In this document: piece after piece, positions 1 through 38,542 of the stretch | How positions within the stretch are numbered: position 1 is the first letter of the stretch | Layout of the letters: each line of letters begins with the position of its first letter | DNA from: Betaproteobacteria bacterium | Lineage (GTDB): Bacteria; Pseudomonadota; Gammaproteobacteria; Burkholderiales; JACQAP01 | Direction of reading: 5' to 3' | DNA: 38,542 bases | NCBI GenBank assembly: GCA_031403365.1 | Contig: JANNTE010000127.1 | Span: 1 to 38,542, forward strand | Translations under genes and position numbers: made by a program | The notes under the pieces: model-generated | The model's database searches: none | What the model saw: only the letters and a program-made list of their open reading frames with translations | What the model was told of the DNA's origin: nothing

Positions 1-738
1 CAAAGGAGCCTCCGGGGCTGCAACCGAAAGGTGCATGAACAGCGGCATCGAGGGATCGTGCGCAGCGATGAAGGCGGCCGCTTCCTTTCCCAACAGGCTG
101 GTGACATAACCCTCCTCCTTCACCCGTTTCTCGTTACGCCACCAGTCGGGCCGCCCGCCCGCATCGACCTTCTTCTCCTGATCGATCTGGCCGCCCAGAT
201 GTCCGTAGAAGTGGTCGTACCCGCGTGCATTCGGGCGGTCTTCCTTGCGCGTCTGGCCCAGATGCCATTTGCCGATCAACGCGGTGCGATAGCCGCTGTT
301 CTGCAGCACCTTGGGAAGCATGAGTTCATCCCCGGGCAGCGAAATGTCGCTGAACCACTGGATCTGCAGAGTCTGCAATCCGTAGCGCATGGGATAACGT
401 CCGGTCAGCGCTGCCGCCCGCGTCTGCGTGGAAAACGGCTGCACGTAAAAGTGCTCGAGACGCGCGCCTTCCTTCGCGAGGCGGTCGATGGTGGGCGTGC
501 GGATCGCGCTGCCGTGGTAACCCACGTCCTGCCAGCCCAGGCTGTCGGCGGTCACGTAAAGAATATGCGGGCGGGACCCCGGAGTCCGGGGGACTTCGCC
601 GGCCGCAGGCTGCGCGGGCGAATCGTCGCGCGGAATGCGCGGATCGCGCGGCGTGCCGGCGTGCGCGAGCGTCGGCATCAGCACCAGCAGCACAAGAAGT
701 CGAATGATGCCGCGGCGCGGCTGGCAGGGAAGGATCAT
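1..738 (-). CDS. Exported arylsulfatase-family (ARSB-like fold) protein with non-canonical active site; runs off the left edge
   Basis: Hand translation of the minus strand from ATG 738: MILPCQPRRGIIRLLVLLVLMPTLAHA (signal-peptide-like, AHA) ... RPHILYVTADSLGWQDVGYHGSAIRTPTIDRLAKEGARLEHFYVQPFSTQTRAAALTGRYPMRYGLQ ... GYRTALIGKWHLG ... RGYDHFYG ... PLFMHLSVAAPEAPL. No stop before position 1. Absent from the ORF track. Confidence 0.9.
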   Translation of the reverse strand, partial: MILPCQPRRGIIRLLVLLVLMPTLAHAGTPRDPRIPRDDSPAQPAAGEVPRTPGSRPHILYVTADSLGWQDVGYHGSAIRTPTIDRLAKEGARLEHFYVQPFSTQTRAAALTGRYPMRYGLQTLQIQWFSDISLPGDELMLPKVLQNSGYRTALIGKWHLGQTRKEDRPNARGYDHFYGHLGGQIDQEKKVDAGGRPDWWRNEKRVKEEGYVTSLLGKEAAAFIAAHDPSMPLFMHLSVAAPEAPL

Positions 739-805
739 GACGGGCGGACGCTGCTCTCGGGATTGCGGGAAAGGGATGTTACCCGCCTTCGAGTCGATTG
801 CGTAC

Positions 806-834
806 TCCGCGTCGAGAGCCGCCCGCGACGCGGA
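806..834. promoter_or_regulatory. 9-bp perfect inverted repeat in the divergent sulfatase/MoxR-operon intergenic region, possible operator
   Basis: TCCGCGTCG (806-814), 11-nt spacer, CGACGCGGA (826-834). A TACAAT -10-like hexamer lies at 853-858, 10 nt before ATG 869. GC-rich, so it may be chance. Confidence 0.3.
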
Positions 835-868
835 CACCGAGGGATAATCGGTTACAATCGCGCGCTCT

Positions 869-2448
869 ATGCAGTCGCCCATTTCTCTTGTGTCGGAGCG
901 GCAGGTAATCGAACGCGCGCTCCAGGGGGTTGTGCGTCGCCTGCGAATAAATCGCATTCTGCGCTTTCTTGCGCTGCTTGCGGGGCTCATCCTGCTAGGG
1001 CTGTTCACGTGGCGTCTGTTGCAATGGCTGGCCGGCACCGCGCCCCCCGCGTCCGCACTGATCATCCTGATCGCCACGCTGACTGGCATCGCGCTGCTGC
1101 TTCTCGGGGTGCCGCTGCTGCGTTTCCCATTTGACGAGCGCGGTGCCGCCCGCGAGGCGGACCACCGAGCGCGACTGAACGATGAGCTGGTCAGCGCATG
1201 GTGGTTTATGCGCGACAGCCGGTCCGCGGGCGCGGACGACTGGATCACGGTACTGCTGCAACGCGCAGCCCAGACGGCAGGAGGGTTGCGGCCCGATCAC
1301 CTGGTGCCGCTACGCCTGCCGCGCGCGACGCTGGTGGTGCTCGCCGCGTCCGTATTGGTTCTGGCTGTCGTGTGGTCCGCTCGGCCGCTGGAATCCGAAC
1401 CGCCAACCGCCGCACCCGGCGCGGAGCCCGTCGGGGTATCGCAGTTGCGCACGATGCGCGCATTGGTCGGGGCGTTGCCGCAGACGGAGGCGCGACGGAA
1501 GCTGGAGTTCGCATTACAGAGGTTGGAAAGCGGTGGCGCTTCTCGCGAAGAACGACGGCACGCGCTGGCGCTGGCGCAGGATGCGATGGAGCAGATTCGC
1601 ATGGACGCCGCTACCACCCGTGAAGGCTTGCAGCGGCTGAGCCAGATACTGGCGGGACAACAGGGACTGGAAGAAGTCGCCGAGGCACTGGCCAGGGGCG
1701 ATGCGAAGCGTGCCGCCGAATTGCTGGCGAAAGTGCAGGCCGACAATCAGGCTGTCCCCAGTGGCAACACCCCGGATCCGTCGGAAGTGCTGGGCGACCA
1801 GTCGCTGGAGCAAGCGGTACGGGCATTGACCGACCAGATGGCCGAACCGCAGGGAGGTCGCCCGAGCAACGATTCGCTCGAGTCGATGACCGACCGCCTG
1901 AACGAAATTGCGAGGCAGCTCGCCGCGGCAAATTTCGTCAATGAGGCATGGAAGACGGTCAAGTCTCCACAAATGCAGGGCGCGCGCGGCGGCCCCCCGG
2001 GTGCCGGCCGTTCGGAACAGGAACAACTCGACGGCGGCGCTGTCAATCCGTCGCCCGACACCAGCAACAAACCGATGGATGGAGGCACCCTGTCCCGATC
2101 GGCCGCCGTCGCCCAGGGCCAGGGCACCGAAGAGCAGAAGGGTGGCACGCGCATGGGCAAGGCAATCGGCACCGCGCCGTCCGATCCGATTCTGGGCAAT
2201 GCGGGCGAGCGCCTCGACGCCCAACTCAAGCAGCAGGCACTGAGCGGACAGGAGGAGCAGCAGCAGCAGGACGAAGAACAGGACTGGTTCTACACCGAGA
2301 GCCAGAAGCGCGGTGCGCGCAGCGAGTGGCGGTCGGTCGAGGCACGCGAAAAGTACGCCGAGGCCCAGGCAGGTCCCGCCGGGGGCATCTCCATCAGACA
2401 CCGTCGTATCGTAAAGGACTACTTCATGAACAGGCCGGAGGCCGTCAA

Positions 2449-2452
<4 letters not shown>
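869..2452 (+). CDS. Membrane-anchored coiled-coil protein associated with a MoxR/vWA operon
   Basis: Three hydrophobic segments in the N-terminal third, long A/E/Q/L-rich helical region, G/P/Q-rich low-complexity tail, C-terminal ISIRHRRIVKDYF motif. Stop overlaps the MoxR start (ATGA, 2449-2452). Confidence 0.75.
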
Positions 2453-3459
<1,007 letters not shown>

Positions 3460-3606
3460 CGAATATGAGACGCGATGTCCGGTCGCGGGATGCGAGACCG
3501 TTTTTCATCTCGCAGCACCGCATCGGTCGAGTACGCGGTGCCGCTTCTGTGGGTTTCATTGACATGTCTCGTCTTCCGCAAACGTCCCTGTACCTCGCCC
3601 CCGGCC

Positions 3607-4476
3607 ATGTTTTCTGACTCGTTCCTTCGTCAGCTCCAGTTGCTGACGCTCGTGACGCGTGATCGTGCACACGGGCAGCTGCGCGGCGCACACCGCTCGC
3701 GGCGGGTGGGCACCGGCATGGTATTCGCCGACTATCGTCCCTACAGCGAGGGCGACAACATCCGGCATTTGGACTGGGGTACTTATCTTCGACTCGACCG
3801 GCTGATCCTGCGTGTGTTCGAGGAGGAAGCCGACCTGCCCACCTACATTTTTGTCGATGTCAGCAAGTCGATGGACCATGGTCGCAGCGGCAAACTCGAT
3901 TACGCACGACAAATTGCCGGTGCACTGGCCTATGTTGCGTTACTCAATCACGACCGCGTCAACCTCGCCGCGTTTGCCGACGGACTGCGCGAGATGCTGC
4001 CAACGCGCCGCGGCCGCCACCAGACCGGCAATGTGTTCAGTTTTCTTGCCGGGCTCACGGGTGGCGGGCGCACCCGCATGGACACTGCGCTGCGCCGGTA
4101 CTTCTCGGTGCCACGCACGCACGGATTGGTGGTGCTGATCTCCGATTTTCTCGACCCGACCGGATTCGAGGAGGCAATCGCGGTACTGCGCCGCTCCCGG
4201 CACGACGTGGTGGTGCTGCAGGTGATCAGCCCCGCCGAGCTTGACCCGGAACTGCCGGAGGAAGTGGTATTGGTCGACGCGGAGGAGGGCACGGCCACCG
4301 AATTGGAGGTCACGCCCGCGCTGCTCACGGCCTATCGTGACACGTTCGAGCAGCATGCGCGTGCGATCGAGGCTTGTTGCCGCCGCTTCGGCTGGGGATA
4401 CGCGCGTGCGCTCACCGATGTGCCATTCGAAGACCTGGTGCTGCGCTTGCTCCGCGAGCAGGGACTGCTGCGATGA
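3607..4476 (+). CDS. DUF58-family protein (vWA-like MoxR partner)
   Basis: GAHRSRRVGTGMVFADYRPYSEGDNIRHLDW, MIDAS-like DVSKSM, VVLISDF. Start placed at ATG 3607 (MFSDSFLRQL). Confidence 0.92.
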   Translation: MFSDSFLRQLQLLTLVTRDRAHGQLRGAHRSRRVGTGMVFADYRPYSEGDNIRHLDWGTYLRLDRLILRVFEEEADLPTYIFVDVSKSMDHGRSGKLDYARQIAGALAYVALLNHDRVNLAAFADGLREMLPTRRGRHQTGNVFSFLAGLTGGGRTRMDTALRRYFSVPRTHGLVVLISDFLDPTGFEEAIAVLRRSRHDVVVLQVISPAELDPELPEEVVLVDAEEGTATELEVTPALLTAYRDTFEQHARAIEACCRRFGWGYARALTDVPFEDLVLRLLREQGLLR

Positions 4477-4523
4477 TGCGACAGCCCGCAAGTTTCGTTT
4501 TCCCAGGCATCAGGTAGCAGCGG

Positions 4524-6437
4524 ATGAAGTTTCTCGCATTGGCCGCGGGTCCGGCGTGGCTGCTCATCGCCGGCAGTGCAATCGCGGTTGTGCTGCTTTA
4601 TCTGCTCAAACCGTCGCCGCGCCGCCTGGTCATCGCGTCCAGTCTGATCTGGCAGCGAGTGCTTCGCGAGCGCAAACGCAAGTCGGAAAGACTGCGCTGG
4701 TGGATCTCGCTGCTGCTTGCGCTCTGCATCGTGCTGGCGGTGGCCTTTGCGCTCACCCGTCCGGAGATCGCCGCTGTGAGCGGGACCGCCGAAGATCGGG
4801 TGGTGGTGATCGACAACTCGTCGAGCATGGCAACGCGCAACAGCGACGGGAGCACTCGCCTTCAGAAGGCTATCGATCGCGCCGGCGAAATCGTGCGCGC
4901 CGGCGGCGCCGGCAGCCGCTTCCTCATCACCGACACCATGCGGCAACTGCCCGCAGCGGGCTTCGAGCCTCGTGCGACCGCACTCGCCCGGCTGCGGTCC
5001 ATCGAGTCCCGCGCCGGCACTCCACGGATTCCGGAAGCGGGCCGTGCGTTGGCACAGGACGGCACAGCATCTGAACCGGGGAACGCGGCCGACTCGCCGG
5101 CGAAACCGCTGCGCGTTTGGCTCGTAACCGACGGCGTGGCACCGTTGCAACCGCCGGCCGGAACACAAGTGATATCGGTTTTCCAGCCCGCTCCCAACGT
5201 GGGCATCACGGCGTTCGACGTGCGGGCGCTGCCCGGTGATCCACGGCGCCACGAGGCGTTCATCGAGGTGACCAACGCGGCGCCCGCGCCTTCGCAAGTA
5301 GAAGTGTTGCTCTCGGGCACGGGTAAAACGCCAGTCAGCCGCGTGTTGCGCGTGGCAGGCAACGCCACTTCCAGCCTCGTGCTCGACATTTCCGGATTCA
5401 GCGAAGGACCGCTGCGTGCTTCCGTGCGCGCCGACGCCGATGCGTTCGACCTCGACGATACCGCCTACGCCTACCTGCCCGCCAGGAGCCGCGTGCGGCT
5501 GGCGCTGATCACGCCAGGCAACACCGATCTTGCGCGCGCGCTGCGCCTTCTGCCCCATGTTGATGTCGAAGTGGTGAGTCCCGCCCGCGTACGCGAACCG
5601 GGGCGCTTCGACGCCGCCATCTTCGATCGCGAAACGCCTTCCCAGGCACCGCGAGTTCCCGCACTGCTGATCGCCCCCGCTCTTTTGCCGTGGCTCGCGG
5701 CCCGCACGGACGAAGTCAGCGACACACGGGTCGAACATTGGGATGCGACCCATCCGCTGCTTTCCGGAGTTCCTCTGCGCGACGTGCTGATCGATCGTGC
5801 AACACCTTTGCGCACTGCCGGTGAGTCGATCCAGCGGGCGGATCGCACGATAACCGGACGGGCTGATATCACAACAAGCCTCGAGGTCGGGGGCATGGCG
5901 CGCGCGATGGCACTAACCGCCGTGGCACGCGGACCGGACAACGAGGCGCTGATCCTCGCCACGCAAAAGGGTCGGCGCTTCGTCGTACTGAGCTTCGCGC
6001 TGGACGCATCGAACTTCGCGCTGCAGCCCGGCTTCCCTGGTTTCCTGGCCAACACCGTGGACTGGCTCACGCGCGAGCCTCGCGCAGAAACACAACCGCT
6101 CGGGCTGGTGCGCCTGCCGTTGTCGGATGCCCGCGTACTCGATTTCGACGGCCAAGTGGTGCCCACGACCGCGGTGTCCGAGGCCACGCTGTTCGACGCG
6201 GCCAGGCCCGGCTTCTACACCGCGGTGGCCCGGGATCAGCGTTCGCGTGTCGCGGTGAACCTCCTCGATTCGCGCGTGACGGCGATCAATGTCTCGCGCC
6301 TCAAACCGACCGATCCGCCTGCTGCAGCCAGCGAATGGACGCCGGGGATGCCCGACCCGTGGACGCTGCTGTTGCTGGCGGCAGTCGCGCTGCTGGCGGT
6401 CGAGTGGTGGACCTACCACCGCCGGCTGACCGTATGA
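4524..6437 (+). CDS. BatA-type N-terminal membrane segment plus vWA domain protein with C-terminal TM anchor
   Basis: LLYLLKPSPRRLVIASSLIW (BatA-like), VVVIDNSSSM and LVTDG (MIDAS), C-terminal PWTLLLLAAVALLAVEWWTYHRR. Confidence 0.85.
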   Translation: MKFLALAAGPAWLLIAGSAIAVVLLYLLKPSPRRLVIASSLIWQRVLRERKRKSERLRWWISLLLALCIVLAVAFALTRPEIAAVSGTAEDRVVVIDNSSSMATRNSDGSTRLQKAIDRAGEIVRAGGAGSRFLITDTMRQLPAAGFEPRATALARLRSIESRAGTPRIPEAGRALAQDGTASEPGNAADSPAKPLRVWLVTDGVAPLQPPAGTQVISVFQPAPNVGITAFDVRALPGDPRRHEAFIEVTNAAPAPSQVEVLLSGTGKTPVSRVLRVAGNATSSLVLDISGFSEGPLRASVRADADAFDLDDTAYAYLPARSRVRLALITPGNTDLARALRLLPHVDVEVVSPARVREPGRFDAAIFDRETPSQAPRVPALLIAPALLPWLAARTDEVSDTRVEHWDATHPLLSGVPLRDVLIDRATPLRTAGESIQRADRTITGRADITTSLEVGGMARAMALTAVARGPDNEALILATQKGRRFVVLSFALDASNFALQPGFPGFLANTVDWLTREPRAETQPLGLVRLPLSDARVLDFDGQVVPTTAVSEATLFDAARPGFYTAVARDQRSRVAVNLLDSRVTAINVSRLKPTDPPAAASEWTPGMPDPWTLLLLAAVALLAVEWWTYHRRLTV

Positions 6438-6444
6438 GCGGGCC

Positions 6445-9048
6445 ATGACGCAGATCACCTTTGCCGCGACCTGGCCGCTGGGGCTGCTGGTGCTTCTGCC
6501 CCTGATGATATGGACGGCATGGCACTCGCGCATCCACCTGTCACCCGCGCATGTTGCGACCATTTCCGTGCTGCGCGCACTGACGATCATTGCGCTGATC
6601 GCGGCACTCATGCAGCCGGTGTGGACTGCGTCGATGCGACAGGTAGCGGTCGTCTACGCGCTGGATGTCTCCCGCAGCGTGGCGAGTGGCTTCGTGCAGT
6701 CGGCGATGCAGTTCATCGAGAAGGCGAACCGCGAAGCCGCGCCCGCGCAGGCGCGCTACGTGGTGTTCGCCGATGGCGCGCGCACCGCAGCCTCGTCACA
6801 GTCGCTCGCGCAGATCGGCCTGACCGCTTCGAACAGTGCCGATCCGCGCCTTCTGAATCAGGGCGCGACCGACCTCGAGACGGCGCTCGACGAAGCACTC
6901 CAGGCACTCGACCCCGACCACGTCAAGCGCGTTGTCCTGTTGACCGACGGCAATCAGACACGCGGTGACGTCTGGCGTACGGTGCCGCGGTTGACCGCCC
7001 AACGCGTGCGCGTTTTCCCCTTCCCTGCCCGCCCGCAGGTCGCCGCCGACGCCTGGATCGAAAGCATGCAGGTGCCTCCCGGGGTGCGGCGCGACGAGCC
7101 AACCCGCATCACCTTGCGGGTGGTGGGCCAGCAGCGTTCACGTGCCCGCGTGAGCGTGGCGGCGGCGGGCCAGACCCTCGCCACGCGTGATGTGTGGCTT
7201 GAGGCGGGGCTGAATTCGATCGTCATGCCGGTGCGGCTGCGCACCGCCGGTGCACTCAATCTAAGTGCGCGCGTGCGCGCAGAGGGCGACGCGCTGCCTG
7301 ACAACGACATGCTGAAACAGTCGGTGTGGGTGGCTCCGCGTCCACGCGTGCTGTACGTCGAGAGCCAACCCGATGCCGCGCGCTACCTGAGCGCGGCGCT
7401 GGACAACGAGGGCATTGAGGTGATTCCCGCAAGCGCGCGGCAATTGCCCGACTCGCCCGCCGGCCTGGAGCCTTACGACAGTGTGATCCTGAGCGATCTT
7501 CCGGCCGGAGAGGTCACGACGGAGCAGATGCAGGCACTGCAGACCCACGTGCGCGAGCACGGCGGCGGCCTGCTGTTCGCCTCCGGCGAGAACACCTACG
7601 GCGAAGGCGGTTACTCGAAGAGCGTGCTCGAGCAGGTGCTGCCGGCGGAGTTCAAGGCGCAGGAGAAGCGAAAGGACCTGGGCCTGGTGATCTGCATTGA
7701 CCGCTCCTACAGCATGAAGGGGAAGCCCATCAACCTGGCCAAGGCAGGTGCGCGCGCCGCTCTTTCTATGCTCGACGAGCAGCACTACTTCGGCATGGTG
7801 GCCTTCGACCTGAAGCCGACGGAAGCAGTGCCGCTGCAGTACGTGCGCGGAAAGCGGCGCATCGAAGAGTTGATCGATCGCGTCGAAGCGAGCGGCCAGA
7901 CCAGCATTTATCCCGCGCTTGAAACTGCCTGGAATATGTTGCGGGTCCAGAAAATCGCCCGCAAACACGTGATTCTTCTGTCCGATGGTGATTCGGCGCC
8001 CGGTAACTTCGAGCCCCTGCTCGAACGAATGCGGGAGGCAAAGATCACGGTCTCGACGGTGACGATCGGACGCAGTGGCGACCCCAAACTAATGGCGCGC
8101 CTCGCCGAGCTGGGCGGCGGCAAGGCGTACGTCGCGGAGAAGATCGAGCAGGTGCCGCAGCTGTTCGTCGAGGAGGCAAGCAATGTTGCGCAAACGTCCA
8201 TCATGGAGCAGCCGTTCAAGCCATCAGTGAAGCGGCGCGTGGATGCGGTGGACGGCCTGGATTTCGCACGGGCACCACCACTGCTTGGATTCGTGAGCAC
8301 CAAAATCAAGGATGGCGCCGAGGTATTGCTCGCAACCGACACCGGTGCACCGCTGCTTACGCGCTGGCATTACGGGCTGGGGCGCAGCGTGCTGTTTGCC
8401 TCGGATCTGAAAAATCGCTGGTCCGCCGACTGGCTCCAGTGGGATGGCTACGGCAAGTTCTGGTCACAAGTTGTGCGCGACACGCTGCGCCGGGAGACAG
8501 GCGAGCAGGTGATATTCAGCGTCGAGCGCGAGGGCGACGAGGCAATCGCGCGGCTGCGCGTCACGGACGACAGCGGGGCATGGCGCAACAGGCTGATGCC
8601 GCGGCTGCGGATGACCCTTCCGGGGGGCATGCGCCGGGAGCTGCCACTGCGCCAAAGCGGTCCCGGGCAGTACGAAGTGGCTCTTCCGGTCGCCGTCGCC
8701 GGCCAACGGCCCTATTCGTTCGAGCTGGTGAGCGGCCCTGGACTGCCATCGAGCATCGCGCGGCGTGCCGGCACACGAGCGCTGTTCTACCCGTATTCTG
8801 ACGAGCTGCGCAGTCGGCCACCCGATCTTGAATTGCTGCAATCGATTGCGCAACACACCGGCGGCAAAGTCGGCGCGAGCGTGAAGGAGATCTTCGACCC
8901 GCAGGACGATCGTGGCGTGAGTCGCCGGCCGTTGTGGCCGTGGTTCGCAGCGGCAGCGTTGCTGCTCTATCTTCTCGATATTCTCATGCGACGCGCGCCG
9001 TTTGTGCGCCGCCTGTTCGAACGGGAGTGGAGTGGCCGGCACGCCTGA
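6445..9048 (+). CDS. Membrane protein with two vWA domains and a glutamine-amidotransferase-like domain
   Basis: vWA1 DVSRSV...LLTDGN; beta-rich linker; GATase-like YDSVILSD...GGGLLFASG; vWA2 DRSYSM...LLSDGD; PLLTRWHYGLGRSVLFASD...W; C-terminal TM followed by RR. Confidence 0.85.
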   Translation: MTQITFAATWPLGLLVLLPLMIWTAWHSRIHLSPAHVATISVLRALTIIALIAALMQPVWTASMRQVAVVYALDVSRSVASGFVQSAMQFIEKANREAAPAQARYVVFADGARTAASSQSLAQIGLTASNSADPRLLNQGATDLETALDEALQALDPDHVKRVVLLTDGNQTRGDVWRTVPRLTAQRVRVFPFPARPQVAADAWIESMQVPPGVRRDEPTRITLRVVGQQRSRARVSVAAAGQTLATRDVWLEAGLNSIVMPVRLRTAGALNLSARVRAEGDALPDNDMLKQSVWVAPRPRVLYVESQPDAARYLSAALDNEGIEVIPASARQLPDSPAGLEPYDSVILSDLPAGEVTTEQMQALQTHVREHGGGLLFASGENTYGEGGYSKSVLEQVLPAEFKAQEKRKDLGLVICIDRSYSMKGKPINLAKAGARAALSMLDEQHYFGMVAFDLKPTEAVPLQYVRGKRRIEELIDRVEASGQTSIYPALETAWNMLRVQKIARKHVILLSDGDSAPGNFEPLLERMREAKITVSTVTIGRSGDPKLMARLAELGGGKAYVAEKIEQVPQLFVEEASNVAQTSIMEQPFKPSVKRRVDAVDGLDFARAPPLLGFVSTKIKDGAEVLLATDTGAPLLTRWHYGLGRSVLFASDLKNRWSADWLQWDGYGKFWSQVVRDTLRRETGEQVIFSVEREGDEAIARLRVTDDSGAWRNRLMPRLRMTLPGGMRRELPLRQSGPGQYEVALPVAVAGQRPYSFELVSGPGLPSSIARRAGTRALFYPYSDELRSRPPDLELLQSIAQHTGGKVGASVKEIFDPQDDRGVSRRPLWPWFAAAALLLYLLDILMRRAPFVRRLFEREWSGRHA

Positions 9049-9215
9049 CTGGACCGGGCTGCCCCATACATCGCCACGCTATGGCGGCGGATTCCCAAGC
9101 GCCCGTCAGTGTGCGTGATGGCCGCGCCCGGAAAGAAGGTCGGCTGGATTGCCCCGCCTGTTTGCGGCATCAACGATCTGCCACTCGATTACGAATACGT
9201 GATGCCAAACCAGGG

Positions 9216-9236
9216 GAATTCGGTTTCTCCGAATTC
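9216..9236. terminator. Stem-loop at the pirin stop codon in a convergent intergenic region, possible terminator
   Basis: GAATTCGG-TTTCT-CCGAATTC, an 8-bp perfect stem. No convincing U-tract on either strand. Confidence 0.3.
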
Positions 9237-9933
9237 AAGGCAAATCGAACAGCAGCACTTCCGCCCCGACACCGCGCTCCATCCGGACCCCGGATTCGCC
9301 GGTAATTTTCAGCGCATCGCCCGCGCCGAGCGACTGGCCATTCACCGTCGCAGCGCCGCGTACAACATGCACATAACTTTTGCGTCCCGGCGCAAGTCGA
9401 TGCGCCACTTTCTCATCGTTGTCCAAGAGTGCGGCGTAGAGCCGCGCATCCTGATGAATAGTGACGGAACCGTCGCTACCATCGACTGAGGCGAGCAGAC
9501 ACAGCTTGCCGCGCTTGTCTTCCGGCGCGAAGAATTTCTGCTCATAGCCGGGCGCAATTCCCAACTCGGCCGGTTCAATCCAGATTTGCAGGAAATGCAC
9601 GCCGCTGGCTTGCGAAGGGTTGTGTTCGCTGTGGGTTACACCGGTACCGGCGCTCATGCGCTGCACGTCGCCGGGCCGGATGACGGAGCCATTGCCCATG
9701 CTGTCCTGATGCGCGAGTTCGCCTGCGAGCACGTAGCTGATGATTTCCATGTCGCGATGCGGATGTTTGCCAAAGCCCTGGCCCGGCGCGACACGATCTT
9801 CGTTGATGACGCGCAGTGCGCCAAAGCCCATGTGCTTCTGATCCTGGTAACCGGCGAAGGAAAATGTATGGAAACTTTTCAGCCAGCCATGGTCAGCGAA
9901 TCCGCGCTCGCTGCTTTTTCTCAAGGCAATCAT
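9235..9933 (-). CDS. Pirin-family (YhhW-like) bicupin protein
   Basis: RGFADHGWLKSFHTFSFA, LRVINEDRV, HPHRDMEI, GVTHSE. ATG 9933 is preceded by GGAG on the minus strand. Confidence 0.95.
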   Translation of the reverse strand: MIALRKSSERGFADHGWLKSFHTFSFAGYQDQKHMGFGALRVINEDRVAPGQGFGKHPHRDMEIISYVLAGELAHQDSMGNGSVIRPGDVQRMSAGTGVTHSEHNPSQASGVHFLQIWIEPAELGIAPGYEQKFFAPEDKRGKLCLLASVDGSDGSVTIHQDARLYAALLDNDEKVAHRLAPGRKSYVHVVRGAATVNGQSLGAGDALKITGESGVRMERGVGAEVLLFDLP

Positions 9934-10028
9934 TTTTTCTCCGGTTTGACCGAATCCGGCACCTTTCTGGCGCCGGACATGATGAATGTGGGGCGGGGAT
10001 GCGTGATTTCCAAGAGCGCCCTCGATGC

Positions 10029-10927
10029 TCAGTTCGAGGTGATCCAACCCTCTGAGATCAGCACCGAGCTGCCCCCGACCCGCGCGGCGATGTGCCCGCC
10101 AGCAATATCGGCTTCGAGTTCGATGTGCGAGGGTCGGCCCATTTCAAAGCCTTGTTCGATTCGCCAGCGGCGCTGGTCGTCGCGTGGCTTCTGGTCGTGC
10201 AGAAAACCGGCGAGCGCGCAAGCGGCGCTGCCGGTGGCCGGGTCTTCGTGCACACCCAAGGCCGGGGCGAACATGCGCGCATGGATGTGCGCGTCCTTCG
10301 ATACGGTTTCGGTTGTAAACAAAACACGCTCTTGGCCCACCAATCCGACAGCTGCTTGTCCCACAAGTCCATGCGCAGCTTGACGCGCGCAATGGCCTTG
10401 CGGTCGCGCACCGGGATAAACAAAAAAGGCACGCCGCAGCAATAGGCCGCGTGTCCGGTCAGCAGATCGGCCTCGGCCAGCGACAGCATGGCGGCAAGGT
10501 CGGCGGGCGGCGGCGCCTCGGGTCCGCGCTCCGGCATTCGCGGCACGGACATCCGTGCGGACAACGGGCCGTCCCTGCCGAATTGCACGGTCACCGGTAC
10601 ATCGCCGACACCTTCTTCCAGCACCATGACCGGCTCGGCAGGACTCACTTCGAGGAGCTTGAGCGCGGCGAGCAGATAGCCAGTGCCCACGGTCGGGTGG
10701 CCCGCGAAAGGCAGCTCCGCTTGCGGCGTGAATATGCGCAGTTTCCTGCGATTGCCCCCGGCCTTGGCCGGTTGCAGCACGAACACCGTTTCCGACAAAT
10801 TGAACTCAGCAGCAATGGTCTGCATTTGCCCGCCGTTGAGCGCGTCGGCATCCAGAACCACGGCCAGGGGATTGCCGCCGAATCGTGTATCAGTGAAAAC
10901 GTCGAGGGTATGAAAGCGGTAGCGCAT
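10029..10927 (-). pseudogene. PhzF-family (diaminopimelate-epimerase fold) gene split by a single-base frameshift
   Basis: N-half ([29 protein letters not shown]) is in ORF 10058..10927. C-half ([24 protein letters not shown]) is in the frame of 10029..10442. One extra T in the T4 run (+ strand AAAA 10321-10324) restores a 900-nt gene. May be a sequencing error. Confidence 0.85.
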
Positions 10928-10944
10928 GGTTCAGGAAATGAAGG

Positions 10945-11018
10945 CTGGGAGCCCCTCGGACTCAGGATGATTCGGCGGCAACTTTGCTATCGAACACTCA
11001 GGTCCAACAGGCTCCCGG
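10945..11018 (-). ncRNA. Candidate structured RNA (long imperfect hairpin) in the PhzF-family gene leader
   Basis: GGGAGCC (10947-10953) pairs with GGCTCCC (11010-11016), enclosing GGAC/GTCC and TTCG..GCAA/TTGC..CGAA stems. A minus-strand TATATT hexamer (+ 11029-11034) lies just upstream. Family not recognised. Confidence 0.45.
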
Positions 11019-11113
11019 GGACGAATCGAATATAACCCCGATCCGGCTTTTGCGTGCCAACCGTTTCTTCCACTGCGCGCGGCGTGATTCAACCCCTTGA
11101 CCTTTCGCGTTCC

Positions 11114-11497
11114 TCAAGCTTTCGCCGCCACCGCTTCGATCTCGACCAGAATTTCCGGTTTGACGAGGCCGGGCACCACCAGCAGCATCGAGGCCGGGCG
11201 CGCGTCGCCCAGGTAACGCGCGCGGACGGCAACATATTCCTTGATGTCCTCTTGGCGCACGAGATAGTGGGTGACCTTCACCAAGTCTTTCACGCCCATG
11301 CCCGCTTCCGCGAGTATGGCCAGGATGTTCTTCCAGGCCTGTTCCGCCTGGGCGGTGACACCTTGCGGATAGCGGCCATCGGGCATCAGGCCGGGTGTGC
11401 CTGCGGTGAATACCCATCGAGCAGATGCAGGCGCTTCGACGCCATCGCTATAGGTGCCGATTTTCTCTGCCACGCCAATATTAAGCATCTTGTTCAT
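11114..11497 (-). CDS. Rid (YjgF/YER057c/UK114) family protein
   Basis: YSDGVE, VFTAG, QAEQAWKNILAILAEAG, LVKVTHY, RPASMLLVV, LVEIEAVA. Confidence 0.92.
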   Translation of the reverse strand: MNKMLNIGVAEKIGTYSDGVEAPASARWVFTAGTPGLMPDGRYPQGVTAQAEQAWKNILAILAEAGMGVKDLVKVTHYLVRQEDIKEYVAVRARYLGDARPASMLLVVPGLVKPEILVEIEAVAAKA

Positions 11498-11591
11498 GCT
11501 GTCCTCGAGGCAAACGTTTGCGATGGAAAAACGGCAAATCTTGTCGTATTTGCCGTCCGGAAGTTCAAGCCATGGTTGTCAAACGGCCGCT

Positions 11592-14500
11592 TCAGAGTTC
11601 CTTGTGCGGCGCGGCCATCGCGCCCGATCCGCCGGCTATGACCGGTATCGGATCGTCTTCCTCGATCATGTGGACCGAGCGCATCAGTACGGTATAGATG
11701 GCAGGGATCACAAACAGGGTCAGCAGCGTTCCCAGCAGCAATCCGCCCACCACCACCCAGCCGATCGCCTGGCGCGCTTCGGCACCGGCACCGGTGGAGA
11801 AGGCCAGCGGCACCGCCCCTAGCACCATGGCGCCGGTCGTCATCAGGATCGGGCGCAGACGCAGCGTCGCGGACTCGATGACGGCCTCGAACTTCTCCAT
11901 GCCCTTGGCGCGCAACTGATTGGCGAACTCGACGATGAGAATGCCGTGCTTGGTAATCAAACCCACCAGCATGACGAGCCCGATCTTGCTGTACACGTTG
12001 AGCGTGCCGCCGGTGCCGTATTTGGTGTTGAGCCACATCGCCAGCAGCGCGCCGGTCATGGCGAGCGGCACGGTAAACATGATGACCAGAGGGCCGACAA
12101 AACTTTCAAACTGCGCGGCCAGCACAAGATAGATGAACGCCAGGGCCAGCGCGAAGGTGATGTACAACTCGATGCCGGTCTCGCGGAACTCGCGCCCTTC
12201 TCCATCCAGATCGGTGCCGGTGCCCTTGGGCAATTCCTCCCGGGCAACCTTGTCGAATTCCTTCAAGATTTCGTCCAGACCATATCCGGTTGCCTTGTTG
12301 GCGCTGATCACTGCGGCGCGCTGCTTGTTGAAGTGATTGAGCTCCTTCGGTGCCACGGTTTCGCGCACGGTGACCAGGTTGGATAACTGGTGCAGGTCGT
12401 TGTCGCGCCCGCGCAGATAAACCGAGGTCAGGTCCGAGGGCTGGCGGCGCTTGTCATCCTCCACCTGCAACACCACGTCGTATTGTTTGCCTTCGCGCTT
12501 GTAGCGAGTCACGTCGCGCCCGCCCATCAGGGTTTCCAGCGTGCGGCCGATGTTCTCCATCGACACGCCCAGATCGGCGGCCTTGTCGCGATCGATGTCG
12601 ACGCGCAATTGCGGCTTGTTGAGCTTCAGGTCGGTATCCAGTCCGGTGATGCCCTTGTACTGCGACAGCTTGGACATCATCTTGCCGACGTTGGTCTGCA
12701 GCTCCTCATAACTGTTTCCATAAACGATGTATTCAATGTTCTTGGCGAGGAAGCTGCCGCCGAAGGAAGGCGGGTCTTTGGCGAAGGAAATGACGCCGGG
12801 CAATCCACCGAACAGTTTCGGCGCCAGTTCCTTGGTAATGGCCATCTGGCTGCGATCGCGTTCGTCCCAATGCTTCAACACGGAGAAGGCGATGCCGATG
12901 TTGACCGGATTGGGCCGCTCCAGTCCCGGCGCCACCACGGCAAACATGGTTTCAATTTCCGGGATGGCCTCGCCCATACCCTCGACGATCTTCATGTAAC
13001 CGTCGGTGTATTGCATCGTCGAGCCTTCCGGCGCCACCACGAAGGCCATGAAGAAGCCGCGATCTTCGAGCGGGGAGAGCTCATCCTTGGGGATCAATTG
13101 CGTGAACAAAAATACCATTGAACCGACCACCGCGACGAACACGATGCCGACCACCCAGCGCACGCGCAGAATTCCACGCAGGGCGGCACGGTAAACATTG
13201 TTCATGCCCTCGAAAAACGGCTCGGTCTTGCGGTGAATCCAGCCGTGTTCGCTGCTCTTGAACAGCTTTGAGCACATCATCGGCGTCAAGGTCAGTGCCA
13301 CGAATCCCGACACGATCACGGCAGCCGACACCGTCAGCGCAAACTCGATGAACAACTGGCCGGTGCGCCCGGTCATGAACACCAGCGGGGTGAACACGGC
13401 GGCGAGCGTAATGGTCATCGCCACCACGGCGAAGCCGATTTCCTTCGCGCCTTTGCGCGCCGCCTGCATCGGCTTCATACCCTCTTCGATATGGCGATGG
13501 ATGTTTTCCAGCACGACGATGGCGTCATCCACCACCAGACCAACCGCGAGCACGATGGCGAGCAGTGTCAGCACATTGATGGAAAAACCCATCAGATAAA
13601 CGAAGAAAAACGCGCCAATCAGCGACACCGGGATGGTCACTACCGGAATCAGGGTTGCGCGCGCGCTGCGCAGGAAGAAGAAAATCACCAGCACCACCAG
13701 CACCAGCGCTTCGACCATGGTGGTGTATACGGCTTTGATCGAGGCATCGATGAAGCTCGAGGTATCCACCGCGATTTTCATTTTCATGCCTTCAGGCAGG
13801 CCGGCTTGCAGGCGCGGCAGAATCTCGCGCACCCCTTCGGCAATGGCCAGCGTATTGCCGGTCGATTGCTTGACGATGCCCAGGCCCAGCGCCTCCTCGC
13901 CGCCGACACGGACGATCTTGCGGTTTTCGTAGGGTCCGGGCGCGGCATAGCCGACATCCTTGAGCCGGATCGGATAGCCGTTGGATTCCGTGATGATCAT
14001 GTTGTTGAACGCTTCCGCGCTCTTCAGATCGGTTTCCGCCAGTACGGTGAATTCCCGCGATGTGCTCTCGATGCGCCCGCCGGGAGAATCCAGATTCTGG
14101 CGCAGGAGCGCCGCTTCCACGTCCTGTACCGCCAGGCCCTGCGCGGCGAGGCGCTCGCGATCGATCCATGCGCGCATCGAATACTTACGCTCGCCGCCGA
14201 TGACCACGGTAGCCACGCCGGTCAGCGACTTCAGCGGATCGAGCAGATAGCGATCGGCGTAATCCGTCATTTCCATCGGCGAGTGACGGTCGCTGGTCAG
14301 CGCGATCCACATGATCGGCCAGGCATCGGCTTCGATCTTGTTCACCACCGGGTCGAGCGCGGTGGCGGGCAGTTGCGCTTTGACACGGGCTACCCGGTCG
14401 CGCACGTCGTTGGCGGCGTCTTCCACATCGCGGCTGGTGAAGAAAGTCGCCGTGATCTGGCTGACTTCCTCGCGGCTCTGCGATTTGATGGTCTTGATGC

Positions 14501-14726
14501 CTTCGATGCCGGAGAGCACGTCTTCGATGGGCGTCGTGACAACGCTTTCCATTACCTGTGCCGTGGCGCCCTTGTACACCGTGCGCACCGATACGGTCGG
14601 AGGATCGATCTTCGGATACTCGCGTACCGCAAGACGGTCGAAAGCTATCACGCCCAGCAGCACGATGAGCAGGCTCATCACGGTGGCAAGCACCGGGCGT
14701 TTGATGGAAATTTCGGAGAGGATCAT
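11592..14726 (-). CDS. RND efflux transporter, AcrB/AcrD/AcrF family inner-membrane subunit
   Basis: MILSEISIKRPV start with GGAG RBS; proton-relay motifs GLVVDDAIVVLEN, GLITKHGILIVEFAN and RLRPILMT; 1044 aa. Confidence 0.97.
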   Translation of the reverse strand: MILSEISIKRPVLATVMSLLIVLLGVIAFDRLAVREYPKIDPPTVSVRTVYKGATAQVMESVVTTPIEDVLSGIEGIKTIKSQSREEVSQITATFFTSRDVEDAANDVRDRVARVKAQLPATALDPVVNKIEADAWPIMWIALTSDRHSPMEMTDYADRYLLDPLKSLTGVATVVIGGERKYSMRAWIDRERLAAQGLAVQDVEAALLRQNLDSPGGRIESTSREFTVLAETDLKSAEAFNNMIITESNGYPIRLKDVGYAAPGPYENRKIVRVGGEEALGLGIVKQSTGNTLAIAEGVREILPRLQAGLPEGMKMKIAVDTSSFIDASIKAVYTTMVEALVLVVLVIFFFLRSARATLIPVVTIPVSLIGAFFFVYLMGFSINVLTLLAIVLAVGLVVDDAIVVLENIHRHIEEGMKPMQAARKGAKEIGFAVVAMTITLAAVFTPLVFMTGRTGQLFIEFALTVSAAVIVSGFVALTLTPMMCSKLFKSSEHGWIHRKTEPFFEGMNNVYRAALRGILRVRWVVGIVFVAVVGSMVFLFTQLIPKDELSPLEDRGFFMAFVVAPEGSTMQYTDGYMKIVEGMGEAIPEIETMFAVVAPGLERPNPVNIGIAFSVLKHWDERDRSQMAITKELAPKLFGGLPGVISFAKDPPSFGGSFLAKNIEYIVYGNSYEELQTNVGKMMSKLSQYKGITGLDTDLKLNKPQLRVDIDRDKAADLGVSMENIGRTLETLMGGRDVTRYKREGKQYDVVLQVEDDKRRQPSDLTSVYLRGRDNDLHQLSNLVTVRETVAPKELNHFNKQRAAVISANKATGYGLDEILKEFDKVAREELPKGTGTDLDGEGREFRETGIELYITFALALAFIYLVLAAQFESFVGPLVIMFTVPLAMTGALLAMWLNTKYGTGGTLNVYSKIGLVMLVGLITKHGILIVEFANQLRAKGMEKFEAVIESATLRLRPILMTTGAMVLGAVPLAFSTGAGAEARQAIGWVVVGGLLLGTLLTLFVIPAIYTVLMRSVHMIEEDDPIPVIAGGSGAMAAPHKEL

Positions 14727-14754
14727 GGAGTTTCTCCTTGAACGATTATGCGGA

Positions 14755-15888
14755 TTAACTCTTGGCCGGAGCGGCTCCGGCCGTTGGTGCGGCGGGCGCA
14801 GGCGGCGCGGCGAGCACCGACACTGGCGCACCGTCGCGCAGTTTCATCTGGCCTTCGGTGATGACGATATCGCCGGCGGCCAATCCGGTCAGCACTTCGA
14901 CTTCGCCCGGACGGCGCACACCCAGATCGATACGGGTGAGCGCAGCCTTGCCGTCAACTGCCTTGAAAACAAAGCTGTCCTTGCCCTGCGGCCAGATCGC
15001 GGTTTCCGGCACGATCACCGCATTGGGCCGGTTTTCCAGCGTGACCGCGACGCGCACAAACATGCCGGGCTTGAGTTTGTTGCTGGTATTGGCAATGCGC
15101 GCGCGCATCAGCACCGTACGCGTTCTGTCGTCCACCACCGGTTCGACTGCGTAGACACGTCCGCGGAAATCCTCGCCCGGATAGGAATCCAGACGCAGCG
15201 CGACTTCCTGGTTCTGACGCACCTTGGACATATAGACCTCGGGAATGCGGAAATCGACTTTGATGTTGCCTATGCTCTCCAGCCTGACGATATCGGCTCC
15301 AGCTTTGACATAGGCGCCCGGGCTCACCATGCGCAATCCAACCGTGCCCGCGAACGGTGCGCGTATTAGGGTCTTGGCGACGCGCGACTCGGCCTCGGCC
15401 AGCCGGGCTTGCAGGCGTTCGGTGTTGCCGAGTTGCACATCGAGCGCATCCTTGCTGATGAAATTCTGCTGATGCAGTTCCCGGGTGCGGTCGAGGCGCT
15501 GCGCTTCCGTTTTCAGTTCGGCCCGCACTCCGGCGGACTGAGCTTCGAATTCGCTGCTGTCCAGCGTCACCAGCCGCTCCCCGGCTGCCACGGCCTGGCC
15601 TTCCTTGAAGTGCAATCCGGTGATGCGGCCATCGATCTCCGGGCGGATGATTACCGACTCCTCGGCGAGCAGGGTACCCACGGCGCTAACTTCGTCCGTC
15701 ACATGACCGATGGTGACCTCGACTGCTTTTACTGGAAGTCCCGCATTCGGTTGCGGCACCGGCTTGGCGGCGCCGGGTTTCGGTGCGCCTGCGGTGGAGT
15801 CATTCTTTGAGCCGCAGCCGCTCACAAAAAAACCAGCAATGACAAGGGCTAAAGCAAGAGAAACAATACCTGGAGTCGACTTATGCAC
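14755..15888 (-). CDS. RND efflux periplasmic adaptor (MFP), probable lipoprotein
   Basis: Likely GTG start at 15888 with GAGGT upstream; lipobox-like VSGC; IRPEIDGRI, IRAPFAG, LKPGMFVRV, VEVLTGLAAGD. Confidence 0.93.
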   Translation of the reverse strand: MHKSTPGIVSLALALVIAGFFVSGCGSKNDSTAGAPKPGAAKPVPQPNAGLPVKAVEVTIGHVTDEVSAVGTLLAEESVIIRPEIDGRITGLHFKEGQAVAAGERLVTLDSSEFEAQSAGVRAELKTEAQRLDRTRELHQQNFISKDALDVQLGNTERLQARLAEAESRVAKTLIRAPFAGTVGLRMVSPGAYVKAGADIVRLESIGNIKVDFRIPEVYMSKVRQNQEVALRLDSYPGEDFRGRVYAVEPVVDDRTRTVLMRARIANTSNKLKPGMFVRVAVTLENRPNAVIVPETAIWPQGKDSFVFKAVDGKAALTRIDLGVRRPGEVEVLTGLAAGDIVITEGQMKLRDGAPVSVLAAPPAPAAPTAGAAPAKS

Positions 15889-16027
15889 AGATCTACCTCT
15901 AAACTCGGGGTCCGCAGCCGGCTTCGGGCAGACCTGGTGGGACATAGGCGGCCAGTAAGAATTGGCGCTGGCCATCGGGGCGTTGAACGATTGTTATGGC
16001 ACGATTGCCACAAGCAGCATGTAATTG

Positions 16028-16043
16028 CTGACCGGAAAGTCAG
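16028..16043. promoter_or_regulatory. Palindromic operator upstream of the RND efflux operon, TetR-family-like
   Basis: CTGAC-CGGAAA-GTCAG with AAT/ATT outer symmetry in an AT-rich patch about 140 bp upstream of the MFP start. Confidence 0.5.
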
Positions 16044-16344
16044 TTATTCTGCACATAATAACCGAGTTCGATGGCCCCCACCATGAGAATTTCTGCTGGT
16101 TTCGGACGTCATCGCGCGCAGCGGGGGCTTTGCCACCGGCTTACGGCTGTGCCCGATCTCGGAGTCATGCGCAAATTGCGCAACTCGTAGCATGGCTTGC
16201 CCGGGGCAAGAACGAAGCCGTGGCGGCCGCTGCTGATGTTTGCGATCTAGACGGCCCGGCAGGACGGGGGCGCCGAACGGTCATTGCCTCAAGCGCTTTA
16301 CCGCTGCCATTTTGTCGGTGCTTCTGTTGTTTCCGGGTACGCCA

Positions 16345-17238
16345 ATGCAATCGCGCAACATGACGTGGAGGCGGGTTTTGAGCGGATTCCTGGTCAGCTT
16401 GATGAGCATCGTCGCGCTGGTTGTGGCAGGGCTGTCGGTGTTGCTTTACTTCGCGCAGGATCAGCTCATTTTCTATCGGCAACCGGCACCCGGGGTACCG
16501 CCGCAGGCCGCTGGCCTGGTGATCGACGAAGTACGGATCGCAACAGCGGATGGATTATCGCTGCGGGGTTGGCTCGGCCGCCCTGTCGCGGCGACGGGCC
16601 AGGGTCTGCCGCTGGCGATCTACTTTGGCGGCAATGCGGAAGAAGTGTCCCATATGGCCGCGCGGGCCACGCACTTTCCCGGTTGGTCTTTGCTGGCGGT
16701 TAATTATCGCGGCTATGGCGGCAGCGCCGGAGTGCCATCCGAACACGCGCTGTTCTCCGATGCCCTGGCCGTGTATGACTGGGCCGCGGGGCGTCCAGAT
16801 GTTGCCGCGGCCTGCATTGCAGCCATTGGCCGCAGCCTGGGCAGTGGCGTCGCGGTCCATCTGGCCGCAGAGCGCCAGTTGGCGAGTCTGGTGCTGATCA
16901 CACCGTTCGACAGCCTTCGCGCCGTGGCGCAGCGGCACTATCCCTTTTTGCCGGTATCGCTATTGCTGAGGCACCGGTTTGACTCGATTGAACGCGCAGC
17001 GCAAATCTCCACGCCGATGCTGGCGCTTGCCGCACAACGCGACAGCGTCGTTCCGCCGGCGCATGCGCGGGCGCTGTATGGGCAATGGCGAGGACCAAAG
17101 ACCTGGCGCGTGATTGCCGGGGCGGACCACAATGACCTTGATTCCGTTCCTGAGTATTGGAAGGCGATCGCTGATCATTTGACCGGGGCAGGATTCGAAA
17201 GATCGTACGGATGCGTAGCCCGGGAAATTAGGTCATAA
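16345..17238 (+). CDS. Membrane-anchored alpha/beta hydrolase (serine hydrolase)
   Basis: N-terminal TM, YFGGNAEE, NYRGYGGS, nucleophile elbow GRSLG, Asp in RDSVV, His in ADHND. Start is 16345 or 16360. Confidence 0.88.
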   Translation: MQSRNMTWRRVLSGFLVSLMSIVALVVAGLSVLLYFAQDQLIFYRQPAPGVPPQAAGLVIDEVRIATADGLSLRGWLGRPVAATGQGLPLAIYFGGNAEEVSHMAARATHFPGWSLLAVNYRGYGGSAGVPSEHALFSDALAVYDWAAGRPDVAAACIAAIGRSLGSGVAVHLAAERQLASLVLITPFDSLRAVAQRHYPFLPVSLLLRHRFDSIERAAQISTPMLALAAQRDSVVPPAHARALYGQWRGPKTWRVIAGADHNDLDSVPEYWKAIADHLTGAGFERSYGCVAREIRS

Positions 17239-17256
17239 TGATAACGATTCCCATTA
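17236..17256 (+). promoter_or_regulatory. Fur box upstream of feoA
   Basis: TAATGATAACGATTCCCATTA closely matches the TGATAATnATTATCA core and lies directly upstream of a ferrous-iron uptake operon. Confidence 0.85.
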
Positions 17257-17290
17257 CCACAGTTTTCATGAAAGTGTTCGAGAAACCAGC

Positions 17291-17605
17291 ATGTCCTTGG
17301 ATTTAACCGCTGATTCGATGGCCGATAGCAGACGGCCGGTACCGCTGAGCAGCATCGGTATCGGGCAAATCGTCACGGTGTGCGAGGTGCGCACTGGCGT
17401 ACATGAGGCCGAAGGAGGTGACATCGGCCTGCGGCTGCTCGAACTCGGATTTGTGGAGGGCGAATCCCTGCGCGTCATCGCGCACGGTCAGCCGGGAAAC
17501 GAGCCAATTGCGGTGCGCATCGGAAACACCACCTTTGCTCTTCGCCGATTTGAAGCCGACCATGTGCTGGTGGCAACGGCGGCGCATGGGGCAAACCGGC
17601 CATGA
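17291..17605 (+). CDS. feoA: Ferrous iron transport protein A
   Basis: RLLELGFVEG...PIAVRIGNTTFALRRFEA; ATGA overlap with feoB. Start may be 17318. Confidence 0.92.
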   Translation: MSLDLTADSMADSRRPVPLSSIGIGQIVTVCEVRTGVHEAEGGDIGLRLLELGFVEGESLRVIAHGQPGNEPIAVRIGNTTFALRRFEADHVLVATAAHGANRP

Positions 17606-19470
17606 ACGCCGTGTCCGCCTTGCGTGTTGCTTTGCTCGGCAATCCCAATTGCGGCAAGACCGCGTTGTTCAATTTGCTGACCGGCAGCCGGCAAAAGGTC
17701 GCCAACTACGCAGGTGTGACGGTCGAACGCAAGGAAGGCCTGTTTGACACTCCCGAGGGCAAGCGCGTCCGCATCCTCGATCTGCCCGGCGCCTACAGCC
17801 TGAATGCGATCAGCCAGGACGAAACCATTACCCGCGATGTCGTGCTGGGTAACCGGGAGGGCGAAGAGCGCCCGGACTTGCTGATCTGCGTGACCGATGC
17901 CACAAATTTGCGGCTGAACCTCAATCTGGTTGTGGAGGCCAAGCGCCTGGGACTGCCGATGGTGCTGGCCTTGAACATGGCCGATGTCGCGCAACACCGG
18001 GGCGTGCATATCGATGCCGACATGCTGGAGCGCGAACTGGGCATGCCGGTAGTGCGTACCGTGGCGGTGCGGCGTGGCGGTGCGGACGAATTGATCGGCG
18101 CCATAGAGCGCCATCTGTCGGGCCGCCCGCCCGCTGAATCGAAATGGACGGCATCGGACACCGCCGATGTGGCCACGACCCAGCGTGAGGTTCGCCGCAT
18201 CATGACTGCCGCCGTGCGTGAACCGGCGAACGAACTGCGTGTTGACGATGCGATTGACCGCGTTGTGCTGCATCCCTTGTGGGGCTACGTCATTCTGGCG
18301 CTGACGCTGTTCATGATGTTCCAGGCAGTATTCAGTTGGGCGCAGTGGCCCATGGACGCGATCAATGCCCTGGTAGATGCGGCCGGCACACTGCTGTCGA
18401 CCTGGCTGCCCGAGGGCATTCTCCAGAGTTTGTTGGTCGACGGCGTTATCGCAGGCGCGGGCAGCGTGCTGGTGTTTCTGCCGCAAATCCTGATCCTGTT
18501 TCTGTTCATCCTGGCGCTGGAGGATTCAGGCTATCTGCCGCGCGCGGCGTTCATGCTCGACCGCATGATGGGCACGGTCGGGCTGTCGGGGCGCTCCTTC
18601 ATTCCGTTGTTGTCGAGTTTTGCCTGCGCTGTGCCTGGGATCATGGCCACGCGAAGTATCGGCAACTGGCGTGATCGCCTGACCACCATCATGATTGCGC
18701 CGCTGACGACCTGCTCGGCGCGGCTGCCGGTCTATGCCCTGATAATCGGAGCGTTCATTCCGCAACGCACGGTGCTGGGAGTGCTTAACCTGCAAGGCAT
18801 TGTGCTTTTTGCCCTGTACATCGCGGGAATCGTCAGTGCGATGGCGGTGGCCTGGGTTTTGAAGGTCGCTGCCGGACGCAATATCCTGCACCCGCTGTTG
18901 ATGGAGTTGCCGTCTTACCGCTGGCCGAATCCGAGGAATCTCGTCATTGGCCTCATCGAACGGGCGAAAATTTTTCTCACCCGCGTCGGTACCATCATTC
19001 TCTCGCTGACGATCCTGCTCTGGTTTCTGTCCTCGTTCCCGGCGCCGCCGCCGGATGCGACCGGCCCGGCGATCCAGTACAGCGTTGCCGGAATCATCGG
19101 GCGCGCGCTCGAAACTGTGCTGTCGCCGATCGGATTCAACTGGCAGATCTCCATCGCCCTGGTACCGGGGCTGGCGGCACGCGAAGTTGCGGTGGGTGCG
19201 CTCGGAACCGTCTATGCGTTATCGGCGGCCGGCGACGACGTGGCAGCGCAATTGCAGCCGATGATCGCGCAGACCTGGTCACTCGCCACGGCGTACTCCC
19301 TGCTGGCCTGGTTCGTTTTTGCGCCGCAGTGTCTTTCGACGTTGGCAATCGTACGTCGTGAAACCAACTCAATGCGCTATCCACTGATCATGGCGGGCTA
19401 TTTGTTTGCGCTTGCCTATCTGGCCTCGTTCTTGACATTTCGGATTGCCCTCGCGTTAACCGGAGGTTGA
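17602..19470 (+). CDS. feoB: Ferrous iron transporter B
   Basis: G1 GNPNCGKT, G2 NYAGVT, G3 DLPG, G4 NMAD; LEDSGYLPR, SFACAVPGIMATR, gate TM regions. Confidence 0.97.
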   Translation: MNAVSALRVALLGNPNCGKTALFNLLTGSRQKVANYAGVTVERKEGLFDTPEGKRVRILDLPGAYSLNAISQDETITRDVVLGNREGEERPDLLICVTDATNLRLNLNLVVEAKRLGLPMVLALNMADVAQHRGVHIDADMLERELGMPVVRTVAVRRGGADELIGAIERHLSGRPPAESKWTASDTADVATTQREVRRIMTAAVREPANELRVDDAIDRVVLHPLWGYVILALTLFMMFQAVFSWAQWPMDAINALVDAAGTLLSTWLPEGILQSLLVDGVIAGAGSVLVFLPQILILFLFILALEDSGYLPRAAFMLDRMMGTVGLSGRSFIPLLSSFACAVPGIMATRSIGNWRDRLTTIMIAPLTTCSARLPVYALIIGAFIPQRTVLGVLNLQGIVLFALYIAGIVSAMAVAWVLKVAAGRNILHPLLMELPSYRWPNPRNLVIGLIERAKIFLTRVGTIILSLTILLWFLSSFPAPPPDATGPAIQYSVAGIIGRALETVLSPIGFNWQISIALVPGLAAREVAVGALGTVYALSAAGDDVAAQLQPMIAQTWSLATAYSLLAWFVFAPQCLSTLAIVRRETNSMRYPLIMAGYLFALAYLASFLTFRIALALTGG

Positions 19471-19473
19471 ATC

Positions 19474-19734
19474 ATGCAGGCTCTGATCGCCTATTTTATT
19501 GTTGCCACCGCAATGTTTTACGCGGCCTGGCTGTTCATGCCGCTGGCGTTGCGCGGCCGGCTGATCGCGCGTTTCATCGCATTGGTCCCTGCGTCGCAGA
19601 AGGCTCGTTTTGCCCGTCTGCGGTCGGGGGCGGAGAGCGTGGGTTGCAGCTCGTGCAAAGGCTGCGCAAGCACCGCATCATCCTCTGCGCCGCGGGCAGC
19701 GCAGACCAAAACTGTTCAATTTCATCGCCGGTAG
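19474..19734 (+). CDS. Small FeoB-associated Cys-rich membrane protein
   Basis: Starts 3 nt after the feoB stop; N-terminal TM; GCSSCKGC motif. Confidence 0.8.
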   Translation: MQALIAYFIVATAMFYAAWLFMPLALRGRLIARFIALVPASQKARFARLRSGAESVGCSSCKGCASTASSSAPRAAQTKTVQFHRR

Positions 19735-19735
19735 A

Positions 19736-21070
19736 CTACCGGGTACTGGGGCGCGGTGATAACCACCCGCCCGGGTTCATGCCAGCGTTGATCCAGTCCC
19801 GGCTTTTGACGCCTTCGGGAGGTTGCACCCGCTCCGCCGTGTAGTGCTTGATGTTGCCAATGGTGATCCGGCCATTGACCGTGCGCGCTGTCCCATAGGC
19901 GGTACCGGTTACGGCTTGATGACCGCGGCCCAGTTTCATCACGACCCTGCCGCTCGGCGCATCGAAGCTCTGGTACTCGAACGCGGCGATGATCGCGTCG
20001 GTTCCCGGATTGCGCTGCCTGGTGCCCGGAGCGATCTGCTCCGTCGCTTTTTCATACGCGCTTTTCAGGCCGAGCAAAGCCTGCGCCATGCTGTACGCCG
20101 GATAATTCGGGACATCCCGGGCACTCTCGAAGTAAATCTGCCGCAGCCAGTCCTGCAACGCGCTTCTGGGTGCGAAAACGCCGTTGGTGCCACGCGCGCC
20201 AACAATGCTGCCGTCCGGGATGCTGCCCGCCAATCGGCCCAAATGTGCTTCGCCTGCGACCAGCATGAGTTGACTGCGCGAGAATAGGTTTTTCGCCATC
20301 GCCTGCGGCATGAATGCTTCCAGATCGTCTCCCCAGAAGCTGGAAAAGATCACTTCGGAATCGCTTCTTCCAAGCGCCTCGATTTCTCCTGCGTAATTCC
20401 CGCTGCCGAATTTCGCCCACTGCGAGGTGGTGATGGCCAGATCGGGGTTGAGCGAGAGCATGGCCGCGCTGAAGTCCGCCCAGGACTCCCGTCCCCAAGG
20501 GTAGTTCTGATTGATTCCGGCCAGGCTCTTCAGGCCGGGTCGATTTTCCGACAGATACAGGGCCCCCGCGACGGCGTCCATGGTGCTGTGTGACCGGGAG
20601 CGAAACACGTAACGGTAGCTCGCTTCTTCGAAAATTCGCGGCGTGCCGCAATCGAGCAGGACGGTGATGATGCGCAGTTCCTCCGCAACCGGCGCCACCG
20701 CCAGACAATTGCCATCGCCGGTGTAGCCGACAACGAAATCGACCTGCTTGCGGGAAACAAGGGCGCGCAGAACGGCAACCTGTCTGGCCGCACCTCCGGC
20801 TTCGTCGATAAACACCAATTCCAGTTTCCTGCCGCCAAATCCCCTCGCGGTGTAGGGTGCGGGTGCACTGCCGGAGTTCAGTGAGCCCACAATCGCTTCC
20901 GCGGCAAGTCTTGCAGGGATGCCAAGCGATGCCGCAGCCGGACCGGAGAGGAAAGTCACCAGGCCGATCCGGATTGGCCTGCTCTGGGCCAGAGATGCGG
21001 GTGAGAAAGCCAGCGCGATGCACAACAGCAGGGACGCGAAAATCGAGAGTCTGGATGTCCTGATGTTCAT
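19736..21070 (-). CDS. ABC transporter substrate-binding protein, branched-chain amino acid (type 1 PBP) family
   Basis: Signal peptide ending ASLA-Q, IRIGLVTFLSGPAA, DCGTPRIFEE, YPWGRESW, SSFWG. Start placed at ATG 21070. Confidence 0.9.
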   Translation of the reverse strand: MNIRTSRLSIFASLLLCIALAFSPASLAQSRPIRIGLVTFLSGPAAASLGIPARLAAEAIVGSLNSGSAPAPYTARGFGGRKLELVFIDEAGGAARQVAVLRALVSRKQVDFVVGYTGDGNCLAVAPVAEELRIITVLLDCGTPRIFEEASYRYVFRSRSHSTMDAVAGALYLSENRPGLKSLAGINQNYPWGRESWADFSAAMLSLNPDLAITTSQWAKFGSGNYAGEIEALGRSDSEVIFSSFWGDDLEAFMPQAMAKNLFSRSQLMLVAGEAHLGRLAGSIPDGSIVGARGTNGVFAPRSALQDWLRQIYFESARDVPNYPAYSMAQALLGLKSAYEKATEQIAPGTRQRNPGTDAIIAAFEYQSFDAPSGRVVMKLGRGHQAVTGTAYGTARTVNGRITIGNIKHYTAERVQPPEGVKSRDWINAGMNPGGWLSPRPSTR

Positions 21071-21118
21071 GCGGTGTTCCCGGTTCCTGCAATGCCAAAA
21101 CAGACGCCGGAATTCTAC

Positions 21119-21200
21119 GGCGTCGCCAAGGGATGCCAAGGTTTCGCCAACCAGGGATGCGAAGGCTTCGCCAACCAAGGGTGCCAAGGCTTCGCCAGTC
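21119..21200. repeat. Three imperfect 24-bp tandem repeats plus a partial unit
   Basis: AGGGATGCCAAGGTTTCGCCAACC (21129-21152), AGGGATGCGAAGGCTTCGCCAACC (21153-21176), AAGGGTGCCAAGGCTTCGCCAGTC (21177-21200); partial GGCGTCGCCA at 21119-21128. Confidence 0.9.
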
Positions 21201-21207
21201 GGTAATT

Positions 21208-22632
21208 CTATGCAATGCGCAGCCGCGACCTGGCGCGTGCGATGGCAGCCCGCACCTGGTTGGGCGCAGTGCCGCCGATATGGTCGCGCGCCGCCAGCGA
21301 GCCTTCGAGCGACAACTGGTCGAGCACGTCGGCGTCGATCAGGCTCGCGAACTGTTTCAACTCGTCTATGCCCAGTTGTGCAAGATCAAGGCCTCTGCCT
21401 GCAGCGCTGCGCACGGCACGCGCAACGACCTCATGCGCTTGCCTGAACGGCATGCCTTTCTTCACCAGATAGTCCGCGAGATCGGTTGCCGTGGCGTAGC
21501 CCTCAGACGCCGCTCGGCGCATTGCCTGAGCATCGACGCTGATGCCGCCGATCATGTCCGTGTAGATCCTGAGCGTCGCATTGACGGTGTCCGCAGTGTC
21601 GAACAAGGGCTCCTTGTCTTCCTGATTGTCCTTGTTATAGGCCAGCGGCTGGCCCTTCATCAGAGTAAGCAGGCCCATCAGGTGGCCATTGACACGACCG
21701 GTCTTGCCGCGCACCAGTTCAGGCACGTCGGGATTCTTCTTCTGCGGCATCATCGATGAGCCGGTGCAGAAGCGATCAGCCAGCCGGATAAACCCGAAGC
21801 GGGGATTCATCCAGAGAATCAGCTCCTCCGACAACCGCGACAGGTGCGTCATGAGCAGCGCCGCAGCGGCGCAATACTCAATGGCGAAGTCGCGGTCGGA
21901 TACCGCGTCGATCGAGTTTTCGCAAACGCCGTCGAAACCAAGTTCTTTTGCCACGCGTTCACGATCAATGGGGAATGTCGTTCCAGCGAGTGCGCCTGCG
22001 CCCAGAGGCAGGACGTTGAGCCGCTTGCGGCAGTCCGCGAAACGGGAAGCATCGCGACCCACCATTTCGTAATAGGCCATCAGGTGATGCGCGAAGCTCA
22101 CCGGTTGTGCGACCTGCAAGTGCGTAAACCCAGGCATCAAGGTATGGAGATGTTGTTCCGCGAGATCCAGCAGGCGACTCTGGAAGGCGGCCATGAGGGA
22201 CAACGCATCGTCAATCACGGCACGAAGAAACAGCCGAATGTCGGTGGCCACCTGATCGTTGCGCGAGCGCCCGGTGTGCAGTCGTTTGCCAGCATCGCCG
22301 ACCAGATCCGTCAGGCGTCTCTCGATGTTGAGGTGGACATCCTCAAGATCAATCGACCAGATGAATTTTCCGCTCTGGATTTCATCAGAAATGGCGCCCA
22401 TGCCGCGCTCGATGTCTGCAAGGTCGGTGCTGGACAGCACCCCAACCGCGCGCAGCATGCGCGCATGCGCAAGAGAGCCCTGAATGTCGAACTCCGCCAG
22501 CCTTTTGTCGAAACTGACCGACGCCGTATAACGCTTGACCAGCTCCGCGACCGGCTCGTCAAATCTGCCCGACCAGGTTATGCCATTTTCGGTCTTGCCA
22601 TCTTTGTCTGCCGGTGGTTCCTGTGGTTGCAT
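21208..22632 (-). CDS. argH: Argininosuccinate lyase
   Basis: [35 protein letters not shown], signature [22 protein letters not shown]. Confidence 0.98.
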
Positions 22633-22705
22633 TGAAGCTTGGCCCCGTTCACAATGGAATGCGTTAAATAATTGTTTTCTTGCGTCTTTCGGCGCGTCTG
22701 TAACG

Positions 22706-23719
22706 ATGGCAAGTATAAATCAAAACCCGCGTGCGACTTTGCTGCCGAACTTCGGCAACGTCGGAGCGATACTTCGCATCCTGTTGGTTGTCGCGGCCAT
22801 TACGTTCGGTGCGGCGGCAGTGAAGTCGTTCACCTTGTCCGGAGCACTTGAACAGTGGCTCGCAATTTCTGCATTGGCGCAACCGATCACTATGGTGTCA
22901 TTGCTCGCCCTCGGCGTAAGCAACGCCTGGCTGCACCAACTCGAATATCCGAAGGCGGTCGCTGCAATCCTGTTCCTGGAGATGGTCATTACGATGATCG
23001 TGCTTGTCTTCGGGGCGATGCTGCTTGGCACCGATGTGCGCAACCCCGAGCGCGCGCTGTTGTTTACGGCGGTTGTGAGCGGGCTGCTCCTGGCCTATTT
23101 CAACTTGCGCAACCGCGCGCTTTCGCCGGCCTTGGCGGAAGCCAGACTGCAAGCCCTTCAGGCGCGCATCCGCCCGCACTTTCTATTCAACAGCATTAAC
23201 GCAGTACTGTCGTTGATCCGCGCCGATCCTCGTCGCGCGGAGACTGCGCTCGAGGACATGGCCGATTTGTTTCGCATATTGATGGCCGACAATCGCGATC
23301 TGGCGCCGTTGGAGAACGAAGTCGAATTGTGCCGCCAGTACCTTGCCATCGAGGAACTGCGGCTGGGAGACCGGCTTCAAGTCGAGTGGCATGTGGATAA
23401 AATGCCCGGGAACGCGCTGGTCCCGCCGTTGCTGTTGCAGCCCTTGCTCGAAAACGCGATCTATCATGGCATTGAGCCGTCGATCGAACCCGGTGTGGTC
23501 AGCATCAATATCTATCTTGTTCGCGATCTGGTTCACATGGTTCTCAACAATCCGTATCGCAAGGACGGCAATCACCACTCTGGCAACAAGATGGCCCTGG
23601 GCAACATCCGGGAGCGTTTATCCCTGCACTACGATGCGGAGGCCAGCCTGCAAACCCGAGTGGGTGAAAGAGACTACGAGGTTCACATCACGATTCCGTA
23701 TGTGAAAGCGGACCCATGA
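22706..23719 (+). CDS. algZ: LytS/AlgZ(FimS)-family sensor histidine kinase
   Basis: Four TM segments, H-box [16 protein letters not shown]-box [12 protein letters not shown]. Sits between argH and algR-hemC, as in Pseudomonas. Start placed at ATG 22706. Confidence 0.85.
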
Positions 23720-24489
23720 CCAAACACCCGCAGGCATTGACCGTTGTCATCGTCGATGACGAAACGCCGGCGCGCAGCCGGTTGCGCGACCTTCTGGAAG
23801 ACTGCGCCAGCAGTTTTCCGATCGAGCTTGTCGGAGAGGCGGCCAGCGGAATCGCGCTGCTGGCATTGCTGGAAAAGACGCCGGCGGAAGTGGTGCTGCT
23901 CGATATTCGCATGCCGGAGATGGACGGACTGGAAGCGGCCCGGCATTTGCTGAAGCTTCAGAATCCGCCTTCCGTCATCTTCACCACCGCGTACAACGAC
24001 CATGCTCTTGAAGCATTCGAACTGCATGCGGTGGACTATCTGGTCAAGCCGATCCGGTTGCGGCGTTTGCACGACGCGTTGACGCGGGCCCGCGCCATTA
24101 CCCCGTTGCGGCTCGATGTGCTGCAAAGAATCGCGCCCGAGGCCCGCAAGCATCTTTCCGTTCATGAGCGCGGCAAGGTAACGCTGATTCCGGTGCCGGA
24201 AATCCTCTACCTGCGCGCTGAGCTCAAGTACGTCACGGTGCGCACGGCAGCGGGCGAACATCTGGCGGAGGAATCACTTGCCCGACTGGAGACCGAGTTT
24301 GCCGGTCAATTTGTGCGCATCCATCGTAGCTGTCTCGTGGCGGTGGCGCACATCACCGGTTTCGAGAGACAATCCGGGGAGTTGGGCGAGTCGCACTGGA
24401 CTGTCATGCTGAACGGTCTGGATGAAAAACTGGCGGTCAGTCGCCGCCAGCAACATATCGTCAAGGAGCTCGGGCGTAGTTTGCTGTAA
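23716..24489 (+). CDS. algR: LytTR-family response regulator, AlgR-like
   Basis: VIVDDE, LLDIRMP, FTTAY, DYLVKP receiver motifs; LytTR FVRIHRS and VSRR. Confidence 0.88.
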   Translation: MTKHPQALTVVIVDDETPARSRLRDLLEDCASSFPIELVGEAASGIALLALLEKTPAEVVLLDIRMPEMDGLEAARHLLKLQNPPSVIFTTAYNDHALEAFELHAVDYLVKPIRLRRLHDALTRARAITPLRLDVLQRIAPEARKHLSVHERGKVTLIPVPEILYLRAELKYVTVRTAAGEHLAEESLARLETEFAGQFVRIHRSCLVAVAHITGFERQSGELGESHWTVMLNGLDEKLAVSRRQQHIVKELGRSLL

Positions 24490-24604
24490 CCGGGCATTGT
24501 CTCGCTATCGCGGCAAACGGCTATTCCTGCTGCGCGGAAAAGTGTCCGCGGTGGACGGGAATCCTGAACTGAGATTTTGAAACCCCCGAGGGTTGCCTTT
24601 CGTT

Positions 24605-25561
24605 GTGAATTATCCGTCCACAATTATCATTGCGACCCGAGAAAGCGCTTTGGCCATGTGGCAGGCGCAACATATCGAGGCCAGGCTCCGCGCCCTGTAT
24701 CCGTCGATGCGCACGCAATTGCTGGGCATGACGACGGAGGGCGACCGCCTGCTTGGCACGTCGCTGGCGAAGATTGGTGGCAAGGGGCTGTTTGTGAAGG
24801 AACTGGAGCTCGCCTTGCAAACGGGACAGGCGGACATTGCCGTGCATTCGATGAAGGACGTTCCGATGAATCTGCCCGACGGATTCACCATTGCGGCCAT
24901 CACCGAGCGCGAAGATCCGCGCGATGCTTTCGTGTCGAACCGCTATCCGGACCTGGGCAGTCTGCCGCAAGGCGCCGTGATAGGCACGTCCAGCCTGAGG
25001 CGTGAGAGCCAGTTAAGGGCCAGGTTCGCGCATTTGCGCGTCGAACCCCTGCGCGGCAACGTGCAGACGCGCTTGCGCAAACTGGACGAAGGCCGGTACG
25101 CCGGCATCATTCTCGCCGCTGCCGGACTTAAAAGACTGGGTCTTGCCGCGCGCATCACCAGTATTATCGAGCCGGCAGTCAGTCTGCCGGCAGTCGGACA
25201 AGGAGCGCTGGGGATCGAATGCCTGTCGAAGCGCGGCGACCTGATCGAGGCATTGGCACCCTTGAATGACCCGGACACTTCTTGGTGCGTGGAAGCCGAG
25301 CGCGCGCTGAGCCGTTCGCTCGCCGGGAGTTGTCAATTACCGCTGGGCGGATTTGCCGAAATCAACGCGGGTCATGCGCGTTTACGCGGTTTCGTTGCCA
25401 GTCCCGACGGCAGTCGTGTGGTCAGTGATGAACTTGGCGCGCCTGTCTCCGGCAATCCGCTGGAGCTTGGACACGCGCTGGCGCGGTGTCTGATCGAGAA
25501 GGGTGCGCGCGAGATCCTGGCCGCACTGGATACGCATCCTGATGAAACCCGCCCTGGCTGA
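24605..25561 (+). CDS. hemC: Hydroxymethylbilane synthase (porphobilinogen deaminase)
   Basis: [49 protein letters not shown], cofactor Cys in GSCQLP. Start is GTG 24605 or TTG 24593. Confidence 0.97.
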
Positions 25562-26369
25562 AGTCGGCGTATTGATCACCAGGCCTGCGGGTCAGGCAGG
25601 GCAGCTGGCGGAACTGGTCGCGGCCGCCGGCGGCAAACCGGTGCTGTTTCCGGCCCTGGAAATCGAACCACTGGAAGGTATGGAGACTCGTGCGCCGCTG
25701 AACGCGCCGCTGCATTTCGACCTGCTAATATTCGTCAGCCCGAACGCGGTTCGCGTAGCGATGCCGCATATTCGCAGGCAAGGGGGCATCGCGGCGGGAG
25801 CCAGGGTGGCCGCGGTCGGACCGGGGACAGTGGCTGAGTTGAAGAAGTCCGGAGTCCGGAACATCATATCGCCCAGATCGGGATTCGACAGCGAGGCACT
25901 GATCCGTGAATTATCCTCGCTGGCGCTTGAAGGCAGTCGCGCCCTGATCATCCGGGGACAGGGTGGGCGCGAACTTCTGGGCGAAACGCTGCGTTTGCGC
26001 GGAATTGAGGTCACTATTCTGGAATGCTATCGGCGGAAAAAGCCGGACGCCGATCTCAACGAACTGCTGGCCGGGCGGAGTAAGGGCGAATTAAGGGCGT
26101 GTGTTGCCACGAGTTCGGCTATCGTAGTCAATCTTTTCAGCATGGCCGGCGATGCCGGGCGTTCCTGGTTGTCGGGTACGACTTTTTTCGTTTCCCATCC
26201 GCGTGTGGCCGCCACGGCGATATCCTGCGGAGTGCGGCAGGTGATCGTCGCCGGAGTCGGCGACGAGGCTTTGGTGACGGCAATGAAAACGTGGTTCCCA
26301 CGCAATAACCTGCGCCCGCCAATCCCCCTTATGCCAATCAATGACGCTTCGGGACTTAGCGATGTCTGA
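25542..26369 (+). CDS. hemD: Uroporphyrinogen-III synthase
   Basis: [38 protein letters not shown]; overlaps the hemC end. Confidence 0.93.
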
Positions 26370-27411
26370 TCAGCAAAACGAGTCAAAACCTGTCGGCGCC
26401 TCGCCCGCCGCATCACCACCGCGCCGGTCATATTTGGCCGCAGCGGCAATTTTTCTGTCGGCAGTAGCGCTCCTTGGATCGGGATGGCAGTGGTTCGATT
26501 CGACTCGCAGCTTCGAACGATTCGAGTTCGAGCTTGCGAAGCGCCTCGGCGACATCGATAACCTGAGCCGCGACGCGCGTTCACTCGCCATGCAGTCGCG
26601 CGACGCGATGGGCGAGGCCAGTGCGAGACTCGGTCAGTTGGAGGTACGCACGATTGAACTGCAGAATCAGCGTTTCGCCATCGAATCGCTCTATCGCGAT
26701 CTCGCCGGCAGCAAGGACGAATGGACGCTGGCCGAGGTGGAGCAGGTGCTCCTGATTGCCAATCAGCAATTGCTGCTGGCCGGCAATGTCAAGGCGGCAT
26801 TGATCGCAATGGAAACTGCCGATGCGCGGATCTCGCGCATGGAGCGGGCGCAACTGACCGCGTTGCGCCGTGCGGTCAACGCCGACATGGAACGCCTGAA
26901 AGCCGTGCCGCATCTCGACATTGTCGGTATGACTTTGATGCTGGATCAGATGATGAATCAGATTGATACCCTGACTCTGGCCATGAATGCGCGTCCGCCA
27001 CGACCGGTCTCCGAACCGCAGCCTTCCGCAGCCGGGTTCTGGCAACGGATCTGGGGGGAAGTGGTGCAGGATCTCGGCGACTTGATCCGGGTTGAAAACA
27101 TCGGCACGCCGGAAGTCCCGTTTTTGTCACCAGATCAGGCTTTCTTTTTGCGCGAGCATCTGAAGTTACGGCTGCTGGGCGCACGTCTGGCCCTGCTCGC
27201 GCACGATGAGGCGAGTTTTCGCGCCGACATCAATGCCGCCTCCGGGTGGCTGGCCCGTTACTACCCTGCTTCTGACAAAACGGTCGCCGCGGCACAGGCC
27301 GCCTTGAAAAAGCTTGTCCAGACGGACATCAGCATTCAGGTGCCCGACATATCCGCGAGTCTGGATGCGGTGCGCCGTCTCAGACTCGTGCGCGAACGTG
27401 TGCTGCGCTGA
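26362..27411 (+). CDS. hemX: HemX-family membrane-anchored coiled-coil protein
   Basis: Single N-terminal TM, EWTLAEVEQVLLIANQQLLL, LLGARLALL; lies between hemD and hemY. Confidence 0.9.
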   Translation: MSDQQNESKPVGASPAASPPRRSYLAAAAIFLSAVALLGSGWQWFDSTRSFERFEFELAKRLGDIDNLSRDARSLAMQSRDAMGEASARLGQLEVRTIELQNQRFAIESLYRDLAGSKDEWTLAEVEQVLLIANQQLLLAGNVKAALIAMETADARISRMERAQLTALRRAVNADMERLKAVPHLDIVGMTLMLDQMMNQIDTLTLAMNARPPRPVSEPQPSAAGFWQRIWGEVVQDLGDLIRVENIGTPEVPFLSPDQAFFLREHLKLRLLGARLALLAHDEASFRADINAASGWLARYYPASDKTVAAAQAALKKLVQTDISIQVPDISASLDAVRRLRLVRERVLR

Positions 27412-27444
27412 TGCCATGCATGCAAGAGCAGGCAGGGTGATGTG

Positions 27445-28653
27445 ATGCGCGCATTGTTGTGGATTCTGGCATTGTTTGCCGCCGCAATCGGTTTGGTGAT
27501 GGCTGCGCGATACAATAACGGCTATGTATTAGTGGTACTGGCCCCCTGGCGGGCCGAACTTTCGTTCAATTTTGCGCTCCTGCTGGCGTTGACGCTGTTT
27601 TTCCTGGGCTACATCCTGTTGCGCATGGTGAGCGCGACCTTGAGCACGCCGGCGCGCGTGCGCGTGTTCCAGAAGCGGCGCGCGCAAGAGCGGTCGCGGG
27701 CCGTGTTCAAGGATGCGTTGGTCAATTTCTTCGAAGGCCGATTCCGGCGTGCGGAAAAAGCGGCATCTTCGGCGCTCAAGGCCGGAGAATCGCCGGCTCT
27801 TTCCGCGATACTTGCGGCGCGCGCCGCCAACGGCATGCGCGACTACGACGCGCGGGACCGGTATCTCGCCCTGCCCGTGGGCGCCGACCCGGACGATGAG
27901 GCCATGCGGCTGATGGCGCAGGCTGAGATGTTGCTCGATGAGCGCCGATACTTTGAAGCCCTGGATATTCTAAAGAGGCTGCCGGAAAAACATACAGCGG
28001 CACTGCGCCTGGAATTGCGAGCACAGCAGATGGCCATGAACTGGGAACGCGTACTGGCGCTTGTTCCACAACTGGAGAAGCGCAAGGTGTTCGAGCGACC
28101 GGTCGTTGCGCAGTTGCGCCGGCAGGCGCTCATTGGAACCTTGACGCGTAAGGCGGTGGACGCGAAGTCGTTGCGGACCTACTGGGACCGGCTTGCCGCG
28201 GAAGATCGTAATGAACCGCACGTTGCCGCCGCCGCAGCGCAGGCATTCATCACTCTGGGAAGCGGCAGGGAAGCCCACAAGATCGTGGAGGAAGGCGTCG
28301 AGCGGCAGTGGGATCAGGCGCTGCTGGCGCTCTATGCTGAAGAGTTGGATGCGGACGTGAGGCAGCAGCTGGAGCGGGCCGAGTCGTGGCTCCAGAAACA
28401 CCCCCGCGATGCCGTGTTGCTGCTGACCCTGGGGCGGCTTTGCGCCCATCAGGGGCTATGGGGAAAGGCGCGCAGTTATTTCGATGCGAGCCTCTCGATC
28501 GAGCCGACGCATACGGCGCATCTGGAACTCGGGCGTCTGCTGGAACGCGAGGGCAAGCTGGCAGAAGGTGCAGCGGAATACAGGAAGGCGCTTGCAGTGA
28601 CTCTTGCTCAGTTGAAACAGCACGTCGGCGGACGCAGAAGGCTGGTGGTCTAG
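27445..28653 (+). CDS. hemY: HemY-family TPR membrane protein (proteobacterial heme-operon HemY)
   Basis: NNGYVLV plus TM N-terminus, TPR-like LLLTLGRLC...LWGKARSYFDASL; follows hemX. Confidence 0.9.
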   Translation: MRALLWILALFAAAIGLVMAARYNNGYVLVVLAPWRAELSFNFALLLALTLFFLGYILLRMVSATLSTPARVRVFQKRRAQERSRAVFKDALVNFFEGRFRRAEKAASSALKAGESPALSAILAARAANGMRDYDARDRYLALPVGADPDDEAMRLMAQAEMLLDERRYFEALDILKRLPEKHTAALRLELRAQQMAMNWERVLALVPQLEKRKVFERPVVAQLRRQALIGTLTRKAVDAKSLRTYWDRLAAEDRNEPHVAAAAAQAFITLGSGREAHKIVEEGVERQWDQALLALYAEELDADVRQQLERAESWLQKHPRDAVLLLTLGRLCAHQGLWGKARSYFDASLSIEPTHTAHLELGRLLEREGKLAEGAAEYRKALAVTLAQLKQHVGGRRRLVV

Positions 28654-28670
28654 CTTATGCCATCCCGATA

Positions 28671-31448
28671 ATGACGGCCCCGGATCAGAGCGTGCCCGCG
28701 GCCGACAAGGAATCGCCGTTGCGGGAAGATATCCGCCTGCTGGGTCGCATCCTCGGCGATACCCTGCGCGAGCAGGAAGGTGAGGGAATATATGATCTGA
28801 TTGAGCGCACGCGACAGAATGCCATCCGCTTTCGCCGCGATCGTGATCCGCGGGCACGGCAGGAACTCGAGGCCACGCTCAACAAACTCGATCCGGCGCG
28901 TACAGTCGCGGTGGTCAGGGCATTCAGCTATTTCTCGCAACTGGCCAATATCGCCGAAGATCAACACCACAATCGCCGCCGCCGCGCCCATCTGATCGCC
29001 GGATCGGATGCGCAAGAAGGCAGCATGGTGCTGGCGCTGGATCGGGCGAGGGAGAACGGGGTCAGCCCGCAGCGGGTATCGGATTTTTTTTCTAATGCCT
29101 TGATCTCGCCGGTGCTCACTGCGCACCCGACCGAGGTCCAGCGCAAGAGCATTCTCGATTGCCAGCTTGAGATCGCGCGCCTCCTGACCGAACGTGATCG
29201 CATTGTGTTGACGCCGGACGAACGCCTGGCCAACGAAGAATCCCTGCGGCGTGTCGTGTTGACTTTGTGGCAGACGCGCATCCTGCGAGAGCTGCGCCTG
29301 ACCGTGAATGACGAAATTGAGAACGGCTTGTCGTACTACCGCTACACTTTTCTGCGCCAATTGCCCAGGCTCTATGCAGAAGTGGAAGATTTGCTGGAGG
29401 TGCGCAAGCTGGGTGAAATTCGATCCGCGAACTTTCTCAAACTGGGTAGCTGGATCGGGGGTGATCGGGATGGCAATCCTTACGTGACTGACGAGGTCAT
29501 GCGCCAAGCCCTTGGGCGCCAGTTCGCGACCGTGATGGATTTTTACCTTGAAGAGCTGCACCAGCTGGGGGGTGAACTGTCGCAGTCCCTGCGTATCGTG
29601 GTAACCACGCCGGCGCTCGAAGACCTGGCGTCGCGTTCGCCGGATACGTCCGAGCACCGTCGCGATGAACCCTACCGGCGCGCGCTGACCGGAATCTACT
29701 CCCGGCTTACCGCCACTTCGCATGCGCTGGGCCATCGTCACGAACGACCGGCCATTGCGCATGCGCAGCCTTATCGGGACGACACCGAGTTTGCCGCGGA
29801 TCTTGCGACTCTGGCGGACTCGCTGGCCGCCAACGGTTCCCGACGCGTCGCCCGGGGAAGGTTGCGCAATTTGCTGAGGGCTGCGCGAATATTCGGGTTT
29901 CATCTGGCGCCCCTGGACATGCGCCAGCACAGTGGTGTGCACGAACAGGTCGTCGCGGAGTTGTATGCGCTCGGGGCATGCCAGGAAGGTTATGCGCAAC
30001 TCGATGAAAACGGGCGCTGCGATTGGCTGCTGCGGGAACTCAGGTTGCCCAGACTGCTGCGATCCCCTTACCTGAAATACAGCGAGGAAACTGCCAAAGA
30101 GTTGGCCATCCTTGACACTGCCGCCCAGTTGCACATCCGTTTCGGCGCAAAAGCGCTGCCAAATTACATCATTTCCAAGGCCGACGGCGTCAGCGATCTG
30201 CTCGAAGTCGCGCTTCTGCTCAAGGAGGTGGGACTGCTGCGCGCAGGCGAGCACGTGCATTCGCAGGTCAATATCATCCCGTTGTTCGAAACGATAGCGG
30301 ACTTGCGCGGCTGCGGCCCGATCATGGATCGTTTGTTTACGATTCCTCTATACAGGCAATTGCTCGCCAGCCGGGACGGGGCGCAGGAAGTCATGCTGGG
30401 TTATTCGGACAGCAACAAGGATGGCGGATTTCTGACCGCCAACTGGGAGCTGTATAAGGCGGAAGTCGAACTCGTCAAGGTATTCGCCCGTCATGGTGTA
30501 AGGCTGCGGCTGTTTCACGGTCGCGGAGGGTCGGTCGGACGAGGCGGCGGCCCGAGTTACCAGGCCGTGCTGGCACAGCCGCCCGGTAGCGTGGCGGGGC
30601 AAATCCGCATCACCGAGCAAGGCGAGGTCATTGCCAGCAAGTATTCCGATCCGGATATTGGCCGGCGCAATCTGGAGACTCTGCTGGCGGCGACTTTCGA
30701 GGCGACCCTGCTCACGCCCTCTGGCTTCGACCATAGCGACTTCGATCAAAACGCATTTCGCGAAGTCATGGAAGAAATGAGCGCGACGGCATATGCAGCC
30801 TACAGAAAACTGGTCTATGAAACCCCGGGTTTCGAGCAGTTCTTCCGCAGCGCCACGCCCATTGCCGAGATCGCCGATCTTAACGTCGGCAGCCGCCCGG
30901 CTTCGCGCAAGAAGTCCACCCGTATCGAGGACTTGCGGGCGATACCTTGGGTGTTCTCGTGGTCCTTGTCGCGCATCATGCTGCCCGGCTGGTATGGGTT
31001 TGGTGCCGCGGTCGAGGCACTGATCGCGCGTCGCGGCAATGCCGGGATGGATATGGTCAGGCAGATGTACCGGGACTGGCCCTTTTTTCGCACCCTGCTT
31101 TCAAACATGGACATGCTGCTGGCGAAAAGCGATATCGGAATCGCTTCGCGCTATGCGGAACTGGTTGTCGATGTGTCACTGCGGGAAAGCGTATTTGGGC
31201 AGATTCAGGCCGAATGGCATCGTACGGTTGGACATTTGCTGGCAATTACGGGCCAGAGCGAATTACTGGAAGCCAACCCGGCGCTGTCGCGCAGTTTGCG
31301 CAATCGTTCGCCTTATATCGATCCGCTCAATCATCTTCAGGTGGAACTGCTCAGGCGATATCGAGCCGGTGAAAATCAGGAGCGCACCCGGCGCGCCATA
31401 TTGCTGACCATCAACGGTATTGCCGCGGGGTTGCGCAACAGCGGTTAG
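28671..31448 (+). CDS. ppc: Phosphoenolpyruvate carboxylase
   Basis: VLTAHPTE, SWIGGDRDGNP, MLGYSDSNKDGG, FHGRGGSVGRGGGP, LRAIPW, C-terminal GLRNSG. Start placed at ATG 28671. Confidence 0.98.
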   Translation: MTAPDQSVPAADKESPLREDIRLLGRILGDTLREQEGEGIYDLIERTRQNAIRFRRDRDPRARQELEATLNKLDPARTVAVVRAFSYFSQLANIAEDQHHNRRRRAHLIAGSDAQEGSMVLALDRARENGVSPQRVSDFFSNALISPVLTAHPTEVQRKSILDCQLEIARLLTERDRIVLTPDERLANEESLRRVVLTLWQTRILRELRLTVNDEIENGLSYYRYTFLRQLPRLYAEVEDLLEVRKLGEIRSANFLKLGSWIGGDRDGNPYVTDEVMRQALGRQFATVMDFYLEELHQLGGELSQSLRIVVTTPALEDLASRSPDTSEHRRDEPYRRALTGIYSRLTATSHALGHRHERPAIAHAQPYRDDTEFAADLATLADSLAANGSRRVARGRLRNLLRAARIFGFHLAPLDMRQHSGVHEQVVAELYALGACQEGYAQLDENGRCDWLLRELRLPRLLRSPYLKYSEETAKELAILDTAAQLHIRFGAKALPNYIISKADGVSDLLEVALLLKEVGLLRAGEHVHSQVNIIPLFETIADLRGCGPIMDRLFTIPLYRQLLASRDGAQEVMLGYSDSNKDGGFLTANWELYKAEVELVKVFARHGVRLRLFHGRGGSVGRGGGPSYQAVLAQPPGSVAGQIRITEQGEVIASKYSDPDIGRRNLETLLAATFEATLLTPSGFDHSDFDQNAFREVMEEMSATAYAAYRKLVYETPGFEQFFRSATPIAEIADLNVGSRPASRKKSTRIEDLRAIPWVFSWSLSRIMLPGWYGFGAAVEALIARRGNAGMDMVRQMYRDWPFFRTLLSNMDMLLAKSDIGIASRYAELVVDVSLRESVFGQIQAEWHRTVGHLLAITGQSELLEANPALSRSLRNRSPYIDPLNHLQVELLRRYRAGENQERTRRAILLTINGIAAGLRNSG

Positions 31449-31572
31449 CGCTGTTCGCTCGCGAGCGCCGACCCAGCGTCGCACGCGTATCGGTTCCAGT
31501 CCCCCTGCATTTTTCATCCATAAGGCAAGCCAGAACTCGGGCTGGTTGCGCAGTTTTGAACCCAGACCGATC

Positions 31573-31617
31573 GACTTGAAAATGTGATGAATCGCGCGCG
31601 AATCCGGTTTTCAAGTC
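31573..31617. promoter_or_regulatory. 10-bp perfect inverted repeat upstream of the kinase cassette
   Basis: GACTTGAAAA (31573-31582), 25-nt spacer, TTTTCAAGTC (31608-31617). Confidence 0.4.
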
Positions 31618-31767
31618 CTCGGCCGCGAACCTTTGGAGCGCGGCATTAATCAGGTAGTTTTACAAATAATCATATACTTTTGGGGCAAATATCGTACAAT
31701 CTCGAGGCAGATTGCCTTAATTATCTACAAATCAAGGGCTTCGTGCATCCAATCAAGGGCGGATAAG

Positions 31768-34314
31768 ATGAAGAAAGCGGCGGTCTGGAAAGCCGACTGG
31801 TTCCTCGGACTTATCGTGGCGGTGGCGTTGCTTTTTGCTTCCGGCAGTGATCTGGTCCAAAGTCTCGAGCGCTTGGCCTACGACTGGGGCGTTCGCGCAT
31901 CCAGCCATGACCCATCGCCGCGCGTCGCCGTGATAGCCATTGACGACCAGAGCATTGCCAACATCGGACGCTGGCCGTGGTCGCGTGAAGTCCACGCACA
32001 GATGATTGCCAATCTGAAGCAGTCTGGGGCCAAGGTGGTCGGATATGCCTCCTTCTTTTTCGAGCCGCAAATTGATCCCGGCCTGGCCTACGTCCAGAAA
32101 CTGAGCGCGCTCTATTCCGCGATACCCCAGAACGAGAGAGAGAATCTGGCTGAATTTGCGTCTGTGCTTGCAGAGGCGGAAGAAGCGATGAACAGCGATC
32201 GCAAACTGGCCGCCGCCATTTCCGAAGCGGGGAATGTCGCGCTGCCGATGCTGTTTGCCCTGGGGGAACCGCAGGGAAACCCGGACCGTCCTCTTTCAGA
32301 GGATGTTCTGAAGAACCAGATCACAAAAGTGGTGGACCGCATCGGGGCCGGGGACAACAATTTGTTTCCGCTGGCCACGCGACAGGCCGATGCGCCTCTG
32401 GCCGAAATTGCCCACGGTGCGGGCGCCATCGGCCACCTGAACGCGCTGCCCGACATTGATGGCAGTACCCGCACCGAGCCGCTGGTGCTTCGTTACTATG
32501 ATCAGTATTTCCCCTCGTTCTCATTGGTGCTCGCGGCCAGGAGCCTCAACCTCGGTCCCGGCGATATCGAGCTTCGGCTGGGAGAGGGCATCAAAGTCGG
32601 GAATCTGTCCATCGCGACTGATCCCGACCTGCAGATGCACAGCTACTTCTACAAGGACCACGAGGGTGTACCCGCGTTTGCGCTGGACTCTTTCTACGAT
32701 GTGATTTCGGGAAAGATTTCGGCCGACAAGTATCGCGACAAGGTCGTTCTGATCGGCGCAACCGCAGCCGGCGTGGGCACTTATCAGGTGACGCCCATCT
32801 CGGCCGCAATGCCTCCGGTCGTCATTCTTGCGCATTCGGTGTCCAGCATTCTCCAGGAAGATTTCTTCGTCGCTCCGGCATGGGGATTCTGGGTGGAGAA
32901 GCTGACATTTCTTTTGATCGCGCTGTATATCATCTTGATGTTGCCGCGGCTGAACGCGGGGATGGGTTTTGCCGTAAGCGCTGCGTTGCTGGCGGCGATT
33001 CTGGCGACACACTTCGCGTTCATGGCGGGCAAGTTGATGTGGATTCAACTCATGGCATCAGCGGTGCTGCTGGTCATCGGCCACATTCTGTTGACGACCA
33101 AGCGTTTCCTCGTGACTGAGCGCGGCAAAGTCAAGTCGGATCTGGATTCTGCCGAGTCCAATCGCATGCTGGGACTGGCTTTTCAGGGCCAGGGCCAGCT
33201 CGACATGGCCTTCGACAAGTTCAAGAAGGTGCCGCTTGACGACGCGGTAATGGACAACATGTACAACCTCGCCCTTGATTTCGAGCGCAAGCGCCAGTTC
33301 AACAAGGCGCACGCGGTCTACGAGTACATGGCAACCTACAATCCCAAATTCCGCGATCTCGATCAGAAGCTCAATCGCGCCAAACAAATGTCGGAGACCG
33401 TCATCCTCGGCACGGGCGGCGGACGAACCAATGCCAGCACTCTGATCACGGAAGGCGGGTCGGTGGAGAAACCGATGCTTGGCCGCTACCAGGTCGAGAA
33501 AGAACTTGGCAAGGGTGCGATGGGCGTGGTGTACTTGGGCAAGGATCCCAAGATCGGTCGCGTAGTTGCGATAAAGACCATGGCGCTGTCGCAGGAATTC
33601 GAGGCTGACGAATTGGAAGAAGTGAAGCAGAGGTTTTTCCGTGAGGCGGAAACCGCGGGCAGACTGAACCATCCGAACATCGTGACGATTTATGACGCCG
33701 GCGAAGAGCATGATCTCGCCTATATCGCCATGGAGTTCCTGAAAGGAAAGGACCTGGTGCCGCAGACCAAGCAGCCCGCACTGTTGCCGCTGCCCATGGT
33801 GCTTTCAATCGTGGCGCGAGTCGCGGATGCGCTTTCCTATGCGCACTTGCAGAGTGTGGTTCATCGCGACATCAAGCCGGCAAACATCATGTATGACCCG
33901 CAGTCCGATTCCGTAAAAGTGACCGATTTCGGCATAGCCCGGATTACGGATTCGTCGAAGACCAAAACCGGAATGATCCTCGGCACACCTTCCTATATGT
34001 CTCCGGAGCAACTGGCAGGCAAAAAAATCGAAGGTCAATCGGACTTGTTTTCGCTGGGAATTACGCTATATCAGCTGTGTTGCGGCAGTCTGCCGTTTCA
34101 GGGGGAATCGATGACGCAGTTGATGTTCAAGATCGCCAACGAACCACCGATCGACATTCTTGGCATCAATCCCGACTTGCCGCCGTGCGTGGTGGCCGCT
34201 ATTAACAAGGCGCTCGCCAAGAATGTGGCGGAGCGATATCAAAGCGGTGCCGAATTCGCGCAGGCCGTTCGCGACTGTGCGGCCCAGTTTGATACCGTGG
34301 ACGTTCCTCTCTAG
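31768..34314 (+). CDS. CHASE2 sensor - TM - TPR-like - Hanks-type Ser/Thr protein kinase
   Basis: CHASE2 (IAIDDQS...GRWPWSR, DGSTR, KVVLIGATA), three TMs, TPR-like helices, kinase GKGAMGVV, VAIK, HRDIKPAN, DFG, GTPSYMSPEQ. Start placed at ATG 31768. Confidence 0.95.
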   Translation: MKKAAVWKADWFLGLIVAVALLFASGSDLVQSLERLAYDWGVRASSHDPSPRVAVIAIDDQSIANIGRWPWSREVHAQMIANLKQSGAKVVGYASFFFEPQIDPGLAYVQKLSALYSAIPQNERENLAEFASVLAEAEEAMNSDRKLAAAISEAGNVALPMLFALGEPQGNPDRPLSEDVLKNQITKVVDRIGAGDNNLFPLATRQADAPLAEIAHGAGAIGHLNALPDIDGSTRTEPLVLRYYDQYFPSFSLVLAARSLNLGPGDIELRLGEGIKVGNLSIATDPDLQMHSYFYKDHEGVPAFALDSFYDVISGKISADKYRDKVVLIGATAAGVGTYQVTPISAAMPPVVILAHSVSSILQEDFFVAPAWGFWVEKLTFLLIALYIILMLPRLNAGMGFAVSAALLAAILATHFAFMAGKLMWIQLMASAVLLVIGHILLTTKRFLVTERGKVKSDLDSAESNRMLGLAFQGQGQLDMAFDKFKKVPLDDAVMDNMYNLALDFERKRQFNKAHAVYEYMATYNPKFRDLDQKLNRAKQMSETVILGTGGGRTNASTLITEGGSVEKPMLGRYQVEKELGKGAMGVVYLGKDPKIGRVVAIKTMALSQEFEADELEEVKQRFFREAETAGRLNHPNIVTIYDAGEEHDLAYIAMEFLKGKDLVPQTKQPALLPLPMVLSIVARVADALSYAHLQSVVHRDIKPANIMYDPQSDSVKVTDFGIARITDSSKTKTGMILGTPSYMSPEQLAGKKIEGQSDLFSLGITLYQLCCGSLPFQGESMTQLMFKIANEPPIDILGINPDLPPCVVAAINKALAKNVAERYQSGAEFAQAVRDCAAQFDTVDVPL

Positions 34315-34327
34315 TTTGGCGGCCAAC

Positions 34328-35152
34328 ATGAGCCTTAGTACCGCACTCGAGATTGTCAAGGCGACTCACACCGGGATGGTGCGTTCGCACAATGAAGACA
34401 GCATCGCCACTGACGCCGAAATCGGTCTCGCGATTCTGGCCGACGGCATGGGGGGTTATAACGCGGGTGAGGTCGCCAGCGGCATTGCGACGGCACTGAT
34501 ATCGAGCGAAACCCGAGAGGCGCTTGTGCGCGTCGATCCGCACGAAATGGACGCGGCGACCGGCAACGTTGTTGCGCACAAGCTTCTCGCGGACATTGTC
34601 GCCAAGGCCAACACATCTATTTTCAACGCGGCCAACAGCCAGCCCCAATACTCCGGCATGGGTACGACGCTGGTGGTTGCATTGTTCTGCAACAATCAAC
34701 TCACGGTTGCACACATCGGCGATTCGCGCTGCTATCGGCATCGCGGCGGCAAGCTGGAGGCGGTAACCCGCGACCACTCGCTGCTGCAGGAGCAGATCGA
34801 TAGCGGCCTGATTACAAAAGAAGCGGCACGACGATCCCAGAACAAGAATCTGGTAACGCGTGCACTGGGTATTGAGCCAACCGTCGATACCGAAGTCCAT
34901 TCCTATCCCGTGCAGGAAGGCGACATATACTTGATCTGTTCGGACGGCCTGAACGACATGGTTGAGGACGATGACATCGAAATGACGCTCGGCGCGCTCG
35001 GAGCGAATCTTCCACTCGCCGCCGAGCAATTGGTGCAGATGGCGAACGACAACGGCGGCCGGGATAACGTATCGGTTGTGCTTATCAAAGTGAAAAAGGA
35101 CTTTCCCGCGGACGAAAGTTTGTTTGCAAAGTTCTTTTCCTGGTTCAAATAG
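34328..35152 (+). CDS. PP2C-family (Stp1/PrpC-like) Ser/Thr phosphatase
   Basis: GMVRSHNED, LADGMGG, MGTT, HIGDSR, TRDHS, CSDGL, GGRDN. Start placed at ATG 34328. Confidence 0.95.
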   Translation: MSLSTALEIVKATHTGMVRSHNEDSIATDAEIGLAILADGMGGYNAGEVASGIATALISSETREALVRVDPHEMDAATGNVVAHKLLADIVAKANTSIFNAANSQPQYSGMGTTLVVALFCNNQLTVAHIGDSRCYRHRGGKLEAVTRDHSLLQEQIDSGLITKEAARRSQNKNLVTRALGIEPTVDTEVHSYPVQEGDIYLICSDGLNDMVEDDDIEMTLGALGANLPLAAEQLVQMANDNGGRDNVSVVLIKVKKDFPADESLFAKFFSWFK

Positions 35153-35164
35153 AGGAAAGCGGCT

Positions 35165-35974
35165 ATGGCGAAGTTGATATTGAGTCTGGACGGTCAGTTG
35201 ATCAAGGAGTTCGCGCTTAGCAAGGAGCGAACTTCCATCGGACGCAAACCTCACAACGATATTGCGATCGACAATTTGGCTGTGAGTGGCGAGCACGCCG
35301 TCATCATGACGATTCTCAACGATTCCTTCCTCGAAGATCTGGGAAGCACCAACGGCACCCTGATCAACGGACAGGCGGTCAAGAAACATTTTCTGCAGAA
35401 CGGCGATACGGTGGAGATTGGAAAATACAAGTTGAAGTATGTAAACGAAGCGCCGGCCACCCTGAATCAGGATGAATTCGAGAAAACCATGGTTCTGAGG
35501 GCACCTCCGGCCGCAGCGGTCCGAAAGCCGGAGGTCAAGAATCTTGGCGACACCCAGACAAATATTCCGGCGATACCCGGAATCAGCAACGCGGCCGTCA
35601 CGACTCAGCCTGGGATGAGCGCAGGCGCTTCGACGGGTCCGACGCCCGCGACGCCCGCGAAACCCGCAAGCCCGCCTGTTGCCACCGCTGCGGCTGCGAC
35701 GGGTTCGGGCGCAGGGGGTACCCTCCAGATACTTTCCGGGCCGAATGCAGGCAAGGAAATGCCGCTAGCGAAGCCCTTGACGACACTGGGAAAGCCAGGC
35801 GTTCAAGTTGCGGTAATTGCCAAGCGTCCGCAGGGCTATTTCCTGACCCACGTCGAAGGCGGCAACTTCCCGGTGGTTAATGGCAAGACGCTCGATGCCC
35901 AAGCGTATCAGTTGGGCGATCACGACATCATCGAACTGGCGGGAGTCAAAATGGAGTTCTTTCTCAAGGCCTGA
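35165..35974 (+). CDS. FHA-domain protein with P/A/T-rich linker and a second, degenerate FHA-like domain
   Basis: IGRKPHND, AVSGEHA, DLGSTNGT; C-terminal domain TTLGKPG...VNG...LGDHDIIELAG; AGGA RBS. Confidence 0.92.
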   Translation: MAKLILSLDGQLIKEFALSKERTSIGRKPHNDIAIDNLAVSGEHAVIMTILNDSFLEDLGSTNGTLINGQAVKKHFLQNGDTVEIGKYKLKYVNEAPATLNQDEFEKTMVLRAPPAAAVRKPEVKNLGDTQTNIPAIPGISNAAVTTQPGMSAGASTGPTPATPAKPASPPVATAAAATGSGAGGTLQILSGPNAGKEMPLAKPLTTLGKPGVQVAVIAKRPQGYFLTHVEGGNFPVVNGKTLDAQAYQLGDHDIIELAGVKMEFFLKA

Positions 35975-36076
35975 GGACTCCAAGGCGTCCAATCTCGAGC
36001 GGATCGACTTCAGAAAAGCAATGGGATCGTACGCCCGTAGTTGGCTTTCGGCGTGCGACACTCTGTGGGAGGTCCA

Positions 36077-38299
36077 TTGAAGAAGCACCTGTTGCGCGTC
36101 GTTCTGGGCCTTGCGGTGGTCCTGGCGTTTGCGGGGCATGCCGCCAAGTACTACAAAATCCCATTCATCGACCGGCTCGAAAACATTGTTTACGACGCGC
36201 GTCTGCGCCTGACGCTGCGAGACAGCGTGGACCCACGCGTAGTGATCGTCGACATTGACGAGAAAAGCCTCGCCGCCGAAGGCCGCTGGCCGTGGCGGCG
36301 GGATAAACTTGGCATCCTGCTCGACCAGTTATTCGACCATTACAAAGTAGGAATAGTCGGGTTCGACGTTTTTTTTACCGAACCTGACGAGAGCTCCGGA
36401 CTGGAGATTCTGCAGCAATTGAGCCGGGCGGAGTTGAAAGGTGACGCCCTGTTTCAGGCGGTCCTGAAGGACGTTGCACCGCGCCTCGAATACGATCGTG
36501 TGTTCGCGGAAAAGCTGAAGAACCGGGCGATCGTGCTCGGATACTACTTTTCCGACGTTCAATTGGAAGATGGGAAAGGGCTGGCGTCCGGTGCTCTTCC
36601 CGATCCCGTGCTTCAAGCCGGTACATTCAAGGGCAAGAACGTCTCGTTTACCAGTTGGGCCGGCTATGGCGCCAATTTGGAGGAATTTCAGAAAGCGGCC
36701 GCGGGCGCGGGCCACGTCAATGCCTGGCCAGACGACGACGGAGTGACCCGTCGCGTCCCGGTCCTCGCCGAGTACAAAGGCGGCTACTACGAGTCCTTGT
36801 CGATGGCAATGGTCAGGTTGGGCCTGGGTCTGCCGTCAGTCGTGCCGGGGTTCTCGGGGCAAAAGTCGAAGGACTACCCCGGGCTCGAGTGGGTAGAAAT
36901 GGGAGATGTGAGCATACCGGTTGACGATATCGTTACTGCGCTTGTTCCCTATCGAGGCAAGCAAGGCAGCTTTCGATACGTGTCAGCTACCGATGTACTG
37001 AAAGGGGCCGTGCCGCGTGATGCACTTGAAAACAAGATAGTGCTGGTCGGCACCACAGCGCCGGGCCTTTTTGACCTGCGCGCGACGCCGGTCGCCAAGG
37101 TTTATCCCGGGGTTGAAATCCATGCCAACATGATCGCAGGAATGCTTGATGGCAACATAAAAAAACGACCGGCTTACGTACTGGCCGCGGAAATTCTGCT
37201 GCTGTTGTTTGCCGGCATCGCCATGGCGATGCTGTTGCCCCTGATCAATCCTTTGCGCGCCACGATCCTGACGATCGTGGTATTCGTGGCGGTGTTTGCG
37301 ACCAATTTCCTGGTGTGGACGCAGGGAGGCCTGGTGCTTCCCCTGGCATCCGGTTTGCTGATGGTGGCGATGATCTTTGCTCTGAACATGTCCTATGGCT
37401 TCTTCGTCGAGTCGCGGGCAAAACGTCAGATTACCGGTTTGTTCGGACAGTACGTCCCGCTCGAACTGGTCGATGAAATGAGCAAGAATCCGGAATCTTT
37501 CTCCATGGAGGGAGAGAGCCGTGATCTAACCGTCCTGTTTACCGACGTGCGCGGATTCACCACGATTTCCGAGGGCATGGATCCGAAAGCATTGTCCAGT
37601 CTGATGAACGAGTTCCTCACGCCATTGACGCGAATTATTCACAAGAATCGCGGCACCATCGACAAGTACATGGGCGACTGCATCATGGCCTTCTGGGGCG
37701 CACCGCTCGCCGATCCCCATCATGCCCGCAACGCGGTCATTGCCGGGATGGAAATGCAACGCGCCCTCGACGAGCTGCAGCCAAAATTCCTGGACAAAGG
37801 CTGGCCGCCGATTCTGATCGGAGTCGGGGTGAACAGTGGCCGGATGAGTGTGGGCAACATGGGCTCGGAAATCCGGCTGGCATATACGGTAATGGGAGAC
37901 GCCGTAAACCTTGCTTCACGCCTTGAGGGCATTACCAAGCAATATGGAGTCGGCATGATCGTCGGCGAAACCACCCGCGCCCAAGTGCCGGAAGTCCAGT
38001 TTCGCGAGCTTGACCGGGTCAAAGTTAAGGGCAAGGACGCCCCGGTCGCCATCTATGAGCCGCTCGGATTGGTTGATTCGCTGTCCCCGGACATTTCGAA
38101 TGAGTTGAAAATCTGGGTTCAAGCGCTCAGGCTGTACCGGGCCAGAGACTGGGATATGGCAGAATTGCAGTTGATCAATCTGATTAAGCTGGCCCCGGAT
38201 CGGGGTTTATACAAGCTGTTCCTTGAGCGCTTGGCGCATTTGCGCAAGAACCCGCCCGAACAGGGCTGGGACGGTTCCTGGAAATTCGAAACCAAATAG
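36077..38299 (+). CDS. CHASE2-domain class III adenylate cyclase
   Basis: CHASE2 (VDIDEKS...GRWPWRR), three TMs, cyclase LFTDVRGFT, DKYMGD, YTVMGDAVNLASRLEG, VKGK. Likely TTG start at 36077 after GGAGG. Confidence 0.93.
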   Translation: MKKHLLRVVLGLAVVLAFAGHAAKYYKIPFIDRLENIVYDARLRLTLRDSVDPRVVIVDIDEKSLAAEGRWPWRRDKLGILLDQLFDHYKVGIVGFDVFFTEPDESSGLEILQQLSRAELKGDALFQAVLKDVAPRLEYDRVFAEKLKNRAIVLGYYFSDVQLEDGKGLASGALPDPVLQAGTFKGKNVSFTSWAGYGANLEEFQKAAAGAGHVNAWPDDDGVTRRVPVLAEYKGGYYESLSMAMVRLGLGLPSVVPGFSGQKSKDYPGLEWVEMGDVSIPVDDIVTALVPYRGKQGSFRYVSATDVLKGAVPRDALENKIVLVGTTAPGLFDLRATPVAKVYPGVEIHANMIAGMLDGNIKKRPAYVLAAEILLLLFAGIAMAMLLPLINPLRATILTIVVFVAVFATNFLVWTQGGLVLPLASGLLMVAMIFALNMSYGFFVESRAKRQITGLFGQYVPLELVDEMSKNPESFSMEGESRDLTVLFTDVRGFTTISEGMDPKALSSLMNEFLTPLTRIIHKNRGTIDKYMGDCIMAFWGAPLADPHHARNAVIAGMEMQRALDELQPKFLDKGWPPILIGVGVNSGRMSVGNMGSEIRLAYTVMGDAVNLASRLEGITKQYGVGMIVGETTRAQVPEVQFRELDRVKVKGKDAPVAIYEPLGLVDSLSPDISNELKIWVQALRLYRARDWDMAELQLINLIKLAPDRGLYKLFLERLAHLRKNPPEQGWDGSWKFETK

Positions 38300-38301
38300 C
38301 A

Positions 38302-38542
38302 ATGCAAATCAGGATTCTCGGTTGCAGCGGGGGCATTGGTGGAAATTTGCGCACGACCTCCATGCTGCTTGACAGCGATGTGCTGGTCGATGCAGGCACC
38401 GGCGTCGGTGATCTTGGCATAGACGAGCTGCTCAGGATAGATCACGTGTTTCTGACACATTCCCACCTTGATCACATTACCTCGCTGCCGTTTCTGGTGG
38501 ATACGGTGGGCCCGATGCGGGACGCGCACCTGACAGTTCATT
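38302..38542 (+). CDS. Metallo-beta-lactamase-fold 3',5'-cyclic-nucleotide phosphodiesterase (class II-like); runs off the right edge
   Basis: Hand translation: MQIRILGCSGGIGGNLRTTSMLLDSDVLVDAGTGVGDLGIDELLRIDHVFLTHSHLDHITSLPFLVD. Has the THxHxDH motif, starts 2 nt after the cyclase stop, and is absent from the ORF track. Confidence 0.85.
   Translation, partial: MQIRILGCSGGIGGNLRTTSMLLDSDVLVDAGTGVGDLGIDELLRIDHVFLTHSHLDHITSLPFLVDTVGPMRDAHLTVH

Follow-up and report, generated by a model that had tools for sequence, protein, structure and literature searches.

A conserved Burkholderiales locus encoding a CHASE2 kinase/PP2C/FHA triad and a CHASE2 adenylate cyclase module next to GAF-bearing, pilus-type genes: a candidate cAMP-responsive system

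In Pseudomonas aeruginosa, type IV pili are controlled via Pil-Chp/CyaB/cAMP-Vfr, and in Synechocystis motility is controlled by Cya1, a protein that combines an FHA domain with a class III cyclase; both the Vfr and Cya1 circuits act mainly through CRP-family transcription factors. PilB of several species is gated by c-di-GMP. With respect to phospho-threonine reading, the FHA phospho-switches GarA and OdhI act with PknB/PknG and PstP in mycobacteria and corynebacteria, and the Bdellovibrio FHA-GGDEF protein DgcB is activated through its phosphorylated tail (PDB 6HBZ, 6HC1), providing a precedent for FHA phospho-threonine reading governing a nucleotide second messenger. Vibrio cholerae MshE is a pilus/secretion ATPase that is c-di-GMP-gated via its MshEN domain (PMC5013675). 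A type VI secretion system (T6SS) threonine phosphorylation pathway, PpkA/PppA/Fha, is described in PMC3953482 and PMC5995506, and PMC13001267 treats the CHASE2 adenylate cyclases of Sinorhizobium meliloti, CyaD1/CyaD2/CyaK, together with Clr.

The window analysed here, i.e. the whole stretch of 38,542 nucleotides from a Burkholderiales genome, is an entire contig (C127 of the assembly) that ends in five co-directional signalling genes, as assigned from the ORFs, their translations and Pfam. The features are as follows.

31449-31767, + strand: ppc-kinase intergenic region; left cluster border and probable promoter region
31768-34314, + strand: CHASE2 Ser/Thr kinase (STK), 848 aa (ORF call and Pfam)
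34328-35152, + strand: PP2C (PPM) Ser/Thr phosphatase, 274 aa (ORF call and Pfam)
35165-35974, + strand: two-domain FHA protein, 269 aa (ORF call and Pfam)
36077-38299, + strand: CHASE2 class III adenylate cyclase, 740 aa from TTG 36077 (ORF open from TTG 36041)
38302-38542, + strand: MBL-fold protein (probable phosphodiesterase, PDE), first 80 codons of 254 aa, open at the contig end

The gaps between these genes are, as an earlier note on this DNA gave them, 13, 12, about 100 and 2 nt, that between the FHA and cyclase genes being 102 nt from TTG 36077, or 66 nt from TTG 36041. The former start has GGGAGG 5 nt upstream, and the alignment of most cyclase orthologues begins at residue 10-13 of the longer ORF; a separate promoter could lie inside the 102-nt gap. 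Upstream of the left border are housekeeping genes (hemCDXY, ppc), and related loci have other upstream genes, e.g. DUF1330 and GT4 glycosyltransferase genes in locus L007. The ppc/kinase intergenic region includes an AT-rich stretch at ~31650-31740, as read from the sequence; a consensus scan of 31449-31767 gave no sigma-70-like site, and this region has no Rfam match.

The fifth gene is severed by the end of the window, its remainder being on another contig of the same assembly (C277; L096:294-911), which shares a 96-nt overlap, with 98% identity, with the window end. The C127-C277 join is supported by the finding that in a genome of the same genus (G218, locus L098; 89-97% protein identity) the cluster is contiguous. 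The conserved locus is best explained as comprising at least eight genes, in the order CHASE2-kinase, PP2C, FHA protein, CHASE2-adenylate cyclase, MBL phosphodiesterase, GAF-PilB-like ATPase, GAF-HD-GYP and type IV pilin, the five in the window being its sensory part.

The catalytic motifs of the five window proteins (kinase, PP2C, FHA, cyclase and MBL) are readable in the translations and, as had been claimed, are intact. The kinase has a periplasmic CHASE2 region (Pfam CHASE2, 179.2 bits, residues 16-388) with transmembrane segments, which a short helical linker connects to a Hanks-type kinase domain at the C-terminus (Pkinase, 181.1 bits, 574-792), in which VAIK, HRDIKPAN, DFG and SPE are present; it has orthologues (E<=1e-100) in 130 of the 401 genomes of the order. 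The phosphatase matches Pfam PP2C_2 (57.9 bits), scores above the cut-off of the NCBIfam Stp1/IreP model (242.8 bits versus 230), and has the motifs RSHNED, DGMGG, GDSR, SDG and RDN.

The FHA protein (Pfam FHA, 74.6 bits; motifs GR, SGEH and STNG) has an N-terminal canonical FHA domain, a variable Pro/Ala-rich linker and a degenerate C-terminal FHA-like domain (~184-268), which hhalign aligns to the N-domain profile with a probability of 95.5% (E 1.5e-8). Its AF2 model has a mean pLDDT of 81.5, rising above 90 in both domains, and the best Foldseek matches are the FHA domains of GarA/OdhI; the closest structures to the N-terminal domain are likewise those of GarA/OdhI (PDB 6I2P, 4QCJ, 2KB3; 36% identity). 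As with GarA/OdhI, a small FHA protein is encoded beside a Hanks kinase and a PP2C phosphatase, and there is a conserved threonine near the FHA domain, i.e. the nearly invariant Thr108 within a conserved (D/E)FEKTMVLR segment (alignment A2, 55 sequences). It is most likely a GarA/OdhI-like phospho-switch or adaptor. By contrast with GarA/OdhI, however, the conserved threonine follows, rather than precedes, the FHA domain, a second degenerate FHA domain is present, the genomic context is non-metabolic, and the score with the OdhI model (65.2) is below the cut-off of 200.

As in the T6SS pathway, Hanks kinase, PP2C phosphatase and FHA reader genes are grouped, potentially for post-translational control of a membrane machine, and the FHA protein weakly matches the T6SS FHA model TIGR03354 (41.6 bits). 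This match is, however, far below the cut-off of 120.25; the T6SS sheath search gave no TssC/VipB family match in the 99.56%-complete genome, and no T6SS gene is beside the cluster in any of the annotated loci examined. Unlike the PpkA/PppA/Fha systems, the locus has a CHASE2 sensor and, as the linked machine, a type IV pilus-type ATPase plus pilin. Thus, membership of a T6SS threonine-phosphorylation pathway of the PpkA/PppA/Fha1 type is extremely improbable, in agreement with the earlier note.

The cyclase matches Pfam CHASE2 (203.3 bits) and Guanylate_cyc (72.9 bits), and its translation includes FTDVRGF, DKYMGD and YTVMGDAVNLASRLE. It carries a Lys (DKYMGD) and a Thr (YTVMGD), a pair typical of adenylate-specific class IIIb enzymes. 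The best PDB matches of the catalytic domain are adenylate cyclases (6FHT, 1.2e-38; P. aeruginosa CyaB, 3R5G, 1.5e-34), and orthologues (E<=1e-60) are found in 188 of the 401 genomes of the order. The CHASE2 plus class III adenylate cyclase architecture is that of CyaD1/CyaD2/CyaK; whereas the Sinorhizobium read-out is a CRP-type transcription factor, the genes accompanying the cyclase here encode enzymes with fused GAF domains, a dedicated PDE and a kinase triad. The CHASE2 modules of the kinase and the cyclase are only 27% identical, so two different cues for the two receptors appear as likely as one.

With regard to the adjoining MBL gene, the part in the window matches Pfam Lactamase_B (31.6 bits) and encodes HSHLDH, and the part on C277 matches PDEase_II (51.2 bits), albeit over profile positions 87-148 of 340 only (~60 residues). 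Foldseek comparison of an AF2 model of the G218 orthologue (pLDDT 97.1) gave Bacillus subtilis YhfI, yeast class II PDE1 (4OJV, TMq 0.82), RNase Z and phage Apyc1. On the basis of fold, HxHxDH motif and gene neighbourhood the protein is probably a cyclic-nucleotide PDE, RNase Z being among its closest fold matches.

The sequence past position 38542 bears directly on the proposal that the five genes are self-contained, which did not hold: likely effectors are encoded on C277 and, in most related loci, at the equivalent position. The first of these on C277 is a 796-aa PilB/GspE-type ATPase with the arrangement GAF-MshEN-like-T2SSE, the GAF domain being N-terminal; it is followed by a 545-aa GAF-HD-GYP protein, with both HDCGK and HHERMDGKGYP, and then by a type IV prepilin. 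The ATPase GAF domain is closest to the cAMP-binding GAF domains of Anabaena CyaB2 (1YKD, 2e-24), with PDE2A next, and that of the HD-GYP protein to PDE5 (1.3e-15) and CyaB2. The best GAF matches are thus the tandem GAF domains of CyaB1/CyaB2 and those of mammalian PDE2/5/10 (1YKD, 1MC0, 3LFV), though here they are borne by a PilB-like ATPase and an HD-GYP protein rather than by a cyclase or class I PDE. Ligand specificity lies beyond the reach of sequence, and the ligand may possibly be cGMP or another molecule.

Like MshE and PilB, the ATPase appears to have a second messenger-sensing N-terminal domain fused to a PilB/GspE-type motor. Searches of it with strict and relaxed forms of the c-di-GMP-binding MshEN motif, as given in PMC5013675, found neither form, so its GAF domain is the candidate sensor; a paralogue on contig C210 has the motif. 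The MshEN-like fold segment, which the GAF domain precedes, is retained (Pfam MshEN, 40.7 bits in the L007 orthologue). By contrast with MshE, cAMP would serve as the messenger, its synthesis and breakdown being carried out by the products of neighbouring genes.

The filament served is less directly assigned. The ATPase scores similarly with the NCBIfam PilB and GspE models, below the cut-off of each (491.5 versus 675.65, and 451.6 versus 630.25, respectively), and the genome has four further ATPases of this family; we therefore infer the filament solely from the adjoining pilin. PilQ, above its family cut-off, and PilT-family ATPases are encoded elsewhere in the genome, so that there is a pilus machine on which the ATPase and pilin could act. 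It may alternatively be that the ATPase, HD-GYP protein and pilin belong to a T2SS-like or other non-pilus filament, or that the GAF ligand is not cAMP, with cAMP acting via other receptors, e.g. a cNMP-binding/rhodanese protein or a CRP-type regulator. The ambiguous ATPase scores, the lack of a platform protein or secretin gene within the locus, and the insertion of a separate cNMP_binding plus rhodanese gene between those for the PDE and the ATPase in 40 loci are consistent with this proposal. We consider it improbable, because the product of the neighbouring gene is a prepilin of type IVa style (Pfam Pilin and N_methyl), with a Wzy_C gene resembling a pilin-glycosylation gene coming next in L007, because a bona fide GspDEF set is present elsewhere, and because both GAF domains are closest to cNMP-binding GAFs.

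The reading that we prefer, and to which we give an even chance, is that the GAF domains sense cAMP and thereby control pilus assembly, the triad being an added phospho-threonine input. On detecting a periplasmic cue through its CHASE2 domain, the membrane cyclase would make cAMP, which the MBL enzyme would degrade; cAMP would bind directly to the cyclic-nucleotide-type GAF domains of the assembly ATPase and of the HD-GYP c-di-GMP phosphodiesterase, so setting type IV pilus assembly, and probably the c-di-GMP level too, post-translationally. The second input would come from the triad of CHASE2 kinase, antagonistic PP2C and two-domain FHA protein, which would have been joined to the cAMP module within the betaproteobacterial order. 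As in the P. aeruginosa and Synechocystis circuits, cAMP would be tied to type IV pilus behaviour; by contrast with them, the candidate receptor domains are on the motor ATPase and the HD-GYP protein, and a separate protein carries the FHA domain. DgcB has FHA domain and cyclase fused in one protein and uses c-di-GMP as messenger, whereas any coupling of FHA protein and messenger in this locus is something that we infer.

Neighbourhood comparison shows that the order and strand of the five genes are co-conserved in relatives. All five are present in 61 of 80 cyclase-anchored public loci, the remainder mostly being truncated by contig ends, and the GAF-ATPase gene is also present in 55 of the 61. 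In an even sample of the order, 21 of 40 cyclase-anchored regions have the five genes and three more are cut within the kinase gene, together spanning at least 22 family codes. All the cluster genes are on the same strand, with median gaps of 13, 26, 80, 16, 122 and 42 nt. Literature searches found no paper describing the cluster, consistent with the earlier note having known of no characterised example.

That note interpreted the genes as a self-contained cassette turning an extracytoplasmic cue into both threonine phosphorylation and cAMP; the effectors of such a cassette would be encoded elsewhere, e.g. a CRP-type regulator. Its observations on motifs and T6SS stand, the five genes are co-conserved, both receptors have CHASE2 domains, and loci L129 and L137 retain the five genes but lack those for the ATPase or HD-GYP protein. 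Nevertheless, such a cassette is unlikely given the GAF-bearing effector genes and pilin directly downstream, in this genome and in most relatives, the divergence of the CHASE2 domains, and the absence of the cyclase or the triad from some loci.

The latter variation raises the possibility that the triad and the cAMP module are independent neighbours without biochemical cross-talk. The cyclase (with or without the PDE) occurs without the triad in 14 of the 40 regions, the cyclase-PDE adjacency being kept where all else is missing in 4-5; the cAMP genes and GAF-ATPase occur without it in L127 and in another order (L159, G749), where cyclase, PDE, HD-GYP and GAF-ATPase genes cluster together. 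Conversely, there are kinase-anchored regions with the triad and PDE (and sometimes HD-GYP) without a cyclase, one in which the triad is accompanied by a pilin only, and six of 17 with a lone kinase orthologue. The limited CHASE2 identity, and the FHA-cyclase gap being the largest internal one among the five genes, are also consistent with independence. We regard full independence as rather unlikely, however, since the triad, where present, is directly upstream of the cyclase gene, or of the PDE gene if the cyclase is missing, on the same strand and with short gaps, the PDE accompanies it in all triad loci with enough downstream sequence except L147, and long linkage over so many family codes usually reflects shared function.

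Because the cyclase plus PDE and the triad each occur alone, the triad looks like an accessory input to the cAMP module, rather than its inseparable half, and triad loci without a cyclase, together with the lone kinase orthologues, mean that its target may lie outside the cAMP arm. Among the 69 cyclases of a FastTree tree, the triad-linked ones form two large clades (7 and 48 rows), within which three unlinked rows are nested, a grouping that fits an old, mostly vertical linkage of triad and cyclase.

The window is itself a complete contig (G000:C127) in an assembly of 467 contigs. Its last five genes were assigned from open reading frames and Pfam matches:

31768-34314, + strand: CHASE2-transmembrane-Hanks kinase (open reading frame and Pfam)
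34328-35152, + strand: PP2C phosphatase (Pfam; NCBIfam Stp1/IreP)
35165-35974, + strand: FHA protein (Pfam FHA)
open reading frame from 36041, probable start TTG at 36077, + strand: CHASE2 class III cyclase (Pfam)
38302-38542, + strand: MBL-fold protein, first 80 codons (gene cut by the contig end)

The cyclase probably starts at the TTG, which is preceded by GGGAGG; its orthologues begin to align at residue 10-13 of the longer reading frame. The intergenic gaps are then 13, 12, 102 (or 66, with the longer frame) and 2 nt. The earlier note, which had described five co-directional genes with gaps of 13, 12, about 100 and 2 nt and intact catalytic motifs, was accurate in these respects, the catalytic and ligand-binding motifs appearing intact on reading the translations. 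The genes immediately upstream, hemCDXY and ppc, are housekeeping genes, so the cluster starts at the kinase gene. Scanning 31000-38542 against Rfam at E<=0.1 gave zero matches, and a promoter/terminator scan gave nothing convincing between the cluster genes, its one promoter-like site lying inside the cyclase gene, with 14 weak terminator-like sites versus 7.0 expected.

The first of these proteins has the sequence features of a Hanks-type Ser/Thr kinase (Pkinase PF00069, 181.1 bits, Pfam cut-off 31.7), its translation including LGKGAMG, VVAIK, HRDIKPAN, DFG and SPE, which we take to be the Gly-rich loop, the VAIK Lys and the HRD, DFG and APE-like motifs. The phosphatase passes the equivalog cut-off of the Stp1/IreP family (NF033484, 242.8 bits versus 230). 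The cyclase is a predicted class III adenylate cyclase (PF00211, 72.9 bits, cut-off 21.9), with best PDB matches to adenylate cyclases, including P. aeruginosa CyaB. Its translation contains FTDVRGF, DKYMGD and YTVMGDAVNLASRLE, which presumably supply the two metal-binding Asp residues, the adenine-specifying Lys plus Thr/Asp, and the transition-state Asn and Arg; the Lys of DKYMGD and the Thr of YTVMGD form what we take to be the pair typical of adenylate-specific class IIIb enzymes. Both receptors have a CHASE2 module (PF05226, 179.2 bits in the kinase and 203.3 in the cyclase, cut-off 26.3), with transmembrane segments after it. The two modules are collinear, with only 27% identity over 442 aa, so the cues of kinase and cyclase need not match.

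The earlier note had taken these five genes to be a self-contained cassette for phospho-threonine and cAMP signalling, but the cluster continues beyond position 38542. The last 96 nt of the window are found again, at 98% identity, on C277, another contig of the same assembly, which carries in order:

gene 1: remainder of the MBL gene
gene 2: 796-aa ATPase with N-terminal GAF domain, MshEN-like segment and T2SSE (PilB/GspE) ATPase domain
gene 3: 545-aa GAF-HD-GYP protein with HD and HHExxDGxGYP motifs
gene 4: type IV prepilin, truncated where C277 ends

The join is real, because in a genome of the same genus (G218, locus L098) the eight genes are contiguous, with 89-97% protein identity (71% for the pilin). 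Ahead of the 96-nt overlap, which lies inside the MBL gene, positions 1-291 of C277 (locus L096) take the place of the window sequence. They hold a 79-aa open frame and have no match elsewhere in the genome, in the fetched loci or in Pfam; candidate origins are a branch in the assembly graph, a strain variant whose MBL gene carries an insertion, or a chimeric contig end.

The extended arrangement is widely kept. A cyclase scan with one genome per species gave at least 597 confirmed relatives, and the best 80 loci of these were analysed. All 80 are betaproteobacterial (Gallionella, Sideroxydans, Sideroxyarcus, Ca. Ferrigenium, Nitrosomonadales, Burkholderiales MAGs), their carriers including iron oxidisers of the Gallionellaceae and Sideroxydans, to whose ecology surface attachment and motility are central. 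The five genes retain order and strand in 61 of these 80 best cyclase-anchored loci, bearing out the proposal that their order is co-conserved; most of the other 19 are interrupted by contig ends, and three hold the kinase, phosphatase and FHA genes (the triad) and the cyclase, without the MBL phosphodiesterase (PDE). Such conservation would suit a self-contained five-gene circuit; the GAF-ATPase is, however, present too in 55 of the 61 loci, and with further genes following on C277 we consider a circuit confined to the five improbable.

Among 401 genomes sampled evenly over the order, Burkholderiales, the cyclase was found in 188 (E<=1e-60) and the kinase in 130 (E<=1e-100), or in 186 and 128 of 399 when the unpublished genomes G205 and G379, both of which match both queries, are left out. 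Forty cyclase-anchored regions were fetched from this sample. The five genes are present in 21, nearly all followed by ATPase and HD-GYP genes, and three more regions are cut within the kinase; triad-less forms comprise the cyclase alone (9), cyclase with PDE (4-5), and cyclase, PDE, ATPase and HD-GYP (1). The full cluster occurs in at least 22 family codes of the order sample, and the gaps between its genes have medians of 13, 26, 80, 16, 122 and 42 nt across loci. Several of the order's complete genomes, such as G034, G335 and G242, are among its carriers.

A further 17 regions were anchored on kinase orthologues that do not adjoin a cyclase matched in the order sample. In three, PDE and ATPase come immediately after the triad, with or without HD-GYP; the triad occurs with PDE and HD-GYP in three, with PDE only in one, with a pilin only in one, and with a divergent cyclase, PDE and pilin in two, the remainder being one cut region and six with the kinase alone. 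Stand-alone kinases and cyclases are what might be expected of two independent modules that are merely neighbours, a reading we regard as unlikely, though to be taken seriously. Judged by co-occurrence, the candidate targets of the triad are the PDE, the cyclase or the pilus machinery.

Across a sample of 401 genomes of the class, Gammaproteobacteria, relatives of the GAF-ATPase are present in 14 besides the source genome, with 26-34% identity in the N-terminal part; in six of the seven such regions that were fetched, the ATPase is alone. The seventh, from genome G749, has cyclase, HD-GYP, PDE and GAF-ATPase genes within 17 kb; no triad accompanies them, nor does one lie in the 11 kb that precede the cyclase. 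A FastTree tree was built from 69 cyclases, taking every third of the 80 loci plus the order sample (midpoint-rooted for drawing only). Its triad-linked rows group in two starred clades, one of 7 rows and one of 48, within which three unlinked rows are nested; the stand-alone and cyclase-plus-PDE forms fall outside these clades. We read this as an older core of cyclase, PDE and GAF effectors, which the triad probably joined within this order, with mostly vertical inheritance thereafter.

Individual loci depart from the common layout. In G125 (L107:5667-8773) genes for a FecR-like (585 aa) and a TPR/SlipAM-like (449 aa) protein lie between PDE and GAF-ATPase. The kinase match in G013 (L115:13608-15468) is in four pieces in different frames, suggesting a frameshifted or decaying gene, with the remainder of the cluster complete. 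At locus L111 the PDE seems to have shrunk to a remnant of ~100 aa.

The proteins that surround the cyclase share a cyclic-nucleotide theme. The MBL protein, 254 aa long in most of 112 orthologues, matches PDEase_II (PF02112) at 51.2 bits (cut-off 23.7), but only over profile positions 87-148 of 340, and scores 36.3 versus 400 with the NCBIfam cyclic-nucleotide PDE model. It contains HSHLDH, HxHxDH being invariant among orthologues, and the full-length PDEs are 45-83% identical to the G218 protein. Its AF2 model (pLDDT 97.1) resembles B. subtilis YhfI, RNase Z, the class II cAMP phosphodiesterase PDE1 of yeast (TMq 0.82) and Apyc1, a phage nuclease that acts on cyclic nucleotides. Since the PDEase_II match is limited to the metal-motif region, the protein is called a probable, not a proven, cyclic-nucleotide PDE. 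The GAF domains, with best PDB matches to CyaB2, PDE2A, PDE5 and PDE10, are putative cyclic-mononucleotide binders: that of the ATPase is closest to the cAMP-binding tandem GAF of Anabaena CyaB2 (1YKD, 2e-24), then PDE2A, and that of the HD-GYP protein to PDE5 (1.3e-15), CyaB2 and the GAF-HD-GYP protein PmGH. The HD-GYP domain itself is well matched (PF13487, 145.6 bits versus 27.2, for the orthologue at locus L007), the source protein having HDCGK and HHERMDGKGYP. In 40 loci an extra gene between PDE and ATPase encodes a 356-aa cNMP_binding plus rhodanese protein (e.g. L012:13045-14115), by its domains a further predicted cyclic-nucleotide receptor within the cluster; it belongs to Sideroxydans/Sideroxyarcus/Gallionella-type loci and is absent at that position in the source genome.

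The GAF-ATPase clearly belongs to the PilB/GspE superfamily (T2SSE PF00437, 382.9 bits for the L007 orthologue), though it passes neither the PilB (TIGR02538, 491.5 versus 675.65) nor the GspE (TIGR02533, 451.6 versus 630.25) cut-off. The c-di-GMP-binding motif of MshEN is a tandem 24-residue RLGxx(L/V/I)(L/V/I)xxG(L/V/I)(L/V/I)xxxxLxxxLxxQ, with a relaxed form also given (PMC5013675). Both the strict and the relaxed form are missing from the MshEN-like segment of the GAF-ATPase, and on this ground c-di-GMP binding by the segment was rejected. A 569-aa PilB/MshE-like paralogue on contig C210 (L088:1216-2922, minus strand), adjoining a PilC/GspF-like gene, has two copies of the canonical motif, the first from residue 11; the genome thus holds a c-di-GMP-type as well as a GAF-type assembly ATPase. 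It also encodes a GspDEF set, a TfpB-type ATPase and one more PilB-like ATPase, and the presence of PilQ (above cut-off) and several PilT-family ATPases indicates that a type IV pilus machine exists. The GAF-ATPase counts among several assembly ATPases in the genome, and the type IVa-style pilin beside it is what suggests the filament that it may drive. At L007 a Wzy_C gene follows the pilin. It may be that the effectors are non-pilus or non-cAMP, as the sub-threshold PilB score might allow; given the pilin and the CyaB2-like GAF domains, we think this quite unlikely.

The FHA protein has the sequence features of a phospho-threonine reader (PF00498, 74.6 bits, cut-off 20.7), and its pocket residues G26, R27, S41, H44, S61, T62 and N63 do not vary across 55 aligned orthologues. 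In the same alignment a conserved (D/E)FEKTMVLR motif, with nearly invariant Thr108, lies just after the N-terminal FHA domain, followed by a variable Pro/Ala-rich linker and, at the C terminus, a further domain that is strongly conserved. Two confident beta-sandwich domains are seen in the AF2 model. The N-terminal one is closest to GarA/OdhI structures (36% identity), and the C-terminal one is a degenerate FHA domain (hhalign probability 95.5%) without the Ser-x-x-His loop or phospho-threonine-pocket residues. The GarA/OdhI equivalog cut-off is not reached (NF041660, 65.2 bits versus 200) and, whereas GarA/OdhI have an N-terminal phospho-acceptor motif before the FHA domain, the protein here has no N-terminal extension, its FHA domain beginning at residue 1-2. 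By analogy, these features suggest a GarA-like switch or adaptor: the kinase would phosphorylate a threonine, the N-terminal FHA domain would read it, and the pseudo-FHA domain would hold a constant partner. A complex prediction for the FHA protein with the PDE scored 0.00 versus a mark of 0.32, which counts neither for nor against an interaction.

A kinase, a PP2C phosphatase and an FHA protein also recall the PpkA/PppA/Fha1 threonine phosphorylation pathway, which is encoded with a type VI secretion system (T6SS) and has a TagH/Fha1-family FHA protein. The FHA protein is far below the cut-off of that family (TIGR03354, 41.6 bits versus 120.25), a VipB/TssC family search of the 99.56%-complete genome gave no match, and the annotated neighbourhoods and loci contain no T6SS genes beside the cluster. 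The earlier note likewise reported no T6SS gene in the window; the pathway was rejected, and we give a T6SS role for the triad almost no credence.

The model that we prefer, which we judge about evenly balanced between right and wrong, is that cAMP acting via GAF domains sets pilus assembly and c-di-GMP, with the triad adding a phospho-threonine input. The two CHASE2 receptors would sense periplasmic cues; cAMP would be raised by the cyclase and lowered by the MBL enzyme; its binding to the GAF domains of the pilus-type ATPase and HD-GYP enzyme would set pilus assembly and c-di-GMP; and the triad would be an added route of control. To our knowledge, known cAMP routes to pili run through transcription factors. 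Second-messenger gating of PilB/MshE ATPases is established for c-di-GMP (PMC5013675). A more specific version, advanced tentatively, is that the locus encodes a type IV pilus motor gated directly by cAMP, in which a GAF domain has replaced the c-di-GMP MshEN site on a PilB-type ATPase, the adjacent CHASE2 cyclase and PDE supply the messenger, the CHASE2 kinase, PP2C and two-domain FHA switch feed phospho-threonine signals to the motor or to cAMP turnover, and the GAF-HD-GYP protein couples cAMP to c-di-GMP, forming a post-translational cAMP/phospho-threonine control unit for pili that is kept in many chemolithotrophic betaproteobacteria, iron oxidisers among them.

Every domain family in the cluster is already known. 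The apparently new elements, judged from sequence, are the fusion of a putative cyclic-mononucleotide GAF domain to a PilB/MshE-type ATPase, its conserved link to a dedicated CHASE2 cyclase/PDE pair, and the attached CHASE2 Hanks-kinase triad. Searches of open-access PMC and bioRxiv full text, which may miss subscription papers, turned up nothing on the cluster or on a GAF-fused PilB, in line with the earlier note, which knew of no characterised example. A widely conserved locus with a cAMP synthase, a degrader and a GAF pilus-type ATPase predicts a directly testable cAMP-gated motor, and the GAF-HD-GYP protein predicts a link from cAMP to c-di-GMP. With the triad attached, a Hanks-kinase pathway would be linked to cyclic-nucleotide signalling in a setting other than actinobacteria and T6SS. 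We know of no ligand for CHASE2; two CHASE2 receptors in one locus, together with a visible output, could make one easier to find.

The other genes noted in the window are ordinary. Upstream of hemC, at 22535-24489, a LytTR response regulator is paired with a LytS-type histidine kinase (His_kinase PF06580); together with hemCDXY and ppc the pair forms a housekeeping/regulatory context that is not kept beside the cluster in other genomes. The minus strand encodes, at 11592-15975, an AcrB-family RND efflux pump of 1079 aa and the HlyD-type adaptor that goes with it; a plus-strand gene at 17602-19470 encodes the ferrous iron transporter FeoB.
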